Both the position numbers and the translations under genes were made by a program. From IMG/VR virus record IMGVR_UViG_648028025_000005: a stretch of 64,000 nt of DNA, one strand, 5' to 3'. Below, in pieces: positions 1 to 64,000 of the stretch. Source of the stretch: a virus. Its lineage: Duplodnaviria > Heunggongvirae > Uroviricota > Caudoviricetes. The notes beneath the pieces were generated by a model that saw only the letters and a list, made by a program, of their open reading frames with translations, was not told the origin of the DNA and ran no database searches. Numbering within the stretch: the stretch's first letter is position 1; each line of letters starts with the position of its first letter.

Positions 1-651
1 TTACCAGTCAATCCAGAGTGGACCGTGTTCAGCGTAAATATAACTGTACACATCCAGATTATATTTGTGGTCTGTTAAGAACAGGCCGCAAATACATGCC
101 GAAGCTTCCAGTGCAGCGGCTCTGTTACTGAATAACCATGTAGCAACATTCCAGCGTTTTTCTGCATCCCAGTCTTTCTCAAGGCCTGATACCATGAAGA
201 AACCGTTAGTGTTGCCATCAAATAATTCTGTTTCCAAATTTTTAAGCAATGCCTGATGGACTCTTGCCAGGTATTCCGCCGGAATTTCGCCACGAATTCT
301 AATGAGATTGTCATAAACAAACATGTTCCCCGCATATGGCGATTTTTCTTTCTTGTTTTTTAAACCAGCATCATGAGCAAACTGATCAATTTCTTCTTCC
401 GTTGGTTTCGTATTGATGTTTTGCGCTGTCGTTTCTGCAATTTTATTTGCCATACTCTCTGAGTCGTGTTTATTTATAGACGCACAGAAATACAATCCGG
501 TAAACGCATCGCGCACATTACGAGCCATATTATCAGTGTCTTTTTTCGTTACCGATTCCAATTCAAGTTCGTTCAGACGATGACGAAGTGTGTGTGCTGC
601 AATCTCCTGGATTGAAGGAGGTAAATCTTTAAATTCCATCGTCAACCTCAT
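1..651 (-). CDS. hypothetical protein; distal gene of the leftward (pL-side) early operon of prophage A
   Basis: 216-aa ORF from track; stop TAA at 1-3; ATG at 649-651 overlaps the stop of an upstream 50-aa ORF (TGATG); no family motif recognised by eye. Confidence 0.5.
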   Translation of the reverse strand: MRLTMEFKDLPPSIQEIAAHTLRHRLNELELESVTKKDTDNMARNVRDAFTGLYFCASINKHDSESMANKIAETTAQNINTKPTEEEIDQFAHDAGLKNKKEKSPYAGNMFVYDNLIRIRGEIPAEYLARVHQALLKNLETELFDGNTNGFFMVSGLEKDWDAEKRWNVATWLFSNRAAALEASACICGLFLTDHKYNLDVYSYIYAEHGPLWIDW

Positions 652-803
652 CAGTCAGTGTTTCTGGCTAACCAGCGACGCGCGCCAGCTTCAGTTTTAA
701 ACGTTTTGCTTTTGGTATACGTCATCGCGGTGAACGTACCGTCCTGGTTGGGAAACACGCCGCATACCAGAGATTCGTTGTTGCCAAGATTGAGCGTATC
801 CAT
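651..803 (-). CDS. small hypothetical protein (50 aa), translationally coupled to the 216-aa ORF
   Basis: ATG at 801-803 preceded by GAGG; stop overlaps next start; below six-frame track length cutoff; first ORF after the conserved leader element. Confidence 0.3.
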   Translation of the reverse strand: MDTLNLGNNESLVCGVFPNQDGTFTAMTYTKSKTFKTEAGARRWLARNTD

Positions 804-816
804 GTTGACCTCATTC

Positions 817-971
817 CCCCTTAACGCCGGGTCGCGGAACTAAAAACCTGCTGCGCTGTTATACAAAGTGTTCCCGCCGTCATGTTCATACGCCTCGGGC
901 TGGCTACTTAACCCCTGACCACTGCTTGGTAACTCGAAGTATTGCCCGGCGTTCTGTGGGGCGGGGTGGGT
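817..971. promoter_or_regulatory. conserved ~155-bp leader-like element just outside O_L (copy A)
   Basis: near-identical copy at 49659-49813 in prophage B; in both prophages it lies between the O_L palindrome and the first leftward gene. Confidence 0.4.
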
Positions 972-995
972 GGTTGGTGTATGTAATCTACAAGT

Positions 996-1022
996 AAAAA
1001 CTGTTTTGTGTCAACAGTTTTT
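996..1022. promoter_or_regulatory. O_L-type palindromic operator (AAAAACTGTT-N7-AACAGTTTTT)
   Basis: perfect inverted repeat read from sequence; same half-sites recur in the repressor/cro intergenic region at 2029-2057. Confidence 0.45.
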
Positions 1023-1079
1023 AATTGTTGTTTTGGGCAAAAAAATCCCTCGAAAGAGGGAGTATGAAAATTGTTCAAC

Positions 1080-1367
1080 TCAGATAGAGAAGGGAAATTG
1101 TCGCCGAGAATGTGTCACGCTTACAATCTCAATGCTTGAAGCAGCTACTCTGTACAGGATTATGTAGTTAGGGTGGGTCACGATCTCTCTCAATCCAGAA
1201 ACCCGTTCGCTTGGTGGATATAAGTACGGATGCTCAGATAGAGGTAATACCGATGTTTCAATGCGTATTTTTAGTCTACGTGCTGCCGGTGGGTTCTCCT
1301 TGGCGATGTAAGTTATGATCTGGCGCAAATCATCGCGAGCAGACGGTAGCCATAAAATGGGTAACAT
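1080..1367 (-). CDS. parE: type II toxin, ParE/RelE superfamily (ParE of a three-component paaR-paaA-parE module)
   Basis: 95 aa; ParE-like C-terminal pattern LREIVTHPNYIILYRV...HSRRQFP; start overlaps stop of upstream antitoxin ORF; operon position. Confidence 0.85.
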   Translation of the reverse strand: MLPILWLPSARDDLRQIITYIAKENPPAARRLKIRIETSVLPLSEHPYLYPPSERVSGLREIVTHPNYIILYRVAASSIEIVSVTHSRRQFPFSI

Positions 1368-1558
1368 TACTCGCTCTTGTTAGTTACAGCAATTTGAGCA
1401 ATAAGATTTTCCATTTCAGCCATTACCTCGTCATGTGGAATTGCGGGGCGAGTGTCTGCAAGGCTTGACGTTACTTTAGTGCGCAACCATTCGTTGTAAC
1501 TGTTTTCTTGTTCGGTAGTTTCGAATTCTGAAACTATCGGAGAAAGGGCTGTACCCAT
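1367..1558 (-). CDS. paaA: PaaA-family antitoxin (63 aa)
   Basis: 63-aa ORF immediately upstream of and overlapping parE; N-terminal SEFETTEQENSYNEWLR segment typical of PaaA-type antitoxins (recalled, not searched). Confidence 0.75.
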   Translation of the reverse strand: MGTALSPIVSEFETTEQENSYNEWLRTKVTSSLADTRPAIPHDEVMAEMENLIAQIAVTNKSE

Positions 1559-1585
1559 GGCATAACTCCTCTTCTTGTACTGTGG

Positions 1586-1987
1586 TCACGCCCGGCGGCT
1601 TTTTTGTGCCGCCAGCCACCTAGCAATGGTTTCTTCCATTGATTTTTTCTTGTCTTTGATTTCTTGAAGCATTTTTTCTTGGTCTTCCTCAGGAAACGCA
1701 CTAAAAGCTTGGAGCAGTTCGCGTTGGCGAGGACCAATTTTCATCGTGTCAGGGGTGAAAATTTGCTCACACTCTTCAGGAGGCAATAAAAACCAATGCA
1801 ATGGATGCCCTGAAACCTCAACCAGTTTATCCAAACTTGAGGCTTTAGGTGTAGCCTTACCGCTGACCCATTGTTGAACAGTTTGTTGTGTCACACCAAT
1901 TCTACGGGCAAGCTCAGCCTGGCTCCATCCAGTTTCCTGAAGAAGCTTGCTGATTCTGTACATAGATACTTCTAGGGCGCTCATCAT
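1586..1987 (-). CDS. paaR: HTH XRE-family repressor (PaaR/RacR-like); immunity repressor of prophage A
   Basis: 133 aa; helix-turn-helix QAELARRIGVTQQTVQQW; divergent from Cro-like gene across an operator-bearing intergenic region; first gene of repressor-antitoxin-toxin operon. Confidence 0.8.
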   Translation of the reverse strand: MMSALEVSMYRISKLLQETGWSQAELARRIGVTQQTVQQWVSGKATPKASSLDKLVEVSGHPLHWFLLPPEECEQIFTPDTMKIGPRQRELLQAFSAFPEEDQEKMLQEIKDKKKSMEETIARWLAAQKSRRA

Positions 1988-2095
1988 TATTCAATTTTAC
2001 AGGTAAATACTGTTAAAAGCATCACAATAAAAAACTGTTGATTGCATACAGTTTTTTATTGTAGGCTTTGCTTATAGTTTTTAGAGGAGGGCAAA
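1988..2095. promoter_or_regulatory. divergent repressor/cro promoter-operator region (O_R-like), prophage A
   Basis: palindrome AAAAAACTGT-N9-ACAGTTTTTT at 2029-2057 plus an extra ACTGTT half-site upstream; lies between divergent repressor and cro-like genes. Confidence 0.5.
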
Positions 2096-2368
2096 ATGCT
2101 AGATAGCACTCGCGAAAAAATTAGGCAGAAATACACTCAGGCTGAAATAGGTCGTTATATGGGGGTCGCTCAACAGACTGTTTGGCAATGGTTTAGCTTT
2201 GGCGTTCCCCCAAAGCAGGTAATTCCGTTATGCCAACTAATGAAGTGGGAAGTTACCCCGCATGAAATCCGCCCAGATATTTATCCTAACCCAACCGACG
2301 GTTTACCTGTTGGATGTAAGGTTAACACATCAAATGCGCCGGAGTTGATTCATGAAAATCAAGCATGA
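2096..2368 (+). CDS. ydaS: Cro/YdaS-like HTH protein
   Basis: 90 aa; HTH segment QAEIGRYMGVAQQTVWQW; cro position; homolog in prophage B at 51151-51411. Confidence 0.7.
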   Translation: MLDSTREKIRQKYTQAEIGRYMGVAQQTVWQWFSFGVPPKQVIPLCQLMKWEVTPHEIRPDIYPNPTDGLPVGCKVNTSNAPELIHENQA

Positions 2369-2777
2369 ACACATCCGCATGGCGATGAATGCCTGGGCGC
2401 ATCCGGACGGCGAAAAAGTACCGGCTGCGAAAATTACCAAAGCGTATTTCGAGCTGGGAATGACGTTCCCGGAACTGTATGACGACAGCCATCCGGAAGC
2501 CATGGCTCGCAATACTCAGAAAATTTTCCGCTGGGTGGAGAAAGACACTCCTGATGCGGTTAAAAAAATTCAGGCGTTGTTACCAGCGATCGAAAAAGCG
2601 ATGCCGCCTCCGCTGGTGGCCCGAATGCGCAGCCACAGTTCCGCTTATTTTCGGGAGTTGGTAGAGACGAAGGAACGGCTGGTGAAAGATATTGATGATT
2701 TCGTTGCATCAGCGATCGTTCTGTTCGATCAGATGAATCGTGGTGGCCCGGCAGGAAACACTCTGGCTGTGCATTAA
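2352..2777 (+). CDS. ydaT: YdaT-like protein (CII position)
   Basis: 141 aa starting MKIKHEHI; overlaps ydaS-like stop; C-terminal half conserved with prophage B copy (51408-51845). Confidence 0.7.
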   Translation: MKIKHEHIRMAMNAWAHPDGEKVPAAKITKAYFELGMTFPELYDDSHPEAMARNTQKIFRWVEKDTPDAVKKIQALLPAIEKAMPPPLVARMRSHSSAYFRELVETKERLVKDIDDFVASAIVLFDQMNRGGPAGNTLAVH

Positions 2778-2790
2778 TTGGGTAATAAAT

Positions 2791-3300
2791 ATGAGTAATG
2801 ACAAAAAATTGACACTGAGCGTTTACGAAAACAGTCCGCACATCTGGCGTGGCGGTTTATCTGATGTGGAGCTGGCAGAGTGGTTGATACATAAAGCTAA
2901 TGCGCTGCTCTGGCGTTTGTCAGCCAGAGAACAGCGCAAGGAAACCAGAATAAAGCTGGCTGATGCAGAAGCGTGTGCCGGGCTTATTGAGGATTATACA
3001 AATCTTGGTATTTCTTCAGCAGAGAGTGATCCCATTCAGCCTCTGAGCAGGGAGTCAATCCAGCACGCTGGTTGTATGGCACATCTTGTAACTGCTCGTC
3101 AACATGAGGTGGGTATTGGATCACTTCCGGTGGGATATTCGCTGATTCCAGAGCTGGTTGAAGCAAGAAAATCAGTTCAGAAAAAGAGAGATGACGCACT
3201 TCAATTATTGAGAGAGCACTATGGCGCGATACCAGAATGCGAACAGCATCGATACCCTGAAGGTTATGAATGGATGCAGTCTCTTTTTGAAGTTCGCTAA
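2791..3300 (+). CDS. hypothetical early protein
   Basis: ORF track 2740-3300; likely ATG at 2791 (MSNDKK) after ydaT-like stop. Confidence 0.45.
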   Translation: MSNDKKLTLSVYENSPHIWRGGLSDVELAEWLIHKANALLWRLSAREQRKETRIKLADAEACAGLIEDYTNLGISSAESDPIQPLSRESIQHAGCMAHLVTARQHEVGIGSLPVGYSLIPELVEARKSVQKKRDDALQLLREHYGAIPECEQHRYPEGYEWMQSLFEVR

Positions 3301-3406
3301 TCAATATGTCGAGACGAAGGTATGTTTCGGCGCGCAGCCAGGCTCTGTAATCCGGGAGCATTTCGGGGCTGTTACACCAGCGGTTTGTTGCTGCAACATT
3401 TAATAC

Positions 3407-4633
3407 ATGAGCCTGATAAAGGCTTTTCAAAAAATACATGTCGAACCTCCTCTGGTTCTGTCGATTGGGAACCACAGATTATATCCGGAGGAAGGTTCGG
3501 CACCAGATGAGGTAGCCATGCGTGATTACGCAAAAGTTTCTCCGCGATTCTGGCTGGGAGAAACGGGGAGAGAACTTAGAAAGGCGGGTGCAGAAGCGCA
3601 AGTTGTTGCTTTTTACCTGATGACATCCCCTCACGCAAATATGCTGGGTTTGTATTACCTGCCAGTTTTATACCTTGCTCATGAAACCGGGCTTGGTCTG
3701 GAAGGGGCTTCAAAGGGGCTTAAAAGGGCTGTTGAAGCTGGTTTTTGTAGCTATGACCATGATGCAGAGATGGTCTGGGTCCATGAAATGGCAGCCTGGC
3801 AGGTTGGGGAAACGTTGAAGCCTGGCGATAACCGTTGTGCAGGTGTCAGGAATGAGTATGCATCATTACCTGAAAACGCTTTTCTGTCAGTGTTTTACGA
3901 CAGATATAAAACGGATTTCCATCTGGATGTGAGGCGGAATAATAGCCGAAATTCGGTAAGGGGCTTCGAAGGGGCTTTTAAGGGGCTTCGAAGCCAAGAA
4001 CAGGAACAGGAGCAGGAGAAAGAACAGGAACAGGACAAAAACACTATGGTTCATGGCAAAAAAAACACCACGAACCAGGCAGGGGATGTTCAGACCGTCA
4101 ATCCTGGTCAGCCAGCAGGCACGACACCGGAAGCCGATTCAGCGTATGCGCTGAAAGCCGATTCGGGCGCTGTGCAGCAGGTGATGACCGCAAGGCCGAA
4201 GCAATCACACCAACTGCAGCAGCCTGAAGCCGATTCCGCCATTCAGCGGGAAGCCGATCGGGTAGTCCCGGAAAACACCGGGCTGTCTGTGGGACGAGTG
4301 GATTATCCGGATGTGTTCGAACAGGTCTGGCGGGAGTACCCGTTGCGTGCCGGAGCAAACCCGAAGAAATCCGCATTCAGTGCCTGGAAGGCCAGATTGC
4401 GCGAGGGGGTGCCACCAGAGACCATGCTGGATGGTGTGAGGCGTTACGCGAGATACCTGGCGGCGACCGGGAAAGCGGGAACGGAATTTGTTCAGCGAGC
4501 GACGACGTTTTTTGGGCCGGACCGGAATTTTGAAAACCCCTGGTTGCTCCCGGTAAGCGGCACGAACAACCAGCGTTGTGTGAATCATATTTCTGAACCG
4601 GATACCGAAATTCCGCCGGGATTCAGGGGGTGA
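3407..4633 (+). CDS. phage replication initiation protein (O position); start uncertain
   Basis: 408-aa ORF upstream of DnaC-like loader; internal acidic EQEQEQEKEQEQ linker; alternative start ATG 3518. Confidence 0.55.
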   Translation: MSLIKAFQKIHVEPPLVLSIGNHRLYPEEGSAPDEVAMRDYAKVSPRFWLGETGRELRKAGAEAQVVAFYLMTSPHANMLGLYYLPVLYLAHETGLGLEGASKGLKRAVEAGFCSYDHDAEMVWVHEMAAWQVGETLKPGDNRCAGVRNEYASLPENAFLSVFYDRYKTDFHLDVRRNNSRNSVRGFEGAFKGLRSQEQEQEQEKEQEQDKNTMVHGKKNTTNQAGDVQTVNPGQPAGTTPEADSAYALKADSGAVQQVMTARPKQSHQLQQPEADSAIQREADRVVPENTGLSVGRVDYPDVFEQVWREYPLRAGANPKKSAFSAWKARLREGVPPETMLDGVRRYARYLAATGKAGTEFVQRATTFFGPDRNFENPWLLPVSGTNNQRCVNHISEPDTEIPPGFRG

Positions 4634-4639
4634 TGTGGC

Positions 4640-5386
4640 ATGAAAAACATTGCGGCAGCCGGGGTTCTTGAACGTATTCGCAGACTTGCACCACCGGCGT
4701 CGGTTCCACCGTACCGGACGGTGGAGGAGTGGCGGGAATGGCAACTTGCTGAAGGACGAAAACGCAGCGAGGAGATTAACCGCCAGAATCACCAGTTGCG
4801 GGTGGAAAAAATCCTGAATCGTTCGGGCATCCAGCCTCTGCACAGCAAATGCTCGTTTGCGAATTATCAGGTGCAGAACGACGGGCAAAAATACGCGCTG
4901 AGCCAGGCCAAATCCATAGCTGACGAACTGATGACCGGGTGCACGAATTTTGTGTTCAGCGGTAAAACCGGCACCGGGAAAAATCACCTTGCAGCGGCGA
5001 TGGGTAACCGGCTGATGGCGAAGGGGCGCAGCGTGATTATCGTCACCGTGTCTGATGTCATGAGCGTGTTGCATGACAGCTACGACAACGGCAAATCCGG
5101 GGAAAAATTTTTACAGGAGCTTTGCAGTGTTGATTTGCTGGTCCTGGATGAAATAGGCGTTCAGCGGGAGACGAAAAACGAGCAGGTGGTATTACACCAG
5201 ATAATTGATCGCCGGACAGCATCACTGTGCAGTGTCGGGATGTTAACAAACCTGAATCATGCCGCAATGAGTACGCTTCTTGGTGAGAGGATTATGGACC
5301 GCATGACCATGAACGGTGGTCGATGGGTGACGTTTAACTGGGATAGCTGGCGTCCAAATGTCAGCAATATGAGGGTTGTGAAGTAA
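4640..5386 (+). CDS. DnaC/IstB-like AAA+ helicase loader
   Basis: Walker A GKTGTGKNHL and Walker B LLVLDEIG motifs; 248 aa; P position. Confidence 0.85.
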   Translation: MKNIAAAGVLERIRRLAPPASVPPYRTVEEWREWQLAEGRKRSEEINRQNHQLRVEKILNRSGIQPLHSKCSFANYQVQNDGQKYALSQAKSIADELMTGCTNFVFSGKTGTGKNHLAAAMGNRLMAKGRSVIIVTVSDVMSVLHDSYDNGKSGEKFLQELCSVDLLVLDEIGVQRETKNEQVVLHQIIDRRTASLCSVGMLTNLNHAAMSTLLGERIMDRMTMNGGRWVTFNWDSWRPNVSNMRVVK

Positions 5387-5407
5387 TTTTGTCCGGAGGA
5401 AATTTTA

Positions 5408-6178
5408 ATGGAAACCGTATCTGACGCACTGAAAGCACTGAAAAAAGCCTCTTCACATGTGGTGGCAGCTCGCCTTGGAATCAGTCGTGAAGAGGCTGTC
5501 AACGAGCTGTGGGAACTCAAAAGAAATGGCGTCGTTGATAAAACTGGTCACACCTGGTTTCTGGCTGGCGAAGGTGAATCCCGGGTAACCGAAGAGCGGC
5601 CAGTAAAATCTGAAGCACAGGATATGCTGACCGGGGAGGTCGAACAAAAAGTTACCGCAGACATGATGATTGAGTTTATCGGTCAGGATGGGGCTAAAAC
5701 GTGTGAGGAACTGGCGGGTAAGTTCGGTGTCAGTACTCGCAAGGTTGCTTCCACGCTGGCGGTGGTAACCGCAACGGGGCGGCTGGCACGCGTTAATCAG
5801 AACGGTAAATTTCGTTACTGCATGCCGGGCGATAATTTACCAGCAGAGCCGAAAGCCGCGCTGGTAACGGAAAGTGATGGTAAGGCCTTTCCTCAGCCAG
5901 CAGGTGCTGCGTTACCAGTCCGGGAAGCCGCAACACAGGAAGAAATTAAAACAGAAACTGTGGCGGACATTGTGCAGCCGTTGCCATCGTTTACCGAAAC
6001 GCAAGCAGATGAGCTGATTTTTCCGTCCCTTCGCAGGGCAAACCTGGCGCTGCGCAGGGCGAAAAGTGATGTTCAGAAGTGGGAGCGAGTCTGCGCCGCG
6101 CTGCGGGAGCTGAACAAGCACCGGGATATTGTTCGACAGATTACTGATTCTTCCCGCCGTGTTGTATCGGAAAAGTGA
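5408..6178 (+). CDS. conserved lambdoid nin-region protein (hypothetical)
   Basis: 256 aa; paralog in prophage B at 53412-54155 with near-identical N- and C-termini. Confidence 0.55.
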   Translation: METVSDALKALKKASSHVVAARLGISREEAVNELWELKRNGVVDKTGHTWFLAGEGESRVTEERPVKSEAQDMLTGEVEQKVTADMMIEFIGQDGAKTCEELAGKFGVSTRKVASTLAVVTATGRLARVNQNGKFRYCMPGDNLPAEPKAALVTESDGKAFPQPAGAALPVREAATQEEIKTETVADIVQPLPSFTETQADELIFPSLRRANLALRRAKSDVQKWERVCAALRELNKHRDIVRQITDSSRRVVSEK

Positions 6179-6193
6179 TTGCCGGAGGCGCTT

Positions 6194-6607
6194 ATGGCAA
6201 AAGTATTTACACAGGAAGAGCGGGAAAAAATTAAAGGGCAGGTTGTTGAGCTAGTACGCCGGAGTGGGCGCGAGACGTTACGGCAACTGGAAGCCAAGAC
6301 AGGTGCGACAAGATATCTGATGAGCGTTCTTGCCAGAGAGCTGGTTGCCAGTGGCGATGTATACAACTCTGGTTACGGGTTATTCCCATCTGAACAGGCT
6401 CGTAAGGACTGGCAAAACGCCCGCAAAAAACTATCGAGGGCAAAACTGAAGAAACCGGTTGTGGTTGATCCTGACCTTATCTGGTCATTACCAGACGGAG
6501 AAATACGCCGCTATGACAGGCAATTGAACATAATTTGTAGTGAGTGCCGTAACAGTGAAGTGATGCAGCGAGTTTTGATATTTTACACAGGAGTAATGAT
6601 GGAATAG
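6194..6607 (+). CDS. hypothetical protein
   Basis: ATG 6194 (MAKVFTQEE) with GGAGG upstream; paralog in B at 54171-54563. Confidence 0.5.
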   Translation: MAKVFTQEEREKIKGQVVELVRRSGRETLRQLEAKTGATRYLMSVLARELVASGDVYNSGYGLFPSEQARKDWQNARKKLSRAKLKKPVVVDPDLIWSLPDGEIRRYDRQLNIICSECRNSEVMQRVLIFYTGVMME

Positions 6608-7197
6608 TGAAAATAACATGAAACCTTTGGATTCTGGTGTTTCAGTGGATGGGAAAAGAGCAGATACATAGAAAATGAATAGCAATAATTCACAGTCTGG
6701 ATGTTGTTTGTATGCTTATAAAATGATCCTAGTATGCATTGCCGGAGTTGAATCAGCTCCAATGAAGAAACTGAGAGGAGTATTTAGAAGATAGCTAAAT
6801 GGATGTAATTATTAGTATCTAAAAAATAGTATTTTTGAAATGGGTCTAAGAACACAACAATGTACAAATGAGAAGTTATCTTTTAATATGTTCAAAGACC
6901 CATTAGGATTGATATCAGTTATGTTAGCTAGATTGATAAAGTGATTACATATTTTCTGTTATATGCTGAAATGAATAATGCTATTCCAGAGTGCAGCAGA
7001 GAAAGTCTCCTGATGATTGAGCTCTGGAAATTGTACAATAGAAAAATTACTGTATTTTTCTGTCAAAATATTTCTCAAAACAGATTCCGCTTTGATGGCT
7101 TCAGGATATAAAGATGCGGAGTAATCAAGGCTAAGATTTCCGTTAAGCAAGCATATTGAACCGCCCCGGGTTCCTGGAGAGTGTTTTATCTGTGAAC

Positions 7198-8088
7198 TCA
7201 GGCTGCCAGATCATCGTTTCCGATGGAAGCATAATAAGCTTTTTCTGCTTCTGCCGGAGGAGTATGGCCCAGCCTTCCCAGCAATCGTCGATTGTTATAC
7301 CAGTCCACCCACGTTAGTGTGGCCAGTTCCACTTCTGCACGGTTTTTCCAGCTCTTACGGTGTATTACCTCCGCTTTGTAAAGACCATTGATGCTCTCAG
7401 CCATCGCGTTGTCATACGAGTCGCCTGTACTCCCTGTTGATGCCAGTAATCCGGCTTCTTTTAGTCGCTCCGTATAGGCCAGTGACACATACTGAGAGCC
7501 TTTATCGCTGTGATGGATGGTGCCAGACGGACGACGGGCCCACAACGCCTGCTCCAGCGCATCCAGCACGAATGTCGTTTCCATAGACGATGAGACCCGC
7601 CACCCCACGATGTATCCGGCAAACACATCAATGATAAACGCCACATAGACGAAGCCCTGCCATGTGCTGACGTAAGTAAAATCAGCCACCCACAGCTGGT
7701 CAGGTCGTTCTGCCACGAACTGACGGTTTACGCGGTCGCCTGCGGCAACGGCTTTCCGGCTGATGGTCGTACGGACCTTTTTACCCCGGAGAACACCGGC
7801 AAGTCCCATAACCGCCATGAGACGTGCCACTGTACATCTGGCCACCCTGATTCCTTCCCGTAACAACTGACGCCAGACTTTACGCACACCGTACACCTGA
7901 TGATTTTCATCGTATACGCGCTGTATCTCTCTCTTCAGCCAGTCGTCGTGCTGCGCACGGGCACTGCGTTTATCCGGATGATGTCGCTGTTGCTGACAAT
8001 GGTAATACGTTGACGGGGCAATATGCAGTTCGCTGCATACCGGTCCGACCCCGTACTGCTCACGCAGCTTATCCAGCAGTGGCATCAT
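7198..8088 (-). CDS. IS629 transposase OrfB (DDE catalytic domain)
   Basis: 296 aa, recognised IS3-family OrfB sequence ([16 protein letters not shown]...). Confidence 0.9.
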
Positions 8089-8411
8089 TTTTTCCAGAGG
8101 CGGTCGAACTCCGCCTTCGCAAAATAAGCGGAAGCCTGGCGAAGGATATCGTTACTGCGGCGCAGTTCACGATTTTCACGTTCCAGCTCTTTCAGACGCT
8201 GACGTTCAGCGCTGGTGAGCCCACCATCACCGCCCCCGGTATCCCGCTCATGCTGGCGAACCCAGACACGCAGGGTCTCCGGCGTACAGCCAATCTTTGG
8301 GGCAATGGAACAAATTGCCGCCCACTGTGAGTCATATTCATCCTGACTTTCCAGAACCATACGAATCGCCCGCTGACGGACTTCGGGGGAAAAACGAGTA
8401 TTTTTAGTCAT
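8085..8411 (-). CDS. IS629 transposase OrfA
   Basis: 108 aa HTH protein [19 protein letters not shown]...; overlaps orfB start at A-rich run (GGAAAAAATGATG). Confidence 0.9.
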
Positions 8412-9499
8412 CCTGTTTACCTCTTTCTCAGGGAGTTTAGTCTCCAGGATTTCCGGGGCGGTTCATATACTTTTAGTGTGCTTTGATTCTGATATATCAT
8501 CTTTAATTATCTTGATGATTCTTTCATTCTGCCATAGAAGTGATGGTGCAGATATATAATAATAGTTAAAGCATGAATTATTTTTTAAGCAATCAAGCAC
8601 AAAAATAGCACCTAGCGAGTGCCCCCATATACCGATTCTGGAACTGTTCGGAGCAATAGTACTAACCCATGGCATGATCTGAGTTAGTAATAATTCTCGG
8701 AAAGACTGGCTTCCTCCACCAGTAAAGTAGATCCATGCTGGTTTAGAGTTATCAACAATAGCATTTTCACCATCAGGAGTATAATCGTAAGCACGGCGAT
8801 GAATGCTAAGGTTATTCCAAGATTCATAACCAAGTGTAACTAACACTGGTGGATTGGGTAGTGCATCAATAACAGGCAGAATATCAGAAATGTAATTGTT
8901 GGCACTATTCCCATCAAGTATATAAAGAGTTGCATTATTTTTTTTAATGTTTTTTGGAGTAAAAATACATATTTTATATTTGGTGTCATGGTTAATTGAG
9001 TTAAATATGCGTGTTTGACAATGAATGTCCATATGTTTAGTCATGCGTTCTCCCCATGAGCATTAAAGGATGCTTAAGATATGCTATGTCACTGATAAAA
9101 AATTTGTTGTGTGTGTTTAGTTATTTTATCTACCTCCATTATGATTTAAGACTGATATATGTTATCAGCAAAGGTACATCGTTATTATTTTACCTGTCAA
9201 TACATTTGATATTGATTATCGTTTACATCGCTTGCTTAGGAAATTGAAGGCAGGTAACTATCATGTCAATGAACTAACCCACAGTCTAACGTACTTCTTT
9301 CCCCAATCACCAACAACCAAATTCCTGTTATCACCACTGGGATTTTGGCGCAACTTCATGGTGCAGAGGTAAATAGCATCAAGCAAAATCTCTTTTTCCG
9401 TTGTTGTCCTTATGGGACGTCTGTCTTTCTGACCGATTTCATATTGGCGAGGTAATGGGAAGTTAAGTAGAATAGCTGCGGGTGCTTGAGGCTATCTGC

Positions 9500-9648
9500 C
9501 TCGGGCATGAACACCAACGGCAGATAGAGAAAAGCCCCAGTTAACATTACGCGTCCTGCAAGACGCTTAACATTAATCTGAGGCTCAATCTATGAACGGC
9601 AAATCTAGGTTAGCCTCTTACGTGCCGAAAGGCAAGGAGAAGCAGGCT
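9500..9648. promoter_or_regulatory. hok leader region; expected location of mok start and antisense sok RNA
   Basis: by analogy with hok/sok loci only; in-frame upstream extension of hok ORF begins at 9592; no sok promoter mapped. Confidence 0.3.
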
Positions 9649-9804
9649 ATGAAGCAGCAAAAGGCGATGTTAATCGCCCTGATCGTCATCTGTTTAACCG
9701 TCATAGTGACGGCACTGGTAACGAGGAAAGACCTCTGCGAGGTACGAATCCGAACCGGCCAGACGGAGGTCGCTGTCTTCACAGCTTACGAACCTGAGGA
9801 GTAA
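9649..9804 (+). CDS. hok: Hok/Gef-family type I toxin (HokD/RelF-like, 51 aa)
   Basis: MKQQKAMLIALIVICLTVIVTALVTRKDLCEVRIRTGQTEVAVFTAYEPEE; single transmembrane helix; followed by terminator. Confidence 0.85.
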   Translation: MKQQKAMLIALIVICLTVIVTALVTRKDLCEVRIRTGQTEVAVFTAYEPEE

Positions 9805-9872
9805 GAGACCAGGCGGGGGAGAAATCCCTCGCCACCTCTGATGAATCAGGCATCCTCAACGCACCCGCACTT

Positions 9873-9899
9873 AACCCGCTTCGGCGGGTTTTGTTTTTT
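9873..9899 (+). terminator. rho-independent terminator after hok
   Basis: hairpin AACCCGC-TTCG-GCGGGTT followed by TTTGTTTTTT. Confidence 0.5.
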
Positions 9900-9971
9900 C
9901 CTGGCATTCTGGTTTACAATTCGCACGCCAGCCTGAACAACTGGCACCTGCTGCGCCAGCAGAGACAACCG

Positions 9972-10250
9972 ATGGCGCACGATACCAAATTATACAATTC
10001 TGATGATTCTGCCGTCTTTGCCAGCAGGCGCGGACGGTGTTTTCACGCATTCAAATCTGACTGGTACCAGCATCCCCCATGCACTGAAGAACAGGCCGAA
10101 TGGCTCATTCAGTGTTACCGCAGGCGCGGATGCGAGGTTAAAAAAGCCCTTAGCCTCGACTACCGTCACTGGATAATCTCCGTCAGGCTCCCTTACTCCG
10201 AACGGCCACCGCGTCCGTCCCGCACATTCCAGCAACGGATCTGGAGGTAA
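9972..10250 (+). CDS. small hypothetical protein upstream of DUF968 gene (Rem-position)
   Basis: ATG 9972 (MAHDTKLYNSD); paralog in B at 58845-59117. Confidence 0.5.
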   Translation: MAHDTKLYNSDDSAVFASRRGRCFHAFKSDWYQHPPCTEEQAEWLIQCYRRRGCEVKKALSLDYRHWIISVRLPYSERPPRPSRTFQQRIWR

Positions 10251-10251
10251 T

Positions 10252-11301
10252 GTGCGGGTATTACTTCGACCTGTTCTGGTACCGGAACTCGGTCTGGTTA
10301 TCGTTAAGCCAGGCCGTGAATCCATGCGGGTATTTCATGGCGGCAGGGTGCTGGTGGAGTCTGAACCGAAAAGCATGCGTAATCTGCCGTCCGGGGTCGT
10401 TCCTGCCGTTCGCCAGCCGCTGGCGGAAGATAAATCATTACTGCCATTTTTCAGCAATGAGCGTGTGATTCGTGCTGCTGGTGGCGCTGGTGCACTGTCT
10501 GACTGGTTATTACGTCACGTTAAATCCTGCCAGTGGCCTCATGGTGATTACCACCACAGCGAAACCGTCATACATCGTTACGGTACCGGCGCGATGGTGT
10601 TGTGCTGGCACTGCGACAACCAGCTGCGCGACCAGACATCCGAATCACTTGAGCAACTTGCTCAACAAAACCTGTCAGCATGGATGATTGACGTCATCCG
10701 CCACGCAATGAATGGCACACAGGAACGGGAATTATCGCTGGCTGAATTATCCTGGTGGGCAGTCTGCAATCAGGTGGTGGACGCATTACCTGAGGCAGTA
10801 TCGCGTCGTTCTCTGGGATTACCGGCGGAAAAAATCCGCTCCGTATACCGTGAAAGCGACATCATACCGGGAGAACAGACCGCCACCAGCATACTGAAGC
10901 AGCGCACAAAAAATATTGCGCTACCGCCTCACACCCACCAGCAACAGAACCCACCACAGGAAAAGACGGTGGTCAGCATTGCCGTTGATCCGGAGTCTCC
11001 GGAATCCTTCATGAAACGACCTAAACGTCGCCGCTGGGTAAATGAGAAATACACACGCTGGGTAAAGACACAGCCGTGTGCGTGTTGTGGTAAGCCAGCG
11101 GACGATCCTCATCATCTGATTGGTCATGGTCAGGGTGGAATGGGAACAAAATCCCACGATATTTTCACGCTACCGCTGTGTCGGGAGCATCACAACGAGC
11201 TTCATGCGGATCCGCTGGCGTTCGAAGAAAAGCATGGTTCCCAGGTTGATTTAATTTTTCGTTTTCTTGATCACGCTTTTGCAACCGGCGTGCTCGGGTA
11301 A
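10252..11301 (+). CDS. DUF968-family protein (YdfU-like) with C-terminal Cys/His motif
   Basis: 349 aa, GTG start after upstream stop; C-terminal CACCGKPADDPHHLIGHGQGGMGTKSHD...CREHH; paralog in B at 59119-60165. Confidence 0.8.
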   Translation: MRVLLRPVLVPELGLVIVKPGRESMRVFHGGRVLVESEPKSMRNLPSGVVPAVRQPLAEDKSLLPFFSNERVIRAAGGAGALSDWLLRHVKSCQWPHGDYHHSETVIHRYGTGAMVLCWHCDNQLRDQTSESLEQLAQQNLSAWMIDVIRHAMNGTQERELSLAELSWWAVCNQVVDALPEAVSRRSLGLPAEKIRSVYRESDIIPGEQTATSILKQRTKNIALPPHTHQQQNPPQEKTVVSIAVDPESPESFMKRPKRRRWVNEKYTRWVKTQPCACCGKPADDPHHLIGHGQGGMGTKSHDIFTLPLCREHHNELHADPLAFEEKHGSQVDLIFRFLDHAFATGVLG

Positions 11302-11313
11302 AAGAGGTTACTG

Positions 11314-11685
11314 ATGCGTATAGAGTTTGTTTTGCCTTACCCGCCGACGGTGAACACCTACTGGCGACGTCGTGGCAGCACATATTTTGTATCAAAAGCC
11401 GGTGAGCGTTATCGCCGGGCTGTGGCGCTTATTGTTCGCCAGCAGCGGCTGAAATTAAGCCTGTCCGGACGGCTGGCAATAAAAATTATTGCAGAACCAC
11501 CGGATAAGCGCCGCCGTGACCTGGACAACATTCTGAAAGCACCGCTGGATGCGCTGACGCATGCGGAAGTGCTCATTGATGACGAGCAGTTTGATGAAAT
11601 CAATATTGTGCGCGGTCAGCCTGTGCCAGGTGGACGGCTGGGCGTGAAGATTTACGAAATCAGAGGTGGTAACGATGGCGCGTGA
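11314..11685 (+). CDS. rusA: Holliday junction resolvase RusA
   Basis: 123 aa; RusA signature [15 protein letters not shown]...[13 protein letters not shown]. Confidence 0.9.
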
Positions 11686-12046
11686 TATCCAGATGGTTCT
11701 TGAGCGATGGGGGGCATGGGCAGCAAATAATCATGAAGATGTAACATGGCCCTCGATAGCTGCTGGTTTTAAAGGATTAATCCCGACTAAAGTGAAATCA
11801 CGTCCTCAGTGTTCTGATGATGACGCCATGATAATTTGTGGTTGTATGGCACGATTAAACAAGAATAATCAGTATTTGCACGATTTGTTGGTGGATTATT
11901 ACGTAGGTGGAATGACATTTATGGCTCTTGCACGTAAGCATAGATGTTCTGATGGGCTTATTGGTAAAAGGCTTTATAAAGCGGAAGGTATTATTGAAGG
12001 AATGCTTATGGCTCTGAATGTCCGGTTAGATATGGATATGCGGTAG
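11675..12046 (+). CDS. Q: late-gene antiterminator Q (phage 82 / QuuD-like)
   Basis: ATG 11675 with GAGGTGG upstream; ~123 aa; position between rusA and late region; Cys-rich segment [17 protein letters not shown]. Confidence 0.75.
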
Positions 12047-12197
12047 GGATATATAGTGATGAGGGTTATGTTTTCTGTGTTTATAATTAACATGTTTATT
12101 TTTTGATGGTCATGTATTGTGGAAGGTAGATAAAATGTTGCCTGGTGAATTGAAAATATTGATAATCAATCTTCATCATTAAATAAAAGGAGTGCTT

Positions 12198-13016
12198 ATG
12201 TGGATTGTGTTAGTACTGTCACTGTCAACTCTCAGTTGGCATAAGGTAGTGGCTTTTTCATTGTTGACGGTGTCTGTTGTCCTGGCTGTGCTTAATGATA
12301 TTATTGATTGGTCGGTGTTATTTTTTGTTGCTACAATCGTTTTTTTTATTATTTTGAAGTTCAACTGGAAATATAACGCCTGGGCTAAATCTATATATGA
12401 AGTTGGCATAGTTTTATCAGCCATAGCATTATCTTTCCATCTATGGCCAGGGTTTCACAATCCTGTAGTGCTAAATTCTGTTACTGTTGGCCCTCAGAGT
12501 ACTCCCTATACAATGTATTTTAATTTTGATAAAGCGCTGGTGCCATTTTTGTTAGTCCTGTGTACATCTTCTTTGTTTAAAAAAGAAGTAAAATCAGAAG
12601 TGTCTTTGTGGAAGTGGGGGGCTCTGTCGCTCTCTGTTCCTCTTATCCTGTTTTTGGCTGTTTTTTTTGGTGGATTAAAGCCAGAGATTCATTTTCCTGA
12701 GTGGTTGCCAGAGTTTATATTGGCTAATTTGTTTTTTGTGTCTCTGGCAGAGGAATCATTATTTAGAGGGTATATTCAATCACGGCTATCAGAAGTAACG
12801 TCTCCATTGGTTGCATTAATTGTGGCGGCTTTGTTGTTTGGTTTTTATCACTATTCAGGTGGTGCTTTACTTGTATTATTTGCCACGTTATCTGGTGTTG
12901 TGTATGGATTGTCATGGATGTGGAGTGGGCGTTTGTGGGTTGCCACCCTTTTCCATTTTGGTTTGAATCTGTGTCACTTGTTATTCTTTACCTATCCATT
13001 TTTAAAACATAATTGA
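12198..13016 (+). CDS. CPBP-family intramembrane metalloprotease (CAAX protease / Abi family)
   Basis: polytopic membrane protein with the three CPBP motifs EESLFRGY, FGFYH, HFGLN; AT-rich moron absent from prophage B. Confidence 0.75.
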   Translation: MWIVLVLSLSTLSWHKVVAFSLLTVSVVLAVLNDIIDWSVLFFVATIVFFIILKFNWKYNAWAKSIYEVGIVLSAIALSFHLWPGFHNPVVLNSVTVGPQSTPYTMYFNFDKALVPFLLVLCTSSLFKKEVKSEVSLWKWGALSLSVPLILFLAVFFGGLKPEIHFPEWLPEFILANLFFVSLAEESLFRGYIQSRLSEVTSPLVALIVAALLFGFYHYSGGALLVLFATLSGVVYGLSWMWSGRLWVATLFHFGLNLCHLLFFTYPFLKHN

Positions 13017-13302
13017 TTTTTTCTATGGTTTTAAATTTATAAGACTGAAAAATAGCAGGACGTGACATTTGCATGAAAAATATGCACGGCAAAGCATTTA
13101 CGTACGTAAAAAATCAGGTATGCTGTTAAGAGTGGTTATTTCGCCGCATAGCTTGACCCCGCCTCTGAGCGGGTTTTTTGTGCCCGCAAAGTAGCGCAGT
13201 GCGTTAAATGTGCTGGTAGTTATTAATACAGGTCTTTCAGCTTGCTGGCTTTTTCGGCAAGAGTTATTGGTGTGTCACGTTAACCGGAAAGGGTAAAAAG
13301 AC

Positions 13303-13500
13303 ATGCTGAAACAGCAGGATATGACAGAAACCGCCAGAGTTGTGTTTGATGAATTAAGCGTCACCGAACCGGCGACAGTCGGGGAGATTGCGCAGAATAC
13401 TTACCTTTCACGCGAACGCTGCCAGTTAATACTGACCCAGCTTGTTATGGCGGGTCTGGCAGACTATCAGTGCGGTTGTTACAGACGCCTTCAGTCCTGA
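13303..13500 (+). CDS. small putative DNA-binding protein upstream of AraC regulator
   Basis: 65 aa; paralog at 61318-61515 in B; followed by hairpin plus T-run. Confidence 0.5.
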   Translation: MLKQQDMTETARVVFDELSVTEPATVGEIAQNTYLSRERCQLILTQLVMAGLADYQCGCYRRLQS

Positions 13501-13637
13501 AGGCTTTTTTATTTGTGGTAAATGGGCGGCTGGTGGGTGTTAGCGGCACCTGTCAGTCCTTTGCTTATGTGTTGATGATAATTTACCTTTTGGGGCTATA
13601 ATTGAACTAACCAATTGCTAATGAAAGTAAAATTATA

Positions 13638-14351
13638 ATGGTTGTTGTCTGTTCAGTTATCATGGTTTGCTCCCCAATTAATATTTTTCTTGAAAAGGAT
13701 ACGTTGTCACTTAAGCCCGGCTCAGTCGTTCTGGCCACCAAATGCATCAGGGCGCTTTTCCTTATGCATTATGGCAAAGTTAAAATTTTCGATATAAACC
13801 ATTCCATAGTAAGTCAATATCTGGAAATTCAGCATAAGCTGACAAGAACTCATCTGACTGACGTTCCGCTTTATCTGTCACTGGAACCCAACAACCCTGC
13901 GTTGGCTGAGGCTTTAATTACCAGCCAGAGATTTTCCGGAGATACCACGGATATGTTTCTTATGATGGCATGCCTGTCGCTGTTTGAATCAGATGAACGG
14001 ATATTATTATTTTTAAGTGGATGTTTATCCAGTATAAGTGCCAAAGTCAGGGCGATAATTCAGACAGATATATCAGCAAGCTGGACGCTTGGTGCGATTG
14101 CGTTACGCCTGCATATGAGTGAGAGTTTGTTAAAGATAAAACTGAAAAATGAAGGGCACATGTTCAGTCGCTTGTTGCTGGAAGAGCGGATGCGTGTTGC
14201 TGTGAATATGTTATGTTCCCGGCATGGATATGGACAGGCTATAGCAGAAAAATGCGGTTATTCAAGCAGGTCCTACTTTATTTCTGTATTTCACCGCTAT
14301 TATGGCTTCCCGCCAGACAGATATGTATCCAGGCAAGGGCTTGATTATTGA
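13638..14351 (+). CDS. AraC-family transcriptional regulator (prophage-borne, YdeO/GadX-like)
   Basis: 237 aa; C-terminal AraC HTH (AIAEKCGYSSRSYFISVFHRYYGFPP); paralog in B at 61650-62363. Confidence 0.8.
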   Translation: MVVVCSVIMVCSPINIFLEKDTLSLKPGSVVLATKCIRALFLMHYGKVKIFDINHSIVSQYLEIQHKLTRTHLTDVPLYLSLEPNNPALAEALITSQRFSGDTTDMFLMMACLSLFESDERILLFLSGCLSSISAKVRAIIQTDISASWTLGAIALRLHMSESLLKIKLKNEGHMFSRLLLEERMRVAVNMLCSRHGYGQAIAEKCGYSSRSYFISVFHRYYGFPPDRYVSRQGLDY

Positions 14352-14379
14352 TTTTCATCTGATTATTATTTTTTGACCC

Positions 14380-14455
14380 GGCCCTTTAGCTCAGTGGTGA
14401 GAGCGAGCGACTCATAATCGCCAGGTCGCTGGTTCAAATCCAGCAAGGGCCACCA
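14380..14455 (+). tRNA. tRNA with CAU anticodon (Ile2/Met type, ileZ-like)
   Basis: 76 nt cloverleaf read by eye; acceptor GGCCCTT/AAGGGCC; anticodon loop CT-CAT-AA; T arm GCTGG-TTCAAAT-CCAGC; CCA encoded. Confidence 0.85.
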
Positions 14456-14462
14456 TCACATA

Positions 14463-14539
14463 CCGCCATTAGCTCATCAGGAAAGAGCGCCAGCTTTCGA
14501 AGCTGGTTGCGCGGAGTTCGGGTCCCCGAAGGCGGTCCA
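14463..14539 (+). tRNA. tRNA-Arg(UCG)-like, degenerate copy
   Basis: anticodon loop TT-TCG-AA; relative to canonical B copy (62477-62553) it has an A-A acceptor mismatch, an A-C T-stem mismatch and altered T loop TTCGGGT. Confidence 0.55.
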
Positions 14540-14552
14540 TTATCTGTATCCT

Positions 14553-14629
14553 GCGTTGTTAGCTCAGCCGGACAGAGCAATTGCCTTCTAAGCAATCGGT
14601 CACTGGTTCGAATCCAGTACAACGCGCCA
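14553..14629 (+). tRNA. tRNA-Arg(UCU) (argO-like)
   Basis: 77 nt; acceptor GCGTTGT/ACAACGC; anticodon loop CT-TCT-AA; T arm ACTGG-TTCGAAT-CCAGT; CCA encoded. Confidence 0.85.
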
Positions 14630-14643
14630 CACTTATTTTCCCT

Positions 14644-14669
14644 GGCTCGCTTTTGCGGGCCTTTTTTTT
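14644..14669 (+). terminator. rho-independent terminator after tRNA cluster
   Basis: hairpin GGCTCGC-TTTTG-CGGGCC followed by TTTTTTTT. Confidence 0.5.
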
Positions 14670-14734
14670 AAATGTCTCACAATTCAGGCGGTTGACTGTT
14701 GTCTGGTTTGCGGGGAGTTTGTTAAAAGAAACTG

Positions 14735-14842
14735 GCATGGTGAATCCCCCTGTGCGGAGGGGCAATCAGCGAGTAGGTATATGGGATAATCGCGGATTCA
14801 GGTGCTGGTACTGAATTCACCGGGAGGCACCCGGCACCATGC
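14735..14842. promoter_or_regulatory. conserved ~105-bp non-coding element upstream of nanS-p (copy A)
   Basis: ~90% identical copy at 63442-63549; contains hairpin CCCCCTGTGCGGAGGGG; A copy followed by hairpins at ~14868-14920. Confidence 0.35.
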
Positions 14843-15118
14843 AATGGCACATAGCGCCACTCTCCAGCCCCTCTCCGGAGGGGCTTTCTTATGGACAAAA
14901 AAAGCCCGCGCAGGGAGACGCGGGCGGCAAGGAATAAACAACAAAACGTGAAGTAATATTTCAGCTGGCGAATAATATCCGACAGTAATCACTCTGCGCA
15001 ATAGCGCGGCCTTTTTCGTATTGCGGGCTGTTGTCTCTCTTCTGCCATTGTCCTGTAACTTCCGGACTTCAGCCCGCTCCTCATTTTACTCACAATATTA
15101 TCCCGGCCGGGAGGATTC

Positions 15119-16969
15119 ATGGCATTTAAACACTATGATGTTGTCAGGGCGGCGTCGCCGTCAGACCTTGCGGAAAAGCTGACACACAAACTGAAAGAGG
15201 GCTGGCAGCCATACGGCGGACCGGTTGCCATTACGCCGTACACACTGATGCAGGCGGTGGCTATTGAAGGAGATCCACAGGTCGGCCCTTCATCTGAGCC
15301 GGACTGGTTCTACGTGGTTGTGCTTGCCGGACAGTCCAACGGCATGGCCTACGGTGAAGGGCTTCCGTTACCGGATTCTTACGATGCTCCGGATCCGCGC
15401 ATTAAACAGCTGGCGCGCCGCAGCACGGTAACTCCGGGTGGAGAGAGTTGTACGTATAACGACATCATTCCGGCTGACCACTGCCTGCATGATGTGCAGG
15501 ATATGAGTACGCTGAATCATCCGAAGGCAGACCTGAGCAAAGGGCAGTACGGCTGTGTCGGCCAGGGCTTACATATTGCCAAAAAACTGCTTCCGTATAT
15601 CCCGAATAACGCGGGGATCCTGCTGGTACCATGCTGTCGTGGTGGTTCGGCATTTACCCAGGGCGCGGAGGGGACATTCAGTGCGGACACGGGGGCCAGC
15701 CAGGATTCGGCGCGCTGGGGTGTGGGTAAACCGTTATATCAGGACCTGATTGCGCGCACCAAAGCTGCATTACAGAAGAACCCGAAAAATGTGTTGCTGG
15801 CGGTGTGCTGGATGCAGGGAGAGTTTGACATGAGCGCCGCCACCCACGCACAGCAACCTGCGCTGTTTACAGCCATGCTGACACAGTTTCGTGCTGACCT
15901 CTCCGTGTTTAACGCGCAGTGCCATGGTGGCAGTGCTGCAGATGTGCCGTGGATTTGTGGTGACACGACGTATTACTGGAAAAATACATACGCTACCCAG
16001 TACGACACCGTGTACGGCGGGTATAAAAACAGGGAGAGTGAGGGCGTTTATTTTGTGCCCTTCATGACAGACGGTAACGGCGTCAATACCGCCACTAACG
16101 CGCCGGCAGAAGATCCGGATATTCCGGCATCAGGATATTACGGTGCGGCATCGAGAACGAATGGAAACCAGGTATCATCAAACCGCCCGACACATTTCAG
16201 TTCATGGGCGCGCAGGAGCATTATTCCGGATCGTATGGCAACCGCTATTCTGAACGCAGCCGGGCGCACCTCAGCCTTCATCAGTGGTAAGGCACCGGAA
16301 ATCAAACCCTCGCCCGGCGGCAACACGCCATCGGGTCCGTCTGCAGATACGTCCGTTCGCACAATCTCCCTGCTGCCGGCAGCCGGAGAGGCTGCTGCGC
16401 AGGGCTGGAGCATTAAGGATGGCGGAATTCAGTTGTCAGATGGTGTATTTAAGATCACCAAGCAGAGCAATAAAACCTGGTCCCTGACGCATCCGGTGGA
16501 TGACGCAATTACCCTGCTGACACAGGGCGGCAGACTGACCTGTAAGTTCCGCCTGTCAGGCGCACTGACCAACAATCAGTTCGGGCTGGGGATTTATCTG
16601 TATACGGATGCTCCCGTTCCTGATGGTGTGGCGATGACGGGTACCGGTAATCCGTTCCTGATGTCGTACTTCACTCAGACCACTGACGGCAGAGTGAATC
16701 TGATGCATCACAGGAAAGCCGGAAACACGAAGCTGGGGGAGTTCGGCGATTACGGTAACGACTGGCAGACGCTGGAGCTGGTGTTCACCGCCGGCAGTGC
16801 CACGGTTACTCCGAAACTGAATGGAGTGGCTGGCCCGGCATTCCAGGTTATAAAAGACAGTATGACACTGGGACTGAATGCGCTGACGCTGACGGATGTT
16901 ACAAAAAATGCAGCGTATGGCGTTGAGATAGAAAGTCTGGTGCTGGAGATAAATGCACCGGCAGCATAA
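15119..16969 (+). CDS. nanS: prophage 9-O-acetyl sialic acid esterase NanS-p (SGNH/SASA-type)
   Basis: 616 aa; N-terminal MAFKHYDVVRAASPSDLAEKL domain then GQSN nucleophile motif (VVLAGQSNGMAYGEG); sits after the Q-tRNA block as in Stx-type phages. Confidence 0.8.
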   Translation: MAFKHYDVVRAASPSDLAEKLTHKLKEGWQPYGGPVAITPYTLMQAVAIEGDPQVGPSSEPDWFYVVVLAGQSNGMAYGEGLPLPDSYDAPDPRIKQLARRSTVTPGGESCTYNDIIPADHCLHDVQDMSTLNHPKADLSKGQYGCVGQGLHIAKKLLPYIPNNAGILLVPCCRGGSAFTQGAEGTFSADTGASQDSARWGVGKPLYQDLIARTKAALQKNPKNVLLAVCWMQGEFDMSAATHAQQPALFTAMLTQFRADLSVFNAQCHGGSAADVPWICGDTTYYWKNTYATQYDTVYGGYKNRESEGVYFVPFMTDGNGVNTATNAPAEDPDIPASGYYGAASRTNGNQVSSNRPTHFSSWARRSIIPDRMATAILNAAGRTSAFISGKAPEIKPSPGGNTPSGPSADTSVRTISLLPAAGEAAAQGWSIKDGGIQLSDGVFKITKQSNKTWSLTHPVDDAITLLTQGGRLTCKFRLSGALTNNQFGLGIYLYTDAPVPDGVAMTGTGNPFLMSYFTQTTDGRVNLMHHRKAGNTKLGEFGDYGNDWQTLELVFTAGSATVTPKLNGVAGPAFQVIKDSMTLGLNALTLTDVTKNAAYGVEIESLVLEINAPAA

Positions 16970-17416
16970 TAAAAAAAGAGCCAGCGACTGACCTGAAAGA
17001 AGACGCTGGCTAAAAGGCCTTATATGTTTGTAGAGACTTATTTTTCACAGACAGCAATGATGCCTGTCAATATATTATCAATATGCGGATTGTTTCAGTT
17101 ACAGATGCTTTATTAAGGAAAAAAACAGCCAGCACTGACTTTCGGTGGAGAGGTGCTGGCTCAGAAGGATAGTTGGATTTCACATGATACTTATGCCTGG
17201 CGGTATATTTTCTGACAGACAGTGACGGGTGTTGTCAAGATATTGTGTCATTTATAACCTGAATCAGGGGAGGCCGGAATGTTATCTGGCATTTTTAGCA
17301 GAGCCTGAATGCCATAATCACGGCTCCCGGAGTTGGCCGTCAGTGGGTGACACTGGCGGCTTTTTTGTTTTTCTTTACTTTCATTTTCTGTCGGCGGTGA
17401 CGGAGACATACATCAG

Positions 17417-17623
17417 ATGGAAAAAATCACAACAGGTGTGTCATACACCACGTCAGCGGTGGGGACGGGATACTGGTTACTGCAGCTGCTGGACAAAGTC
17501 TCTCCGTCCCAGTGGGTGGCAATAGGTGTGCTGGGAAGTCTGCTGTTTGGCCTGCTGACGTATCTGACTAACCTGTATTTCAAAATCAGAGAGGACCGTC
17601 GTAAGGTGGCGCGGGGAGAGTAG
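17417..17623 (+). CDS. S: class II holin (phage 21 S / pinholin type)
   Basis: 68 aa, two TM helices, C-terminal [13 protein letters not shown]; closely resembles S21 by recall. Confidence 0.8.
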
Positions 17624-17878
17624 TCGATGAATAAACAATACGAACTGGTTGTAAAATGAATATTTCTAACTGAAAAAACGTTCCATGAGGTAAGAAAAGG
17701 TCACAGGCAATCAATAACAGGACGTGATGAAAGACCCTTGCATTTGTGCGCTTTCTCTTTAGATAGCAGCAGATACTGAAAATCTGAGTTGTCGGGGAGT
17801 CAGGGATACAGCTGTGCAAGAGTTGGTCATTGTGATTCCATTGAAATCCTGTATGCCATGAAGGGCAGGATTTTATGG

Positions 17879-18193
17879 CTACCTGAGCTTTGGTGATAGT
17901 AAGTTGAAAATTCGCATTTTTTGCTGACATGCGTAACGAGAATCCCATAAACAGGGAGGACTTAATTCTTCATTAACCCATGCGTTGATATTATGTTTCA
18001 GCCGTTGAAGCATCAGCGGTGTTAATGTTGTGGTAATAATATCCAGCGTTTTATGTGAGATCTTACCGTAAGGGTCTGCAAGAATGCTGCTTGTTGCTTC
18101 GTTATTATCTGCCATCAGAAGAAGTAACTCTGATTTAACGTTTTCTGTCATTAGTTGTAAAAATCTTCTGCGCAAACTTTCTTTACTGTTCAT
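17879..18193 (-). CDS. hypothetical protein on opposite strand between holin and endolysin
   Basis: 104-aa ORF in the 687-bp S-R gap; size/position reminiscent of Qin ydfR but strand and identity unverified. Confidence 0.4.
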   Translation of the reverse strand: MNSKESLRRRFLQLMTENVKSELLLLMADNNEATSSILADPYGKISHKTLDIITTTLTPLMLQRLKHNINAWVNEELSPPCLWDSRYACQQKMRIFNLLSPKLR

Positions 18194-18310
18194 TTATATG
18201 GCTTCATTTGTTGTAATCTGCTGCGTCTCAAGGGATATGTTTATGAGAGCGACCATGAGTGTTTGATTATATACCTAACATATCAAGGGATTAGAAATCG
18301 ATAAATCCCC

Positions 18311-18844
18311 ATGAACGAAAAAATAAAATACGGCCTGTCGGCTGCCGTTCTGGCGCTGATTGGTGCAGGTGCTTCTGCGCCTGAAATCCTCGACCAGTTT
18401 CTGGATGAAAAGGAAGGTAACCACACCACGGCATACCGTGATGGTGCGGGGATCTGGACCATCTGCCGTGGTGCCATTCTGGTGGATGGTAAGCCTGTTA
18501 TTCCTGGCATGAAGCTGTCAAAGGAAAAATGCGACCGGGTTAATGCCATCGAACGTGACAAGGCGCTGGCATGGGTGGAGAAAAACATCCGGGTGCCGCT
18601 GACCGAACCCCAGAAAGCGGGGATCGCGTCATTCTGTCCGTACAACATTGGCCCCGGTAAGTGCTTCCCGTCGACGTTTTATAAACGAATTAATGCAGGC
18701 GATCGAAAAGGTGCCTGTGAGGCGATTCGCTGGTGGATTAAGGACGGTGGTAGAGACTGCCGTATCCGTTCAAATAATTGCTACGGTCAGGTCTCACGGC
18801 GTGACCAGGAGAGCGCGCTGGCGTGCTGGGACATCGACAGATAG
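18311..18844 (+). CDS. R: SAR endolysin (phage lysozyme R)
   Basis: 177 aa; N-terminal signal-anchor-release segment YGLSAAVLALIGAGASAP; lysozyme-like remainder; paired with pinholin. Confidence 0.9.
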   Translation: MNEKIKYGLSAAVLALIGAGASAPEILDQFLDEKEGNHTTAYRDGAGIWTICRGAILVDGKPVIPGMKLSKEKCDRVNAIERDKALAWVEKNIRVPLTEPQKAGIASFCPYNIGPGKCFPSTFYKRINAGDRKGACEAIRWWIKDGGRDCRIRSNNCYGQVSRRDQESALACWDIDR

Positions 18845-19179
18845 CAGAATATTTTCCTGAAAAATGACGTTGGCCAACGCGGGGGGATAACACGAAATCC
18901 TGAAAACTGGTAAAACCTAAGTGAATAAAAGTAAAAACCCCGTTTGTTGGCAGCAAGCGGGGTTTTGTGTTTTCTGACCTTGAGTAAGGCAAGGGAGAAA
19001 TTATGGGTAGGGAGGTACTTTCCCTGTGAGGAAGTATAAAAGATTCTTTCTGAGGTTGTCCATTATGAAAGGCATTGAAGTGGAGACGCCAGCCAGTCTG
19101 GATTTAACAAGAGCGGCAGCTTTTGCCATTCGTATTGTGGCCATTGCTGTTCTGGTCTGGGCAATCCGTTGGTGGTGAT

Positions 19180-19647
19180 ATGAACCGTGTTCTGTGCGTG
19201 GTTATCATTGTCCTGCTGGTGGCCTGTGGTGCGCTTAGTCTGGGGCTGAATCATTACCGTGATCACGCCATCATCTACAAAGAGCAGCGCGATAAAAAAG
19301 CCAGTGAGCTGGAGCTGGCGAACGCGACAATTACTGATATGCAGATACGCCAGCGTGATGTCGCTGCACTTGATGCCAGATACTCGAGGGAATTAGCCGA
19401 TGCGAGAGCTGAAAATGAAACTCTGCGTGCTGATGTTGCCGCTGGTCGTAAGCGCCTGCGGATCAACGCCACCTGCTCCGGTACCGTGCGTGAAGCCACC
19501 GGCACCTCCGGCGTGGATAATGCAACCGGCCCCCGACTGGCAGACACCGCTGAACGGGATTATTTCATCCTCAGAGAACGGCTGATGGCAATGCAGAAGC
19601 AACTGGAAGGAGCACAGGAATATATCCGTACCCAGTGTATACCGTGA
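19180..19647 (+). CDS. Rz: i-spanin Rz
   Basis: ATG 19180 (MNRVLCVVIIVLLVACG) N-terminal TM anchor; coiled-coil body; contains embedded Rz1 in +1 frame. Confidence 0.8.
   Translation: MNRVLCVVIIVLLVACGALSLGLNHYRDHAIIYKEQRDKKASELELANATITDMQIRQRDVAALDARYSRELADARAENETLRADVAAGRKRLRINATCSGTVREATGTSGVDNATGPRLADTAERDYFILRERLMAMQKQLEGAQEYIRTQCIP
19415..19585 (+). CDS. Rz1: o-spanin Rz1 lipoprotein, embedded in Rz
   Basis: lipoprotein signal MKLCVLMLPLVVSAC followed by Pro-rich region; entirely within Rz in a different frame. Confidence 0.7.
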   Translation: MKLCVLMLPLVVSACGSTPPAPVPCVKPPAPPAWIMQPAPDWQTPLNGIISSSENG

Positions 19648-20111
19648 TGTTTTGTTATGAAGGTGTTACTGGTAACGTTAAGGTAATTTAACAAAGAGTC
19701 AGTTCCGGACTTTATAGTGTGCTCAGTTCATGGCCAAAAACGATTTCTGTGATAAATATTTTGAATATTATTTACAGGTAAATGGAGTGGGGCACATGGA
19801 TAGAAATATTACAATAGAGAATGAAGTATATGCCCGTATTGTATGGGCAGAGAAGGCAAAAACACGGTAATTCCGTGTGTTGCCATGATACCTGATTGGC
19901 AGAATAGTTGTTTGGTTTTGAGTATATAGTCAGCGTTTTTTGTTCAGTAATTGCTCCCTCAAAAAATAATAAAACAAGGTGATTATTTTTGTTTATTATT
20001 TAGTTTTTTTGTGTGTTGTTTTATTGTTTTTGCGTGGTTTGTTTTTTATTGTTATTTCATTAAGGGAAGGTAAATTCAGGATGGCAGTCTGTAGATAATC
20101 GGAGGTCACTT

Positions 20112-20426
20112 ATGCTACATGATCACGTGGCAGAATGTCTGGAGAAAAAAGGACTGTACCGGAGAGCAGCTGAACGATGGGCAAAAGTGATGGTACAGCT
20201 AAGTGATGACCAGAAAAGAAAAGTGGCGGCACAGAAACGAGCAGAGTGTTTGCGTAAGGCGCGCCGGACTCCGGTTTCACCGGTGAACCTGACCGAAATA
20301 AAACAAGCGGTCAACAGACTACATTCTGAGTTGGGAATGGGATTTGAAGAGCGGCGGGTATTCCGACGATATAAAGGGACAGGAGAACAGAATACGTCCG
20401 GAAACGCGCGGTCAAAAAAATGCTAA
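20112..20426 (+). CDS. pch: PerC-family transcriptional regulator (Pch-like, prophage-borne LEE activator homolog)
   Basis: 104 aa; conserved core KGLYRRAAERWAKVM...KRAECLRKAR; AT-rich T-tract promoter region upstream (19960-20100). Confidence 0.7.
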   Translation: MLHDHVAECLEKKGLYRRAAERWAKVMVQLSDDQKRKVAAQKRAECLRKARRTPVSPVNLTEIKQAVNRLHSELGMGFEERRVFRRYKGTGEQNTSGNARSKKC

Positions 20427-20507
20427 AAAATATCTGAGAGAGTTATTGCCTGTTACCATAAGAAAAAGCGACTTTAGTGGTCGCTTTTTGTGTCATATAT
20501 AAGTCGT

Positions 20508-20732
20508 TTAAGTAAACCTGTCTGAACAGGTGCTCTGGTCGTGTTTGTCTTTGTTGGGTACAAATTGAGAATATTTTTCATTAATTAATCTTCTTCTGCA
20601 GGCTTCAATAACCCACGCTGAAAAATTACCTGAACCTTTCAGGTCAAGAGCGATGTTAATTTGTTCAATTATCTGGTTTGGAAATCGGATGTTGCGGGTT
20701 GTTGTTCTGCGGGTTCTGTTCTTTGATGACAT
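20508..20732 (-). CDS. ribbon-helix-helix DNA-binding protein (putative)
   Basis: 74 aa; beta-strand NIRFP then helices QIIEQINIAL and NFSAWVIEACRRRL. Confidence 0.45.
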   Translation of the reverse strand: MSSKNRTRRTTTRNIRFPNQIIEQINIALDLKGSGNFSAWVIEACRRRLINEKYSQFVPNKDKHDQSTCSDRFT

Positions 20733-20859
20733 AATGTTGCCCCGTATTCAGTGTTGCTGATTTGTATTATCTGAAGTTGCTTTTACGCTAATTTGATGCA
20801 GATCAATTAATACGATACCTGCGTAATAATTGATTATTTCTCGTGGTTTGATGGCGTAC

Positions 20860-21128
20860 ACACATGTCGTGATAAACCTCATGTAGATGATAATTATTAT
20901 CATTTTCGTGGGTCCTTTCCGGCGATCCGACAGGTTACGGGGCGGCGACCTCGCGGGTTTTCGCTATTTATGAAAATTTTCCGGTTTAAGGCGTTTCCGT
21001 TCTTCTTCGCCGTAACCTAATGTTTTTATTTAAAACACCCCCTGAAAAGAAAGGAAACGACAGGTGCTGAAAACGGGCTTTTTGGCCTCTGTCGTTTCCT
21101 TTCTCTGTTTTTGTCCGTGGAATGAACA
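20860..21128 (+). other. cos: lambda-type cos site (cosQ-cosN-cosB); cosN 12-nt cohesive-end sequence at 20940-20951
   Basis: CGACAGGTTACG|GGGCGGCGACCTCGCGGGTTTTCGCTATTTATGAAAATTTTCCGG matches the joined lambda right/left ends as recalled. Confidence 0.85.
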
Positions 21129-21648
21129 ATGGAAGTCAACAAAAAGCAGCTGGCTGACATTTTCGGTGCGAGTATCCGTACCATTCAGAACTGGCAGGAA
21201 CAGGGAATGCCCGTTCTGCGAGGCGGTGGCAAGGGTAATGAGGTGCTTTATGACTCTGCCGCCGTCATAAAATGGTATGCCGAAAGGGATGCTGAAATTG
21301 AGAACGAAAAGCTGCGCCGGGAAGTTGAAGAACTGCGGCAGGCCAGCGAGACAGATCTCCAGCCAGGGACTATTGAGTACGAACGCCATCGACTTACGCG
21401 TGCGCAGGCCGACGCACAGGAGCTGAAAAATGCCAGAGACTCCGCTGAAGTGGTGGAAACCGCATTCTGTACTTTCGTGCTGTCGCGGATCGCAGGTGAA
21501 ATTGCCAGTATTCTCGACGGGATCCCCCTGTCGGTGCAGCGGCGTTTTCCGGAACTGGAAAACCGACATGTTGATTTCCTGAAACGGGATATCATCAAAG
21601 CCATGAACAAAGCAGCCGCGCTGGATGAACTGATACCGGGGTTGCTGA

Positions 21649-21674
<26 letters not shown>
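21129..21674 (+). CDS. nu1: terminase small subunit Nu1
   Basis: 181 aa, essentially lambda Nu1 (MEVNKKQLADIFGASIRTIQNWQEQGMPV...). Confidence 0.95.
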
Positions 21675-25355
<3,681 letters not shown>

Positions 25356-25375
<20 letters not shown>

Positions 25376-26675
25376 TCTCCCGCATATTGCCAGCATGGCT
25401 TTTAATGAGCCGCTGATGCTTGAACCCGCCTATGCGCGGGTTTTCTTTTGTGCGCTTGCAGGCCAGCTTGGGATCAGCCGCCTGACGGATGCAGTATCCG
25501 GCGACAGCCTGACTGCCGGAGAGGCACCCGCGGCGCTGGCGTTATCCGGTGATGATGACGGACCACGACAGGCCCGGAGTTATCAGGTCATGAACGGCAT
25601 CGCCGTGCTGCCGGTGTCCGGTACGCTGGTCAGCCGGACGCGGGCGCTGCAGCCGTATTCGGGGATGACCGGTTACAACGGCATTATCGCCCGTCTGCAA
25701 CAGGCTGCCAGCGACCCGATGGTGGACGGCATTCTGCTCGATATGGACACACCGGGCGGAATGGTGGCGGGAGCATTTGACTGTGCTGACATCATCGCCC
25801 GTGTGCGTGACATAAAACCGGTATGGGCGCTGGCCAACGACATGAACTGCAGTGCAGGTCAGCTGCTTGCCAGCGCCGCCTCCCGGCGTCTGGTCACGCA
25901 GACCGCCCGGACAGGCTCCATCGGCGTCATGATGGCTCACAGTAATTACGGTGCTGCCCTGGAGAAACAGGGCGTGGAAATCACGCTGATTTACAGCGGC
26001 AGCCATAAGGTGGATGGCAACCCCTACAGCCATCTACCGGGTGATGTCCGGGAAACACTGCAGTCCCGGATGGATGCAACCCGCCGGATGTTTGCGCAGA
26101 AGGTGTCGGCATATACCGGCCTGTCCGTGCAGGCTGTGCTGGATACCGAGGCTGCAGTGTACAGCGGTCAGGAGGCCATTGATGCCGGACTGGCTGATGA
26201 ACTTGTCAACAGCACCGATGCGATCACCGTTATGCGTGATGCACTGGATGCACGTAAATCCCGTCTCTCAGGAGGGCGAATGACCAAAGAGACTCAATCA
26301 ACAACTGTTTCAGCCACTGCTTCGCAGGCTGACGTTACTGGCGTGGTGCCAGCGATGGAGGGCGAAAACGCCAGCGCGGCGCAGCCGGACGTGAACGCGC
26401 AGATCACCGCTGCGGTTGCGGCAGAAAACAGCCGCATTATGGGGATCCTCAACTGTGAGGAGGCTCACGGACGCGAAGAACAGGCCCGCGTGCTGGCAGA
26501 AACCCCCGGTATGACCGTGGAAACGGCCCGCCGCATTCTGGCCGCAGCACCACAGAGTGCACAGGCGCGCAGTGATACTGCGCTGGATCGTCTGATGCAG
26601 GGGGCACCGGCACCGCTGGCTGCAGGTAACCCGGCATCTGATGCCGTTAACGATTTGCTGAACACACCAGTGTAA
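25356..26675 (+). CDS. C: head maturation protease/scaffold C (Nu3 scaffold encoded in-frame in its 3' part)
   Basis: GTG at 25356 (VTAELRNLPHIASMAF), lambda gpC-like; overlaps B 3' end. Confidence 0.9.
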
Positions 26676-26684
26676 GGGATGTTT

Positions 26685-27017
26685 ATGACGAGCAAAGAAA
26701 CCTTTACCCATTACCAGCCGCTGGGCAACAGTGACCCGGCTCATACCGCAACCGCGCCCGGCGGATTGAGTGCGAAAGCGTCTGCAATGACCCCGCTGAT
26801 GCTGGACACCGCCACCCGTAAGCTGGTTGCGTGGGATGGCACCACCGACGGTGCTGCCGTTGGCATTCTTGCGGTTGCTGCTGACCAGACCAGCACCACG
26901 CTGACGTTCTACAAGTCCGGCACGTTCCGTTATGAGGATGTGCTCTGGCCGGAGGCTGCCAGCGACGAGACGAAAAAACGGACCGCGTTTGCCGGAACGG
27001 CAATCAGCATCGTTTAA
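26685..27017 (+). CDS. D: head decoration protein D
   Basis: 110 aa [20 protein letters not shown]..., lambda gpD-like. Confidence 0.9.
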
Positions 27018-27072
27018 CCTGACCCTTCATCACTAAAGGCCGCCTGTGCGGCTTTTTTTACGGGATTTTTTT

Positions 27073-28098
27073 ATGTCGATGTACACAACCGCCCAACTGC
27101 TGGCGGCAAATGAGCAGAAATTTAAGTTTGATCCGCTGTTTCTGCGTCTCTTTTTCCGTGAGAGCTATCCCTTCACCACGGAGAAAGTCTATCTCTCACA
27201 AATTCCGGGACTGGTAAACATGGCGCTGTACGTTTCGCCGATTGTTTCCGGTGAGGTTATCCGTTCCCGTGGCGGCTCCACCTCTGAATTTACGCCGGGA
27301 TATGTCAAGCCGAAGCATGAGGTGAATCCGCAGATGACCCTGCGTCGCCTGCCGGATGAAGATCCGCAGAATCTGGCGGACCCGGCTTACCGCCGCCGTC
27401 GCATCATCATGCAGAACATGCGTGACGAAGAGCTGGCCATTGCCCAGGTCGAAGAGATGCAGGCAGTTTCTGCCGTGCTTAAGGGCAAATACACCATGAC
27501 CGGTGAAGCCTTTGATCCGGTTGAGGTGGATATGGGCCGCAGTGCGGCAAACAACATCACACAGTCCGGTGGCACGGAGTGGAGCAAGCGTGACAAGTCC
27601 ACGTATGACCCGACCGACGATATCGAAGCCTACGCGCTGAACGCCAGCGGCGTGGTGAATATCATCGTGTTTGATCCGAAAGGATGGGCGCTGTTCCGTT
27701 CCTTCAAAGCCGTCAGGGATAAGCTGGATACCCGTCGCGGCTCTCATTCCGAGCTGGAGACAGCGGTAAAAGACCTGGGCAAAGCGGTGTCTTATAAGGG
27801 AATGTATGGCGATGTGGCCATCGTCGTGTATTCCGGACAGTACGTGGAAAACGGCGTCAAAAAGAACTTCCTGCCGGACAACACGATGGTGCTGGGGAAC
27901 ACTCAGGCACGCGGTCTGCGTACCTATGGCTGTATTCAGGATGCGGACGCACAGCGCGAAGGCATTAACGCCTCTGCCCGTTACCCGAAAAACTGGGTGA
28001 CTACCGGCGATCCGGCGCGAGAGTTCACCATGATTCAGTCAGCACCGCTGATGCTGCTGGCTGACCCTGATGAGTTCGTGTCCGTACAACTGGCGTAA
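27073..28098 (+). CDS. E: major capsid protein E
   Basis: 341 aa MSMYTTAQLLAANEQKF..., lambda gpE-like. Confidence 0.95.
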   Translation: MSMYTTAQLLAANEQKFKFDPLFLRLFFRESYPFTTEKVYLSQIPGLVNMALYVSPIVSGEVIRSRGGSTSEFTPGYVKPKHEVNPQMTLRRLPDEDPQNLADPAYRRRRIIMQNMRDEELAIAQVEEMQAVSAVLKGKYTMTGEAFDPVEVDMGRSAANNITQSGGTEWSKRDKSTYDPTDDIEAYALNASGVVNIIVFDPKGWALFRSFKAVRDKLDTRRGSHSELETAVKDLGKAVSYKGMYGDVAIVVYSGQYVENGVKKNFLPDNTMVLGNTQARGLRTYGCIQDADAQREGINASARYPKNWVTTGDPAREFTMIQSAPLMLLADPDEFVSVQLA

Positions 28099-28139
28099 TT
28101 ATGGCCCTTCGGGGCCATTGTTTCTCTGTGGATGAGTCC

Positions 28140-28535
28140 ATGACGAAAGATGAACTGATTGCCCGTCTCCGCTCGCTGGGTGAACAACTGAACCGTGATG
28201 TCAGCCTGACGGGGACGAAAGAAGAACTGGCGCTCCGTGTGGCAGAGCTGGAAGAGGAGCTTGATGACACGGATGACGCAGCCGGTCAGGACACGTCTGT
28301 CAGCCCGGAAAATGCGCTGACCGGACATGAAAATGAGGTGGTATCAGCACAGACGGATACCGTGACTGATACGGCTGCTCTGGTCACGGTTGTGGCACTG
28401 GTGACGCTGCATACCGATGCACTTCACGCCACGCGGGATGAACCTGTGGCATTTGTGCTGCCGGGAACGGCGTTCCGTGTCTCTGCCGGTGTGGCAGCCG
28501 AAATGACAGAACGTGGCCTGGCCAGAATGCAATAA
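28140..28535 (+). CDS. FI: DNA packaging protein FI
   Basis: MTKDELIARLRSLGEQLNRD..., lambda FI-like. Confidence 0.9.
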   Translation: MTKDELIARLRSLGEQLNRDVSLTGTKEELALRVAELEEELDDTDDAAGQDTSVSPENALTGHENEVVSAQTDTVTDTAALVTVVALVTLHTDALHATRDEPVAFVLPGTAFRVSAGVAAEMTERGLARMQ

Positions 28536-28546
28536 CGGGAGGCGCT

Positions 28547-28900
28547 GTGGCTGATTTCGATAACCTGTTCGATGCTGCCATTGCCCGCGCCGATGAAACG
28601 ATACGCGGGTACATGGGAACGTCAGCCACCATGACATCCGGTGAGCAGTCCGGCGCAGTAATACGTGGTGTTTTTGATGACCCTGAAAATATCAGCTATG
28701 CCGGACAGGGCGTGCGCGTTGAAGGCTCCAGCCCGTCCCTGTTTGTCCGGACTGATGATGTGCGGCAACTGCGGCGTGGAGACACGCTGACCATCGGTGA
28801 GGAAAACTTCTGGATAGACCGGATTTCGCCGGATGATGGCGGAAGCTGTCATCTCTGGCTTGGGCGTGGCGTGCCGCCTGCCGTTAACCGTCGCCGCTGA
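28547..28900 (+). CDS. FII: head-tail connector FII
   Basis: 117 aa MADFDNLFDAAIARADETIRGYMG..., lambda FII-like. Confidence 0.9.
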   Translation: MADFDNLFDAAIARADETIRGYMGTSATMTSGEQSGAVIRGVFDDPENISYAGQGVRVEGSSPSLFVRTDDVRQLRRGDTLTIGEENFWIDRISPDDGGSCHLWLGRGVPPAVNRRR

Positions 28901-28911
28901 AAGGGGGATGT

Positions 28912-29490
28912 ATGGCCATAAAAGGTCTTGAGCAGGCCGTTGAAAACCTCAGCCGTATCAGCAAAACGGCGGTGCCCGGTGCGTCAGCAATGGCCATTAA
29001 CCGCGTTGCTTCATCCGCGATATCGCAGTCTGCGTCACAGGTTGCCCGTGAGACAAAGGTACGCCGGAAACTGGTAAAGGAAAGGGCCAGGCTGAAAAGG
29101 GCCACGGTTAAAAATCCGCAGGCCAGAATCAGGGTTAACCGGGGGGATTTGCCCGTAATCAAGCTGGGGAATGCGCGGGTTGTCCTGTCCCGACGCAGGC
29201 GTCGTAAAAAGGGGCAGCGTTCATCCCTGAAAGGTGGCGGCAGCGTGCTTGTGGTGGGTAACCGTCGTATTCCCGGCGCGTTTATTCAGCAACTGAAAAA
29301 TGGGCGGTGGCATGTCATGCAGCGTGTGGCCGGGAAAAACCGTTACCCCATTGATGTGGTGAAAATCCCGATGGCGGTGCCGCTTACCACGGCGTTTAAA
29401 CAGAATATTGAACGGATACGGCGTGAATGTCTTCCGAAAGAGCTGGGCTATGCGCTGCAGCATCAACTGAGAATGGTAATAAAGCGATGA
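28912..29490 (+). CDS. Z: tail completion protein Z
   Basis: 192 aa, lambda gpZ-like. Confidence 0.9.
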   Translation: MAIKGLEQAVENLSRISKTAVPGASAMAINRVASSAISQSASQVARETKVRRKLVKERARLKRATVKNPQARIRVNRGDLPVIKLGNARVVLSRRRRRKKGQRSSLKGGGSVLVVGNRRIPGAFIQQLKNGRWHVMQRVAGKNRYPIDVVKIPMAVPLTTAFKQNIERIRRECLPKELGYALQHQLRMVIKR

Positions 29491-29882
29491 AACATACTGA
29501 ACTCCGTGCAGCCGTACTGGATGCACTGGAGAAGCATGACACCGGGGCGACGCTTTTTGATGGTCGCCCCGCTGTTTTTGATGAGGCGGATTTTCCGGCA
29601 GTTGCCGTTTATCTCACCGGCGCTGAATACACGGGCGAAGAGCTGGACAGCGATACCTGGCAGGCGGAGCTGCATATTGAAGTTTTCCTGCCTGCTCAGG
29701 TGCCGGATTCAGAGCTGGATGCGTGGATGGAGTCCCGGATTTATCCGGTGATGAGCGATATCCCGGCACTGGCAGGACTGATTACCACGATGGTTACGCA
29801 GGGCTATGAGTATCGTCGTGATGACGATATGGCGTTATGGAGTTCTGCAGATCTGACTTATTCCATTACATACGAGATGTGA
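29487..29882 (+). CDS. U: tail terminator protein U
   Basis: 131 aa [21 protein letters not shown]..., overlaps Z stop (ATGA). Confidence 0.9.
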
Positions 29883-29889
29883 GGACGAT

Positions 29890-30642
29890 ATGGCAACACC
29901 AAATCCCCTTGAGCCGGTAAAAGGTGCCGGTACCACTCTGTGGGTTTACAACGGCAAGGGTGATGCTTATGCAAACCCGTTGTCAGACGATGACTGGCAG
30001 CGACTGGCTAAGGTGAAGGATCTGACGCCGGGCGAGATGACGGCAGAACCCTACGATGATAACTACCTGGATGATGAAGACGCGGACTGGACCGCGACCG
30101 GGCAGGGGCAGAAGTCTGCAGGAGATACCGGTTTTACGCTGGCCTGGAAACCGGGAGAAGAAGGTCAGAAATGGCTTATAGGCTGGTTTGAAAGCGGGGA
30201 TGTGCGGGCCTATAAAATCCGTTTCCCAAATGGCACGGTGGATGTGTTCCGTGGCTGGGTCAGCAGTATCGGTAAGGCCGTGACGGCGAAAGAAGTGATC
30301 ACCCGCACGGTGAAAGTGACCAACGTGGGCAAACCTTCTGTAGCGGAAGAACGCAGCAAAATTACGCCGGTCACTGCGATTAAGGTGACGCCGACATCCG
30401 GTACGGTGGCAAAAGGGAAAACAACCACCCTGACGGTTTCTTTTGAGCCGGAAAGTGCAACCGACAAGACGTTCAGAGCGGTTTCCGCCGATCCGTCGAA
30501 AGCCACCATTAGTGTGAAAGATATGACAATTACGGTAAACGGCGTGGCGACAGGTAAGGTGCAGATCCCTGTGGTGAGCGGAAATGGTCAGTTCGCCGCA
30601 GTGGCTGAAGTCACCGTTACTGAAGCGGGCGCTGCAGGGTAA
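29890..30642 (+). CDS. V: major tail tube protein V
   Basis: 250 aa, lambda gpV-like with C-terminal Ig-like domain. Confidence 0.9.
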
Positions 30643-30655
30643 ACGGAGGTAATAC

Positions 30656-31078
30656 ATGTTTCTGAAAACAGAACAATTTGAATATAACGGTGTGTCCGTC
30701 ACGCTTTCCGAATTGTCTGCGCTGCAGCGGTTTGATTATATAAAGTTTGTTTCAGACGCAGAACAACAGGAGACAACGAAGCATGATGTCGTGCACATTA
30801 ACCAGCGATATCTGGAAACGGCATCCCTGCTTGTGGCGATGTCGCTATGGCATTCCCATTCCCTCAAAGGCACTCTGGCCTCTCCGGAGACAGAGATGCA
30901 GCAGATCCGCCGTGAAGTGATGCTGGGATGGCCTGCTGATGCACTGAATCAGGCAACGAACCGGGTGCTTTATCTTTCAGGTATGCTGGATAACCGGCAC
31001 GATGCCGATCCTGAACAAACCGGGAAAGCAGAAGCGACTGAGCCGGTAACATCAAAAAAGCATTCGAAGGCGAGCTGA
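30656..31078 (+). CDS. G: tail assembly chaperone G
   Basis: 140 aa MFLKTEQFEYNGVSVTLSELSALQR... Confidence 0.9.
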   Translation: MFLKTEQFEYNGVSVTLSELSALQRFDYIKFVSDAEQQETTKHDVVHINQRYLETASLLVAMSLWHSHSLKGTLASPETEMQQIRREVMLGWPADALNQATNRVLYLSGMLDNRHDADPEQTGKAEATEPVTSKKHSKAS

Positions 31079-31518
31079 ACTTTGTCCTGAAACTGGCGCG
31101 AGAGATGGGGAGACCCGACTGGCGCGCCATGCTTGCCGGGATGACATCCACCGAATATGCCGACTGGCGACGTTTTTACTGCACGCATTATTTTCAGGAT
31201 ACCCAACTGGACGCTCATTTTTCCGGGCTGATGTACGCCGTACTCAGCCTGTTTTTTGGCGATCCGGATATGCATCCGGCGGATTTCAGTCTGCTTGCTC
31301 CAGCGTGTGAGGAAGAGCAGACGGAGATGCCGGACGAGGAAGAAATGCTGATGCAGAAAGCGACAGGAGTTGCCGGAGGCGTCCGGTTCGGAGGGGACGG
31401 AGGGCGCGATATTTCACCTTCTGCGGATGTGGTGGATGTCAGCGAGGATGATGTTGCATTAATGATGGCTTCAGCGGGGATTTACGGAGGTGTGAGATAT
31501 GTCCCAGCCAGCGGGTGA
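30656..31518 (+). CDS. T: tail assembly chaperone G-T fusion made by programmed -1 frameshift (slip site A AAA AAG at 31054-31060)
   Basis: T frame open from 31042 to 31518 without its own credible start; -1 heptamer 6 codons before G stop; the GGGAAAG at 31022-31028 is followed by a -1-frame stop at 31039-31041 so cannot be the site. Confidence 0.75.
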
Positions 31519-34111
31519 TCTGGTTATTGATTTGAGTCTGGATGCGGCCCGGTTTGATGAACAGATGGCCCGGGTACGCCGTCATTTTTCCAGTCTGGAG
31601 GCGGATGCCAGAAAAACCGCCAGTACTGTTGAACAGGGGCTGAGCCGACAGGCGCTGGCGGCACAAAAAGCCGGGATATCAGTCGGACAGTATAAGGCTG
31701 CCATGCGCACACTGCCCGCACAGTTCACGGATATTGTCACTCAGCTTGCCGGTGGTCAGAATCCCTTCCTTATCATGCTGCAGCAGGGGGGGCAGATCAG
31801 CGATTCATTCGGTGGACCGCTCAGCCTGCTTACCCTGCTGAAGGAGGAACTTCTCGGGATCAGGGATGCCTCTGAATCATCAGAGGAGTCGCTGTCAGAT
31901 ACGGCAAATGCACTGGCTGAAAATGCCCGGAATGCCGGTGAGCTGGGACGATTTATGTCGGTGGCCCGTGTGGCGGCAGGTGGCGGGGTTGCCGTACTGG
32001 CCGCGCTTGCTGCCGCCGCCTGGCAGGCAGAGCAGGCTGACCGGGCCTTATTGCGTTCACTGATCCTGACCGGAGGGGCGGCTGCCACCACAACGGCAGA
32101 ATTGTGGAAAATGGCCGGGGTGATCAGCGATGAAGCCGGTGGTGGTATCAGACAGGCGGCAGAAAATCTGGCCCGTCTGGCAGAAAGCGGGAAATATACC
32201 GCCGGGCAGCTACGGATCATGGGGGAAACCTCTCAGAGATGGCTGCAGACGGTGGGGGACGATGCCGGGAAGGTGGAAAAAGCCTTTGAAGGGATTGCAG
32301 CAGATCCGGTGAAGGCGCTGGCCTCCCTGAATCAGCAGTATAACTTCCTGAGCGTTTCCCAGTTACGCCATATTGATGAGCTTGAGCGCACGAAAGGTAA
32401 ACAGGCTGCGGTGACGGAGGCGATGTCCCTGTTTGCGGATGTCATGAATGCACGTCTGGAGCAACTTGATAAAGCGGCCACGCCGGTGGAAAAAATCTGG
32501 GACGATGTTAAAACCTGGACTTCTGACGCATGGGCATGGATAGGTGATCATACACTGGGGGCACTCAGTCTGATCACTGACGTGGTGGCCGGAACCGTTG
32601 AACAAGTGAAGCTGCTGCTTGTGCAGGGGGATCTGGCGCTGGCTGAATTTATTCAGTCAGCCTGGGAAACGACAAAGAATGTGCCCGGCGTTGGTGCGTT
32701 GTTTGGTGAACTGGCAGAAGAGAACCGCGTATTTATTGAGAAAACAAAACGCGATGAACTGGCGCTGAGAAAATCCATTGCGGAACGGGATGCGCGTATA
32801 CGCCAGGGGGAAATGGGGTACATCAACCGTTCGCGTGCAACAGGCGTCAGCAAAGGTCCGGGGCAGCAGGAAGCCGTCAGCCGTCTGGCTGAAGAGCTGA
32901 CAGGTAAAAAGCATACATCACCGAAAACGCGCTCTGCCGGGGAGAGGGAAGAGGAGCAGGCAAGAGAGGCTCTGCTTGCCCTTGAAGCTGAGCTCAGGAC
33001 GCTGGAAAAACACAGCGGTGCGAATGAGAAAATCAGCCGGCAGCGCCGTGATTTATGGAAGGCGGAAAGTCAGTATGCGGTCCTGAAAGAGGCTGCCACG
33101 AAACGACAGTTATCTGAGCAGGAAAAATCCCTGCTGGCGCATAAAGACGAGACGCTGGAGTACAAACGCCAGCTGGCTGAGCTGGGCGACAAGGTTGAAT
33201 ACCAGAAACGCCTGAATGAGCTGGCACAGCAGGCGGTGCGGTTTGAAGAGCAGCAGAGCTCGAAGCAGGCCGCCATCAGCGCAAAAGCCCGCGGTCTCAC
33301 TGACCGTCAGGCGCAGCGGGAGTCTGAAGCGCAGCGTCTTCGGGACGTGTACGGTGATAATCCGGCTGCGCTGGCGAAGGCCACATCGGCACTGAAGAAC
33401 ACCTGGTCTGCGGAGGAGCAGCTTCGTGGAAGCTGGATGGCCGGGCTGAAGTCCGGCTGGGGCGAGTGGGCGGAAAGTGCGACGGACAGTTTTTCGCAGG
33501 TTAAAAGTGCTGCCACGCAGACCTTTGACGGTATTGCACAGAATATGGCGGCGATGCTGACCGGTGCAGAGGCAGACTGGCGGGGATTCACCCGTTCTGT
33601 GCTGTCCATGATGACAGAAATCCTGCTTAAACAGGCCATGGTGGGCATTGTCGGGCGTATCGGCAGCGCCATTGGCGGTGCTTTCGGTGGTGGTGCATCT
33701 GCTTCCTCGGGGACGGCCATTGAGGCTGCGGCGGCGAACTTCCATTTCGCGACCGGAGGATTTACGGGGACGGGCGGCAAATATGAGCCTGCGGGGATAG
33801 TTCACCGCGGGGAGTTTGTTTTCACGAAAGAGGCAACCAGCCGGATAGGTGTGGGGAATCTTTACCGTCTGATGCGCGGCTATGCGGAAGGTGGTTATGT
33901 GGGCGGTGCCGGAAGTCCGGCGCAGATGCGGCGGACGGAAGGCATTAATTTTAATCAGAACAATCACGTGGTGATTCAGAACGACGGCACCAACGGACAG
34001 GCGGGGCCGCAGCTGATGAAGGCGGTGTATGACATGGCCCGCAAGGGGGCGCAGGATGAGCTCCGGCTGCAGTTGCGTGATGGCGGTATGTTATCAGGGA
34101 GCGGGCGATGA
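31499..34111 (+). CDS. H: tail tape measure protein H
   Basis: 870 aa; ATG 31499 with GGAGG upstream; lambda gpH-like N and C termini. Confidence 0.9.
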   Translation: MSQPAGDLVIDLSLDAARFDEQMARVRRHFSSLEADARKTASTVEQGLSRQALAAQKAGISVGQYKAAMRTLPAQFTDIVTQLAGGQNPFLIMLQQGGQISDSFGGPLSLLTLLKEELLGIRDASESSEESLSDTANALAENARNAGELGRFMSVARVAAGGGVAVLAALAAAAWQAEQADRALLRSLILTGGAAATTTAELWKMAGVISDEAGGGIRQAAENLARLAESGKYTAGQLRIMGETSQRWLQTVGDDAGKVEKAFEGIAADPVKALASLNQQYNFLSVSQLRHIDELERTKGKQAAVTEAMSLFADVMNARLEQLDKAATPVEKIWDDVKTWTSDAWAWIGDHTLGALSLITDVVAGTVEQVKLLLVQGDLALAEFIQSAWETTKNVPGVGALFGELAEENRVFIEKTKRDELALRKSIAERDARIRQGEMGYINRSRATGVSKGPGQQEAVSRLAEELTGKKHTSPKTRSAGEREEEQAREALLALEAELRTLEKHSGANEKISRQRRDLWKAESQYAVLKEAATKRQLSEQEKSLLAHKDETLEYKRQLAELGDKVEYQKRLNELAQQAVRFEEQQSSKQAAISAKARGLTDRQAQRESEAQRLRDVYGDNPAALAKATSALKNTWSAEEQLRGSWMAGLKSGWGEWAESATDSFSQVKSAATQTFDGIAQNMAAMLTGAEADWRGFTRSVLSMMTEILLKQAMVGIVGRIGSAIGGAFGGGASASSGTAIEAAAANFHFATGGFTGTGGKYEPAGIVHRGEFVFTKEATSRIGVGNLYRLMRGYAEGGYVGGAGSPAQMRRTEGINFNQNNHVVIQNDGTNGQAGPQLMKAVYDMARKGAQDELRLQLRDGGMLSGSGR

Positions 34112-34437
34112 AAACCTTTCGCTGGAAAGTGAAGCCGGATATGGAGGTGAACTCACAGCCATCGGTGCGTGAAGTGCGTTTTGGTGACGGGTACTCACAG
34201 CGTATGGCGGCAGGGCTGAATGCTGACCTGAAAACATACCGGGTGACGCTTTCCGTGACCCGGGAGGAGGCCCGGCATCTGGAAGCGTTTCTGGCAGAGC
34301 ACGGGGGCTGGAAGGCATTTTTGTGGAAGCCACCCTATGCATACCGGCAGATAAAGGTGACCTGTGCCGGGTGGTCTGCGCGGGTCGGGATGTTGCGCGT
34401 TGAGTTCAGCGCGGAGTTTAAGCAGGTGGTGAACTGA
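34108..34437 (+). CDS. M: tail tip protein M
   Basis: 109 aa, lambda gpM-like. Confidence 0.9.
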   Translation: MKTFRWKVKPDMEVNSQPSVREVRFGDGYSQRMAAGLNADLKTYRVTLSVTREEARHLEAFLAEHGGWKAFLWKPPYAYRQIKVTCAGWSARVGMLRVEFSAEFKQVVN

Positions 34438-35135
34438 TGCAGGATATTCACGAAGAAAGTCTGAACGAGTCGGTTAAATCAGAGCAGTCACCGCGGGTGG
34501 TGCTCTGGGAAATCGACCTGACGGCGCAGGGCGGTGAGCGGTATTTTTTCTGCAATGAGCTGAATGAAAAAGGGGAGCCGGTGACCTGGCAGGGGCGTGA
34601 ATATCAGGCGTACCCGATTGAGGGCAGCGGCTTTGAGATGAACGGAAAGGGCAGCAGTGCCCGCCCGTCGCTGACGGTGTCCAATCTGTTCGGTCTTGTC
34701 ACCGGGATGGCGGAGGATTTGCAGAGCCTGGTGGGTGCCACGGTGGTCCGCCGCCGGGTGTATGCGCGTTTTCTGGATGCGGTGAACTTTGTGGCAGGCA
34801 ATCCGGAGGCCGACCCGGAGCAGGAGCTGACTGACCGGTGGGTGGTGGAGCAGATGTCATCGCTGACGGCCATGACGGCCTCGTTTGTGCTGGCCACACC
34901 GACCGAGACGGACGGGGCGCTGTTTCCCGGTCGCATCATGCTGGCGAACACCTGTATGTGGGATTACCGGGGAGATGAATGCGGGTATAACGGTCCTGCG
35001 GTGGCGGATGAGTTCGACAACCCCACCACGGATATCCGTAAGGACAGATGCAGCAAGTGCATGCGCGGGTGTGAGATGCGCGGCATGGCGGTCAATTTTG
35101 GCGGTTTCCTTTCCATCAATAAACTTTCGCAGTAA
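34437..35135 (+). CDS. L: tail tip protein L
   Basis: 232 aa, lambda gpL-like. Confidence 0.9.
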   Translation: MQDIHEESLNESVKSEQSPRVVLWEIDLTAQGGERYFFCNELNEKGEPVTWQGREYQAYPIEGSGFEMNGKGSSARPSLTVSNLFGLVTGMAEDLQSLVGATVVRRRVYARFLDAVNFVAGNPEADPEQELTDRWVVEQMSSLTAMTASFVLATPTETDGALFPGRIMLANTCMWDYRGDECGYNGPAVADEFDNPTTDIRKDRCSKCMRGCEMRGMAVNFGGFLSINKLSQ

Positions 35136-35145
35136 ATCCTGTTTT

Positions 35146-35889
35146 ATGACACAGACTGAATCAGCGATTCTGGCGCATGCCCGGCGGTGTGCGCCTGCGG
35201 AGTCGTGCGGCTTCGTGATAAGCACGCCGGAGGGGGAACGGTATATCCCTTGTGTGAATATCTCTGCAGAGCCGGAGGCGTATTTTCGTATCGCACCGGA
35301 AGACTGGCTGCGGGCAGAGATGCAGGGGGAGATTGTGGCACTGGTCCACAGTCATCCCGGTGGACTGCCCTGGCTGAGCGAGGCTGACCGGCGGCTGCAG
35401 ATAAAAAGCGCACTGCCCTGGTGGCTGGTCTGCCGGGGTGACATTCATAAATTCCGCTGTGTGCCACATCTGACAGGACGGCGCTTTGAGCACGGGGTGA
35501 CGGACTGTTACACGCTGTTCCGGGATGCCTACCATCTGGCGGGAATTGATATGCCGGATTTTGAGCGTGAGGATGACTGGTGGCGCAACGGTCAGAACCT
35601 TTACCTGGACAATATGGCGGTCACAGGCTTTTACCGGGTGCCCCTGTCCTCTGCACAGGCGGGCGATATCCTGCTGTGCTGCTTTGGCGCATCGGTGGCC
35701 AATCATGCCGCCATTTACTGCGGCAACGGTGAACTGCTTCACCATATACCTGAACAACTGAGTAAACGGGAGAGGTATTCTGAAAAATGGCAACGACGAA
35801 CGCATTCTGTCTGGCGTCACCGCCACTGGTCCGCATCTGCCTTCACGGGGATTTACAACGATTTGGCCGCCGCCTCAGCCTGTATGTGA
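35146..35889 (+). CDS. K: tail tip assembly protein K (JAMM/MPN plus NlpC/P60-like); start may be further downstream
   Basis: MTQTESAILAHARR...; JAMM-like HSHPGG...SEAD motif; overlaps I by 103 nt as in lambda. Confidence 0.75.
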   Translation: MTQTESAILAHARRCAPAESCGFVISTPEGERYIPCVNISAEPEAYFRIAPEDWLRAEMQGEIVALVHSHPGGLPWLSEADRRLQIKSALPWWLVCRGDIHKFRCVPHLTGRRFEHGVTDCYTLFRDAYHLAGIDMPDFEREDDWWRNGQNLYLDNMAVTGFYRVPLSSAQAGDILLCCFGASVANHAAIYCGNGELLHHIPEQLSKRERYSEKWQRRTHSVWRHRHWSASAFTGIYNDLAAASACM

Positions 35890-36467
35890 ACACGGCAGCG
35901 GAGGCCATCCGTGCCCTGTCGCTGCAGGTGCCGGGATTCCGCCGTCAGATGAACGAAGGCTGGTACCAGATACGTATTGCTGGTGAGGACACGGCACCGG
36001 AGGCGGTGTATGCCCGCCTTCACGAACAACTGGGTGAGGGGGCGGTCATCCATATTGTGCCGCGACTGGCCGGTGCAGGGAAAGGCGGACTGCAGATTGT
36101 GCTGGGGGCGGCAGCCATCGTGGGCTCTTTCTTCACGGCCGGAGCATCGATGGCAGCCTGGGGTGCAGCGCTGAGTGCCGGCGGTTTTTCTGCCACCACG
36201 ATGCTGTTTTCACTGGGTGCCAGCATGATACTGGGTGGTGTGGCTCAGATGCTGGCCCCGAAGGCTAAAGTACCGGAGTACAAAAGCACGGATAACGGCA
36301 GACAGAACACGTACTTTTCCTCGCTGGATAACATGATTGCACAGGGGAACCCGATGCCGGTGCCTTACGGTGAAATGCTGGTTGGCTCACGGCGAATCTC
36401 CCAGGACATCAGTACCCGTGATGAAGGCGGTGACGGGAAGGTGGTGGTTATCGGGCGGCAGGCATAA
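35787..36467 (+). CDS. I: tail tip assembly protein I
   Basis: 226 aa, lambda gpI-like. Confidence 0.85.
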   Translation: MATTNAFCLASPPLVRICLHGDLQRFGRRLSLYVNTAAEAIRALSLQVPGFRRQMNEGWYQIRIAGEDTAPEAVYARLHEQLGEGAVIHIVPRLAGAGKGGLQIVLGAAAIVGSFFTAGASMAAWGAALSAGGFSATTMLFSLGASMILGGVAQMLAPKAKVPEYKSTDNGRQNTYFSSLDNMIAQGNPMPVPYGEMLVGSRRISQDISTRDEGGDGKVVVIGRQA

Positions 36468-36638
36468 AAGCGAAAAAATCCCGCAGTGACCGAAGGCTGC
36501 GGGAACAGAAAATGAAGATTAACCACAGGGAGTTTTGTTTTTATTGGCCCGAAAAAACTGTAACGCCCGGGAATGATATCTGCCACGGGGGCGTACAGAA
36601 AATGTGAAGATATTCAGAATTTTTATTCAGTCATGATA

Positions 36639-36670
36639 CAGGCATCCTCCGGGATGCCTGTTGTTTTTGT
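36639..36670 (+). terminator. terminator-like hairpin inside late operon upstream of J
   Basis: CAGGCATCC-TCCG-GGATGCCTG followed by TTGTTTTTGT, about 35 nt before J start; I-J spacer is 235 bp. Confidence 0.35.
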
Positions 36671-36702
36671 GCGTAACAGTTATCACAGTAAAGGGTGAGA
36701 CA

Positions 36703-39700
36703 ATGGGCAAAGGTGGCGGCAAGGCGCACACGCCGGTTGAGGCAAAGGACAATCTTAAGTCCACGCAGATGATGAGCGTGATTGATGCGATTGGTGAAGG
36801 GCCGATTGAAGGTCCGGTGAAGGGGCTGCAGAGTATTCTGGTGAACAAAACCCCGCTGACGGACACGGACGGTAATCCTGTGATACATGGTGTGACAGCG
36901 GTCTGGCGCGCCGGGGAGCAGGAGCAGACACCACCGGAAGGCTTTGAGTCCTCCGGGGCGGAAACCGCACTGGGCGTGGAAGTGACGAAGGCAAAGCCGG
37001 TGACGCGCACCATTACGTCCGCGAACATTGACCGCCTGCGGGTCACCTTCGGGGTGCAGTCACTGGTGCAGACCACCTCAAAGGGCGACCGTAATCCCTC
37101 TTCTGTCCGACTGCTGATTCAGTTGCAGCGTAACGGTAACTGGGTGACGGAAAAGGATGTCACCATTAACGGCAAGACCACCTCACAGTTCCTGGCCTCG
37201 GTGATTCTGGGTAATCTGCCTCCCCGTCCTTTTAACATCCGGATGGTCCGGGAGACAGCGGACAGCACCTCGGACCAGCTGCAGAATAAGACGCTCTGGT
37301 CGTCATACACCGAAATCATCGATGTGAAACAGTGCTACCCGAACACGGCGATTGTGGGGCTGCAGGTGGATGCGGAGCAGTTTGGCGGTCAGCAGATGAC
37401 GGTGAACTACCATATCCGCGGTCGCATCATCCAGGTACCGTCAAACTATGACCCGGAAAAACGCACGTACAGCGGCATCTGGGACGGCAGCCTGAAACCG
37501 GCATACAGCAACAACCCGGCCTGGTGCCTGTGGGACATGCTGACTCACCCGCGCTACGGCATGGGAAAACGTCTGGTGGCGGCGGATGTTGACAAGTGGG
37601 CGCTGTATGCCATCGGGCAGTACTGCGACCAGACGGTCCCGGATGGTTTCGGGGGCACAGAGCCGCGGATGACCTTTAATGCGTACCTGTCACAACAGCG
37701 TAAGGCGTGGGACGTTCTCAGTGATTTCTGCTCGGCGATGCGCTGTATGCCGGTATGGAACGGCCAGACGCTGACGTTCGTTCAGGACCGCCCGTCGGAT
37801 GTGGTGTGGCCGTACACCAACTGCGATGTGGTGGTGGATGATAACGGCGTGGGGTTTCGCTACAGCTTCAGCGCCCTGAAGGACCGCCACACGGCGGTGG
37901 AGGTGAATTACACCGACCCGCAGAACGGCTGGCAGACCTCCACGGAACTGGTGGAAGACCCGGAAGCCATACTGCGCTACGGGCGCAACCTGCTGAAGAT
38001 GGATGCGTTCGGTTGCACCAGTCGCGGTCAGGCCCACCGTGCCGGGCTGTGGGTGATAAAGACCGGACTGCTGGAAACGCAGACGGTGGATTTCACGCTC
38101 GGGTCACAGGGGCTGCGTCACACACCCGGTGACATTATTGAAATCTGTGATAACGACTATGCCGGGACCCTGACCGGCGGACGTATCCTGTCCATCGATG
38201 CCGCCAGCCGCACCCTGACACTGGACCGTGAGGTGACCCTGCCGGAGACAGGTGCCGCCACGGTGAACCTGATTAACGGCAGCGGTAAGCCGGTGAGCGT
38301 GGCCATCACTGCACACCCCGCGCCGGACCGGATACAGGTCAGTACCCTGCCGGATGGTGTGGAGACATACGGTGTGTGGGGGCTTTCCCTGCCGTCACTG
38401 CGTCGTCGCCTGTTTCGCTGTGTCTGCATCCGGGAAAACACGGACGGCACTTTTGCCATCACGGCAGTGCAGCATGTGCCGGAAAAAGAAGCCATTGTGG
38501 ATAACGGGGCCAGCTTTGAGCCACTGTCCGGTTCGCTGAACAGCGTCATCCCGCCGGCAGTACAGCACCTGACGGTGGAGGTGAGCGCGGCTGACGGTCA
38601 GTATCTGGCACAGGCGAAATGGGACACGCCGCGGGTGGTGAAGGGTGTGCGCTTCAGTCTGCGCCTGACCAGCGGAAGCGGAGAAGACAGCCGTCTGGTG
38701 ACCACCGCCATCACTGCGGATACAGAGCATCGTTTCAGTGGTCTGCCGCCCGGGGAATACACCCTGACAGTCAGGGCAATTAACAGTTATGGCCAGCAGG
38801 GCGAACCGGCCACCACCACGTTCAGGATTAATGCACCTGCGGTACCCGCCACGATTGAGCTGACACCGGGCTATTTTCAGATAACAGCGGTCCCGCGTCT
38901 TGCGGTGTATGACCCGACGGTACAGTTTGAGTTCTGGTTTTCGGAGGCAAAAATCGCAGACATATCTCAGGTGGAAACCTCTGCCCGTTATCTGGGGACC
39001 GGCAGTCAGTGGAGTGTATCCGGCCCGCACATTAAGCCCGGGAAGGATTTCTGGTTTTACGTGCGCAGCGTCAACCTGGTGGGGAAATCTGCTTTTGTGG
39101 AAGCCAGTGGCCGGGCCAGCAATGATGCAGAAGGGTATCTGGGACTGTTTCGGGAAAAAATAGGAAAACTGCATCTGGCTCAGGGGCTGTGGGAGCTGAT
39201 AGACAACAGCCAGCTTGCGGATGAGATGGCGGAGATGAAGACCACCATCACCGAAACCCGCAATGAAATCACACAGACGGTCAGTAAAACGCTGGAGGAC
39301 CAGAGCGCCACCATACAGCAGATACAGCGCGTGCAGAAGGACACAAATGATGACCTTGCTGCACTTTACATGCTGAAGGTACAGAAAACAAAAAATGGCA
39401 TACCCTATGTTGCCGGGATTGGAGCGGGGATTGAGGATACTGATGGCCAGTCACTGAGCAACATACTGCTGCTGGCTGACCGTATCGCGATGATAAATCC
39501 GGAGAGCGGCAACAGCACGCCGTTATTTGTGGCGCAGGGGAATCAGCTGTTCATGAACGACGTGTTCCTGAAACGACTGTTTGCGGTGAGTATCACGTCA
39601 TCCGGCAACCCCCCGACGTTTTCCCTGACGCCGGAAGGGAAGCTGACAGCCAGGAACGCGGATATCAGCGGAGCAATTACCGCGAATACCGGCACGCTCA

Positions 39701-40179
39701 ATAATGTCACCATTAACGAGAACTGTGTCATCAGAGGGAAACTGTCTGCAAACCAGATTGAAGGCGACCTGGTGAAGACGGTGGGGAAAGCCTTTCCCCG
39801 GAATAACAGTTATGCCAGCGGGACGGTAACCGTCACAGTTTACGATGACCAGGGCTTCGACCGGCAGATTATCATTCCCCCGGTGCTGTTTCGCGGGACG
39901 AAACACCAGAATTTCAACAGCCCGAATCAGCAGTCGTACTGGTATTCCACCTGTAAGCTGCAGGTGCTGAAGAACGGGGTTGAGATTTTCCATGAACCGG
40001 CAACGGATGTCAGCCGGGTGTTCTCATCGGTGATAGATATGCCGGCAGGGCGGGGTCATGTCACCCTGACGTTTAATGTGTCGTCGGCCGGTGCGAACAA
40101 CTGGACGCCGACAACGTACATCAGTGATTTACTGGTTGTGGTCATGAAAAAATCCACGGCAGGGATCAGTATCAGCTGA
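36703..40179 (+). CDS. J: central tail fibre / host specificity protein J
   Basis: 1158 aa from ATG 36703 ([20 protein letters not shown]), lambda gpJ-like. Confidence 0.9.
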
Positions 40180-40197
40180 CGGTTTATTAACCCGGAC

Positions 40198-40224
40198 GGG
40201 CACCTCAGGAGGTGCCTTTTTTAT
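40198..40224 (+). terminator. rho-independent terminator after J
   Basis: GGCACCTC-AGG-AGGTGCC followed by TTTTTT. Confidence 0.5.
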
Positions 40225-40247
40225 TGACTGAAAACAAAGAGGTAATC

Positions 40248-40871
40248 ATGCGGCATTTATACGCAACGATATTATTGTTTACTACCCTGCTGGCAGGAAT
40301 TGCCTTTCCTGCACAGGCTGAAAGCGGACACGGTGCATTTTCCGTGGGATATGCTCAGGTTCACCCGGGCGGCGTACCGGCATTGTCCGGTACCGGTGCG
40401 CGTGCAGGTGATTTAAAAGGGATTAATGTGAAATACCGTTATGAGTTCACGGATCACCTGGGCGGCATTGTCGCGCTGAGTTATGCATCGGTGAAGAAAA
40501 GTGACACGATGAAGACGGGTGAAAATACCTTCCATTATGAAAGCCTGCGCGGTCGTTATGTCAGTCTGATGGCCGGCCCTGTCTGGCAGCTCAGTGAGCG
40601 GGTCAGTCTCTATGGCATGGCCGGGATGGCGTACACCCGCTGGTCTGACAGTGTTCAGGATTACCGGCGTGATGAAGTGAAACCGGGGTATGTGAAGGAG
40701 ACCACCACCGCCAGTGATGGCCATACTGCGCGTCATCTGTCGCCGGCCTGGAATGCCGGGATTCAGTTCAGTCCCGTAGAGACGGTGGTTATTGACCTTG
40801 CTTATGAAGGTTCCGCCAGTGGCGACTGGCGCACTGACGGCTTCATCGTGGGTATCGGCTATAAATTCTGA
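40248..40871 (+). CDS. lom: Lom/Ail-family outer membrane beta-barrel protein
   Basis: signal peptide MRHLYATILLFTTLLAGIAFPAQA; Ail/Lom-like body ending GIGYKF; flanked by terminators (moron). Confidence 0.85.
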   Translation: MRHLYATILLFTTLLAGIAFPAQAESGHGAFSVGYAQVHPGGVPALSGTGARAGDLKGINVKYRYEFTDHLGGIVALSYASVKKSDTMKTGENTFHYESLRGRYVSLMAGPVWQLSERVSLYGMAGMAYTRWSDSVQDYRRDEVKPGYVKETTTASDGHTARHLSPAWNAGIQFSPVETVVIDLAYEGSASGDWRTDGFIVGIGYKF

Positions 40872-40897
40872 TTAGCCAGGTAACACAGTGTTATGAC

Positions 40898-40926
40898 AGC
40901 CCGCCGGTTCAGGCGGGCTTTTTTGT
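40898..40926 (+). terminator. rho-independent terminator after lom
   Basis: GCCCGCC-GGTTCA-GGCGGGC followed by TTTTTTGT. Confidence 0.5.
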
Positions 40927-40935
40927 GGGGTGAAT

Positions 40936-42249
40936 ATGGCAGTAAAGATTTCAGGTGTACTGAAAGACGGCACAGGAAAACCGGTAGAGAACTGTACCAT
41001 TCAACTGAAAGCCAGACGGACCAGCAGCACGGTGGTGGTGAACACGGTGGCCTCTGAAAATCCGGATGAAGCCGGTCGTTACAGCATGGACGTTGAGTAC
41101 GGTCAGTACAGCGTCATTCTGTTGGTGGAAGGATTCCCGCCGTCACATGCCGGGACCATCACCGTGTATGAAGATTCTCAACCGGGGACGCTGAATGATT
41201 TTCTCGGTGCCATGTCGGAGGATGACGTCCGTCCGGAGGCACTGCGTCGTTTTGAACTGATGGTGGAAGAAGCAGCGCGTCACGCAGAGGAGGCGAAGAA
41301 GAATGCCGGAGAAGCAGAGACGTCCGCGAGGAATGCCGGCATATCAGCCAGTAAGGCGGAAGCGAGCGCTGCAAATGCTGATACTTCAGCAGAGGATGCA
41401 TCGGAGTCAGCCCGGCAGGCGGCAGAAAGTGCAGCCGCTGCAAAGCAGTCAGAGGAGGCGTCCTCGTCCTCGGCCTCTGCGGCCGCTCAAAAAGCCAGTG
41501 AGTCATTACAAAGTGCAGCAGAAGCTGAATTGTCAAGAAAGACGGCAGAAAGTGCAGCCGGTAATGCAGCCAGGGATGCAACGACCGCAACAGAAAAAGC
41601 CCGGGAGTCAGCAGAAAGCGCACAGTCAGCGGAACAAAGCAGGATAGCGGCGGAAGAGGCCGTAAACCGAATCCCCACCGTGGTGGGACCTCCCGGGCCA
41701 AAGGGGGAACAGGGGCCCGCGGGTCCTCAGGGGCCGAAGGGTGATAAGGGAGAGCGCGGTGACACCGGCCCTGTCGGGGCAACCGGTGAACGGGGACCGG
41801 CAGGTGATGCTGGTCCGGCAGGCCCGCAGGGGCCGAAAGGTGACAGGGGAGAGCGGGGAGAGACCGGTCTGACGGGAAATGCAGGTCCACAGGGTCCAAA
41901 GGGAGATACCGGTGCGGCAGGCCCGGCAGGCCCACAGGGACCGAAAGGAGAAACAGGTGCGGCTGGCCCGGTGGGGGCAACCGGACCTCAGGGGCCGAAG
42001 GGCGACCCGGGGGAGGCACAAATACGGTTCCGTCTGGGGCCGGGAAACATTATTGAGACAAACAGCAATGGCTGGTTCCCGGATACAGATGGCGCACTCA
42101 TCACCGGACTGACCTTTCTTGCCCCCAAAGATGCCACACGGGTTCAGGGTTTTTTTCAGCATTTGCAGGTCAGGTTTGGTGACGGGCCGTGGCAGGATGT
42201 TAAGGGGCTTGATGAAGTGGGCAGTGATACAGGCAGAACAGGAGAATGA
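40936..42249 (+). CDS. stf: side tail fibre protein with collagen-like Gly-X-Y repeats
   Basis: N-terminus [17 protein letters not shown] lambda Stf-like; ~100 aa of GPXGXXG repeats ([25 protein letters not shown]...); short C-terminal domain. Confidence 0.8.
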
Positions 42250-42520
42250 CATGAATATACTAAAAAAACTTATGCAGCGTCTGTGTGGTTGCGGAAAGCA
42301 TGATGGCCGTGAACACGTGCAGTCGCTTACAGCACAGCTGCGACTGGGACCGGCAGACATTCTGGAGTCCGATGAGAATGGCATTATCCCGGAGCAGGCC
42401 AGGGTAATCACGCAGGTGGTGATACTGGATGCGGATAAAAAGCAGATACAGTGTGTGGTAAGACCGCTGCAAATCCTGCGTGCTGACGGGACGTGGGAAA
42501 ATATTGGCGGAATGAAATAG
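42250..42520 (+). CDS. small hypothetical protein downstream of side tail fibre
   Basis: ATG 42250 overlapping stf stop; 90 aa; followed by terminator hairpin at ~42535-42562. Confidence 0.4.
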
Positions 42521-42644
42521 CCGACAGCTTCACAAAAACCGGAGTCCGGCTCCGGTTTTTGTTGGTTAGATGTAATCTGACAGATACCTGTATAAATAAC
42601 CGGTAACTGTCAGGTCAGAGCTAATACAGGTAATTATATTATAA

Positions 42645-51931: not shown

Positions 51932-52942
51932 ATGGCCGCATTACCATACATGCAACTGTACATAGCTGATTACCTGGCTGACACCATGCATTTGTCCGCA
52001 GAGGAGCACGGTGCGTATTTGTTGCTGATGTTCAATTACTGGCAAACAGGGAAACCAATACCTAAAAACAGGCTGGCAAAAATTTCCCGTCTGACTAACG
52101 AGCGATGGGCTGATGTGGAACCATCCTTGCGGGAGTTTTTTTGCGATAACAGCGATGAATGGGTGCATCTTCGGATTGAGGAAGATCTGGCATCAGTCAG
52201 GGAAAAATTGACCAAAAAATCAGCCGCCGGAAAAGCATCTGTTCAGGCCAGAAGAAGCAGAAAGGAAGCATATGTTCAAACAAAACAAGAGAGAGATTTA
52301 ACAGGTGTTCAAACAAATGTTGGTGTTGTGTTTGAACATGACGCAAACACAAAAGCAACTAATAAAGATACAGATCTAAAAGAATTAAACCCCACACATA
52401 ACGTGCGTGAACGCGAGAGTATTCCGACCAGTGAGTCGCATGGTGCGCCGTTGCAGACAGCCGAACCTGAATACCTGGACGGCCTGAGCGAACCGATCGG
52501 GAAATTTTCGATGACTACTGTCTGGCAGCCGTCGCCGGATTTTCGACAACGGGCAGCAGTGTGGGGTATGGCTCTGCCTGAGCCGGAATTTACACCTGCT
52601 GAGCTTGCCGCATTCCGGGATTACTGGATGGCGGAGGGGAAGGTTTTCACGCAGGTTCAGTGGGAGCAGAAATTTGCCCGCCACGTGCAGCACGTCAGGG
52701 CACAGGTAAAACCAGTCAGCAAGGGGGTAAGCCATGCAGCATCAGGTGGCACGGCATCACGGGCAGTTCAGGAAATCCGGGCAGCACGCGAACAGTGGGA
52801 ACGTGAAAACGGATTTATCAGCAACGGAAACGGCCTGGAAGCTGTGGGAGCTTATGGGGGAGGTGTATTCGAACCGCTGGACTCAGAAGAACGGGGCCGC
52901 ACCTTCGAAGCTCTGGATTGCCCAGATTGGTGCGATGACTGA
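51932..52942 (+). CDS. replication protein, DUF1376-like (O position); start uncertain
   Basis: N-terminal PYMQLYIADYLADTMHLSAEEHGAYLLLMFNYWQTG characteristic of DUF1376 phage replication proteins (recalled); track ORF begins 51878. Confidence 0.55.
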   Translation: MAALPYMQLYIADYLADTMHLSAEEHGAYLLLMFNYWQTGKPIPKNRLAKISRLTNERWADVEPSLREFFCDNSDEWVHLRIEEDLASVREKLTKKSAAGKASVQARRSRKEAYVQTKQERDLTGVQTNVGVVFEHDANTKATNKDTDLKELNPTHNVRERESIPTSESHGAPLQTAEPEYLDGLSEPIGKFSMTTVWQPSPDFRQRAAVWGMALPEPEFTPAELAAFRDYWMAEGKVFTQVQWEQKFARHVQHVRAQVKPVSKGVSHAASGGTASRAVQEIRAAREQWERENGFISNGNGLEAVGAYGGGVFEPLDSEERGRTFEALDCPDWCDD

Positions 52943-53396
52943 ACAGCAAATCCGTCTGGTCTGCCGTCAGTGCATGGACCGCTGCCGGGCGGGTGAAACG
53001 TGGCCCCCGGACCTGGCTGAGTTTGTTGCGCTGATTTCGGAGAGTGGGGCAAATCCATTTGGTCTTACGGTGGATGCCGTGATGGAAGAGTACCGGCGCT
53101 GGCGCAATGAATCCTGGCGATACGACGGGAGTGATAAATACCCGTGGCCACAGCCTGTGCTGTACCACATCTGCCTCGAAATGCGTACCAGAGGGATTGA
53201 GCGCCAGATGACGCAGGGTGAGTTAAAACTACTTGCAGAACGGCAACTGACGAAATGGGCAAAGCATGTTGGTAACGGGATGAGTGTTCCGCCAGTGCGA
53301 CGACAACTGGAAGGGGCGAAACACCCGCAAGGGCCAACGCCAATTGAGCGGCTGAAACAGGAATACGAACGCCGGAAGGCAGCTGGTTTTATTTGA
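52734..53396 (+). CDS. replication protein P-like (helicase loader family); start uncertain (52854 or 52935)
   Basis: weak lambda P-like pattern; ATG 52935 overlaps upstream stop (ATGACTGA) but homology seems to extend upstream, so 5' boundary unresolved. Confidence 0.5.
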   Translation: MQHQVARHHGQFRKSGQHANSGNVKTDLSATETAWKLWELMGEVYSNRWTQKNGAAPSKLWIAQIGAMTEQQIRLVCRQCMDRCRAGETWPPDLAEFVALISESGANPFGLTVDAVMEEYRRWRNESWRYDGSDKYPWPQPVLYHICLEMRTRGIERQMTQGELKLLAERQLTKWAKHVGNGMSVPPVRRQLEGAKHPQGPTPIERLKQEYERRKAAGFI

Positions 53397-53411
53397 ATCT
53401 GAGAAACGATT

Positions 53412-54155
53412 TTGTCGGAGGAAATTTTAATGGAAACCGTATTTGACGCACTGAAAGCACTGAAAAGAGCCTCTTCACAGGTAGTGGCGGCCCGCCTTGG
53501 AATCAGCCGTGAAGATGCGGTCAACGAACTGTGGAAACTGAAGCGCCGCGGTGAAGCGGATAACAAGGGGTCGATGTGGTGGCTGATTCAGGCTGGTGAA
53601 AGTGAACCGGTGTCACCGGTACCGAAAGTGACAGCGCAAATGCTGACTGAGGCGATTGAACAACATGGCCCACAAACGGCGGATGAGCTGGCACTGATGT
53701 TCGGGATTACCTCCCGCCGGGCGAATTCATCGCTGGCCATGGTAATCAGCAAAGGGCGTCTGATTCGCGTGAATCAGGGCGGTAAATTTCGTTACTGCAT
53801 ACCGGGCGCTGATTTACCGGCAGAGCCGGAAGCTGCATCCGTAGCGGAAACCGATGGTAAAGCCTTTCCTCAGCCAGCAGGTGTTGCGTTACCAGTTCGG
53901 GAAGCAGAAACACAGGAAGAAATAAAAACGGAAAGTGTGGCGGTCACAGTGCAGTCACAGCCGTCGTTCACCAGAAAACATCCGGATGGTCTGATTTTAC
54001 CATCGCTGCATGTGGCTAACCGCGAGCTGCGCCGGGCAAAAGGTCAGGTTCAGAAGTGGGAGCGAGTCTGCGCCGCGCTGCGGGAGCTGAACAAGCACCG
54101 GGATATTGTTCGACAGATTACTGATTCTTCCCGCCGTGTTGTATCGGAAAAGTGA
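53412..54155 (+). CDS. conserved lambdoid nin-region protein (hypothetical)
   Basis: 247 aa; paralog of 5408-6178. Confidence 0.55.
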
Positions 54156-54170
54156 TTGCCGGAGGCGCTT

Positions 54171-54563
54171 ATGGCAAAAGAATTTACACCAGAAGAGCGG
54201 GAAGAAGTGAAGGCGCGCATTGTGGAATTCGTGCGCCTGAGCGGACGAGAAACTTTTCGACAACTGGCAGATAAAACGGGTGTCAGTAAGACCGCTATTC
54301 GTCGTTTATCTGGTGCGCTTGCGGCCAGTGGTGATGTCTGGCTCTCTGGTTGCGGGGTATTTCCATCAGAGCAGGCGTATCGCGTATGGCGTAAGACACC
54401 GGAGAAGGCTGCTGACCCGACACTGATTCGAAAGTTACCTGACGGAGAAATACGTCGTTACAACAGACGGCAGAACATAATTTGTCGTGAGTGCCGCCAG
54501 AGCGAAGTTATGCAGCGTGTGCTGGCGTTCTATCGGGGAAACTTTCAGGAGGTGATGGAGTGA
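54171..54563 (+). CDS. hypothetical protein
   Basis: paralog of 6194-6607; ATG 54171. Confidence 0.5.
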   Translation: MAKEFTPEEREEVKARIVEFVRLSGRETFRQLADKTGVSKTAIRRLSGALAASGDVWLSGCGVFPSEQAYRVWRKTPEKAADPTLIRKLPDGEIRRYNRRQNIICRECRQSEVMQRVLAFYRGNFQEVME

Positions 54564-54856
54564 GGGTGAGAGTTTATATTGCCGGTCCAATGACGGGATA
54601 TGAAAATTTCAACCGTGAGGCGTTTCACAAGGCGGAAGAGGAACTGAAACGGGAAGGGCATACCGTCTTAACTCCGGCAGTACTTCCGGACGGGCTGACA
54701 CAGCCGCACTACATGGATATTTGCATGGCAATGATTCGTTGTGTGGATGCGATTTACATGCTGAATGGCTGGCAGCGGTCAGCGGGCGCTAAGGCAGAGC
54801 TGGCACTGGCGGAGAAACTGGGGCATGCGGTGATTTATCAGGAGGTGGCTCGATGA
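54560..54856 (+). CDS. DUF4406-like protein (nucleoside 2-deoxyribosyltransferase-like fold, putative)
   Basis: GTG 54560 after GGAGG; N-terminal VYIAGPMTG motif typical of this family (recalled). Confidence 0.5.
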   Translation: MRVRVYIAGPMTGYENFNREAFHKAEEELKREGHTVLTPAVLPDGLTQPHYMDICMAMIRCVDAIYMLNGWQRSAGAKAELALAEKLGHAVIYQEVAR

Positions 54857-55314
54857 GAGAGGTTAACTATGAGGCGCTTCGTGAGGCAGCACAAAACTAT
54901 CAGTCGACGCTGGCGTGGTATCAGGCTACCCCGGACAGCCCAAATGCTGAACGGGATTGTGATGCGGCTCTTGCTGCGTTTAAGCGTCATATCCGTCATC
55001 GGGAAGCGGATATTATCGCTGGTTTGCTGGATGGACTGGAAGAAGCAAAATCACAACTCAACGAGCAGCGTGAGTATTACGAAGGCGTTATCTCTGATGG
55101 GAGCAAGCGTATTGCTGAACTGGATGCGCGGGAAGTTCAATTACCGACTCGCTACGACCTTCGATATGGACACCCGATAAATGCAGATGAGCGACATGTC
55201 ATGATACCTAAAGAAAATGGCAGTTGGCTTTACCTGATTGACCTAGAACACGCATTACGCGTCGCTGGCATTCGCATCAAAGGAGAGGAGCATGGAAATA
55301 AAACCAGAGGATGA
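54853..55314 (+). CDS. Ead/Ea22-like protein
   Basis: 153 aa; N-terminal MREVNYEALREAAQ shared with 56293-56928. Confidence 0.5.
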   Translation: MREVNYEALREAAQNYQSTLAWYQATPDSPNAERDCDAALAAFKRHIRHREADIIAGLLDGLEEAKSQLNEQREYYEGVISDGSKRIAELDAREVQLPTRYDLRYGHPINADERHVMIPKENGSWLYLIDLEHALRVAGIRIKGEEHGNKTRG

Positions 55315-55648
55315 GTTAAGCAATATCGTTTTATTTCCGGTAAAAGAGGATGACCCTCGTAATCAGGTTAATTTTCTTTATGAGCCATCGGAAAGACCAT
55401 ATTGTCATCACGCCTCTGTTCGGGTTGACGAAAAAGAGCGCCAGGTCCGCTGTAAAATCTGCGGTGCGGTTGTGGAGCCGTTTGACTGGATGCTCTCTGT
55501 GGCGAAAAGAGAAACCAGACTGGCAGATGATGTAAGGCTATTGCGCCAGGAGGAACAGGAAAGGCGGAAAAATATAGAAAAGTTAATTCAGATTGAACGT
55601 AACGCGAAAGCGCGGATACGCAGGGCGACAAAATCCAGAACTGAATAA
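55292..55648 (+). CDS. hypothetical protein
   Basis: 118-aa ORF; Cys/His-containing; C-terminal basic coiled coil. Confidence 0.45.
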   Translation: MEIKPEDELSNIVLFPVKEDDPRNQVNFLYEPSERPYCHHASVRVDEKERQVRCKICGAVVEPFDWMLSVAKRETRLADDVRLLRQEEQERRKNIEKLIQIERNAKARIRRATKSRTE

Positions 55649-55698
55649 ATAAATTTAGCGCTGTAAATAAAATCTAATCCTGAACTGGAGGTATATTT

Positions 55699-55911
55699 AT
55701 GTTAAATACACAGAAAGCCATTAATGCGGAAAAATATAACGAGTGGGCAAGAAAATTCTCTGAGCAGATTTTTAAAATTACTGGCGATGAGAATGCGGCA
55801 AAAAATGAATTAGAACCGTGGACACCTGAAGGAAACGCACCAAATTATTGCTGGTGGGAGGTTGATCCGGTTGATGTTGCAAATGAAGCCATGAGTTACC
55901 ACAACGATTAA
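55699..55911 (+). CDS. hypothetical protein
   Basis: 70-aa ORF with RBS-like GGAGGT upstream. Confidence 0.4.
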   Translation: MLNTQKAINAEKYNEWARKFSEQIFKITGDENAAKNELEPWTPEGNAPNYCWWEVDPVDVANEAMSYHND

Positions 55912-55944
55912 TGTCAGGAGGCCGCCCGAAAGGGCGGTAGTTAA

Positions 55945-56127
55945 ATGCGAAAGTTTAAAATAATTATTGAAACGGGAATAGCCGGTGGAGATTTCGAGGA
56001 TGAATTCGAAGTGGATGATGATGCGACGCCTGATGAAATACATGACGAAGCAAAAGATATTTTCTTTAACTACTGCAATTATTCATATCACGAAATAAAA
56101 GACGAAGAGGAAGAACAAAATGGCTGA
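55945..56127 (+). CDS. small acidic hypothetical protein
   Basis: 60-aa ORF, highly acidic. Confidence 0.4.
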   Translation: MRKFKIIIETGIAGGDFEDEFEVDDDATPDEIHDEAKDIFFNYCNYSYHEIKDEEEEQNG

Positions 56128-56296
56128 TTTTGGTTCAACTAAATACAGCGTCAGTTTTGAAGAATGGCATGAACTGTTAATGGAATATGCAGAGTTACGT
56201 GGTGGCAGTGCTGCTGATGCTGAAGCATGGCGTGATGATTATGAAGCAGGAAAAAATCCGGTCGAAGCATATTGTGATGAGTGGGGCGATGAATGA
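56120..56296 (+). CDS. small hypothetical protein
   Basis: 58-aa ORF (MADFGSTKYSVSFEEWHELLMEYAELRGG...) overlapping neighbours by ATGA-type junctions; below track cutoff. Confidence 0.35.
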   Translation: MADFGSTKYSVSFEEWHELLMEYAELRGGSAADAEAWRDDYEAGKNPVEAYCDEWGDE

Positions 56297-56928
56297 GCGA
56301 GATTGACTATCAGGCGCTGCGTGAAGCAGCAGAGAAAGCAACTAAAGGATGCTACATCGTAGGGCATACATCGGGCAATCAGCATGGGAATATAACAGGA
56401 GTTTTTGTTTGTCAAAAATGGAAAGGAGAGCCCGGTGGCGTAATTGCAGAATGTCATGTTAACTGCCTGGTTGAAACAGATGTTCAGGCTTATGCAAACG
56501 CTGAATTTATTGCTGCTTTTAATCCAAATGTTGCGCTGGCACTACTGGATGAACGGGAAGCCCAAAACAAACGAATTGCAGAGCTGAAAGCTAATCTTGT
56601 GGCGCTGGCGGCGGAGAATGCGGTAATAAAGTCTGCAATTCCAGAACCACGGGATATTGAGGACGACAATGACAATATGGATGACGTATCTCTTGCTGAA
56701 GATTTCGGGTTCAATCATGCAATAGAACGGATGAGGAGACGGATTCCTGAAACTCCGGCCACCGACGCTTTCCTGGCTGAAGTACGGGCGGGGTTGTTTA
56801 ACGAGCTTTGCGCGGCGTTTGTCAGGTACGAAAAAGTTGCAGGACTGGATGATAGCGATACAGTAACGCTTAAGGAAGCGACAGAAGCATTGCTGGATTG
56901 TGCGGAACAGCTTATCGCGCCTGAATAA
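56293..56928 (+). CDS. Ead/Ea22-like protein
   Basis: 211 aa; MSEIDYQALREAAEKATKG N-terminus. Confidence 0.5.
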   Translation: MSEIDYQALREAAEKATKGCYIVGHTSGNQHGNITGVFVCQKWKGEPGGVIAECHVNCLVETDVQAYANAEFIAAFNPNVALALLDEREAQNKRIAELKANLVALAAENAVIKSAIPEPRDIEDDNDNMDDVSLAEDFGFNHAIERMRRRIPETPATDAFLAEVRAGLFNELCAAFVRYEKVAGLDDSDTVTLKEATEALLDCAEQLIAPE

Positions 56929-57015
56929 TTAAATTTAGTTAAAAATTTAATCCTTAACCGGAGGGATTTCTGCACCCTCAAAACATCAGGAGGCCGCCTG
57001 AAAGGGCGGTAAGAA

Positions 57016-57234
57016 ATGACTACATTATTCAGAAAAGAATATCCGAGAAAAAGTAGAGCGACAGAATTTTTGTTTCTCATTATATTTATCGTGTTGATGA
57101 TACCGATACCCCCGCTATTACTGGTCTGGTTTATCGTGAAAATAATTGAGCCAGTTATTGAATTGTATAACGACGTGGTGTGGGCGTCGTTCAGCACACT
57201 GCACAATAAAATTAATCCGTATAAGGAAAGCTGA
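57016..57234 (+). CDS. small membrane protein (hypothetical)
   Basis: 72 aa with one hydrophobic helix FLFLIIFIVLMIPIPPLLLVWFIV. Confidence 0.4.
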   Translation: MTTLFRKEYPRKSRATEFLFLIIFIVLMIPIPPLLLVWFIVKIIEPVIELYNDVVWASFSTLHNKINPYKES

Positions 57235-57235
57235 T

Positions 57236-57601
57236 ATGGCACTGACGAAAAAACAACGTGCAGAGCTGCGCATGAAGTTCGGCGGTCGCTGTGCTTATTG
57301 CGGCTGCGAACTTGGCGAAAAGTGGCATGCAGACCATGTAAAACCGGTCATTCGTTTTGATGGAAATATGCTTCACCAGGAACGTGACGATATATCCAAC
57401 ATGGTTCCGGCATGCCACCCATGCAATCTGCACAAGCATTGCAGTAGTCTGGAAGATTATCGGCGAATTATCAGTGATGGTCGTCGTGAATTCCTTGCGT
57501 CCGGGAAAGGCAAAGCGCTGGTTCGTATGGGATTGGTTGAAATGAAATCTGACCCAGTTGTGTTCTGGTTTGAAAAATATCAAGAAGGGGCTACGGCATG
57601 A
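57236..57601 (+). CDS. HNH endonuclease-domain protein
   Basis: CAYCGC...HADHV...[10 protein letters not shown] motif; ATG 57236. Confidence 0.65.
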
Positions 57602-57942
57602 CGACTTTTACCAGAGAGCAGTTAATAGCTCACGCAGAGGAGACTATTGAAACACAGAGACTGTGCATACCGGGCACAATCGACCATGACATCATCCGCA
57701 CATATAAGATGGATATTGCTGTTCTGGAAATCGCACTGGTATCGCTGGCAGCAGAGCCAGCCGGTAAATTGCATGAATACAAACCAGTGGGATATCAGCG
57801 TCTGGTCGATGAGTTAACCATGCTGGTAAAGCAGTTAACCTGGCAACTGAGGAAAGCGAAGCCAGACTGCAAATTACCGGATAAGGCGATGAGTTATCTG
57901 GAGCGGAACGGACTGATAAGCGTGGAGGATATTTTACGATGA
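57598..57942 (+). CDS. hypothetical protein
   Basis: 114-aa ORF overlapping HNH stop. Confidence 0.45.
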
Positions 57943-58146
57943 CCTGGCCTGAAGCATTCACAACGGTAGGAATTGCGATGGCGGTGGCGCTGGTGGTGTA
58001 TTCGATTTGCCGCTGGGGATAAATCGCCGAAAAAAGATCCCGACATAAACATGAGCCGGGATCTTTGATTTATATAGCCTACGAATCCGCCAGTAAGAGA
58101 GGGGGCGGACGGTTAATTCTAACACCGGAATGATGTGGGTAAAAGT

Positions 58147-58446
58147 TTATAAGAAATCGGTTTCATAACTTTGCCCACCATGATAGATACCGACAATAAA
58201 GACTTTTCTGCTATCAACGGCAAAAGCAATAATCGTTCTGTGGCGGAAATGAGTTACCCGCATCCCCTGGCGAATATCATCGCGTTTATTGCCCCGATGC
58301 GGGAATGTAGAAAACCCATCAAGATAATCAAGAAGCGCATTGGCATAATTGTCAGCAATGACGTTCCCTGCTTTCTCCGTTATATACCTGTGCAGGTTGA
58401 TTATTTGTTGTTCGGCCTCAGGAGTAATGATGACTTCATATGTCAT
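58147..58446 (-). CDS. parE: type II toxin ParE (RelE/ParE superfamily)
   Basis: 99 aa; ParE-like C-terminus RQGMRVTHFRHRTIIAFAVDSRKVFIVGIYHGGQ; downstream of ParD-like antitoxin. Confidence 0.8.
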   Translation of the reverse strand: MTYEVIITPEAEQQIINLHRYITEKAGNVIADNYANALLDYLDGFSTFPHRGNKRDDIRQGMRVTHFRHRTIIAFAVDSRKVFIVGIYHGGQSYETDFL

Positions 58447-58451
58447 GCAGA

Positions 58452-58709
58452 TTACTTCCCGGATCGAATCGCGGCGCGAACCTGTGAAATGGAGCGTCCG
58501 TTGTTTGGATTTTCGCGGATAGAATCAAGAGAGGGGGCGGCTGAATGCGTTAACCACGCTTCGATTGCTTTATCGCGCTCATTCAGTGCGCGAAGCCCTT
58601 CACGAATGACCTCGCTTTCTGAAGCATAGGCACCGGAAGCCACACGGGCGCGCACCATGTCAGCCATTTCGTTAGTTAATGTAATGCTGAATTGTTGGGT
58701 TGTACGCAT
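58452..58709 (-). CDS. parD: type II antitoxin ParD (ribbon-helix-helix)
   Basis: 85 aa from ATG 58709 (MRTTQQFSITLTNEMADMVRARVASGAYASESEVIREGLRAL). Confidence 0.75.
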   Translation of the reverse strand: MRTTQQFSITLTNEMADMVRARVASGAYASESEVIREGLRALNERDKAIEAWLTHSAAPSLDSIRENPNNGRSISQVRAAIRSGK

Positions 58710-58844
58710 GGTAAACCTCACGGAGTAGGATAGAACACCATTCGATGATAGCACGTTGCCTGTTGACGACAACAGAAATCAGAGACAATATTGCCGCACG
58801 CCAGCTTGAACAACTGGCACCTGCTGCGCCAGCAGAGAAAACCG

Positions 58845-59117
58845 ATGGCGCACAATACCAAACATCACAATTCTGATATCGCCCCTGCCAGCAGGCAAGG
58901 GCGGTGTTCTCACACATTCAAATATGACTGGTATCAGCACGATCCCTGCACTGAAGAACAGGCCGAATGGCTGATTCATAACTACCGCAGACGTGGGTAT
59001 GAGTTTAAGAAAGCCCTTAGCCTCGACTACCGTCACTGGATAATCTACGTCAGGCTCCTTTATTCCGAACGCCCGCCGCGTCCGTCCCGCACATTCCAGC
59101 AACGCATCTGGAGGTAA
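58845..59117 (+). CDS. small hypothetical protein upstream of DUF968 gene (Rem-position)
   Basis: paralog of 9972-10250. Confidence 0.5.
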   Translation: MAHNTKHHNSDIAPASRQGRCSHTFKYDWYQHDPCTEEQAEWLIHNYRRRGYEFKKALSLDYRHWIIYVRLLYSERPPRPSRTFQQRIWR

Positions 59118-59118
59118 C

Positions 59119-60165
59119 GTGCGGGTATTACTTCGACCTGTTCTGGTACCGGAACTCGGGCTGGTGATCGTTAAGCCGGGTCGTGAATCCATGCCGGTAT
59201 TCCACAATACCCGGGTACTGGTGGAGCCGGAACCGAAAAGCATGCGTAATCTGCCGTCCGGGGTTGTTCCTGCCGTTCGCCAGCCGCTAGTGGAAGACAA
59301 AACATTGCTGCCGTTTTTCAGTAACGCACGGGTGATTCGTGCTGCTGGTGGTGCTGGTGCATTGTCTGACTGGCTGTTGCGCCATATTAAATCCTGCCAG
59401 TGGCCACACGGCGATTATCATCACAGCGAAACCGTCATTCACCGTTATGGTACCGGCGCAATGGTGTTGTGCTGGCACTGCGACAACCAGCTGCGCGACC
59501 AGACATCCGAATCACTCGGGCAGCTTGCTCAACAAAATCTGACAGCCTGGATGATTGACGTCATACGTCACGCAATAAGTGGTGCACAGGAACGGGAATT
59601 ATCTCTGGCTGAATTATCCTGGTGGGCGGTCCGCAATCAGGTGGCGGACGCGCTACCGGAAGCGGTATTACGTCGTTCGCTGGGGTTGCGTGCGGAAAAA
59701 ATCCGCTCAATGTACCGTGAAAGCGACATCGTACCGGGAGAGCAGACCGCCACCAGCATACTGAAGCAGCGCACAAAAAATCTTGCGCCGCTGCCTCACG
59801 CTCACCAGCAAAAACCGCCACAGGAAAAGACGGTGGTCAGCATTGCCGTTGATCCTGAGTCTCCGGAATCTTTCATGAAACGACCTAAACGTCGCCGCTG
59901 GGTTAACGAGAAATACACGCACTGGGTGAAGACACAGCCGTGTGCGTGTTGTGGTAAGCCTGCTGACGATCCGCATCACCTGATTGGTCATGGTCAGGGG
60001 GGAATGGGGACAAAATCTCACGATATTTTCACGCTACCGCTGTGTCGGGAGCATCACAACGAGCTTCATGCGGATCCGCTGGCGTTCGAAGAAAAGCATG
60101 GTTCTCAGGTTGATTTAATTTTTCGTTTTCTTGATCACGCCTTTGCAACTGGCGTGCTTGGGTAA
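59119..60165 (+). CDS. DUF968-family protein (YdfU-like)
   Basis: 348 aa; paralog of 10252-11301. Confidence 0.8.
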   Translation: MRVLLRPVLVPELGLVIVKPGRESMPVFHNTRVLVEPEPKSMRNLPSGVVPAVRQPLVEDKTLLPFFSNARVIRAAGGAGALSDWLLRHIKSCQWPHGDYHHSETVIHRYGTGAMVLCWHCDNQLRDQTSESLGQLAQQNLTAWMIDVIRHAISGAQERELSLAELSWWAVRNQVADALPEAVLRRSLGLRAEKIRSMYRESDIVPGEQTATSILKQRTKNLAPLPHAHQQKPPQEKTVVSIAVDPESPESFMKRPKRRRWVNEKYTHWVKTQPCACCGKPADDPHHLIGHGQGGMGTKSHDIFTLPLCREHHNELHADPLAFEEKHGSQVDLIFRFLDHAFATGVLG

Positions 60166-60177
60166 AAGAGGTGACTG

Positions 60178-60537
60178 ATGCTCATAGATTTGGTTTTACC
60201 TTACCCGCCGACGGTGAACACTTACTGGCGACGCCGTGGCAGCACATATTTTATCTCGGAGGAGGGAAAGCGTTATCGCCGGGCTGTGGCGCTTATTGTT
60301 CGCCAGCAGCGGCTGAAATTAAGCCTGTCCGGAAGGCTGGCGATAAAGGTGATTGCAGAGCCACCGGATAAGCGCCGCCGTGACCTGGACAACATTCTGA
60401 AAGCACCGCTGGATGCGCTGACGCATGCGGAAGTGCTCATTGATGACGAGCAGTTTGATGAAATCAATATTGTGCGCGGTCAGCCAGTATCTGGTGGACG
60501 GCTGGGTGTGAAGATTTACAAAATTGAGAGTGAGTGA
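60178..60537 (+). CDS. rusA: Holliday junction resolvase RusA
   Basis: 119 aa; paralog of 11314-11685. Confidence 0.9.
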   Translation: MLIDLVLPYPPTVNTYWRRRGSTYFISEEGKRYRRAVALIVRQQRLKLSLSGRLAIKVIAEPPDKRRRDLDNILKAPLDALTHAEVLIDDEQFDEINIVRGQPVSGGRLGVKIYKIESE

Positions 60538-61076
60538 GCGTAAATATGATATATCCGGAAATTACAGGCAAAAGCGGCGAACATTTACGCCTGAACACGC
60601 TGGAAGCAGTCTGGATCCAGGGGAAATTACGGATGTGGGGGCGGTGGTCGTATATCGGTGGGGGTAAATCCGGAAATATGTTTAACCGGTTACTGGTTTC
60701 GAAAAAGCTGACGAAAACAGCAGTTAATGAGGTTTTACGCAGCATGAAGAAATCCGGGCTGGAAAAACCGGAACTTGAGGCATTTTTTCGGGATATGACC
60801 AGAGGGAAGCAGAAGAGCTGGTTGTCACATTGTACAGACACAGAGGCGTTGATTATTGATCGCGTTATCAGTGAGGTGCTTGGGGAATATCCCGGGCTAA
60901 TCAATATTCTCCGGCAAAGGTACGAAGGACGGGGAATGAGTAAGAGAAAAATGGCAGAATGTTTAAATCGTACTCACCCGGAATGGTGTTTCAGCACATG
61001 TGAGAAACGTATTGCAGGTTGGTTAGCCGTGGCTGAACACATGCTTTATGTACCTATGCACGATTCATTTCGATAA
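60534..61076 (+). CDS. putative late antiterminator Q (positional call; unrelated in sequence to Q of prophage A)
   Basis: 180-aa ORF overlapping rusA stop, in the Q position; no family motif confirmed. Confidence 0.45.
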   Translation: MSVNMIYPEITGKSGEHLRLNTLEAVWIQGKLRMWGRWSYIGGGKSGNMFNRLLVSKKLTKTAVNEVLRSMKKSGLEKPELEAFFRDMTRGKQKSWLSHCTDTEALIIDRVISEVLGEYPGLINILRQRYEGRGMSKRKMAECLNRTHPEWCFSTCEKRIAGWLAVAEHMLYVPMHDSFR

Positions 61077-61317
61077 AAAAAGCTTGCTTTTTTACGCAGA
61101 AACAGCTTGAATTCCTGTAAGCTTCGCAAAGCTGTATCGCGAGGCGAAATGCAAGTTTTTTCGCACAAGGAAGCCACCGGAAGGTGGTTTTTTTGTGTCC
61201 GTAATATACAGCAGCGCAATAAATTCGCTGGTGGTTATTAATACCGTTCTTTCAGCTTGCTGGCTTTTTCGACAAGAGTTATTGGTGTGTCACGTTAACC
61301 GAAAAAGGGAAAAAGAC

Positions 61318-61515
61318 ATGCTGAAACAGCAGGATATGACCGAAACCGCCAGAGTGGTGTTTAATGAATTAAGCGTTACCGAACCGGCGACAGTCGGGGA
61401 GGTTGCGCAGAATACTTACCTTTCACGCGAACGCTGCCAGTTAATACTGACCCAGCTTGTTATGGCGGGTCTGGCAGACTATCAGTGCGGTTGTTACAGA
61501 CGCCTTCAGTCCTGA
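61318..61515 (+). CDS. small putative DNA-binding protein upstream of AraC regulator
   Basis: paralog of 13303-13500. Confidence 0.5.
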   Translation: MLKQQDMTETARVVFNELSVTEPATVGEVAQNTYLSRERCQLILTQLVMAGLADYQCGCYRRLQS

Positions 61516-61649
61516 AGGCTTTTTATTTGTGGTGAATGGGCGGCTGGTGGGGGGGCGACACCTGTCAGTCCTTTGCTTATGTGTTGATGATAATTTACCT
61601 TTTGGGGCTATAATTGAGCTAACCAATTGCTAATGAAAGTAAAATTATA

Positions 61650-62363
61650 ATGGCTGTTGTCTGTTCAGTTATCATGGTTTGCTCCCCAATTAATATTTTT
61701 CTTGAAAAGGATACGTTGTCACTTAAGCCAGGCTCAGTCGTTCTGGCCACCAAATGCATCAGGGAGCTTTTCCTTATGCATTATGGCAAAGTTAAAATTG
61801 TCGATATAAGCGAATCCGTCGTAAGTCAATATCTGGAAAGTCAGCATAAGCTGACGAGGACTCGTCTGACTGACATTCCGCTTTACCTGTTGCTGGAACC
61901 CAACAATCCTGCGTTGGCTGCGGCTTTAATTACCAGCCAGGGATTTTCCGGAGAGGCCACGGATATGTTTCTTATGATGGCCTGCCTGTCTCTGTTTGAA
62001 ACAGATGAACGGATGTCATTGTTTTTAAGTGGATGTTTATCCAGCATAAGTGCCAAAGTCAGGGCGATAATTCAGACAGATATATCAGCAAGCTGGACGC
62101 TTGGTGCGATTGCTCTACAGTTGCATATGAGTGAGAGTTTGTTAAAGACAAAACTGAAAAATGAAGGGGGCATGTTCAGTCGCTTGTTGCTGGAAGAGCG
62201 GATGCGTGTTGCTGTAAATATGTTATGTTCCCGGCATGGATATGGACAGGCTATAGCAGAAAAATGCGGTTATTCAAGCAGGTCCTACTTTATTTCTGTA
62301 TTTCACCGCTATTATGGCTTCCCGCCAGACAGATATGTATCCAGGCAAGGGCTTGATTATTGA
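61650..62363 (+). CDS. AraC-family transcriptional regulator (prophage-borne)
   Basis: 237 aa; paralog of 13638-14351. Confidence 0.8.
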   Translation: MAVVCSVIMVCSPINIFLEKDTLSLKPGSVVLATKCIRELFLMHYGKVKIVDISESVVSQYLESQHKLTRTRLTDIPLYLLLEPNNPALAAALITSQGFSGEATDMFLMMACLSLFETDERMSLFLSGCLSSISAKVRAIIQTDISASWTLGAIALQLHMSESLLKTKLKNEGGMFSRLLLEERMRVAVNMLCSRHGYGQAIAEKCGYSSRSYFISVFHRYYGFPPDRYVSRQGLDY

Positions 62364-62391
62364 TTTTCATCTGATTATTATTTTTTGGCTC

Positions 62392-62467
62392 GGCCCTTTA
62401 GCTCAGTGGTGAGAGCGAGCGACTCATAATCGCCAGGTCGCTGGTTCAAATCCAGCAAGGGCCACCA
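62392..62467 (+). tRNA. tRNA with CAU anticodon (Ile2/Met type)
   Basis: identical in sequence to 14380-14455. Confidence 0.85.
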
Positions 62468-62476
62468 TATCACATA

Positions 62477-62553
62477 CCGCCATTAGCTCATCGGGACAGA
62501 GCGCCAGCCTTCGAAGCTGGCTGCGCGGGGTTCAAGTCCCCGATGGCGGTCCA
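62477..62553 (+). tRNA. tRNA-Arg(UCG), canonical copy
   Basis: acceptor CCGCCAT/ATGGCGG fully paired; anticodon loop CT-TCG-AA; T arm CGGGG-TTCAAGT-CCCCG. Confidence 0.8.
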
Positions 62554-62566
62554 TTATCAGCATCAT

Positions 62567-62643
62567 GCGTTGTTAGCTCAGTCGGACAGAGCAATTGCCT
62601 TCTAAGCAATCGGTCAGTGGTTCGACTCCACTACAACGCGCCA
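62567..62643 (+). tRNA. tRNA-Arg(UCU)
   Basis: anticodon loop CT-TCT-AA; T arm AGTGG-TTCGACT-CCACT. Confidence 0.85.
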
Positions 62644-62649
62644 CACTTA

Positions 62650-62680
62650 TTTTCCAGGCTCGCTTCGGCGGGCCTTTTTT
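62650..62680 (+). terminator. rho-independent terminator after tRNA cluster
   Basis: GGCTCGC-TTCG-GCGGGCC followed by TTTTTT; approximate coordinates. Confidence 0.5.
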
Positions 62681-62812
62681 GTATCTGCGCCACGCCCGGC
62701 GCATATCAACCACAGAGCCTTTCGGGGGTGAGCTTACGGAGTGGTCAGTGTGACTTTCTCTGTGGGCAGATCGCTCCCGGGCGTTGGCTCACCCACCCAA
62801 AGGAACGTCACG

Positions 62813-63244
62813 ATGTTTGGAATCTTCAAAAAGAAAACCCGCAGAGCGGCAGCGGAAATTAAAAAGTTTGAGAAACGCGATCTGGCACAGGCGGTGATTA
62901 ACGCTGCATACCTGGTGGCCTATGCAGATGGTGAATGCGAGGCATCCGAGAAAGCGAAGATCGAACAGGTCTTACGTAATCAGCCTGCGTTGTCTGCGTT
63001 TACCTCGGAAATTAATGCGATTAGCGCAACTATTATCGGTCAGCTGGATACCAATTTTAAAATTGGTCGTCGTGCCGCGTTACGCGAGATTGAGGATGTG
63101 AAACACGATACGCGTGAAGCGGAAGATGTGCTGGATGTGGCGGTGGCCATTGCGGAGGCAGACGGCGAAATTGAGCCGGAAGAGCGCAAGGTGCTGGAAG
63201 AGATTGCCGGTGTTCTGGGTCTTCGTCTGGAGAATCACCTGTGA
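62813..63244 (+). CDS. TerB-family protein (tellurite-resistance TerB-like fold)
   Basis: 143 aa from ATG 62813; two TerB-like repeats with acidic loops (AAYLVAYADGECEASEKAKI and VAVAIAEADGEIEPEERKVL). Confidence 0.6.
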   Translation: MFGIFKKKTRRAAAEIKKFEKRDLAQAVINAAYLVAYADGECEASEKAKIEQVLRNQPALSAFTSEINAISATIIGQLDTNFKIGRRAALREIEDVKHDTREAEDVLDVAVAIAEADGEIEPEERKVLEEIAGVLGLRLENHL

Positions 63245-63408
63245 CGGTAAAACTGCGCCTGGCTGTGGCTGCACTCCTGCTGTTTCTGGTGGTGATGGTG
63301 GATTTCACCAGCAGAATCATGTCGGTGCTGGCGGATGGGGTGCTGGTCTGCGGCATTGTGGTATTGCTGTGGCCGGTGATAAAAAGAAACAGCCTGCATA
63401 ATGCTTGA
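63241..63408 (+). CDS. small membrane protein (55 aa), coupled to TerB-like gene
   Basis: GTG 63241 overlapping TerB-like stop (GTGA); two hydrophobic helices; below track cutoff. Confidence 0.3.
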   Translation: MTVKLRLAVAALLLFLVVMVDFTSRIMSVLADGVLVCGIVVLLWPVIKRNSLHNA

Positions 63409-63441
63409 TTTTTTTGTTTGCTGTTTATTAAAAACACTTCT

Positions 63442-63549
63442 GCATGGTGAATCCCCCTGTGCGGAGGGGCGATCAGCAACCAGGTATATGGGATAATCGC
63501 GGATTCAGGTGCTGATACTGAATTCACCGGGAGGCACCCGGCACCATGC
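63442..63549. promoter_or_regulatory. conserved ~105-bp non-coding element upstream of nanS-p (copy B)
   Basis: ~90% identical to 14735-14842. Confidence 0.35.
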
Positions 63550-63721
63550 TTTGCCACAAAAGTGTTGTTTCTGTTTTTCTCAAACTATCATCGTTATCCC
63601 TTTATTTCCGGCTGCGCATGGCGTGGCCTTTTTTTACGACCAGCCACTGGCAGATGGCCATCCTGTAATTTGATTCCGGTTCCGGCTTTTTAACTCTGTT
63701 CCTGTACACGGGAGAAATTCG

Positions 63722-64000
63722 ATGTCGATTAAACATTATGATGTTGTCAGGGCGGCGTCGCCGTCAGACCTTGCGGAAAAGCTGACACAAAAACTGAAGG
63801 AGGGGTGGCAGCCATTTGGCAGCCCGGTGGCCATCACGCCTTATACTCTGATGCAGGCCATTGCGGCGGAAGGTGATGTCACCACACCTGTGTTGGTGAA
63901 GCCGTCGGATGGAGAAGGCACAGTAATCAGCGCCACCAGAGACCCGGAGTATTACTTTGTTGTGGTTCTGGCGGGGCAGTCAAACAGCATGGCATATGGT
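63722..64000 (+). CDS. nanS: prophage sialate O-acetylesterase NanS-p, 5' part only (runs off window)
   Basis: MSIKHYDVVRAASPSDLAEKLTQKLKEGWQPFG and VVLAGQSNSMAYG match paralog at 15119; no stop before window end. Confidence 0.8.
   Translation, partial: MSIKHYDVVRAASPSDLAEKLTQKLKEGWQPFGSPVAITPYTLMQAIAAEGDVTTPVLVKPSDGEGTVISATRDPEYYFVVVLAGQSNSMAYG

Follow-up and report, generated by a model that had tools for sequence, protein, structure and literature searches.

The window (the whole 64,000-nt stretch of viral DNA analyzed here) opens with two ORFs on the minus strand. The larger extends from position 651 to position 1, with a TAA stop codon at 3-1, and encodes 216 aa when read as the longest ORF; the smaller extends from 803 to 651 and encodes 50 aa. 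Both ORFs had been noted in a preliminary description of this DNA and were found again here, and both are real genes and not chance ORFs, being under purifying selection as judged by dN/dS values calculated with the Nei-Gojobori method. The GC content of the large gene is 39-45% in 300-bp windows, in agreement with its earlier characterization as moderately AT-rich. Over bases 1-1100 the sequence has 100% identity with many E. coli O26 chromosomes, and in strain RM10386 the region corresponds to a prophage adjoining yccA, referred to below as the O26 prophage. The features of the locus are listed in Table 1.

Table 1. Genes and predicted regulatory elements at the beginning of the window.
Feature	Position	Strand	Basis or remark
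212-aa acidic, predicted soluble protein gene, phrog_2151, RefSeq WP_000394543.1	1..639	-	stop 3-1, start ATG 639-637
Junction between the two genes	640..653	-	TGA 653-651, alternative in-frame ATG 651-649, GAGG 649-646, 6-nt spacer
50-aa DUF1391 gene, YdfA/YdaF homolog, RefSeq WP_000380316.1	651..803	-	Pfam PF07151, identity, dN/dS
Operon 5´ leader, ~180 nt	804..984	-	near-identical to Rac racR-ydaG intergenic leader
PL-like sigma-70 promoter (predicted)	985..1014	-	TTGACA-18-TAGATT, 10/12 consensus positions
Operator-like palindrome AAAACTGT-N9-ACAGTTTT	997..1021	.	overlaps -35 element and spacer
Terminator-like hairpin with T-run	1046..1061	-	closes repressor/PaaA2/ParE unit, separates PL-type operon
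ParE-family toxin gene	1080-1367	-	upstream unit
PaaA2-type antitoxin gene	1367-1558	-	upstream unit
HTH repressor gene	1586-1987	-	upstream unit
Second operator-like palindrome copy	2031..2055	.	divergent repressor/YdaS-like (cro-like) promoter region

In a TGATG at 653-649, the small ORF's stop codon and the large ORF's first ATG have one A in common, and from this translational coupling of the two genes had been proposed. Several observations favor a start farther downstream. The phrog_2151 profile, which has 212 positions, aligns from 1 to 212 with residues 5-216 of the 216-aa ORF (E = 4.7e-147), the NCBI PGAP annotation of identical DNA gives a large protein of 212 aa, and MEFKDLP forms the N-terminus of nearly all large-protein homologs among the database matches listed. 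In addition, a GAGG Shine-Dalgarno sequence with a 6-nt spacer precedes the second ATG, whereas no purine-rich stretch or Shine-Dalgarno sequence precedes the ATG within TGATG. Given the profile span, the NCBI call, the N-termini of the homologs and the placement of the Shine-Dalgarno sequence, the large protein most likely starts at M5 and comprises 212 aa. With this start, the genes lie 11 nt apart without overlap, and the same junction layout is found in phage mEp460. The TGATG on which coupling was proposed is thus present, but it is probably not the start in use; the 11-nt gap is itself short enough for translational coupling of the 50-aa and 212-aa genes.

The 50-aa protein matches Pfam DUF1391 with 103.8 bits against a cutoff of 27.3 (E = 3.6e-30), and the match spans profile positions 1-47 of 48, essentially the full model. 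It is 88% identical to K-12 YdfA and 84% identical to YdaF, and its gene has dN/dS values of 0.09-0.26 in comparisons with YdfA, YdaF and mEp460. Judged by these matches, the protein is a full-length member of the DUF1391 (YdfA/YdaF) family. The DUF1391/leader segment was matched in 4394 of 5426 complete E. coli genomes (81%), at a median of two places per genome. A search of PADLOC-DB 2.0 with the 50-aa protein gave only a marginal match to AbiEi (E = 0.047). Several phage records name the DUF1391 gene ‘head-DNA stabilization protein D’. The sole traceable basis for this label is an insignificant similarity to lambda gpD, the best sequence match of the 50-aa protein among solved structures (E = 0.16); we took this match to be due to chance and rejected a relationship to gpD. 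The earlier statement that neither ORF matches a recognizable family therefore does not hold for the 50-aa ORF; for the large ORF, scans of Pfam and NCBIfam gave no meaningful match.

Upstream of the PL-type operon, the repressor, PaaA2 and ParE genes form a separate leftward unit (1987-1080), with YdaS-like (cro-like) and YdaT-like genes divergent from the repressor gene. To the left of position 1, the source genome carries, in order, a 69-aa gene, DicF, dicB, a DUF1482 (ydfD-like) gene, a RecE-like exonuclease gene and an integrase gene. DicF was detected with the Rfam model at L001 11400-11451 on the minus strand (77 bits against a gathering score of 48); DicF, dicB and the DUF1482 gene all lie outside the window. 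The two ORFs had been placed first in a leftward operon, at the position of accessory genes of the lambda N/sieB/kil type. The position is borne out, as the genes follow immediately after a predicted PL-equivalent promoter/operator and occupy the slot that holds ydaG-ydaF and the convergent sieB in Rac and ydfA-ydfB-ydfC in Qin. That they come first is correct for the PL-type operon, but the separate leftward repressor unit is located farther upstream.

The predicted promoter aligns with TTGACA...TATAGT of Rac. The palindrome that overlaps it has the pattern AAAACTGT-N9-ACAGTTTT, which occurs exactly twice in the 64 kb and in none of 100 shuffles. We found no excess of secondary structure in the leader (fold z-score +0.32) and no Rfam match at E<=0.1, and on these results rejected the possibility that it is a structured, put- or nut-like RNA. 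For two related prophages, transcription from the corresponding promoter has been studied. The PL933P promoter of CP-933P carries OR-like operators and is repressed ~100-fold by PaaR2 and YdaS (PMC8630535), and the polycistronic transcript of Qin starts upstream of ydfA, is repressed by DicA and is processed to DicF (PMC10448788). The CP-933P operators are 18-bp palindromes with the consensus GTTTAGTAA (PMC8630535), compared with AAAACTGT-N9-ACAGTTTT in the O26 prophage, and the two prophages appear to be heteroimmune. These promoter experiments come from relatives, and for the O26 prophage itself we infer the promoter, the operator and readthrough to DicF from sequence and homology.

The gene order can be compared directly with that of known prophages. 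In K-12 Qin, the order is ydfA-ydfB-ydfC-dicF-dicB-ydfD. Qin and the O26 prophage have in common the first gene (DUF1391), a noncoding leader into DicF that is nearly invariant in its DicF-proximal part, DicF, dicB and a ydfD(-like) gene downstream, and a repressor gene upstream in the same orientation. The O26 prophage lacks ydfB and ydfC and has the 212-aa gene and the convergent 69-aa gene instead; it also differs in having a PaaR2-type repressor and a PaaA2/ParE pair between the repressor gene and the promoter. Neither the 212-aa nor the 69-aa protein showed similarity to YdfB, YdfC or any other Qin protein. DicF and DicB control cell division, metabolism and phage receptor use, and DicF also affects virulence in enterohemorrhagic E. 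coli. Rac has a DUF1391 gene (ydaF), a promoter and ~180-nt leader almost identical to those of the O26 prophage, and a lysogen-type gene, sieB, convergent with the leftward genes at their 3´ end, as the 69-aa gene is here. However, the order in Rac is racR-ydaG-ydaF, with ydaG before ydaF, and Rac has no protein with the N-terminal module described below. SieB is a membrane protein and has no sequence relation to the soluble, basic 69-aa protein. CP-933P of E. coli O157:H7, with a CI-like PaaR2 repressor, PaaA2/ParE2 and a PL promoter with OR-like operators (Jurenas et al., 2021; PMC8630535), has the same layout as found here, and the ORFs following PL933P could not be given a function (PMC8630535). 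The gene order, as compared with Qin and Rac, therefore places the pair at the head of a dicBF-type operon. We conclude that the two ORFs are the promoter-proximal genes of an early-left (PL/dicBp-type) operon of a Qin/Rac/CP-933P-like lambdoid prophage, and this operon reads as a dicBF-type operon in which ydfB and ydfC have been replaced by a cassette of the 212-aa and 69-aa genes.

Proteins resembling the 212-aa protein are few. Among 5.8 billion proteins, 153 clusters were found; those with a named source were from Escherichia except for one from Salmonella and one labeled only Enterobacteriaceae, and identity to the 212-aa query was >=65% in almost all clusters among the matches listed. 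An exhaustive HMMER search of 1.84 billion representatives returned just 35 matches, so no deep alignment was possible. No isolated-phage record contained the full-length protein. Judged by these searches, the family is very narrow and confined to Escherichia and Salmonella prophages. The protein is acidic (pI 5.2) and lacks a membrane segment (maximum 19-residue Kyte-Doolittle hydropathy 1.16), and is thus predicted to be soluble. It had no match in PADLOC-DB 2.0 at E<=0.1, and the best match of its profile among solved structures, to Noc (E = 0.055), was taken as chance. The comparison with Rac proposed in the preliminary description identified a close counterpart of the 50-aa protein (YdaF), but the large protein was unlike SieB, KilR and YdaG; BLASTP against these proteins as well as YdaE and RacC gave nothing below E = 2. 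Homology of the large ORF to N, SieB, Kil or DicB was rejected, as no sequence similarity was found.

The 212-aa protein is modular, with a constant N-terminal helical module joined to a C-terminal domain. The N-terminal module (N-module, residues 1 to ~55, ‘MEFKDLP...AF.GLY’) also matches four other PHROGs, and phage mEp460, Stx phages and many prophages encode proteins in which it is joined to unrelated C-termini. Relative to the C-terminal half, the alleles of the N-module are shuffled, and the dN/dS values are 0.32-0.71 for the N-module compared to 0.13-0.16 for the C-terminal half (at dS 0.58-0.68), which indicates that the N-module is under weaker constraint than the C-terminal half. The latter contains an alpha/beta domain, denoted CTD-X (residues ~98-205), that recurs in Salmonella proteins such as P0142 and P0139 with 27-32% identity. 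The Salmonella CTD-X proteins have a different constant N-module, and some carry an inserted HTH. Structure prediction and fold search, which had been proposed for both ORFs, were carried out for the large one and gave no functional assignment. The AF2 model of the full-length protein was poor (pLDDT 62.5), whereas the model of CTD-X with the Salmonella sequences added reached pLDDT 78.2 and pTM 0.72, with the element order beta-beta-alpha-beta-beta-alpha-beta. CTD-X is modeled as a generic alpha/beta sandwich, which offers no functional clue, and Foldseek searches of BFVD with the models of the 212-aa protein gave nothing at E<=0.001.

The annotated 69-aa gene lies on the opposite strand and has its last base immediately before window position 1, with its 3´ end facing that of the 212-aa gene. 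This conserved convergent partner, the most informative feature of the locus, lay beyond the reach of the preliminary description. Its product is phrog_4274 (E = 1.2e-51 for the E. coli protein and 1.5e-20 for the Salmonella partner), and both phrog_2151 and phrog_4274 are PHROGs without assigned function. The 69-aa protein is soluble and basic and gave nothing meaningful against Pfam and NCBIfam and no match in PADLOC-DB 2.0 at E<=0.1; the small gene has a dN/dS of 0.19-0.25. In Salmonella, small genes occupy the same convergent place after the CTD-X genes and encode proteins that are 44-52% identical to the E. coli protein, with a common tail, RRGPAGV.L. This arrangement is maintained on another backbone, as the P0142 and P0139 genes sit after cox in a prophage of the int-C-cox type. 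The small protein has a pI of 9.4-9.9 in both genera, and the opposite net charges of the acidic CTD-X and the basic small protein are kept in both.

CTD-X and the small gene always occurred together in the collections surveyed. Among viral contigs found via the small protein, CTD-X was convergent beside the small gene in all 68 (one of Salmonella type), and the small gene was present at each of the 35 loci with the 212-aa gene among viral contigs found via the N-module. In complete E. coli genomes, CTD-X was found at 737 places and the small gene at 742, and the 212-aa/69-aa pair was present in ~11% of these genomes, including O157:H7, O26 and O111 strains. The small protein was not found when sought in one genome per species. 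Within E. coli, the linkage between CTD-X and the small gene spans only ~560 bp of contiguous DNA and could be due to hitch-hiking; independent support for the pairing comes mainly from the Salmonella comparison. We conclude that CTD-X and the convergent 69-aa gene constitute one exchangeable two-gene cassette.

At least four cassettes other than the 212-aa/69-aa pair use the same slot. We found a 112/119-aa protein with a 64-aa partner (phrog_4987), a 186-aa protein with an 80-aa zinc-ribbon partner (phrog_10133), the 121-aa protein of mEp460 with a 66-aa partner (phrog_34441) and a Salmonella C-terminus with a 70-aa partner, as well as a 129-aa class that has no partner. The convergent genes start behind a shared ribosome binding site and start codon, GGAGGATAAAATG, with the exception of the mEp460 cassette, which has a different flank; an apparently conserved ‘MEDKM’ proved to be the Shine-Dalgarno sequence plus the true start. 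Given this shared start, the variable unit begins where the N-module ends and extends as far as the start codon of the small gene. The cassettes are delimited by the N-module on one side and by GGAGGATAAAATG and a conserved noncoding stretch toward DicF on the other. Part of the latter, an outer flank of ~195 nt, is 77-82% conserved in four of the five Salmonella loci compared, and in a scan of four Salmonella loci no DicF reached the Rfam gathering score. For both the 129-aa class and the N-module protein of Stx phages we found no convergent partner, so not all N-module proteins need one. Searches with the alternative cassette proteins gave only marginal matches in PADLOC-DB 2.0 (E>=0.014) and nothing meaningful in Pfam and NCBIfam. 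A literature search found no paper on the 212-aa or 69-aa proteins (as ybl81 or by RefSeq accession) or on a hotspot at this location.

Other prophages provide precedents for parts of this arrangement. P22/lambda SieB-Esc and BstA with its aba element are prophage exclusion genes with cognate self-immunity; in both, an accessory function near the repressor or PL is expressed by the prophage, and a cognate element spares the prophage's own lytic growth. The analogy to the O26 pair is functional only, as there is no relation in sequence or fold and the O26 components are separate convergent genes. A type II toxin-antitoxin pair consists of two co-directional genes in one operon, whereas the cassette genes are convergent in both E. 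coli and Salmonella; for this reason, the pair is not a type II toxin-antitoxin operon. A fixed slot with conserved flanks and many unrelated cassettes has been described for P2-like phages and P4-like satellites (Rousset et al., 2022; PMC9122126). The slot described here is a different one in a different type of phage, no cassette protein matches a known defense model, and one flank falls within a coding sequence, where the N-module ends.

Taken together, the observations suggest the following scheme. By homology with Qin and CP-933P, a PaaR2-like repressor bound to the promoter palindrome would keep the operon silent in the lysogen. Upon derepression, one transcript would pass through both genes to DicF, dicB and the ydfD-like gene, so that the DicF precursor would have this region as its 5´ part. 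While PL is off, the opposite strand would give rise to the small basic protein; the large acidic protein would be made only after derepression, with convergent transcription reinforcing the switch between the two states. We searched for a promoter of the small gene but found none of consensus quality; that the gene is expressed in the lysogen is for this reason an assumption. The products of the cassette would be a cognate interacting pair, in which one partner would target the cell or an incoming phage and the other would neutralize the first, much as in toxin/antitoxin pairs or in exclusion functions that come with self-immunity; either partner could be the effector. We regard the operon, family and cassette parts of this scheme, taken together, as very probable, and the whole scheme including the cognate-pair step as evenly balanced between right and wrong.

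For the step by which CTD-X and the 69-aa protein would form an effector/neutralizer pair, three lines of evidence can be cited: the pairing outlives a change of backbone, of N-module and of ~50-70% of residues, both genera keep the opposite charges, and the other cassettes in the slot bring their own partners. Against it, a convergent order is atypical for toxin-antitoxin pairs, the small gene has no consensus promoter and the 129-aa class and the Stx-phage protein have no partner, and the fold of CTD-X gives no functional clue. On balance, the cognate pair is our leading reading, although we hold it to be slightly less likely than not. More speculative is the generalization that the slot (between DUF1391 and DicF in E. 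coli and after cox in Salmonella) may be an undescribed hotspot of convergent two-gene effector/neutralizer cassettes, a new prophage family of exclusion-with-self-immunity or toxin/antitoxin-like type that would be switched by the lysis/lysogeny decision and by convergent transcription; we advance this only tentatively.

The same partnerless proteins with an N-module, in the 129-aa class and in Stx phages, would be expected if the 212-aa protein were a stand-alone early effector in host takeover, anti-defense or superinfection exclusion, with the N-module as a scaffold or docking element, the C-terminal domain providing specificity and the small gene an independent moron sharing the hotspot. 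Superinfection exclusion and host takeover had been proposed in the preliminary description. Consistent with such a role, the gene is part of an early operon, predicted to be under repressor control, beside the host-directed DicF, DicB and YdfD-like protein, and effectors commonly combine a constant N-terminus with a variable C-terminus. However, the pairing of CTD-X with the small gene persists at 27-52% protein identity, on another backbone and behind another N-module, which is hard to explain without a functional tie. Moreover, the protein resembles neither SieB nor KilR nor DicB, lacks a membrane segment and matches nothing in PADLOC. We therefore consider a stand-alone effector rather unlikely, though it deserves to be kept in mind.

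A different role, that of a lysis/lysogeny regulator of the CII or antirepressor type controlling the convergent promoter or gene, is suggested by the Salmonella relatives, in which an XRE-type HTH (HTH_3) is inserted between the N-module and CTD-X or other C-termini. One of these relatives matches a PHROG annotated ‘CII-like regulator’ through its HTH, and the Salmonella relatives are found directly after cox, as is cII in phage 186. The E. coli 212-aa protein, however, is acidic and has no HTH or other DNA-binding signature in the Pfam and NCBIfam scans, and on its rightward side the prophage is already equipped with a CII equivalent of the YdaT type (PMC9986795). A regulatory role in place of an effector role is accordingly improbable. 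Finally, that the ORFs are decaying or nonfunctional and that the region is of importance solely as the 5´ portion of the precursor transcript of DicF/DicB, as might be supposed because Qin ydfA, ydfB and ydfC are not known to have a function and a long transcript is cut to give DicF (PMC5069750, PMC10448788), is scarcely credible given the clear purifying selection on all three genes, the intact frames in hundreds of genomes and the protein-level conservation that reaches Salmonella.

Thus, the operon, its promoter logic and the family of the 50-aa protein were already known, and the 212-aa and 69-aa proteins are an uncharacterized accessory cassette of the lambdoid early-left operon. The ORFs are real and unexplained, and nothing yet points to an unusual activity. 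No function has ever been assigned to the promoter-proximal genes of dicBF-type operons. Interchangeable gene pairs with conserved flanks, one of which is found across genera, turn these ‘hypothetical proteins’ into a concrete two-gene hypothesis. If the pairs prove to act in exclusion or as toxin-like modules, coupled to the prophage switch, they would represent a new class of prophage accessory function; if not, the comparison would still provide a cleaner annotation of a very common prophage region.

Upstream of the small convergent genes, which in the source genome comprise the 69-aa partner gene abutting window position 1, alignment of E. coli and Salmonella loci revealed a conserved GC-rich hairpin (GCCGGAU...GUCCGGC) and a second hairpin that keeps its position but differs in stem sequence between E. 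coli and Salmonella. Fold z-scores for this region were -2.0 to -3.3. A CTCCAT...ATGGAG repeat is invariant in the aligned loci and could mask the Shine-Dalgarno sequence of the small convergent genes. Codons 3-6 of the 69-aa partner gene itself contain an A7 run (ATGCCAAACAAAAAAAGA), at which frame-shifting differences were seen in 4 of 35 viral-contig copies in one scan and 7 of 68 in the other; these could reflect either sequencing error or slippage-based on/off switching.

Between the cassette (the C-terminal domain of the 212-aa protein plus the 69-aa gene) and DicF lies a non-coding stretch of which ~195 nt are 77-82% conserved in Salmonella cox-type prophages. DicF was not detected in the scanned Salmonella loci, and two of the loci have a C4-type antisense RNA further along. 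The spacer between DicF and dicB gave an Rfam match to STnc100 below threshold (37.4 bits, gathering score 47, E = 9e-6).

Coordinates of features in the window and compared loci (L001, source-genome locus including DNA left of the window; other L numbers, compared phage, prophage or viral-contig loci)
Feature	Location	Strand	Remark
Operator-like palindrome	window 997-1021 and 2031-2055		
Repressor (133 aa, HTH_3), PaaA2-type antitoxin (63 aa), ParE toxin (95 aa)	window 1080-1987	minus	three-gene unit
ECs1072-family gene	window 2984-3439	minus	
Sub-threshold STnc100 match	L001 11246-11386	minus	between DicF and dicB
Conserved ~195-nt stretch, source genome	L001 11466-11660		
Conserved ~195-nt stretch, Salmonella	L007 7180-7378; L008 7181-7371; L090 3389-3579; L092 3171-3365		
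Hairpin region	L001 11700-11790		with aligned Salmonella and E. coli loci
69-aa partner gene	L001 11791-12000		immediately to the left of the window
Other loci listed for the A7 run	L014, L018, L022, L033, L138-L144		
147-aa N-module protein	L002 5001-5444		phage ArgO145 gp22

The MEFKDLP-type N-module of the 212-aa protein is also found at the N-terminus of a 147-aa Stx-phage protein (~70 Stx-converting phage records). The gene for this protein has a DUF2303 gene on one side and a PAPS-reductase gene on the other, distant from the immunity region, with neither a DUF1391 gene nor a convergent partner alongside. DUF1391 genes are labelled 'head-DNA stabilization protein D' in phage records ON470580, ON470583, ON470595, PV340562 and others. 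The sole similarity found to lambda gpD was insignificant (E = 0.16) and was rejected as chance, so the label looks like a propagated misannotation.

Within the early region, the gene annotated 'ECs1072 family phage-associated protein' separates the YdaT-like gene from the early gene that follows it rightward, and is read in the opposite direction to the rightward early genes; it is a further convergent insert in an early operon.

The repressor, antitoxin (named 'relB', RelB-family antitoxin, by PGAP) and toxin genes are arranged like paaR2-paaA2-parE2 of the O157:H7 prophage CP-933P (PMC8630535), with the toxin/antitoxin pair in the position of lambda rexAB. The operator-like palindrome of the O26 prophage, AAAACTGT-N9-ACAGTTTT, differs from the repeats described in CP-933P, which are of the GTTTAGTAA type. 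Judged from this sequence difference, the O26 prophage is probably heteroimmune to CP-933P, despite the ParE-family toxin/PaaA2-type antitoxin pair common to both.

What the first reader, a model, noticed from the sequence alone, without database searches (positions are those of the whole stretch)
817..2095. Toxin-antitoxin cassettes occupy the rex-equivalent slot between O_L and the repressor in both prophages
In A, the repressor is co-oriented with a 63-aa antitoxin and a ParE toxin (paaR-paaA-parE-like), bounded by O_R (2029-2057) and O_L (996-1022) palindromes. In B, the same slot (49820-51030) holds higB-higA on the opposite strand. The flanking leader element and repressor family are conserved while the cassette is swapped, which suggests a modular addiction/defence hotspot tied to immunity control.
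Basis: partly seen in the sequence, partly recalled or inferred. Interest (0 to 1): 0.6.

Follow-up and report, generated by a model that had tools for sequence, protein, structure and literature searches.

The report
Toxin-antitoxin pairs inside two prophage immunity regions
Two E. coli prophages each carry a toxin-antitoxin pair between the repressor gene and the left operator, the place where phage lambda keeps rexAB; one pair is an already published system and the other is a new but ordinary example of the same arrangement.

Summary
Prophage A (817-2095) has, on the minus strand, an HTH repressor, a 63-aa PaaA antitoxin and a 95-aa ParE toxin. A terminator follows. The unit is bracketed by two copies of AAAACTGT-N9-ACAGTTTT, which occur nowhere else in the 64 kb. 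Prophage B has higB-higA on the plus strand between its own operator pair (TTACAAAT...ATTTGTAA) and a 31%-identical repressor.

Locus A is 100% identical to a locus in E. coli O157:H7. It is almost certainly the published three-component paaR1-paaA1-parE1. Its sister, paaR2-paaA2-parE2, was shown in 2021 to be a cI analogue plus TA, with PL/OL beyond the toxin. The cI-to-N gap is already described as a mosaic and defence hotspot.

The "swapped cassette" reading is only partly right.
- The whole immunity module is exchanged between a conserved ~170-nt PL leader and the ydaS 3' end/ydaT.
- Cargo never separates from its repressor: higBA and repressor B occur together in 148 of 148 places.
- 10 of 16 immunity types that share the leader carry no cargo.
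- higBA has its own promoter and operator, is not in the repressor operon, and has relatives on plasmids.

Low-to-moderate interest; a new member of a known kind.

The parts
804..985 (-). Conserved ~170-nt leader at the 5' end of the PL transcript in prophage A, and the left homology flank of the immunity module
   Evidence: 82% identical to B 49657-49865. The same sequence precedes 16 different immunity types in IMG/VR loci and always ends at ...GTGGGGCGGGGTGGGT. No Rfam hit and no excess folding stability (z = 0.32).
985..1033 (.). OL(A): palindrome AAAAACTGTT-N7-AACAGTTTTT overlapping PL (-35 TTGACA 1014-1009, -10 TAGATT 990-985, minus strand)
   Evidence: The block is 35 of the first 46 aligned columns identical to the PR/OR block.
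1046..1061 (-). Intrinsic terminator ending the repressor-antitoxin-toxin transcript (TCCCTCTTTCGAGGGA followed by TTTTTTT)
   Evidence: It lies 19 nt after the parE stop codon and before PL.
1080..1367 (-). parE toxin gene (95 aa)
   Evidence: PF05016 at 2.9e-17. 3e-36 to ParE2 5cw7_B, with 67% identity.
1367..1558 (-). paaA antitoxin gene (63 aa, no DNA-binding domain); its stop codon overlaps the parE start by 1 nt
   Evidence: PF21217 at 5.6e-19. 1.4e-20 to PaaA2 3zbe. 70% identical to PaaA2 over 56 aa.
1586..1987 (-). paaR-type immunity repressor (133 aa): N-terminal HTH plus a PaaR-type C-terminal domain
   Evidence: HTH_3 at 2.3e-12. Aligns to the DicA model over positions 9-131 of 135. 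42% identical to PaaR2 over the C-terminal 98 aa only.
2024..2062 (.). OR(A): perfect palindrome ACAATAAAAAACTGT-N9-ACAGTTTTTTATTGT. The likely PR is TTGATT (2038-2043), an 18-nt spacer, then TAGGCT (2062-2067). A possible second imperfect site lies at 1993-2020.
   Evidence: The PR assignment rests on its near-identity to the PL block; it falls below the promoter scan's threshold.
2096..2368 (+). ydaS (Cro analogue). Its 3' part from ~2246 begins the right homology flank.
   Evidence: PF15943 at 8e-10. 51% identical to the B ydaS product. Nucleotide similarity to B resumes at 2246.
2352..2777 (+). ydaT (CII analogue), the conserved right flank
   Evidence: Annotated as YdaT family. 78-100% identical in most loci surveyed, but only 31-34% in those with a B-type YdaT.
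49657..49820 (-). The same PL leader in prophage B
   Evidence: Folding z = 0.81.
49824..49878 (.). OL(B)/PL(B): TTACAAAT...ATTTGTAA repeats overlapping -35 TTGACC (49852-49847) and -10 TAAATT (49829-49824), minus strand
49886..49914 (+). higBA's own promoter and operator: weak -35 TTGCAT, palindrome AGTCCCA-AAA-TGGGACT (49893-49909), -10 TACTAT (49909-49914) ending 6 nt before the higB ATG
   Evidence: The palindrome plus -10 is conserved upstream of higB copies that are 73-80% identical in nucleotide sequence, on a P1-like plasmid and a 40-kb plasmid, while the surrounding DNA is unrelated.
49921..50223 (+). higB toxin gene (100 aa)
   Evidence: PF09907 at 4.8e-33. 3e-07 to HigB 5ycl_B/5ifg_A. 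PADLOC PD-Lambda-2_A at 1.1e-40.
50226..50585 (+). higA antitoxin gene (119 aa, C-terminal HTH)
   Evidence: HTH_3. 3e-09 to HigA 5ycl_A/5ifg_B. Matches positions 1-119 of the 402-position PD-Lambda-2_B profile at 1.7e-42.
50601..50638 (.). 10-bp-stem hairpin between the convergent higA and repressor genes, followed on the plus strand by GTTTTGTTTTT. Probable terminator for higBA.
   Evidence: repeat I7. The promoter/terminator scan did not call it because the loop is 18 nt.
50632..51024 (-). Immunity repressor B (130 aa from the ATG at 51024)
   Evidence: HTH_3 at 6.6e-09. Aligns to the DicA model over positions 6-132 of 135. 31% identical to repressor A. RefSeq start as.
51079..51119 (.). 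OR(B), with candidate divergent promoters (plus strand TTGAAA-17-AATTAT; minus strand ATGACA-16-TAAATT)
51151..51845 (+). ydaS-ydaT of prophage B (Cro and CII analogues)

Best explanation
Both loci are lambda-style immunity regions of Rac/Qin-like lambdoid prophages in an E. coli O26-type chromosome. Each carries a type II toxin-antitoxin pair as cargo between the 3' end of the repressor gene and OL/PL, the position of rexAB in lambda.

Prophage A. The locus is the known three-component paaR-paaA-parE system, most likely paaR1-paaA1-parE1 of CP-933M.
- The repressor binds the duplicated AAAACTGT-N9-ACAGTTTT operators at OR and OL.
- This shuts off PR (ydaS-ydaT and replication genes) and PL.
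- The repressor's own transcript continues through paaA and parE to a terminator just before PL.
- PaaA has no DNA-binding domain, so antitoxin supply depends on the lysogenic (repressor) transcript.
- If that transcript stops or the module is lost, labile PaaA decays and ParE, a gyrase-type poison, is freed. The cell is therefore addicted to this immunity module.

Prophage B. An autonomous higBA cassette lies in the same gap, convergent to the repressor. It has its own HigA-operator promoter, back-to-back with PL. It is a canonical ribosome-dependent mRNase toxin plus HTH antitoxin, with relatives on plasmids.

Exchange of modules. The modules are not exchanged cassette by cassette. The whole OL-cargo-repressor-OR-ydaS(5') block moves by homologous recombination in the conserved PL leader and the ydaS 3' end/ydaT.

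Shown here: gene identities, operator duplication, promoter and terminator placement, linkage statistics, module boundaries.
Inferred from the published PaaR2 system: repressor binding, operon transcription, addiction.
Inferred from sequence only: HigA operator function and toxicity of both toxins.
For: - Protein identities.
- Each operator motif occurs exactly twice, flanking the unit, with about 0 expected.
- PL overlaps OL in both prophages, and a terminator follows parE.
- In A, the PL/OL and PR/OR blocks are near-duplicates.
- Across 16 immunity types, OL and OR share type-specific k-mers. The mean longest shared k-mer is 11.1 within a type and 7.7 between types.
- Window 1040-2060 is 100% identical to O157:H7 genomes, and 437 genomes are at least 99% identical.
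- PMC8630535 shows that PaaR2 footprints on OR and represses PR and a PL promoter beyond parE2, and that the locus stabilises a plasmid; it cites earlier work for the operon organisation and for PaaA2 being degraded by ClpXP/ClpAP. It also states that a homologue sits in CP-933M.
- Module boundaries.
- Linkage: higBA with repressor B in 148 of 148 places, inside 10 different flanking contexts.
- Partial hits for A cover parE, paaA and only the 3' part of paaR.
- higBA relatives on a P1-like plasmid and another plasmid keep the palindrome and -10.
Against: - No experiment here shows binding, transcription or toxicity for these particular alleles.
- The A repressor's HTH domain is unrelated to PaaR2's, so the operator assignment rests on duplication and promoter overlap.
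- No PR or PRM in A passed the promoter scan's threshold.
- The mBio study could not detect ParE2 activation in any transcriptional state, so the biological payoff of the TA is unproven.
- The IMG/VR sample was capped at 120 rows per scan and is rich in E. coli isolates, so frequencies are rough.
- The equation of A with 'paaR1' rests on identity to O157:H7 plus the paper's statement. It does not rest on a named sequence.
Confidence: 0.8

Rival explanations
1. Free cassette hotspot. The gap between OL and the repressor is an insertion hotspot, and unrelated cargo cassettes are swapped in and out independently of the repressor and operators.
For: Two unrelated TA families and many empty sites occupy the same gap in prophages that share the leader and ydaT. 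higBA is a self-contained cassette also found on plasmids. The literature calls the cI-N gap a mosaic hotspot (PMC8585504).
Against: No repressor allele was seen with two different cargos or both with and without cargo. Repressor B and higBA are together in 148 of 148 places. Every PaaA-ParE comes with a PaaR-type C-terminal domain. Only TA cargo was found in about 130 loci. Similarity between A and B breaks in the PL promoter and in ydaS, not at the cassette edges.
Confidence: 0.15
2. Anti-phage defence, like rexAB. The TA pairs are abortive-infection modules kept in the most highly expressed lysogenic region. They fire when a superinfecting phage shuts off transcription or degrades the antitoxin.
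For: The position matches rexAB and BstA (PMC8585504). HigB and HigA match the first component and the N-terminal 119 positions of the second component of the PD-lambda-2 defence system, at 1e-40 and 2e-42. PD-lambda-2 protects against lambda-vir (PMC9519451).
Against: PD-lambda-2 needs a peptidase fusion and a third gene, both absent here. ParE and PaaA have no PADLOC match. No defence phenotype has been reported for paaA-parE. This reading is not exclusive of the addiction reading.
Confidence: 0.25
3. The palindromes are transcription terminators or chance AT-rich repeats, not repressor operators.
For: OL(A) lies downstream of parE and could form a hairpin with flanking A/T runs. No binding data exist for these alleles.
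Against: The same motif recurs between the divergent repressor and ydaS genes, where a terminator makes no sense. It contains the -35 of PL, and a separate GC-rich terminator sits at 1046-1061. Chance expectation is about 0. The same OL/OR pairing holds across other immunity types and was confirmed biochemically for the PaaR2 type.
Confidence: 0.03

Closest known systems
paaR2-paaA2-parE2 of cryptic prophage CP-933P, and its homologue paaR1-paaA1-parE1 in CP-933M, in E. coli O157:H7 (Hallez 2010; Jurenas 2021, PMC8630535)
   Same: Locus A has the same three genes in the same order and on the same strand, the same leader and PL beyond the toxin, and the same divergent ydaS-ydaT. ParE is 67% and PaaA 70% identical to system 2. 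The PaaR C-terminal domain is 42% identical. The DNA is 100% identical to a locus present in O157:H7 genomes.
   Different: Compared with system 2, the repressor's N-terminal HTH and the operator sequence differ: AAAACTGT-N9-ACAGTTTT here, against a GTTTAGTAA consensus there. It is therefore a different immunity specificity. Compared with system 1 there is probably no difference at all.
Lambda cI-rexA-rexB-timm-OL/PL, and BstA downstream of cI in phage BTP1
   Same: Lysogenically expressed cargo sits between the repressor gene and OL/PL, and is co-oriented with the repressor in A. The cargo is lethal or abortive in nature.
   Different: There is no sequence relationship to RexA, RexB or BstA. 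The cargo here is a type II TA. In B the cargo is convergent to the repressor and has its own promoter.
Canonical HigBA type II TA (E. coli K-12 HigBA, PDB 5ifg/5ycl)
   Same: The toxin gene comes first. The toxin is a RelE-fold HigB and the antitoxin has a C-terminal HTH. A palindrome lies in the promoter.
   Different: Sequence similarity to the K-12 pair is only distant (E about 1e-7 to 1e-9). Here the pair is embedded in a prophage immunity region, back-to-back with PL.
PD-lambda-2 anti-phage system (Vassallo 2022, PMC9519451)
   Same: There are very strong profile matches of HigB to component A and of HigA to the first 119 positions of component B.
   Different: The C-terminal ImmA/IrrE-type peptidase of component B and the whole of component C are lacking. 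Both belong to the described system, and C is required for defence.

Membership tests
PaaR-PaaA-ParE three-component TA | ParE-fold toxin homologous to ParE1/ParE2 | tested here: met
   PF05016 at 2.9e-17. 3e-36 to 5cw7_B over the full length, with 67% identity.
PaaR-PaaA-ParE three-component TA | Short PaaA antitoxin without a DNA-binding domain, immediately upstream of the toxin | tested here: met
   PF21217 at 5.6e-19. 1.4e-20 to PaaA2. 63 aa. Its stop codon overlaps the parE start.
PaaR-PaaA-ParE three-component TA | Separate co-oriented HTH regulator (PaaR) upstream, in one operon | tested here: met
   The HTH_3 repressor ends 27 nt upstream of paaA, which leaves no room for a promoter. 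Its C-terminal domain is 42% identical to PaaR2. A single terminator follows parE. Co-transcription itself was not measured.
PaaR-PaaA-ParE three-component TA | Toxicity of ParE, neutralisation by PaaA, repression by PaaR | not testable with these tools
   Demonstrated only for the O157:H7 systems (PMC8630535 and the references in it).
Lambda-type immunity region (cI/Cro/CII logic) | Divergent repressor and cro-like genes with shared operators, repeated at a distant OL that overlaps PL | tested here: met
   YdaS and YdaT are present. Actual binding was not testable.
HigBA type II TA | HigB (RelE-fold) toxin encoded first, followed by an HTH antitoxin HigA | tested here: met
   PF09907 at 4.8e-33. 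Matches to HigB and HigA structures. The two genes are 2 nt apart.
HigBA type II TA | Own autoregulated promoter with a palindromic operator | tested here: inconclusive
   The palindrome AGTCCCA-N3-TGGGACT plus a TACTAT -10 is conserved in three otherwise unrelated contexts. Binding and transcription were not tested.
PD-lambda-2 defence system | Component B is a HigA-like HTH fused to a C-terminal peptidase domain | tested here: not met
   HigA is 119 aa and aligns only to positions 1-119 of the 402-position profile. Only 46 nt separate it from the convergent repressor gene.
PD-lambda-2 defence system | Third component C (related to a P4 antitoxin), required for defence | tested here: not met
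   There is no third co-oriented gene. The genes downstream of the plasmid copies have no PD-lambda-2 match either.
RexAB | Homology to RexA/RexB | tested here: not met
   Pfam and PADLOC scans of all cargo proteins return only ParE, PaaA and HigBA-type families. The resemblance is positional only.

The most novel reading that the evidence does not exclude
TA pairs lodged between OL and the repressor may be selected as guardians of the immunity module itself, and possibly as rex-like abortive-infection triggers.
- Antitoxin supply depends on (A) or sits beside (B) the lysogenic transcript.
- Replacing the imm block by recombination in the conserved leader and ydaT flanks would therefore free the toxin.
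- Transcriptional shut-off by a superinfecting phage would do the same.
- The strict 148 of 148 linkage of higBA with its repressor would be a footprint of that selection.
- So would the PaaR-C-terminus/PaaA/ParE block that recombines only within paaR.
- The two-gene HigBA would then be a minimal relative of the PD-lambda-2 defence system.
Probability: 0.3. Interest if true: 0.5.

Novelty: new member of a known kind. Interest (0 to 1): 0.27.

Why it matters
It shows that the published paaR-paaA-parE arrangement is not a one-off. At least two unrelated TA families have settled in the rexAB-equivalent gap of one widespread group of E. coli prophages, and each is locked to one immunity specificity. 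That gives a clean natural system for testing what TA pairs do for prophages. The system offers the same leader, the same ydaT, and 16 or more immunity types with or without cargo. The candidate roles are addiction of the immunity module, protection against heteroimmune replacement, or abortive infection. The practical gain is small, because the genes are already correctly annotated in RefSeq and the concept is already in the literature.

Tried and rejected
- Structured-RNA or riboswitch reading of the conserved leader. There is no Rfam hit even at E <= 1, and folding energy is no better than shuffles (z = 0.32 and 0.81). Rejected.
- A conserved small protein encoded in the leader. The ORF that starts at the conserved GAGGCGUAUGAACAUG is 22 aa in A, 62 aa in B, and fused to DUF1391 in some loci. 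It is not consistently coding.
- Scan of one genome per species for the leader 18-mer. It gave only 7 hits, of which Escherichia ruysiae and Shigella flexneri are plausible; the other five are from unrelated taxa, and none of the seven was examined. The leader therefore looks confined to Escherichia and Shigella, and this scan added no new cargo types.
- Search for a cargo-less relative of repressor B, to define an insertion scar. None exists at blastn sensitivity.
- Second survey anchored on ydaT, to find other cargo. It found more cargo-less immunity types and more paaA-parE, and nothing new.
- PD-lambda-2 membership. Rejected, because there is no peptidase domain and no third gene.
- Terminator reading of the OL palindrome. 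Rejected.
- Structure prediction was not run. Sequence matches to solved structures were already decisive.
Full report
**Source and setting.** The window is 100% identical to the chromosome of E. coli O26 strain RM10386. It holds two Rac/Qin-like lambdoid prophages about 48.6 kb apart. Each has integrase, exonuclease VIII, dicB, an immunity region, ydaS-ydaT and replication genes. A DicF RNA lies in prophage B.

**Checking the observation, prophage A.** On the minus strand lie three genes.
- A 133-aa HTH repressor at 1586-1987. It matches HTH_3 at 2.3e-12 and aligns along its full length to the DicA model.
- A 63-aa PaaA antitoxin at 1367-1558. It matches PF21217 at 5.6e-19 and PaaA2 (PDB 3zbe) at 1.4e-20.
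- A 95-aa ParE toxin at 1080-1367. It matches PF05016 at 2.9e-17 and ParE2 (5cw7_B) at 3e-36 over residues 1-93.

The gene spacing fits a single transcript. The paaA stop overlaps the parE start by one base. Only 27 nt separate the repressor's stop from the paaA start. A GC-rich terminator (1061-1046, minus strand) follows parE.

The two palindromes are real. The motif AAAACTGT-N(5-13)-ACAGTTTT occurs exactly twice in 64 kb, at 997-1021 and 2031-2055, with 0.00 expected. The left copy contains the -35 of a 10/12 sigma-70 match pointing left: TTGACA at 1014-1009, an 18-nt spacer, then TAGATT at 990-985. The left and right promoter-operator blocks are near-duplicates, with 35 of the first 46 aligned columns identical. 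On that basis I place PR at TTGATT (2038-2043), an 18-nt spacer, then TAGGCT. That site is too weak to pass the scan on its own.

**Checking the observation, prophage B.**
- higB (49921-50223, plus strand; PF09907 at 4.8e-33) and higA (50226-50585; C-terminal HTH) match the solved E. coli HigB and HigA structures.
- They are convergent with a 130-aa repressor (50632-51024) that is 31% identical to repressor A.
- B has its own operator motif, TTACAAAT...ATTTGTAA. It too occurs exactly twice, at 49827-49875 and 51080-51117, with 0.01 expected.
- The left copy overlaps a leftward promoter: TTGACC at 49852-49847, a 17-nt spacer, then TAAATT.

**What is exchanged between A and B.** BLAST of the two regions finds similarity only in two places. 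One is A 814-1026 against B 49657-49865, at 82%. The other runs from A 2246 / B 51301 onward, which is the 3' part of ydaS and then ydaT. The alignment shows that identity stops inside the PL promoter. The differing block is therefore PL/OL, cargo, repressor, OR and the HTH-coding part of ydaS. That is a whole immunity module, as in classical lambda imm434 or imm21 hybrids, and not just the cassette.

**Survey of related prophages.**
- An 18-mer from the leader retrieved 120 IMG/VR loci. Of these, 109 have a complete interval from leader to ydaT.
- With the two window copies they fall into 16 immunity types. All start diverging at the same point after ...GTGGGGCGGGGTGGGT, and nearly all keep a TTGAC -35 at the same distance.
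- Ten types (88 loci) have nothing between OL and the repressor. These include LexA-like 212-240-aa repressors and the RacR type.
- Five types (18 loci) carry paaA-parE.
- One type (3 loci) carries higBA.
- A second scan anchored on ydaT added two more cargo-less types and no new cargo.
- Deposited phage genomes show the same picture. Tritos, 683R6 and 640R1 have empty gaps. Phage Evi carries the PaaR2-type locus with an unannotated parE.
- Within each type, OL and OR share type-specific sequence. The mean longest shared k-mer is 11.1 within a type against 7.7 between types. This generalises the operator inference.

**Linkage of cargo and repressor.**
- The B block (49800-51150) is present in 147 of 5,426 complete E. 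coli genomes, always at full length.
- Repressor B with OR, searched alone with sensitive blastn, is found in exactly the same 147 genomes and 148 places.
- The identical HigB protein sits next to HigA and the 130-aa repressor in ten otherwise different gene contexts.
- For A, 590 genomes have a match and 506 of these are full length.
- The partial matches for A cover parE, paaA and only the 3' end of the repressor gene (query positions 82-648 or 54-714).
- Accordingly, all five PaaA-ParE-linked repressors share a C-terminal ...FPEEDQ...ARWLAAQK domain but have different N-terminal HTH domains. Cargo-less repressors and repressor B have a different C-terminal subtype...LLDELP....
- One locus, L054, has two PaaR-like genes in tandem, which is probably a recombination scar.

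**higBA is an autonomous cassette.**
- Relatives at 73-80% nucleotide identity lie on plasmids, which account for 114 of the 264 places.
- One is a 93-kb plasmid with P1-like tail, baseplate and maturation-control genes. Another is a 40-kb plasmid, where the pair sits next to a TenpIN toxin gene.
- Homology covers just the two ORFs. However, a palindrome, (A)GTCCCA-N3-TGGGAC(T), followed by TACTAT or TATTAT, is conserved directly upstream of higB in all three contexts.
- In the window the palindrome lies at 49893-49909, and the -10 ends 6 nt before the ATG.
- higBA therefore brings its own HigA-operator promoter, placed about 10 bp from the last OL half-site and back-to-back with PL.
- In contrast to A, it is not part of the repressor operon. 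A 10-bp-stem hairpin (50601-50638) separates the convergent genes.

**Comparison with what is known.**
- Window 1040-2060 is 100% identical to O157:H7 genomes at about 1.15-1.27 Mb.
- Jurenas et al. 2021 (PMC8630535) describe paaR2-paaA2-parE2 of CP-933P as a cI analogue plus TA within a lambda-like immunity region. In their study PaaR2 and YdaS footprint on OR, a PL933P promoter with OL1-3 lies beyond parE2, expression is bistable and the locus stabilises a plasmid. They also state that a homologue sits in CP-933M.
- The PaaR2 type is cluster L008 in my survey. Locus A differs from it: ParE is 67% identical, PaaA 70%, and PaaR 42% in the C-terminus only.
- Locus A is therefore, by inference, paaR1-paaA1-parE1.
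- Owen et al. 2021 (PMC8585504) already note that the region between cI and N is a hotspot of mosaic diversity (citing Degnan 2007). They also note that it holds rexAB in lambda and bstA in BTP1, probably because it shares the strong lysogenic promoter.
- I found no paper describing higBA in this position.

**A lead on defence.**
- PADLOC models of the PD-lambda-2 system match HigB (component A, 1.1e-40) and HigA (positions 1-119 of the 402-position component B, 1.7e-42).
- In Vassallo et al. 2022, PD-lambda-2 is a HigB-like protein, a HigA-like HTH fused to a peptidase, and a third gene that is needed for defence against lambda-vir.
- The peptidase domain and the third gene are both absent here, and also absent next to the plasmid copies.
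- The locus is therefore not a PD-lambda-2 system, although it is a close relative of part of one. ParE and PaaA have no PADLOC match.

**Mechanism, and how sure each step is.**
- Firm: the architecture, with operators at both ends, PL overlapping OL, cargo in the gap, and a terminator.
- Inferred by homology with the PaaR2 system: co-transcription of A, a labile PaaA, ParE as a gyrase-type poison, and addiction.
- Supported by comparative sequence only: an autonomous, self-repressed higBA in B.
- Open: whether either TA serves the prophage by addiction of the imm module, by resistance to heteroimmune replacement, or by abortive infection. The mBio authors could not detect ParE2 activation in any state.

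**Verdict.** Locus A is already known. Locus B is a new member of a known kind. The added value is threefold: the whole-module (not cassette) exchange, the strict cargo-repressor linkage, and the contrast between a repressor-dependent TA and an autonomous TA in the same slot.

Noticed in passing
window 804-985 (minus strand) and 49657-49820 (minus strand); IMG/VR loci L003-L122: A ~170-nt sequence at the very start of the PL transcript is 80-95% conserved in front of at least 16 different immunity types and different first genes. It starts with a C-rich, G-poor tract (CCACCCACCCCGCCCCACAGAACGCC), has no Rfam match, and folds no better than shuffled sequence. It may be a recombination linker for imm-module exchange, a Rho-loading (rut-like) region, or another kind of 5' UTR signal. 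Its function is unknown.
   Followed up: partly
window 803-893 (minus strand); 49543-49731 (minus strand): An ORF starts at a conserved GAGGCGU-AUGAACAUGACGGCGGG within the leader. It is 22 aa in A and 62 aa in B, and it is fused in frame to DUF1391 in some related loci (L158, L164). This looks like a decaying or variable first gene of the PL operon.
   Followed up: partly
locus L054 (IMG/VR 2534681737_000010), positions ~729-1592 of the extracted segment: Two PaaR-like repressor genes lie in tandem upstream of paaA-parE. The proximal one has an extended C-terminus. This looks like a scar of recombination inside paaR.
   Followed up: no
locus L132 (Escherichia phage Evi, LR597642.1) 3785-4060, minus strand: A deposited phage genome carries the PaaR2-type locus, but its parE gene is not annotated. 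The protein is 67% identical to the window's ParE.
   Followed up: partly
window 48602-48653 (minus strand): A DicF antisense sRNA (Rfam RF00039, 75 bits) lies in prophage B upstream of dicB. No Rfam DicF hit was found in the part of prophage A covered by the window, because that part lies beyond the window start.
   Followed up: no
window 9480-9654 (plus strand) and 8014-8130 (minus strand): A sok antisense RNA of a hok/sok type I TA (RF01794, 107 bits; hokD is annotated nearby in RefSeq) and an ALIL frameshift pseudoknot of an IS3-family element lie inside prophage A. This gives the prophage a second, unrelated TA.
   Followed up: no
window 14380-14896 and 62392-63585: Both prophages carry a three-tRNA cluster followed by an STnc100 sRNA match, in the same order.
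   Followed up: no
window 49301-49507 (plus strand): A 68-aa CxxC...CxxC protein (RefSeq 'ECs_2282 family putative zinc-binding protein') is encoded antisense to the PL operon of prophage B, just beyond the leader. A 118-aa minus-strand ORF that RefSeq does not annotate overlaps it.
   Followed up: no
window 1988-2000 (minus-strand upstream of the repressor ATG at 1987) versus 51025-51045: Repressor A has a TAAAAT -10-like hexamer 6 nt upstream of its ATG and no Shine-Dalgarno sequence. This suggests a leaderless mRNA, as shown for paaR2 and lambda cI. Repressor B instead has a GAGGGG Shine-Dalgarno sequence.
   Followed up: no

What the first reader, a model, noticed from the sequence alone, without database searches (positions are those of the whole stretch)
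817..971. Conserved ~155-bp leader shared by both prophages directly outside O_L, with no N gene in sight
Segments 817-971 and 49659-49813 are ~90% identical although the adjacent operators and repressors differ. On the leftward transcript the element is the 5' leader, ending in a GAGG ribosome-binding site for the first leftward ORF in each prophage. Neither prophage has a recognisable N antiterminator after pL, so the element could be a cis-acting nut- or put-like antitermination RNA or another structured regulatory leader.
Basis: inference. Interest (0 to 1): 0.65.

Follow-up and report, generated by a model that had tools for sequence, protein, structure and literature searches.

The report
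Structured leader RNA of prophage early-left operons
Both prophages begin their early-left (pL) transcript with the same roughly 160-base folded RNA leader, which is shared by lambda-like prophages across several genera of enteric bacteria and matches no catalogued RNA family; its function is untested, but control of read-through transcription is the leading guess.

Summary
Window 817-971 and 49659-49813 are 88.6% identical, while both flanks sit at random level (50-53%).

Each copy lies on the minus strand, about 10-14 nt downstream of a repressor-controlled sigma-70 promoter (pL). It is not coding.

Homologues occur in Escherichia/Shigella, Pectobacterium, Serratia, Superficieibacter, Symbiopectobacterium and Arsenophonus, always directly after a promoter and downstream of the repressor gene.

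Comparative analysis gives two modules:
- **Module 1 (~95-108 nt):** a multi-helix junction. A closing helix P0, an arm (P1b+P2) with a conserved 15-nt loop, and invariant junction sequence. P0, P1b and P2 covary strongly.
- **Module 2 (window type):** ends in a small covariation-supported H-type pseudoknot just upstream of the first ribosome-binding site.

It matches no Rfam family and is not an HK022/HK639 put RNA; my covariance model finds nothing in those phages. No N gene or boxA is present in the window. In Arsenophonus, however, module 1 precedes canonical boxA-boxB and an N gene, so it is not simply a substitute for N.

My best guess is a cis-acting leader that sets RNA polymerase elongation and termination behaviour on the pL operon. 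That function is inferred, not shown.

The parts
985..1014 (-). Copy A: sigma-70 promoter (pL), -35 TTGACA 1014-1009, -10 TAGATT 990-985, inferred start near 978. It is embedded in the operator-like inverted repeat AAAAACTGTT (996-1005 on +, 1013-1022 on -), which recurs at 2030-2039 in the repressor/cro intergenic region.
873..965 (-). Copy A, module 1 (multi-helix junction RNA). P0 965-960 pairs with 878-873. P1b 959-956 pairs with 922-919. P2 950-945 pairs with 929-924 (two mismatches in this copy). Conserved loop CAAUACUUCGAGUUA 944-930. P3 hairpin 913-902. P4 hairpin 900-892. Invariant junction GUAUGAACAUGAC 891-879.
818..872 (-). Copy A, module 2. Linker, conserved GCGCAGCAGG 856-847, GUUC 840-837, then an H-type pseudoknot 836-818: S1 836-833 with 828-825, L1 832, S2 831-829 with 820-818, L3 UUAA 824-821.
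651..812 (-). Copy A: Shine-Dalgarno GAGG 812-809 and ydfA (DUF1391, ATG 803-801, stop at 651), the first gene of the leftward operon.
49824..49852 (-). Copy B: sigma-70 promoter (pL), -35 TTGACC 49852-49847, -10 TAAATT 49829-49824, inferred start near 49817. The operator-like AAATTTGTAA at 49866-49875 recurs at 51108-51117.
49714..49808 (-). Copy B, module 1. P0 49808-49802 pairs with 49720-49714. P1b 49801-49798 pairs with 49764-49761. P2 49792-49787 pairs with 49771-49766. Loop 49786-49772. P3 49755-49744. P4 49742-49734. Junction 49733-49721.
49660..49713 (-). Copy B, module 2. Linker, UGCAGCAGG 49699-49691, GUUC 49684-49681, then an H-type pseudoknot 49680-49660: S1 CGCU 49680-49677 with GGCG 49671-49668, and S2 CCCC 49675-49672 with GGGG 49663-49660.
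48602..48653 (-). DicF sRNA gene with its intrinsic terminator (stem 48619-48604), inside the leftward operon of prophage B. It lies between the leader and dicB (48532-48239) and recE-like (47959-45509). This is a terminator that transcription from pL must pass.

Best explanation
Shown: the segment is the 5' leader of the early-left (pL) transcript of two heteroimmune Rac/Qin-type lambdoid prophages, and it is a conserved, non-coding, structured RNA.

- Module 1 starts about 10-14 nt after the inferred transcription start. The first transcribed bases pair with GGC(A)NNN, which follows the invariant GAACAUGAC, to form the closing helix P0. P0 encloses a long arm (P1b+P2) capped by the loop CAAUACNNCGAGUUA, two small invariant hairpins, and about 30 invariant unpaired bases.
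- Module 2, the window type, carries a conserved GCAGCAGG motif and an H-type pseudoknot 5-10 nt upstream of the first Shine-Dalgarno sequence.

Inferred: the leader acts in cis on the elongation complex that has just made it. It would fold co-transcriptionally next to the RNA exit channel and, alone or with host Nus-type factors, make RNA polymerase less prone to pausing and termination. That would let the long leftward operon (ydfA...dicF-dicB-recE...) be read through internal terminators without an N protein. Module 1 would be the common core. The 3' module would be the lineage-specific partner: canonical boxA-boxB plus N in Arsenophonus and some Symbiopectobacterium, and GCAGCAGG plus pseudoknot in the N-less Escherichia, Pectobacterium, Serratia and Superficieibacter type.
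For: - **Fixed position at the 5' end.** In 161 of 266 unique upstream contexts there is a sigma-70 match of at least 9/12. The distance from the -10 to the conserved loop is 36-40 nt in 137 of these 161.
- **Promoter is repressor-controlled.** It shares operator repeats with the OR region of the same prophage.
- **Covariation in module 1.** 88% of cells are paired against 71% in shuffles and 26-50% when partners are slid. Nineteen of 31 pairs change on both sides: all 7 in the lower part of P0 (its 3 GGC-proximal pairs are invariant or change on one side only), 5 of 7 in P1b and all 7 in P2.
- **Swap test.** Cognate 5'/3' strands beat swapped lineages in 5000 of 5000 permutations for each of P2, the arm and P0.
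- **Independent recovery of the fold.** The same architecture is the minimum-free-energy fold in several lineages. RNAalifold recovers P0 and P1b de novo.
- **Independence from the downstream gene.** The only near-universal neighbour (28 of 29 contexts) is the repressor gene upstream; downstream genes vary.
- **Equivalent position of the 3' modules.** boxA starts 22-30 nt after P0, apart from two at 48-49 nt; the GCAGCAG motif starts 19-22 nt after in 108 of 113 unique tails (range 18-28).
- **N status by class.** Of 238 unique instances with module 2, none has a detectable N-like ORF. Of 25 with boxA, 17 do.
- **N-less context in the window.** The window has no N-like ORF or boxA, yet an intrinsic terminator (DicF) lies inside the operon.
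- **Published context.** In K-12 Rac, which carries the element between racR and ydaG, the whole leftward gene set from ydaG to ralA is induced 40-70-fold when RacR is displaced (PMC11014345). N-less lambdoid phages are common and assumed to use a put-like mechanism (PMC12315714).
Against: - There is no experimental or transcriptomic evidence here for read-through, RNA polymerase binding or even the transcription start.
- The element has no similarity to put and only one copy per prophage, with none on the pR side.
- It coexists with a complete N/nut system in Arsenophonus, where an autonomous antiterminator would be redundant.
- K-12 Qin expresses dicF and dicB from a leader that lacks module 1 (PMC10448788).
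- From my own recollection, not checked here, Rho is reported to silence Rac kilR, which argues against strong Rho resistance.
- Thermodynamic z-scores are modest, from -0.4 to -2.1.
- G-U versus A-C counts do not fix the strand (26 against 32 overall; 14 against 4 within P0). The strand is inferred from the promoter, operon direction and nut orientation.
- The registers of P0 and P1b in alignment A6 were chosen by hand.
Confidence: 0.35

Rival explanations
1. Post-transcriptional safety catch. The leader controls translation and/or stability of the first leftward genes, and through coupling the toxic kil/dicB genes. The pseudoknot next to the Shine-Dalgarno sequence and the 5'-terminal closing helix would set ribosome access and RNase E/RppH sensitivity.
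For: The pseudoknot lies 5-10 nt upstream of the Shine-Dalgarno sequence, and both stems covary (94% of cells paired, 7 of 9 pairs with changes on both sides). It travels with different first genes (ydfA, ydaG and others) and is kept in the K-12 Qin leader that lacks module 1. P0 sequesters the 5' end within about 14 nt of the start. The operons encode division inhibitors (DicB, DicF, KilR).
Against: Module 1 is conserved at the nucleotide level in unpaired regions, which a simple stabiliser does not need. It occurs 150-250 nt from the first gene, separated by nut sites, in Arsenophonus. The Shine-Dalgarno sequence of ydfA itself is not inside the pseudoknot.
Confidence: 0.25
2. Riboswitch-like or protein-sensing leader. 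Module 1 is an aptamer for a metabolite or a host or phage protein, with P0 as the switching helix and module 2 as the expression platform.
For: The architecture is typical of aptamers: variable, covarying helices around invariant junction and loop bases, closed by a helix at the 5' end of a leader. The 3' partner differs between lineages. In the Escherichia coli subtype the P0 3' strand GGCGGGA is complementary to the downstream UUCCGCC.
Against: A cognate-versus-swapped test for alternative pairing of the P0 3' strand with its own downstream sequence is not significant across lineages (516 of 5000 permutations). No terminator or Shine-Dalgarno-sequestering platform is shared. No gene co-occurs with the element apart from the repressor. 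No ligand candidate exists.
Confidence: 0.12
3. Trans-acting early RNA. Module 1 is released by processing and acts as a decoy or sponge, for example against a host defence or RNA-binding protein, or as a regulator of other prophages carrying the same element.
For: It would be made first and abundantly from the strongest early promoter. It is independent of the downstream genes. It is nearly identical among heteroimmune prophages of one genome, with up to 8 places per genome. It has a compact closed fold with many invariant exposed bases.
Against: No terminator or recognisable processing site follows P0. Its position relative to the promoter and to boxA or GCAGCAG is fixed to within a few nucleotides, which a free RNA would not require. 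I found no report of such an sRNA in EHEC or K-12 sRNA surveys.
Confidence: 0.1
4. No RNA function. The block is a recombination linker between mosaic modules, or a DNA-level site such as a protein-binding or single-strand hairpin signal, and is conserved through recent exchange.
For: Lambdoid genomes are mosaics. Recombinant copies exist whose 5' half is the E. coli type and 3' half the C41 type (L309, L376). Wobble counts do not distinguish the strands.
Against: Helices keep pairing through different sequences in six or more genera while unpaired bases stay invariant. Spacing to the promoter is fixed. Recent exchange cannot explain compensatory changes between genera.
Confidence: 0.05
5. It is a diverged member of the HK022/HK639 put family.
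For: It sits in the same place as putL, directly after pL in a lambdoid phage without N function (PMC9378689).
Against: HK022 putL/putR and the HK639 putL-like RNA resemble each other (GAACGGCGCG...AAACCAUGCGUCGG...) and not this element. put is about 70 nt with two stem-loops, whereas this is 95-108 nt with a closing helix and three arms. Model R1 gives no hit in either phage at E<=10.
Confidence: 0.02

Closest known systems
put RNAs of phages HK022 and HK639 (polymerase-utilisation antiterminator RNAs)
   Same: A cis-acting structured RNA placed immediately downstream of pL in a lambdoid phage that does not use N. It has conserved unpaired bases, and HK639 has a left-operon copy only.
   Different: Sequence and fold are unrelated: about 70 nt with two stem-loops and a triplex, against 95-108 nt as a multi-helix junction followed by a second module. 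My model finds nothing in those phages. This element coexists with N/nut in some lineages. Function is untested here.
Lambda-type nut sites (boxA + boxB with N protein)
   Same: They occupy the same region of the pL leader. In Arsenophonus, module 1 is followed at 22-30 nt by CGCUCUUUAAC and a GAAAA-loop hairpin, then an N_peptide gene. Module 2 of the window type occupies the equivalent position.
   Different: The window copies have no boxA, no boxB-like pentaloop hairpin and no N gene. Module 1 has no counterpart in lambda, to my knowledge.
EAR (eps-associated RNA) of Bacillus and the rrn leader antitermination signals
   Same: These are N-independent, RNA-nucleated processive antitermination systems with complex folds, or with box elements plus host factors.
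   Different: They belong to different taxa and positions. There is no Rfam match to any such family, and no boxA in the window.
RBS-proximal leader pseudoknots (for example the phage T4 gene 32 leader and ribosomal-protein operon leaders; recalled from general knowledge)
   Same: A small H-type pseudoknot lies a few nucleotides upstream of the Shine-Dalgarno sequence of the first gene.
   Different: No cognate binding protein is known. The pseudoknot is attached to different first genes. There is no sequence relation.
Riboswitch aptamers
   Same: Covarying helices surround invariant junction and loop bases, closed by a 5' helix in a leader, with lineage-specific 3' partners.
   Different: There is no ligand, no shared expression platform, and the test for a switching helix was not significant. 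There is no Rfam riboswitch match.

Membership tests
HK022/HK639 put RNA | Sequence similarity to putL/putR (conserved GAACGGCGCG...AAACCAUGCGUCGG...GGCGGG.UCAGGA core) | tested here: not met
   I read HK022 (L003) and HK639 (annotated putL-like, 34187-34312) and saw no shared blocks. Blastn of the element against 50,697 phage records does not return HK022 or HK639.
HK022/HK639 put RNA | Architecture: about 70 nt, two stem-loops (PMC9378689) | tested here: not met
   Module 1 is 95-108 nt with a closing helix, a long arm and two small hairpins. Model R1 gives no hit in L003 or L268 at E<=10.
HK022/HK639 put RNA | Placed directly downstream of the early promoter(s); putL and putR in HK022 | tested here: inconclusive
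   It is directly downstream of pL in both prophages but has no second copy on the pR side. HK639 also has only a left copy annotated.
HK022/HK639 put RNA | Suppresses terminators in cis by binding the beta' zinc-binding domain of RNA polymerase | not testable with these tools
   This needs reporter read-through assays, rpoC mutants, or in vitro transcription.
Lambda-type nut site | boxA (YGCUCUUUAA-like) | tested here: not met
   There is no exact match in the window. One-mismatch matches occur at chance frequency and none is near pL or pR. By contrast, 25 of 280 unique homologues elsewhere do have boxA.
Lambda-type nut site | boxB hairpin with GNRA-like pentaloop, and a cognate N protein gene | tested here: not met
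   There is no N_peptide hit among the first leftward ORFs and no phmmer hit to lambda N or Arsenophonus N in any window ORF at E<=10. A pseudoknot occupies the position instead.
Any curated RNA family (Rfam 15) | Covariance-model match | tested here: not met
   There is no match at gathering score in the window, none relevant at E<=10 for 600-1200, and none at the element in five other lineages at E<=1.
Riboswitch-type leader | Conserved aptamer core with covarying helices | tested here: met
Riboswitch-type leader | Closing-helix strand that alternatively pairs with an expression platform | tested here: inconclusive
   Complementarity is strong only in the E. coli GGCGGG subtype (-12 to -16 kcal/mol). 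Across 19 lineage types, cognate pairing is no better than swapped (516 of 5000).
Riboswitch-type leader | Specific ligand | not testable with these tools
   There is no candidate ligand and no consistently linked metabolic gene.
Protein-coding gene or leader peptide | Reading frame kept open and in register across homologues | tested here: not met
   No frame is free of stops in more than 11% of 214 unique sequences. Indels in module 2 are not multiples of three, and the ORF starting at the conserved AUG varies from 4 to 62 codons.
H-type pseudoknot (structural class, module 2) | Two stems with crossing topology, each supported by compensatory change, with loop lengths compatible with stacking | tested here: met
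   S1 is 89% and S2 100% paired, and 7 of 9 pairs change on both sides, against 34-48% when slid. L1 is 1 nt and L3 is 4-5 nt in the E. coli type. The three-dimensional fold was not tested.

The most novel reading that the evidence does not exclude
Module 1, with its lineage-specific 3' partner, is a second class of phage RNA, structurally unrelated to put, that makes E. coli RNA polymerase termination-resistant without an N protein. If so, it is the long-assumed but unidentified early antitermination device of the many N-less lambdoid phages and prophages (Rac, Qin-like, Tritos and others). It is found, at least in part, in more than 80% of complete E. coli genomes (full length in at least 52%), including K-12.
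Probability: 0.3. Interest if true: 0.85.

Novelty: new variant of a known kind. Interest (0 to 1): 0.7.

Why it matters
Many lambdoid phages and most cryptic prophages of E. coli lack N. How their long early operons, which carry cell-division inhibitors, recombination functions and DicF, are read through terminators is not known and is usually attributed to a put-like mechanism.

This leader is a concrete, widespread candidate:
- At least part of it occurs in 4382 of 5426 complete E. coli genomes, and it is full length in at least 2827.
- K-12 Rac carries it between racR and ydaG, so it is experimentally accessible.
- Deposited phages such as Tritos and Evi carry it too.

The covariation-based secondary-structure model tells an experimenter exactly which compensatory mutants to make. 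Even if the function turns out to be translational control or decoy activity, it is one of the most abundant structured RNA motifs in E. coli that matches no Rfam 15 family and that I could not find in the searchable literature. It also reveals a modular design: a common 5' domain joined to either nut or a pseudoknot module.

Tried and rejected
1. **Rfam.** I searched at gathering score and at permissive E-values, in the window and in five other lineages. Nothing matched at the element.
2. **put membership.** Rejected after reading HK022 and HK639 and searching them with model R1.
3. **Coding or leader-peptide reading.** A conserved GAGG-N9-AUG sits in the invariant junction, but the downstream frame and length are not conserved (4-62 codons) and no frame stays open.
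4. **Single-sequence folding of the E. coli copies with flanks.** Not more stable than shuffles (z +0.75 and +1.11). The minimum-free-energy fold of the E. coli copies differs internally from the comparative model, so the structure rests on covariation, not energy.
5. **MAFFT plus RNAalifold on E. coli-dominated or unpadded alignments.** These failed to recover the helices because of register shifts. I replaced them with a hand-segmented, N-padded alignment, having checked that every de-padded row exists in the data.
6. **A long-range helix AACGCCGGG/CCCGGCGUU closing the whole 155 nt,** as in the copy A MFE fold. It is not kept in common variants (by inspection).
7. **A P5/P6 alternative-hairpin switch sequestering the Shine-Dalgarno sequence.** I reinterpreted this as a pseudoknot, because both stems covary and are topologically compatible. 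The ydfA Shine-Dalgarno sequence lies outside it.
8. **A switch between the P0 3' strand and downstream sequence.** Not significant.
9. **Loop-to-junction tertiary pairs.** The candidate partners are invariant or do not covary (inspection).
10. **G-U versus A-C counts to fix the strand.** Uninformative overall.
11. **A co-occurring protein partner.** None was found beyond the upstream repressor.
12. **Literature.** I searched by sequence strings, gene names and topics, including the EHEC sRNA surveys, HnrS, Pas sRNAs, and papers on PaaR2, RacR and DicBF. I found no description. King et al. 2011 (PMC3187212) is not held.

Full report
**Observation.** Window 817-971 and 49659-49813 align with 140 of 158 identical columns (88.6%). 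The 150 nt on either side are 53% and 50% identical, the same as random window pairs (mean 49%, maximum 56%). The island is therefore real and sharply bounded. The window is identical to E. coli O26 strain RM10386.

**Context.**
- Both copies are on the minus strand.
- Copy A follows a sigma-70 promoter: TTGACA 1014-1009, 18-nt spacer, TAGATT 990-985. Copy B follows TTGACC 49852-49847, 17-nt spacer, TAAATT 49829-49824.
- Each promoter overlaps or abuts a repeat that recurs in the repressor/cro intergenic region of the same prophage. In A this is AAAAACTGTT at 996-1005, 1013-1022 and 2030-2039. In B it is AAATTTGTAA at 49866-49875 and 51108-51117.
- The repressors (1586-1987 and 50632-51030, both HTH_3) are 31% identical. 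They face YdaS-like Cro and YdaT genes.
- These are therefore the pL promoters of two heteroimmune Rac/Qin-type prophages.
- Toxin-antitoxin cassettes sit between repressor and pL: PaaA2-ParE in A and HigB-HigA in B.
- Downstream, A has ydfA (DUF1391). B has ydfC, DicF with its terminator, dicB, a DUF1482 gene and a recE-like gene.
- No ORF in the window resembles N, and there is no boxA.

**Not coding.** No frame on either strand is free of stops in more than 11% of 214 unique homologues. Length differences in the variable part are not multiples of three. A conserved GAGG-N9-AUG exists in the invariant junction, but the ORF that follows varies from 4 to 62 codons and changes frame between variants, so I do not read it as a gene.

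**Distribution.**
- Blastn finds at least part of the element in 4382 of 5426 complete E. coli genomes. It covers at least 80% of the query in 2827 genomes, with a median of 2 and up to 8 places per genome.
- K-12 Rac carries it between racR and ydaG.
- Eleven deposited coliphage genomes carry most of it, for example Tritos and Evi.
- A scan of one genome per species with the 19-mer TAAGTAGCCAGCCNGAGGC, plus viral and metagenome scans, added homologues. These are in Pectobacterium, Serratia, Superficieibacter, Symbiopectobacterium (several copies per genome), Arsenophonus and Candidatus Phlomobacter.
- In 161 of 266 unique upstream contexts a promoter matching at least 9/12 is present. Its -10 ends 36-40 nt before the conserved loop in 137 of these 161, so the element begins within about 3-14 nt of the start. 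Symbiopectobacterium has one extra 5' hairpin.
- The only gene family found near almost every copy (28 of 29 contexts) is the HTH repressor immediately upstream on the same strand. Downstream genes differ.

**Structure of module 1.** Comparing genera shows helices that keep pairing with different sequences.
- P0 examples: CCC-GCC/GGC-GGG in E. coli; CAGCAAC-GCU/GGC-A-GUUGYUG in Pectobacterium; AACAAC-GCC/GGC-A-GUUGUU in the C41 type; CCAAC-C-CGC/GCG-GUUGG in Symbiopectobacterium; UCACU-GC/GC-A-AGUGA in Arsenophonus; AAGC-GCC/GGC-AAU-GCUU in Superficieibacter.
- P2 examples, counted strictly by distance from the conserved loop: CGCUGAG/CUCAGCG, CACGAAG/CUUUGUG, GGCUGGA/UCCAGCC, CGGCAGG/CCCGCCG, CACCAGG/CCCGGUG.
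- On a hand-segmented alignment of 23 sequences from seven lineages (A6), 88% of cells pair. This compares with 71% after shuffling and 26-50% when partners are slid.
- Nineteen of 31 pairs show changes on both sides: all 7 in the lower part of P0 (the 3 GGC-proximal P0 pairs are invariant or change on one side only), 5 of 7 in P1b and all 7 in P2. The small hairpins P3 and P4 are invariant and therefore untested.
- An alignment-free check pairs each lineage's 5' strand with its own or another lineage's 3' strand. The cognate pair wins in 5000 of 5000 permutations for P2, for the arm beyond it and for P0.
- The same architecture is the minimum-free-energy fold in the C41-type, Pectobacterium and Serratia sequences and, less completely, in the Symbiopectobacterium and Superficieibacter ones. 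RNAalifold recovers P0 and P1b without being told.
- The unpaired parts are nearly invariant: the loop CAAUACNNCGAGUUA, YUAAGUAGCCAGCCYGAGGC, and RNANGAACAUGAM.
- A covariance model built only from non-window lineages scores the two window copies at 83.8 and 68.5 bits and finds nothing else in the window.

**Module 2.** In the window type (238 of 280 unique instances), P0 is followed after 19-22 nt in 108 of 113 unique tails (range 18-28) by a conserved GCAGCAG(G). After a further 10-15 nt in all but two comes GUUC, then CGCC-A-CCC-GGCG-UUAA-GGG.
- Both possible stems covary. S1 runs through C-G, U-G and U-A, with one C-G to G-C flip. S2 appears as CCC/GGG, CCCC/GGGG, CCG/CGG, GCC/GGC, GCCG/CGGC and GCCAG/CUGGC.
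- Their order is that of an H-type pseudoknot with loops of 1 and 4-5 nt.
- Ninety-four per cent of cells pair, 7 of 9 pairs change on both sides, and slid controls give 34-48%.
- The pseudoknot ends 5-10 nt before the Shine-Dalgarno sequence of whichever gene comes first.
- K-12 Qin has a leader with GUUC and the pseudoknot but without module 1, so the two modules are separable.

**Relation to N, nut and put.**
- In 25 unique instances, mostly Arsenophonus, module 1 is followed at 22-30 nt by CGCUCUUUAAC (boxA). A hairpin such as UCGCUGAAAAAGCGA (boxB-like) comes next. Seventeen of the 25 have an N-like ORF within 1.5 kb.
- One of those ORFs reaches the Pfam N_peptide threshold (40.6 bits).
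- Four Symbiopectobacterium instances have a lambda-N-like ORF about 850 nt downstream. None of the 238 module-2 instances has one.
- So boxA-boxB and GCAGCAG-pseudoknot are alternative occupants of the same position behind a common 5' domain.
- The HK022 putL/putR and HK639 putL-like RNAs resemble each other but not this element. Model R1 finds nothing in either phage. No Rfam family matches in any lineage.

**What it most likely does.**
- Shown: it is a structured, non-coding 5' leader domain of pL transcripts. It is independent of the downstream gene, conserved in exposed bases, and combined either with a nut site or with a non-canonical module.
- Inferred: it acts in cis on the transcribing polymerase (anti-pausing or antitermination), either alone or as the platform for host factors and, where present, N.
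- Supporting this are several points. The fixed promoter-proximal position resembles putL. The 3' modules are positionally equivalent. The leftward operon is long and contains a terminator, with no N. In Rac, all leftward genes rise together when RacR is displaced (PMC11014345).
- Against it are four points. There are no functional data. The element coexists with N. Qin expresses dicF and dicB without module 1 (PMC10448788). There is no pR-side copy.
- I put this at about 0.35. Rival estimates are post-transcriptional control of the first genes at 0.25, a ligand- or protein-sensing leader at 0.12, a released trans-acting or decoy RNA at 0.10, and no RNA function at 0.05.

**Caveats.**
- The registers of P0 and P1b in A6, and of the pseudoknot in A7, were chosen by me. 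P2 was not.
- Sequences are related, so shuffle counts are not probabilities.
- The 19-mer used for collection scans biases the sample toward copies with an intact core.
- Wobble counts do not identify the strand (26 G-U against 32 A-C; 14 against 4 within P0). Orientation rests on the promoter, the operon and the nut sites.
- The literature search covers only the held library, and King et al. 2011 could not be read.

Noticed in passing
window 1080-1558 (-) and 49921-50585 (+): Toxin-antitoxin cassettes are inserted between the repressor gene and pL in both prophages. These are PaaA2 antitoxin plus ParE toxin in prophage A, which makes the 1586-1987 repressor look like PaaR2 of the paaR2-paaA2-parE2 system, and HigB toxin plus an HTH antitoxin in prophage B.
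   Followed up: partly
window 48602-48653 (-): A DicF sRNA gene (Rfam, 75 bits) with its intrinsic terminator lies inside the leftward operon of prophage B, followed by dicB (48532-48239) and a DUF1482 gene.
   Followed up: partly
window 49301-49507 (+): A 68-aa zinc-ribbon ORF, annotated in RefSeq as an ECs_2282 family putative zinc-binding protein, lies on the opposite strand. It sits between the leader of copy B and ydfC and fully overlaps the unannotated 118-aa leftward ORF (49642-49286).
   Followed up: partly
window 14706-14896 and 63413-63585 (+); 14380-14626 and 62392-62640 (+): Each prophage carries an STnc100-family RNA and a cluster of three tRNA genes at corresponding positions. 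The two prophages share several other 85-96% identical blocks about 48 kb apart.
   Followed up: no
window 9480-9654 (+) and 8014-8130 (-): There is a sok antitoxin RNA of a hok/sok module, and an ALIL pseudoknot (the IS3-family frameshift signal).
   Followed up: no
window 42666-43142: There are three tandem copies of a 141-nt unit (96-97% identical over 195 nt) inside the 250-aa minus-strand ORF 42645-43397.
   Followed up: no
L222 4748-7778 (Candidatus Arsenophonus nilaparvatae): Two immunity regions lie in tandem on one strand, each with repressor, module 1, boxA/boxB and an N-like gene. One has a DicA-like 134-aa repressor and the other a 215-aa LexA-type CI. Similar pairs about 1.8-2.7 kb apart occur in L249, L251, L262 and L287.
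   Followed up: partly
L309 1495-1738 and L376 6819-7062: These are recombinant elements whose 5' half is the E. coli type (CCCGCC...) and 3' half the C41 type (...GGCAGUUGUUG). The lower part of P0 can no longer pair, so the recombination junction appears to lie inside module 1.
   Followed up: no
L409 840-940 (E. coli K-12 Qin, dicA-ydfA intergenic): The dicB promoter leader of K-12 Qin lacks module 1 and the GCAGCAGG motif. It keeps the CAUCAAC start context, a small hairpin, GUUC and the pseudoknot in front of ydfA.
   Followed up: partly
L227, L234, L236 and other Symbiopectobacterium loci: There are at least seven copies in one Symbiopectobacterium purcellii chromosome. All have an extra 5' hairpin (CCACC-AGACAGCCUCCAGCCAGAC-GGUGG) between the promoter and module 1.
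   Followed up: no
L220 (phage record PP818812, 'Actinobacillus phage vB_Apl-pPE4'): This deposited 'Actinobacillus' phage carries a C41-type element and a Rac-like gene order (DicA-like repressor, YdaT, Kil, exodeoxyribonuclease VIII). Across the aligned leader it closely matches the E. coli C41 prophage, so the host assignment may deserve a check.
   Followed up: no

Follow-up and report, generated by a model that had tools for sequence, protein, structure and literature searches.

An IS629/IS1203-type insertion in a putative IroE-family hydrolase gene of a lambdoid Escherichia coli prophage

The locus described here raises two questions, namely which gene was interrupted by the insertion sequence (IS) that lies in an AT-rich part of a prophage, and what is left of the function of that gene. 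In this work, the window means the whole stretch of viral DNA that was analysed (64,000 nucleotides; IMG/VR record IMGVR_UViG_648028025_000005), to which all positions refer. The explanation that we favour, with a probability of about 0.93, is that an IS629/IS1203-type element inserted at codon 193 knocked out a leaderless cargo gene of the IroE family, carried by a lambdoid prophage. The loss of a prophage accessory gene through such elements is routine in the genomes of enterohaemorrhagic E. coli (EHEC), and the finding itself matters little. As a by-product, a better name can be proposed for a widespread prophage gene, now labelled 'alpha/beta hydrolase' or, in PHROGs, 'unknown function'. 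Its product is an IroE-family esterase that has no leader, has diverged strongly, keeps its catalytic residues and is under purifying selection.

The insertion sequence and its target site

The element at positions 7157-8465 is a member of the IS3 family, IS629/IS1203 group, 1309 bp long, and its borders coincide with those proposed for an IS629 in the first-pass annotation. It lies on the minus strand, with its transposase genes co-oriented with the hydrolase gene. The left junction reads ...AAGCATAT/TGAACCGCCCCGG... and the right junction ...CCGGGGCGGTTCA/TATACTTTT..., where the slash marks the IS border. The terminal inverted repeats, read from the sequence as TGAACCGCCCCGG (7157-7169 and 8453-8465), are perfect, with 13 of 13 end bases complementary, and are of the TG...CA type. 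On the minus strand, orfA (8085-8411; 108 aa) encodes an HTH_Tnp_1 domain (PF01527, E=2.4e-12), while orfB (7198-8088; 296 aa) encodes HTH_21 (PF13276) and the rve DDE integrase core (PF00665, E=9e-28). An ALIL pseudoknot, the RNA structure that stimulates frameshifting in the IS3 family, is located at 8014-8130 on the same strand (RF01497, 121.5 bits, E=3e-32). The RefSeq annotation pipeline PGAP notes a 'programmed frameshift' on an identical copy (an OrfAB fusion by programmed -1 frameshifting) and names the transposase in sister genomes 'IS3-like element IS1203 family transposase'. The element is intact, with both open reading frames (ORFs) and both ends present.

Its TG...CA ends, orfA/orfB arrangement with a -1 frameshift, ALIL element, 3-bp duplication and prophage target are all shared with known IS629/IS1203 insertions in EHEC prophages. 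The reference IS629 is 1310 bp long, from which the present copy differs in its 1309 bp and in its PGAP label 'IS1203 family'. The length was considered as a possible sign of a defective element and rejected, as the ORFs and ends are intact and copies with 100% identity over the whole 1309 bp are present in many genomes, including those of O26 and O103 strains. A second isoform, only 95.8% identical, is carried by the sister genome. The subgroup was assigned from the PGAP name together with the published description (PMC3271280), rather than from identity to the ISfinder IS629 reference. In that description, IS1203 is an isoform of IS629, sub-types differ by 4-5%, target duplications measure 3-4 bp, and 62% of the IS629 copies in O157 sit in prophages (PMC3271280).

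The element is flanked by two copies of TAT (7154-7156 and 8466-8468), as had been noticed in the first-pass annotation. The corresponding empty site in O157:H7 strain PV15-279 reads AAGCATATACTTTT and contains one TAT only. The repeat therefore arose by duplication of a 3-bp target and is no coincidence. Read on the minus strand, the right copy is codon 193 of the hydrolase gene (ATA, Ile), and the duplication coincides exactly with it, which places the junction on a codon boundary. The 193-aa minus-strand ORF (9044-8463) terminates in TGA (8465-8463), the reverse complement of the IS-terminal TCA at 8463-8465; thus, its stop codon is supplied by the IS end, as had been claimed before. The ORF had been called 'upstream' of the IS. 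It is indeed truncated by the element; however, since the gene lies on the minus strand, its upstream part is found to the right of the IS (9044-8466). The insertion had also been described as frame-preserving, which it is not: the IS and the duplication add 1312 nt, a multiple of 3 plus one, and translation halts at the first IS codon. When 7157-8468 (the IS and one TAT) is deleted in silico, a continuous 257-aa minus-strand ORF is restored (9044-8469 joined to 7156-6959), with Ser143 in GIWGHSLGA and, near the C-terminus, His240 in LNHQ, in agreement with the earlier reconstruction.

The disrupted gene and its uninterrupted allele

Two pieces of the hydrolase gene remain in the window, both on the minus strand. 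The 5' piece (8466-9044; codons 1-193) contains Asp44, Arg84 and the nucleophile Ser143 (codon 8618-8616, within GHSLG), while the 3' piece (6959-7156; codon 193/194 to 257 and the stop) carries the catalytic His240 (codon 7015-7013). The window copy of the enzyme should be inactive, because the IS, cutting after codon 193, separates Ser143 from His240. The gene is probably best regarded here as a pseudogene, because the 193-aa product would keep Ser143 and lose the strand, the helix and His240 of the detached 3' piece. The split gene is already annotated in three RefSeq genomes (RM8426, 2012C-4606 and 12689), where an IS1203-family transposase stands between two pseudogene fragments labelled 'alpha/beta hydrolase', the 5' piece being called without a C-terminus and the 3' piece without an N-terminus. 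In strain 12689, PGAP flags an additional frameshift in the 5' piece.

Genome comparison recovered the uninterrupted allele that the first-pass annotation had expected in related strains. After excision in silico, 1589 bp of the window sequence match with 100% identity an allele present in O157:H7, O145:H28, O103:H2 and other genomes. This intact allele (WP_000160654.1; phrog_8493) occurs in 467 of 5426 complete E. coli genomes, among them many EHEC serotypes (O157:H7, O145:H28, O103:H2), and the locus is contiguous in 467 of the 470 complete genomes that carry it. The same IS junction was found in only three complete genomes (O26 RM8426, 2012C-4606 and 12689), to which the window is 99.99% identical over 14-17 kb. 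Over 44.8 kb, the window differs from RM8426 by 102 mismatches and 21 gaps, and it does not contain the second IS of that strain. An extra T at 44847-44851 may be the trace of an imprecise IS excision. The intact gene is a real one: against an allele from a pig strain, 87% identical to it, dN/dS was 0.17 (dS 0.31), a value indicating purifying selection. In the collection of deposited phages, a tblastn search returned no close relative, the best match being 29.5% identical; as far as these searches reach, prophages inside bacterial genomes are the only known source of the gene.

Two other readings of the split have to be weighed against a simple knock-out. One is that the two pieces were never a single gene at this place, and that the IS marks a rearrangement by IS-IS recombination, or an assembly error joining unrelated DNA. 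IS629-type elements are multicopy (RM8426 contains 11 matching places), can mediate rearrangements and can mislead assemblers; nevertheless, the 3-bp duplication is perfect on both sides of the IS, excision recreates a sequence identical over 1589 bp to more than 450 uninterrupted alleles, and the identical junction is present in three independently assembled complete genomes. The identity to the empty-site allele and the shared junction refute this reading, to which we give a negligible probability: in related genomes, the two halves are one gene. The other reading accepts the insertion and sees in it more than a plain knock-out, with the 193-aa protein, a 63-aa ORF (7150-6959) or IS-driven transcription providing a selected new or regulated function. 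The co-orientation of the IS with the hydrolase gene and the position of the junction at a codon boundary would suit such a role. It is nonetheless very unlikely, given that the insertion allele is rare (3 of 470 locus-bearing genomes), the 193-aa product is devoid of the invariant His240, the extra frameshift in strain 12689 points to decay, and promoter-like sites are no commoner than in shuffled sequence.

The knock-out then most likely proceeded as follows. The host element is a non-Stx prophage of the lambdoid type, from an EHEC strain similar to O26, with a reverse-oriented, AT-rich cargo gene placed between the replication genes and the hok/nin genes. An active IS629/IS1203-type element, a kind whose OrfAB transposase is made via a -1 frameshift, entered the hydrolase gene by a copy-out/paste-in mechanism at codon 193, doubling this codon (ATA, which is TAT on the plus strand). 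The TGA formed by the IS terminus now ends translation, resulting in the 193-aa product. We infer that the insertion took place recently and had little or no effect on fitness.

The reconstructed protein and its possible substrate

The first-pass annotation had recognised an alpha/beta hydrolase in the restored ORF, and homology searches bear this out and narrow it to a family. A Pfam scan of the reconstructed protein gave nothing above the cut-off (Esterase, PF00756, scored 17 bits where 22 are required), an NCBIfam scan gave no match, and the PHROGs entry phrog_8493 is listed as having an unknown function. The family was for this reason placed by sequence and fold searches against the PDB. 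The best phmmer match was IroE (2gzr; E=5.1e-26, residues 8-253), with BES (E=9e-13), PfeE (1.5e-11), EstA/EstB and an IroE-like hydrolase among the further ones. An AlphaFold2 model was made on the intact allele P0003, which is 90% identical to the window allele rather than identical with it (pLDDT 88.8, pTM 0.90). The best 30 Foldseek matches of this model in the PDB were all IroE-family siderophore esterases, bacterial and fungal, with IroE itself at E=5.8e-18 and a TM-score of 0.78-0.81. Asp44, Arg84, Ser143 and His240 align with D90, R130, S189 and H287 of IroE and are invariant in alignments of 13 and 49 sequences. The roles of D90 and R130 in IroE were reportedly addressed by Larsen et al. 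in 2006. Ser189 and His287 of IroE form a catalytic dyad (PMC10515146). By sequence and by modelled fold, the reconstructed protein belongs to the IroE-type siderophore esterases within the alpha/beta hydrolases.

The similarity to IroE, the salmochelin/enterobactin esterase of E. coli CFT073 and Salmonella (PDB 2GZR/2GZS), comprises a full-length alignment, the same fold and a GHSxG elbow. In contrast, the prophage hydrolase is only about 27-30% identical to it, lacks the N-terminal signal or anchor of about 40-50 aa, and is encoded by a gene of 34% GC that stands alone in a prophage and not in an iroBCDEN cluster. Its relatives, 295-329 aa long, extend about 40-50 residues further at the N-terminus, and stop codons are located just upstream of the ATG of the prophage gene, which points to the absence of an N-terminal leader and to a predicted cytoplasmic location. 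It is thus a member of the IroE family and not an IroE orthologue, because it is leaderless and its gene has phage genes as neighbours, with no linkage to an iro cluster. PfeE of P. aeruginosa, BES/BesA of Bacillus, the fungal EstA/EstB and the IroE-like 3GFF of Shewanella share its fold and catalytic serine motif, but with 17-22% identity in structural alignments, and they come from other hosts and other genomic contexts. Characterised esterases share only 26-36% identity with the prophage hydrolase, which is too little for its substrate to be deduced. PADLOC returned no defence-system match, and a literature search found nothing specific to the gene under WP_000160654 or phrog_8493.

From the family assignment, we infer that the intact enzyme may hydrolyse a catecholate trilactone siderophore of the enterobactin/salmochelin type in the cytoplasm. 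IroE and PfeE, however, act in the periplasm. E. coli already has the cytoplasmic esterase Fes, which leaves the benefit of another cytoplasmic esterase less than obvious. The IroE fold could instead act on some other compound with an ester or amide bond, such as a component of the cell envelope or a metabolite of the host or of the phage. We consider this a serious possibility, somewhat short of even odds: alongside Fes and the low identity to characterised members, it draws on the absence of a family-level call in Pfam and NCBIfam and on the isolation of the clade, which is leaderless and confined to E. coli prophages. It has to face the fact that the solved structures matching by sequence or by fold (top 30) are all siderophore esterases, bacterial as well as fungal, that the residues aligned with the four IroE positions are invariant, and that the family includes cytoplasmic enzymes with no leader, BesA (the BES match above) being one. 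A more specific proposal, in which the intact allele is an unrecognised prophage-borne cytoplasmic siderophore esterase that frees iron from enterobactin-type or foreign catecholate siderophores, and so an iron-acquisition fitness moron of EHEC prophages, is put forward only tentatively and is rather doubtful at present. If it were true, the window copy would be a recent IS knock-out of such a moron. Should the hydrolase act on siderophores, iron acquisition would join the cargo functions of EHEC lambdoid prophages, and the natural IS knock-outs would serve as ready-made controls.

The AT-rich cargo island

The hydrolase gene lies in an AT-rich island (6608-9300), located between a DUF977 gene, which ends at 6607, and a sok/hokD module, which begins at 9480. 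Without the IS (6608-7156 and 8469-9300), the island has 33.5% GC, compared with 52-53% in the flanks and 54% in the IS. The AT-rich surroundings described in the first-pass annotation are therefore real, but they extend over about 1.4 kb and not about 2.5 kb, the central IS having a normal GC content. The island is transcribed opposite to the early rightward phage genes, and its neighbours are phage genes. In the second prophage of the window, in O111 prophages and in Qin-like prophages, DUF977 is followed by hok or DUF968, without the hydrolase. This absence from the syntenic slot of related prophages supports the reading of the island as acquired cargo, a 'moron', as had been proposed.

Lambdoid morons are independently transcribed cargo, for example bor, lom and effector genes at prophage ends. 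The island resembles those of lambdoid prophages in being a discrete low-GC block, oriented opposite to the surrounding operon, in a variable slot that is filled or empty among related prophages. Compared with morons that have their own promoter and terminator, it offers a candidate hairpin terminator, while its promoter-like matches are at chance level, as a promoter and terminator scan of the locus yielded no more matches than shuffled sequence did. The candidate is a long hairpin followed by a U-rich tract (6839-6905, minus strand), about 55 nt past the hydrolase stop, with a minimum free energy of -26.7 kcal/mol and z=-3.3 for the minus strand of 6820-6960. The simple terminator scan missed it because its loop is too long; it may nevertheless terminate the cargo transcript.

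Insertion site and the interrupted reading frame

Direct reading of window positions 6300-9600 places the left boundary of the insertion sequence (IS) at 7157, where AT-rich DNA gives way to TGAACCGCCCCGG, and the right boundary at 8465, where the element closes with CCGGGGCGGTTCA. The element (1309 bp) has 13 terminal bases that are perfect inverted repeats, and carries on the minus strand orfA (8411-8085, 108 aa, Pfam HTH_Tnp_1) and an overlapping orfB (8088-7198, 296 aa, Pfam HTH_21 and rve), together with an ALIL frameshift pseudoknot at 8014-8130 (Rfam, 121.5 bits; gathering score 50). These are structural hallmarks of the IS3 family, in which -1 frameshifting produces an OrfAB transposase that moves the element by copy-out/paste-in, via a circular intermediate, and leaves a 3-bp duplication. 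Many genomes, O26 and O103 among them, carry full-length 1309-bp copies at 100% identity; therefore, this form is a live isoform, and a damaged copy is ruled out. The O26 genome RM8426 has 11 places matching the element. In O157:H7, IS629 generates duplications of 3-4 bp, 62% of its copies lie within prophages, and IS1203 is treated as its isoform, with sub-types 4-5% apart (PMC3271280). The name IS629 is acceptable here at group level only.

The trinucleotide TAT flanks the element immediately on both sides (7154-7156 and 8466-8468). Since it occurs once only in the empty site of O157:H7 PV15-279, AAGCATATACTTTT, it is a genuine 3-bp target-site duplication, as the first-pass annotation had proposed for an IS629 at 7157-8465. 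The minus-strand ORF starting at 9044 ends after 193 codons at TGA (8465-8463), the element's terminal TCA read on the opposite strand; the stop is thus supplied by the IS end, in agreement with the earlier reading. In silico removal of 7157-8468 fuses 9044-8469 to 7156-6959 and restores the single 257-aa ORF with the GIWGHSLGA motif that had been claimed. The description of the insertion as frame-preserving has to be withdrawn, because 1312 nt were added, a multiple of three plus one, and translation is stopped at once. Only the position of the junction on a codon boundary is notable: the insertion point is exactly codon 193, and the duplicated TAT corresponds to codon ATA (Ile).

Ser143 (codon 8618-8616, minus strand) is retained in the 5' piece, while His240 (codon 7015-7013, minus strand) lies beyond the IS, in the separated 3' piece. 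Also missing from the truncated product are the final two strands and helices (E192-197, H209-226, E229-234 and H240-256 in the AlphaFold2 model of P0003, an intact allele), and the 193-aa protein is presumably inactive.

The uninterrupted allele, which the first-pass annotation had suggested seeking in related strains, was found by searching 5426 complete E. coli genomes with the excised sequence (window 6500-7156 joined to 8469-9400, 1589 bp). The locus is present in 470 genomes and contiguous in 467 of them; 457 genomes reach at least 99% identity and many 100%, including O157:H7, O145:H28 and O103:H2 strains. RefSeq annotates the uninterrupted locus as an intact "alpha/beta hydrolase" (WP_000160654.1). 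Insertion into a once-continuous gene is decisively more than chance. A 200-bp left-junction probe is fully matched in only three complete genomes, O26 strains RM8426, 2012C-4606 and 12689, in all of which PGAP places an "IS3-like element IS1203 family transposase" between two hydrolase pseudogene pieces. Over 14-17 kb around the insertion site, the window and these sister genomes share 99.99% identity; over 44.8 kb the window differs from RM8426 by 102 mismatches and 21 gaps, and the second IS of RM8426 is missing from it.

The observation is confirmed, and its interpretation is supported with one refinement, a leaderless IroE-family protein. The event itself is ordinary: there is ample documentation of IS629/IS1203 insertions into genes of EHEC prophages, and RefSeq sister genomes already have this same one annotated; the sole mildly new point is the probable identity of the widespread intact gene.

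Family identity of the hydrolase

For the reconstructed protein, the Esterase match in Pfam stayed below threshold (17 bits), and NCBIfam gave none. The top match in a PDB sequence search was IroE (2gzr, E=5.1e-26, residues 8-253), and the remaining matches were siderophore esterases only (BES, PfeE, EstA/EstB and an IroE-like hydrolase). Counted along this alignment, Asp44, Arg84, Ser143 and His240 correspond to Asp90, Arg130, Ser189 and His287 of IroE, and they are invariant among 13 and among 49 aligned family members; the Ser189/His287 dyad of IroE is given in PMC10515146, in a passage citing Larsen et al. 2006. An AlphaFold2 model of P0003 (90% identical), built from the 49-sequence alignment, was confident (pLDDT 88.8, pTM 0.90), and its best 30 Foldseek matches in the PDB were all IroE-family siderophore esterases (IroE itself: E=5.8e-18, TM 0.78-0.80). 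The alpha/beta-hydrolase assignment of the first-pass annotation therefore stands, and sequence match, conserved residues and fold together assign the protein to the IroE family with a probability of about 0.9. Siderophore-ester hydrolysis is the predicted activity of the intact protein, at slightly better than even odds.

The prophage hydrolase is an outlier inside the family: outside its own E. coli cluster, the nearest relatives among 1.84 billion representative proteins share ~31-33% identity with it and are of the IroE type, from Pantoea, Kosakonia, Salmonella, Klebsiella and Acinetobacter. These relatives have 295-329 aa with an N-terminal hydrophobic leader, whereas the prophage protein begins ~40-50 residues later. 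Because of this later start and the stop codons just 5' of its ATG, a cytoplasmic location is predicted. The PHROGs entry is phrog_8493, "unknown function"; PADLOC gave no match, and no close relative was found in deposited phage genomes.

Two intact alleles 13% apart in DNA give dN/dS = 0.17 (dS = 0.31), so the intact gene is maintained by selection. Further signs of decay in this gene family are seen in strain 12689 (L004 8410-8989), where PGAP marks the 5' piece with an extra frameshift besides the IS insertion, and in a 209-aa variant on a 5.15-Mb contig (P0017, 83% identical), which appears to be read out of frame at both its N- and its C-terminus.

The AT-rich island and its slot

Without the IS, the island (6608-9300) has 33.5% GC, and the hydrolase CDS 34.5% (28% at third codon positions). 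The AT-rich surroundings described earlier hold against flanks of 52-53%, but not at the size given, as the IS itself has 54% GC; this extent and the frame are the two wordings corrected. The hydrolase runs against the direction of the early genes, which point rightward (replication genes, DUF1627, DUF977, then hokD, DUF968, rusA and Q). Homology between the window's two prophages breaks at 6573 and restarts at 9922, the slot of the second holding a different block of 4.2 kb. In O111-strain prophages and Qin-like prophages of B strains, DUF977 is directly followed by hok/rem and DUF968, and the hydrolase is absent. Low GC, opposed orientation and absence from related slots support the island as acquired cargo (a "moron"), and with the IS insertion they fit the proposal of cargo later inactivated. 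A promoter scan did not demonstrate an independent promoter for the hydrolase. A long hairpin with a U-tract at 6839-6905, just 3' of its stop codon, is a candidate terminator.

At the PV15-279 locus (L001 6245-9108), the hydrolase is intact, but ISEc8, of the IS66 family, interrupts the adjoining DUF977 gene; different lineages have therefore taken hits from different IS in this one small region. Directly beside the island are the sok antisense RNA (9480-9654, Rfam RF01794, 107 bits) and the hokD toxin ORF (9649-9804), together a type I toxin-antitoxin module within the variable slot. Just 3' of hokD, 9813-9894 weakly matches the Salmonella prophage sRNA IsrK (RF01394, 27 bits where the gathering score is 50, E=0.006); the match could reflect chance or a diverged prophage sRNA.

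A possible excision scar and other prophage features

Two lambdoid prophages lie in tandem (1-44200 and 44200-64000). The integrase of the second is split into minus-strand ORFs 45221-44829 and 44857-44201. At this site RM8426 carries an IS3-family element, GGGTCTT|TGAACC...GGTTCA|CTTGCTCTC, with duplication CTT; at 44840-44860 the window is without IS, and GGGTCTTTGCTCTC has one T more than the empty site should have, which frameshifts the integrase. The site is possibly an IS-excision scar, and its sequence is the one that deletion between offset TTG microhomologies would be expected to produce. In EHEC, the IS-excision enhancer is known to promote excision of IS629. The extra T could also stem from a sequencing error in the homopolymer or from slippage that arose independently. 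The +1 T allele is absent from the 5426 complete genomes (best match 99.5%); about 500 records match the site at 99% or more, and among the matches listed all have 200 nt against the window's 201.

A tRNA trio, Met (CAT; Ile according to PGAP)/Arg/Arg, lies 3' of Q in each prophage (14380-14629 and 62392-62643). The first prophage has no stx genes in the stretch from the tRNAs to a nanS-like gene for a SASA esterase (15119-16969), and hence is Stx-phage-like but lacks the toxin genes. Type III effector cargo at its end comprises a proline-rich 250-aa protein with four near-identical 47-aa repeats (42645-43397, minus strand), annotated as "EspF repeat-containing protein" and TccP/EspFu-like, and an EspV fragment (about 43720-43910). 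A RelE/ParE-RelB type II toxin-antitoxin pair (1080-1558, minus strand) adjoins the prophage repressor region, and the annotation of RM8426, near-identical at this locus, puts a YdaT-family gene at 2352-2777.

What the first reader, a model, noticed from the sequence alone, without database searches (positions are those of the whole stretch)
9500..9899. Second TA hotspot: hok (type I) in prophage A versus parDE (type II) in prophage B at the same nin-region position
Immediately upstream of the conserved small-ORF/DUF968/rusA block, A carries a HokD-identical 51-aa toxin with a ~400-bp leader and terminator, while B carries a minus-strand ParD-ParE pair (58147-58709). The window therefore holds four toxin-antitoxin modules at two exchangeable slots.
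Basis: partly seen in the sequence, partly recalled or inferred. Interest (0 to 1): 0.55.

Follow-up and report, generated by a model that had tools for sequence, protein, structure and literature searches.

The report
Prophage hok/sok versus parDE cargo slot
Two neighbouring lambda-like prophages of an E. coli strain carry, at the same spot just before a conserved gene block, either a complete hok/sok toxin-antitoxin locus or a parDE toxin-antitoxin pair; both modules are real and probably functional, but both are common, already annotated and closely related to studied systems, so the finding is correct and largely ordinary.

Summary
Window 9444-9899 is a complete hok/sok/mok type I toxin-antitoxin locus. 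The Hok ORF (9649-9804) matches K-12 hokD at every nucleotide. Rfam's hok/sok model scores 107 bits (threshold 59). The locus is 93.6% identical to the experimentally validated hokW-sokW of phage 933W/Sp5. One correction: the leader is about 170 nt (start near 9480), not about 400; the whole mRNA is about 420 nt. Prophage B carries parD (58452-58709) and parE (58147-58446) on the minus strand, both with family support. Homology between A and B starts at 9922 and 58795, right after each module, then runs 1.7 kb through rem-like ORF, DUF968 and rusA. In 80 related viral contigs hok is the usual occupant. ParDE replaces it in five. Other cargo (RelE/HTH, Doc, RosmerTA, restriction-modification) sits between hok and rem, flanked by two copies of the hok terminator. 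The hok-rem junction occurs in 2427 of 5426 complete E. coli genomes and the parD-rem junction in 327. The "exchangeable slot" reading is supported, but the parts are known. The modestly new points are the terminator-bounded cargo site and a hypervariable Sok-target patch.

The parts
9444..9473 (+). hok promoter-like site: -35 TTGGCG, 18-nt spacer, -10 TAGAAT. It predicts a transcript start near 9480.
   Evidence: The -10 is conserved in 933W; the -35 region differs there. Homology among hok loci begins between 9425 and 9461.
9480..9897 (+). Full-length hok mRNA (~418 nt).
   Evidence: The Rfam RF01794 match starts at 9480. MFE -172.9 kcal/mol, z = -7.9 against shuffles.
9480..9491 (+). tac element: the 5' end GGGUGCUUGAGG, which pairs with fbi.
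   Evidence: Paired with 9854-9866 in the MFE fold and in the RNAalifold consensus. All 12 pairs are kept in 52 of 52 unique loci.
9530..9600 (-). Sok antisense RNA (~71 nt): single-stranded 5' tail, long hairpin, U-tail.
   Evidence: Mapped from the annotated sokW of 933W, AF125520. Fold z = -4.5.
9607..9635 (-). sok promoter: -35 TTGCCT (9635-9630), 17-bp spacer, -10 TAACCT (9612-9607).
   Evidence: Read from the sequence. The stretch is almost invariant in the 52-locus alignment. The scan did not report it because the -10 matches only 3 of 6 consensus positions.
9587..9604 (.). Hypervariable patch: mok ATG and codons 2-5, which is also the 5' end of Sok and its target.
   Evidence: Entropy 0.82-0.89 bit per column, against <0.1 in the hok CDS. 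There are 19 variants of a 29-nt stretch among 52 unique loci.
9592..9804 (+). mok-like ORF: 70 codons, in frame with hok and reading through it.
   Evidence: It is kept as a 70-codon in-frame ORF in 46 of 52 unique loci despite variable codons 2-5. It is annotated mokW in 933W.
9649..9804 (+). hok toxin gene (51 aa, HokD-identical).
   Evidence: PGAP annotates it as 'type I toxin-antitoxin system toxin HokD' in identical genomes.
9854..9866 (+). fbi element CCUCAACGCACCC, which pairs with the mRNA 5' end.
9873..9899 (+). Intrinsic terminator of hok (AACCCGC-TTCG-GCGGGTT plus T-run). It is also the repeated boundary of cargo cassettes in related loci.
   Evidence: The 19-mer occurs once in the 64-kb window, but twice, flanking the extra cargo, in L079, L071, L049/L068/L073, L045 and L066.
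9922..11685 (+). Conserved right flank in A: rem-like ORF 9972-10250, DUF968 10252-11301, rusA 11314-11685.
   Evidence: 89% identical to B 58795-60524. Pfam DUF968 2.4e-77, RusA 1.1e-15.
58027..58066 (-). Hairpin plus U-run downstream of parE; likely the parDE terminator. The same palindrome on the + strand is followed by a weaker T-rich stretch (TTTGATTT).
   Evidence: Fold of 58020-58146 on the minus strand. The scan missed it because the loop exceeds 8 nt.
58147..58446 (-). parE toxin gene (99 aa).
   Evidence: Pfam ParE_toxin 4.5e-10. The best PDB hit is the toxin chain of a ParDE complex, 6x0a_A, E = 0.011. PGAP names it a RelE/ParE family toxin.
58452..58709 (-). parD antitoxin gene (85 aa, ribbon-helix-helix type). 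Its stop lies 5 nt before the parE start.
   Evidence: Pfam 2.3e-7, TIGR02606 1.5e-14, PDB ParD chains 3kxe_C, 7ycv and 6x0a_a.
58745..58772 (-). parDE promoter-like site: TTGTCG, 16-nt spacer, TG-TATCAT.
58795..60537 (+). Conserved right flank in B: rem-like ORF 58845-59117, DUF968 59119-60165, rusA 60178-60537.
1080..1987 (-). First slot, prophage A: ParE-family toxin 1080-1367, PaaA2-like antitoxin 1367-1558, HTH repressor 1586-1987.
   Evidence: Pfam ParE_toxin 2.9e-17, PaaA2 5.6e-19, HTH_3 2.3e-12. NCBIfam RelB-family antitoxin 1.6e-26.
49921..50585 (+). First slot, prophage B: HigB toxin 49921-50223 and HTH antitoxin 50226-50585.
   Evidence: Pfam HigB_toxin 4.8e-33, HTH_3 4.3e-6. PGAP annotation in E2865.

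Best explanation
Window 9444-9899 is an intact hok/sok/mok type I toxin-antitoxin cassette. It is the full-length form of the locus that survives only as a 5'-truncated remnant (hokD/relF) in K-12 Qin. It sits in the nin region of lambdoid prophage A, directly upstream of rem-DUF968-rusA-Q.

Inferred working, by homology to R1 hok/sok and to hokW-sokW:
1. A stable ~420-nt hok mRNA is made from its own promoter.
2. It is kept untranslatable by pairing of its 5' end (tac) with a 3' element (fbi).
3. Slow 3' trimming frees the 5' end and refolds the RNA, so that mok, and through it hok, can be translated.
4. The short-lived ~71-nt Sok RNA, made from a promoter inside the mok/hok overlap, pairs with the mok start region. 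The duplex is cut by RNase III.
5. When Sok supply falls (loss of the element, transcription shut-off, or prophage induction), Hok is made and depolarises the inner membrane.

In prophage B the same junction holds a self-contained parDE type II operon on the opposite strand, with its own promoter and terminator. ParD neutralises ParE and probably autoregulates the operon.

The site just upstream of rem is a variable cargo position of Escherichia/Shigella lambdoid prophages:
- hok is its usual occupant;
- further TA or defence cassettes are added between hok and rem, bounded by a duplicated copy of the hok terminator;
- or the whole cassette is replaced, as by parDE here.

Shown here: the anatomy, the family membership, the structural conservation and the population survey. 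Inferred: expression, toxicity, and the biological role (prophage retention, abortive infection, or help with lysis).
For: Family membership of hok:
- Rfam RF01794 107.1 bits against a gathering score of 59.
- Pfam HOK_GEF 3e-23.
- CDS identical to K-12 hokD.
- 93.6% nucleotide identity over 9458-9876 to 933W, where mokW, hokW and sokW are annotated.
- hokW-sokW was shown experimentally to be a type I TA that depends on RNase III and Hfq (PMC8621323).

Regulatory elements:
- hok promoter and terminator.
- tac-fbi pairing in the MFE fold, z = -7.9. It is kept in 52 of 52 unique homologous loci, and four other pairs show compensatory changes.
- Sok fold, z = -4.5.
- mok ORF kept in 46 of 52 loci although its codons 2-5 are hypervariable.

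Intactness relative to K-12: K-12 homology starts only at 9635, so K-12 lacks the promoter, tac, sokT and the mok start.

parDE:
- Family matches.
- Promoter and terminator hairpin.
- Antitoxin-first order with a 5-nt gap.

The slot:
- A/B homology begins at 9922 / 58795.
- Survey of 80 IMG/VR loci.
- Duplicated terminator around the extra cargo.
- Junction counts of 2427 and 327 out of 5426 complete E. coli genomes.
Against: - No expression or toxicity data exist for this copy.
- Three native chromosomal hok loci tested earlier (hokA of E. coli C, hokB of K-12, hokC of ECOR24) did not mediate post-segregational killing (as summarised in 10.1101/2025.08.07.668861).
- The sok -10 hexamer (TAACCT) is weak, and the generic promoter scan did not find it.
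- No operator-like inverted repeat was found upstream of parD.
- ParE has no NCBIfam hit, and its only PDB hit is marginal, so ParE-type activity (gyrase) as opposed to RelE-type activity is not settled.
- The left side of the slot is not conserved between A and B.
- The 80-locus sample consists of the closest relatives of one DUF968 protein, so it is redundant and biased.
Confidence: 0.85

Rival explanations
1. The hok locus is an evolutionary relic that no longer works as a toxin-antitoxin system, as reported for chromosomal hok loci of K-12. It is simply carried along with the prophage.
For: [quoted passage not shown] K-12 hokD itself is a truncated remnant.
Against: - Every known regulatory element is intact here, and conserved across 52 unique loci with compensatory changes.
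- The HokD peptide is toxic when expressed.
- The 93.6%-identical hokW-sokW is a working TA.
- The K-12 relic lacks exactly the 5' part that this copy retains.
Confidence: 0.1
2. There is no dedicated slot. hok and parDE lie next to rem in the two prophages only because the nin region of lambdoid phages is mosaic everywhere, so the shared position is incidental.
For: Only the right flank is shared between A and B. The nearest shared left sequence is kilobases away. In 933W the hok locus is not in the nin region at all: it lies near the right end of the genome.
Against: - Cargo of at least seven kinds ends at the same flank in independent contigs.
- The extra cargo is bracketed by two copies of a 19-nt terminator that occurs only once in the 64-kb window.
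- parDE joins the flank at the same nucleotide in 4 of 5 loci.
- K-12 has relBE at the same place.
Confidence: 0.12
3. The modules serve mainly as anti-phage (abortive infection) cargo that protects the lysogen, rather than as addiction modules that retain the prophage or as helpers of lysis.
For: - The same site holds recognised defence systems in related loci: RosmerTA (RmrA 5.5e-102 and 6.2e-105, RmrT 7.5e-10 and 4.6e-25) and a C5-methylase/NgoMIV-type restriction pair.
- R1 hok/sok reduces T4 plating (cited in PMC8621323).
Against: - For the closest studied relative, the measured effect is faster lysis and a twofold higher phage yield on induction, not defence.
- The Hok preprint found no enrichment of hok near defence systems.
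- PADLOC has no model that matches Hok, ParD or ParE of this window.
Confidence: 0.3

Closest known systems
hokW-sokW-mokW of Stx2 phage 933W / Sakai prophage Sp5
   Same: 93.6% nucleotide identity over window 9458-9876. Same order of promoter, tac, Sok, mok, hok and fbi. 51-aa Hok, 70-codon in-frame mok, 71-nt Sok. It is experimentally a type I TA.
   Different: - The first ~12 nt of Sok and mok codons 2-5 differ: window ATGAACGGCAAATCT, 933W ATGCTGAACACATGT.
- The Hok C-terminus differs...FTAYEPEE here...FVDYESEK in 933W.
- The 933W copy lacks the ACCCGC-TTCG-GCGGG terminator.
- The 933W copy lies near the right end of the phage genome, followed by a YgiW-like gene, not in the nin region.
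hokD (relF) of the K-12 Qin cryptic prophage, downstream of relBE
   Same: Identical Hok CDS and 98% identity over 9635-9898. Same neighbours on the right: rem, then ydfU (DUF968), then Q.
   Different: K-12 lacks everything upstream of 9635 (promoter, tac, Sok terminator and target, mok start) because relBE abuts there. The window copy is the complete locus.
hok/sok of plasmid R1 (parB), the founding member of the family
   Same: Same regulatory logic and elements. The Rfam model built on this family matches end to end, positions 1-157 of 157.
   Different: From my own knowledge of the R1 sequence, mok there is out of frame with hok; here mok is in frame and reads through hok. That in-frame layout also holds for 933W mokW. 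R1 hok/sok is on a plasmid; this copy is in a prophage. HokW is only 44% identical to R1 Hok.
ParD-ParE type II systems (Caulobacter ParD1-ParE1, PDB 3kxe; the ParDE complex PDB 6x0a)
   Same: Antitoxin-first two-gene operon. RHH-type ParD N-terminus (E = 4e-4 to 3kxe_C). ParE-fold toxin. Both window proteins hit the two chains of one solved complex, 6x0a.
   Different: Sequence similarity is low: ParE E = 0.011 and no NCBIfam hit. The biochemical target was not tested. The location is a prophage, not a plasmid or chromosome.
Prophage-encoded hotspots of defence systems (P2 and P4 hotspots, Rousset et al. 2022, PMC9122126)
   Same: A fixed position between conserved phage genes holds alternative TA and defence cassettes in otherwise related elements.
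   Different: This is a different phage family and a different site (nin region of lambdoid phages). One occupant (hok) dominates. Only the right flank is tightly conserved. Cassettes are bounded by a repeated terminator. No description of this site was found in six literature searches.

Membership tests
[quoted passage not shown] | Small hydrophobic Hok/Gef-family peptide (~50 aa). | tested here: met
   Pfam PF01848 3e-23 over model positions 1-42 of 42. CDS identical to K-12 hokD.
[quoted passage not shown] | hok mRNA leader with the family's conserved sequence and structure (covariance model). | tested here: met
   Rfam RF01794 107.1 bits against a gathering score of 59, full-length match 9480-9654.
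[quoted passage not shown] | Fold-back inhibition: the 5' tac element pairs with the 3' fbi element in the full-length mRNA. | tested here: met
   9480-9491 pairs with 9854-9866 in the MFE fold (z = -7.9). The 12 pairs are kept in 52 of 52 loci, with GU wobble changes only. These pairs barely vary, so covariation neither supports nor contradicts them.
[quoted passage not shown] | mok reading frame that starts upstream of hok and overlaps it. | tested here: met
   70-codon ORF 9592-9804, conserved in 46 of 52 loci.
[quoted passage not shown] | cis-encoded antisense Sok RNA with its own promoter and terminator, complementary to the mok start region. | tested here: met
   Maps onto the annotated 71-nt sokW. 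Promoter is TTGCCT, 17-bp spacer, TAACCT. Fold is a 5' tail plus terminator hairpin. Transcription itself was not tested.
[quoted passage not shown] | Hok kills or arrests cells, and Sok prevents this through RNase III cleavage. | not testable with these tools
   Shown for the 93.6%-identical hokW-sokW (PMC8621323) and for HokD overexpression, not for this copy.
ParD-ParE type II toxin-antitoxin | ParE/RelE-superfamily toxin. | tested here: met
   Pfam PF05016 4.5e-10 over model positions 1-89 of 89. PDB 6x0a_A E = 0.011. No NCBIfam hit.
ParD-ParE type II toxin-antitoxin | RHH-type ParD antitoxin encoded immediately upstream in the same operon. | tested here: met
   Pfam PF03693 2.3e-7, TIGR02606 1.5e-14, seven PDB ParD chains. 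The gap to parE is 5 nt.
ParD-ParE type II toxin-antitoxin | Operator (repeat) in the promoter, bound by ParD for autoregulation. | tested here: inconclusive
   A promoter-like site lies at 58772-58745, but no inverted repeat was found in 58650-58850.
ParD-ParE type II toxin-antitoxin | The toxin poisons DNA gyrase (ParE) rather than cleaving mRNA on the ribosome (RelE). | not testable with these tools
   The partner type (ParD) favours ParE. No biochemical or residue-level test was done.
Prophage-encoded defence/TA hotspot | Conserved flanking phage genes with alternative cargo between them in related elements. | tested here: met
   The right flank (rem/DUF968) is constant. Cargo classes: hok, hok + small ORF, hok + RelE/HTH, hok + XRE/M78 peptidase, hok + RosmerTA, hok + Doc, Doc alone, R-M, parDE. 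The left flank is not conserved between A and B.
Prophage-encoded defence/TA hotspot | Cargo is enriched in anti-phage systems relative to other phage loci. | not tested
   Only a biased sample of 80 + 23 loci was examined, and no comparison locus was scored.

The most novel reading that the evidence does not exclude
The position between the hok terminator and rem may be a true cassette-exchange hotspot of Escherichia/Shigella lambdoid prophages, comparable to the P2/P4 defence hotspots. In this reading, TA and defence modules (parDE, relBE, RelE/HTH, Doc, RosmerTA, R-M) are gained and lost by recombination at a repeated ~19-nt terminator. Separately, the hypervariable Sok 5'-end/target patch (19 variants in otherwise ~95% identical loci) may reflect selection for mutually orthogonal hok/sok pairs among the several hok-bearing prophages that co-reside in EHEC genomes.
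Probability: 0.4. Interest if true: 0.45.

Novelty: already known. Interest (0 to 1): 0.22.

Why it matters
Practical value:
- It identifies what an intact hokD locus looks like. The K-12 textbook copy is a relic whose 5' control region was displaced by relBE.
- It shows that a 420-bp prophage cassette present in nearly half of complete E. coli genomes carries all hok/sok control elements. Routine annotation marks only the 51-aa ORF; neither sok nor mok was annotated in the RefSeq record examined.
- It corrects the annotation of the second module family in the window: paaA-parE, not relBE.

If the slot is a real hotspot, it gives a simple anchor (rem/DUF968 plus the hok terminator) for mining TA and defence cargo in lambdoid prophages of pathogenic E. 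coli.

None of this changes current understanding of how hok/sok or parDE work.

Tried and rejected
1. '~400-bp leader' (9240-9650). Rejected.
- Nothing in 9045-9440 matches any Rfam family, even at E <= 1.
- The promoter and the start of the covariance-model match put the 5' end near 9480.
- Homology among hok loci begins at 9425-9461.

2. hok remnant next to parDE in prophage B. None found: blastn of A against B gives no hok similarity, and the hok terminator 19-mer is absent from B.

3. ParE against solved structures at the default threshold gave nothing. At E <= 10 there is a single marginal hit.

4. PADLOC on Hok, ParD, ParE, the hydrolase, DUF968 and Rem gave no hits.

5. Operator repeats upstream of parD: none.

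6. Cross-species scan (genome contigs).
- The hok-rem-DUF968 linkage appears only in loci labelled Escherichia or Shigella, plus one bin labelled Veillonella that carries the same arrangement and is probably misassigned.
- More distant DUF968 loci (Enterobacter, Klebsiella, Kosakonia, Phytobacter) have other neighbours.
- They say nothing about the slot.

7. Covariation support for tac-fbi. The pairs are almost invariant, so conservation is shown but covariation is not.

8. Literature. Six searches found no description of this nin-region slot. This is absence in the held library, not proof of novelty.

9. Co-resident orthogonality of Sok variants. Only one pair of hok loci from one genome was available (L005 and L007, which differ in the patch). 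That is too few to test the idea.
Full report
**What is at the coordinates**

The ORF list shows a 70-codon frame at 9592-9804 (+). Its last 51 codons (9649-9804) read MKQQKAMLIALIVICLTVIVTALVTRKDLCEVRIRTGQTEVAVFTAYEPEE. This matches Pfam HOK_GEF at 3e-23. In a pairwise alignment the CDS is identical at every nucleotide to hokD of K-12 MG1655.

Rfam's hok/sok model RF01794 matches 9480-9654 on the + strand at 107.1 bits, against a gathering score of 59, over the full model. Although the family is named 'sok', the match lies on the hok strand and covers the hok mRNA leader.

A sigma-70-like promoter (TTGGCG, 18-nt spacer, TAGAAT, 9444-9473) predicts a start near 9480. An intrinsic terminator lies at 9873-9899.

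The transcript is therefore about 420 nt with a leader of about 170 nt. Nothing in 9045-9440 matches an RNA family, and homology among hok loci begins only at 9425-9461.

**Regulatory anatomy**

- **tac-fbi.** Folding 9480-9897 pairs the first 12 nt (GGGUGCUUGAGG) with CCUCAACGCACCC at 9854-9866. The energy is 7.9 standard deviations below shuffled controls. This is the tac-fbi fold-back that defines the family.
- **Conservation of the fold.** I aligned 52 unique homologous loci. The consensus fold keeps all 12 tac-fbi pairs in every sequence. Four other pairs show compensatory double changes, for example A-U to G-C at columns 15/47 in 13 sequences. The tac-fbi pairs barely vary, so they show conservation rather than covariation.
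- **Sok.** Phage 933W (AF125520) is 93.6% identical over 9458-9876 and has mokW, hokW and a 71-nt SokW antisense RNA annotated. Mapped onto the window, Sok runs from 9600 to 9530 on the minus strand. It is preceded by TTGCCT (9635-9630), a 17-bp spacer and TAACCT (9612-9607). It folds into a single-stranded 5' tail, a long hairpin and a U-tail (z = -4.5).
- **Experimental support from the close relative.** Takada et al. showed that hokW-sokW is a working type I system. It depends on RNase III and Hfq. After mitomycin C, Sok falls, HokW rises, and phage release roughly doubles compared with a deletion mutant (PMC8621323).

All sequence-level defining features of the family are therefore met. 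Activity of this particular copy is inferred.

**Relation to K-12**

K-12 similarity starts only at 9635, 14 nt before the hok ATG, and runs at 98% to 9898. Upstream of that point K-12 has relE. The K-12 order is relB-relE-hokD-rem-ydfU(DUF968)-Q. That is the same place in a lambdoid nin region.

The window copy is thus the intact form of the locus, and the K-12 hokD is a 5'-truncated remnant. K-12 is a third example of a different TA module at this site.

**Prophage B**

On the minus strand, parD (58452-58709, 85 aa) and parE (58147-58446, 99 aa) are separated by 5 nt.

- ParD matches Pfam ParD_antitoxin (2.3e-7), TIGR02606 (1.5e-14) and solved ParD chains, including Caulobacter ParD1 3kxe_C.
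- ParE matches Pfam ParE_toxin over the full model (4.5e-10). Its only PDB hit is marginal: the toxin chain of complex 6x0a. The antitoxin chain of that same complex also matches the window ParD.
- A promoter-like site lies at 58772-58745. A hairpin with a U-run lies at 58066-58027.
- No operator repeat was found.
- Whether the toxin acts on gyrase was not testable.

**Same position?**

blastn of A against B gives an 89% match of 1739 bp that starts at A 9922 = B 58795. In A that is 22 bp after the hok terminator. In B it is 86 bp upstream of the parD start codon. The match runs through the rem-like ORF, DUF968 and rusA.

The left side is not shared. The nearest common sequence ends at A 6573 and B 54520. 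'Same position' therefore holds relative to the right flank only.

The two other TA modules also sit at one shared position, just after a common left flank (A 814-1026 = B 49657-49865) and beside the repressor gene:

- In A: a PaaA2-like antitoxin plus a ParE-family toxin next to an HTH repressor. This is the paaR-paaA-parE layout of CP-933P.
- In B: HigB plus an HTH antitoxin.

The claim of four TA modules at two slots holds.

**Is it a slot in general?**

I fetched 80 viral contigs that encode close relatives of the DUF968 protein and classified what lies upstream:

| Class | Loci |
|---|---|
| Full hok locus abutting the flank, as in the window | 27 |
| hok plus a further 0.3-0.4 kb, in most sampled cases with one small ORF | about 20 |
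| hok plus 0.7-2.1 kb of further cargo | 8 |
| parDE instead of hok, joined at the same nucleotide in 4 of them | 5 |
| Doc-like pair without an intact hok | 2 |
| C5-methylase/NgoMIV-type restriction pair after the first 105 bp of the hok locus | 3 |

The larger extra cargo comprises:
- a RelE (PF06296)/HTH pair;
- an XRE/M78-peptidase pair;
- two different RosmerTA pairs (RmrA 5.5e-102 and 6.2e-105);
- a Fic/Doc pair;
- a lipoprotein.

Where cargo lies between hok and rem, the 19-nt hok terminator ACCCGCTTCGGCGGGTTTT is present twice, once after hok and once after the cargo. It occurs only once in the whole 64-kb window. That points to the terminator as the recombination boundary of the cassettes.

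In complete E. coli genomes, the hok-rem junction is present in 2427 of 5426 and the parD-rem junction in 327. Among 23 loci from other species' genomes, the linkage is confined to Escherichia/Shigella.

The sample is biased towards close relatives of one protein, and no control junction was scored. The hotspot reading is therefore well supported descriptively but not statistically.

**An extra observation**

Across the 52 unique loci the hok CDS is almost invariant (<0.1 bit per column). Entropy peaks at 9587-9604 (0.82-0.89 bit), which covers the mok ATG and codons 2-5. This is also the 5' end of Sok and its target. There are 19 variants of a 29-nt stretch.

mok nevertheless stays a 70-codon in-frame ORF in 46 of 52 loci. 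This fits a requirement for its translation rather than for its peptide sequence.

The patch is where Sok first meets its target in the R1 paradigm (my knowledge of the family, not tested here). The variation could therefore set pairing specificity among the several hok loci of one genome (median 2, up to 10 places per genome). I could not test this.

**Novelty**

- The window sequence is 100% identical to many sequenced EHEC chromosomes (O145, O26, O103), in which hokD, ParD and the RelE/ParE toxin are already annotated.
- hok is reported to be enriched in prophages (10.1101/2025.08.07.668861).
- The mechanism is textbook, and the nearest relative has been studied experimentally.
- I found no paper describing this particular nin-region cargo site, the duplicated terminator boundaries or the variable Sok patch. 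These are extensions of known ideas (morons, prophage defence hotspots).

**Verdict**

Noticed in passing
window 7157-8463: A 1307-bp IS3-family insertion sequence: two overlapping ORFs on the minus strand and the ALIL frameshift pseudoknot RF01497 at 8014-8130. It interrupts the 3' part of the alpha/beta-hydrolase moron gene next to hok. The otherwise 99.9%-identical strain E2865 lacks it. A 5-bp overlap at the edges looks like a target duplication.
   Followed up: partly
window 1080-1987 (minus strand): The TA module beside the prophage A repressor is a PaaA2-like antitoxin (PF21217, 5.6e-19) plus a ParE-family toxin (PF05016, 2.9e-17), directly downstream of an HTH repressor. Cro-like and YdaT genes lie opposite. 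This is the paaR-paaA-parE three-gene arrangement described for CP-933P of O157:H7 (PMC8630535), not a classical relBE.
   Followed up: partly
L079, L071, L049/L068/L073, L045, L066 (IMG/VR loci); window 9874-9892: Extra cargo inserted between hok and rem is flanked by two copies (0-2 mismatches) of the 19-nt hok terminator ACCCGCTTCGGCGGGTTTT. Doc-only loci keep one copy at the right end of the cargo. parDE loci have none.
   Followed up: partly
window 9587-9604: The mok start and codons 2-5, which are also the 5' end of Sok and its target, form by far the most variable part of the hok locus: 19 variants among 52 unique loci that are otherwise ~95% identical. The mok ORF is nevertheless kept open.
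   Followed up: partly
window 9787-9790: The Tyr47 codon of hok is TAC followed by G, and it is invariant in all 52 loci. A recent preprint states that hokC, hokD and hokE mRNAs are A-to-I edited by TadA at this position, recoding it to Cys. The site is intact here.
   Followed up: no
L013, L014, L053 (IMG/VR loci): A C5 cytosine methylase plus an NgoMIV-family restriction enzyme follows the first 105 bp of the hok locus. The rest of hok is missing, so the restriction-modification pair has displaced the toxin while leaving the hok promoter and 5' leader.
   Followed up: partly
window 14706-14896 and 63413-63585; 48602-48653: Each prophage carries a STnc100-family sRNA match (138 and 105 bits) downstream of its three-tRNA cluster. 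Prophage B carries DicF (75 bits) on the minus strand.
   Followed up: no
window 9813-9894: The hok 3' UTR gives a sub-threshold match to the Salmonella prophage sRNA family isrK (27 bits against a gathering score of 50). It probably reflects only a hairpin plus terminator.
   Followed up: no
L088, L093, L097 (genome contigs): Contigs that carry this Escherichia-type prophage block, or a DUF968 relative, are labelled as Veillonella, Geobacteraceae and Caulobacter metagenome bins. These are most likely binning contamination rather than true hosts.
   Followed up: no
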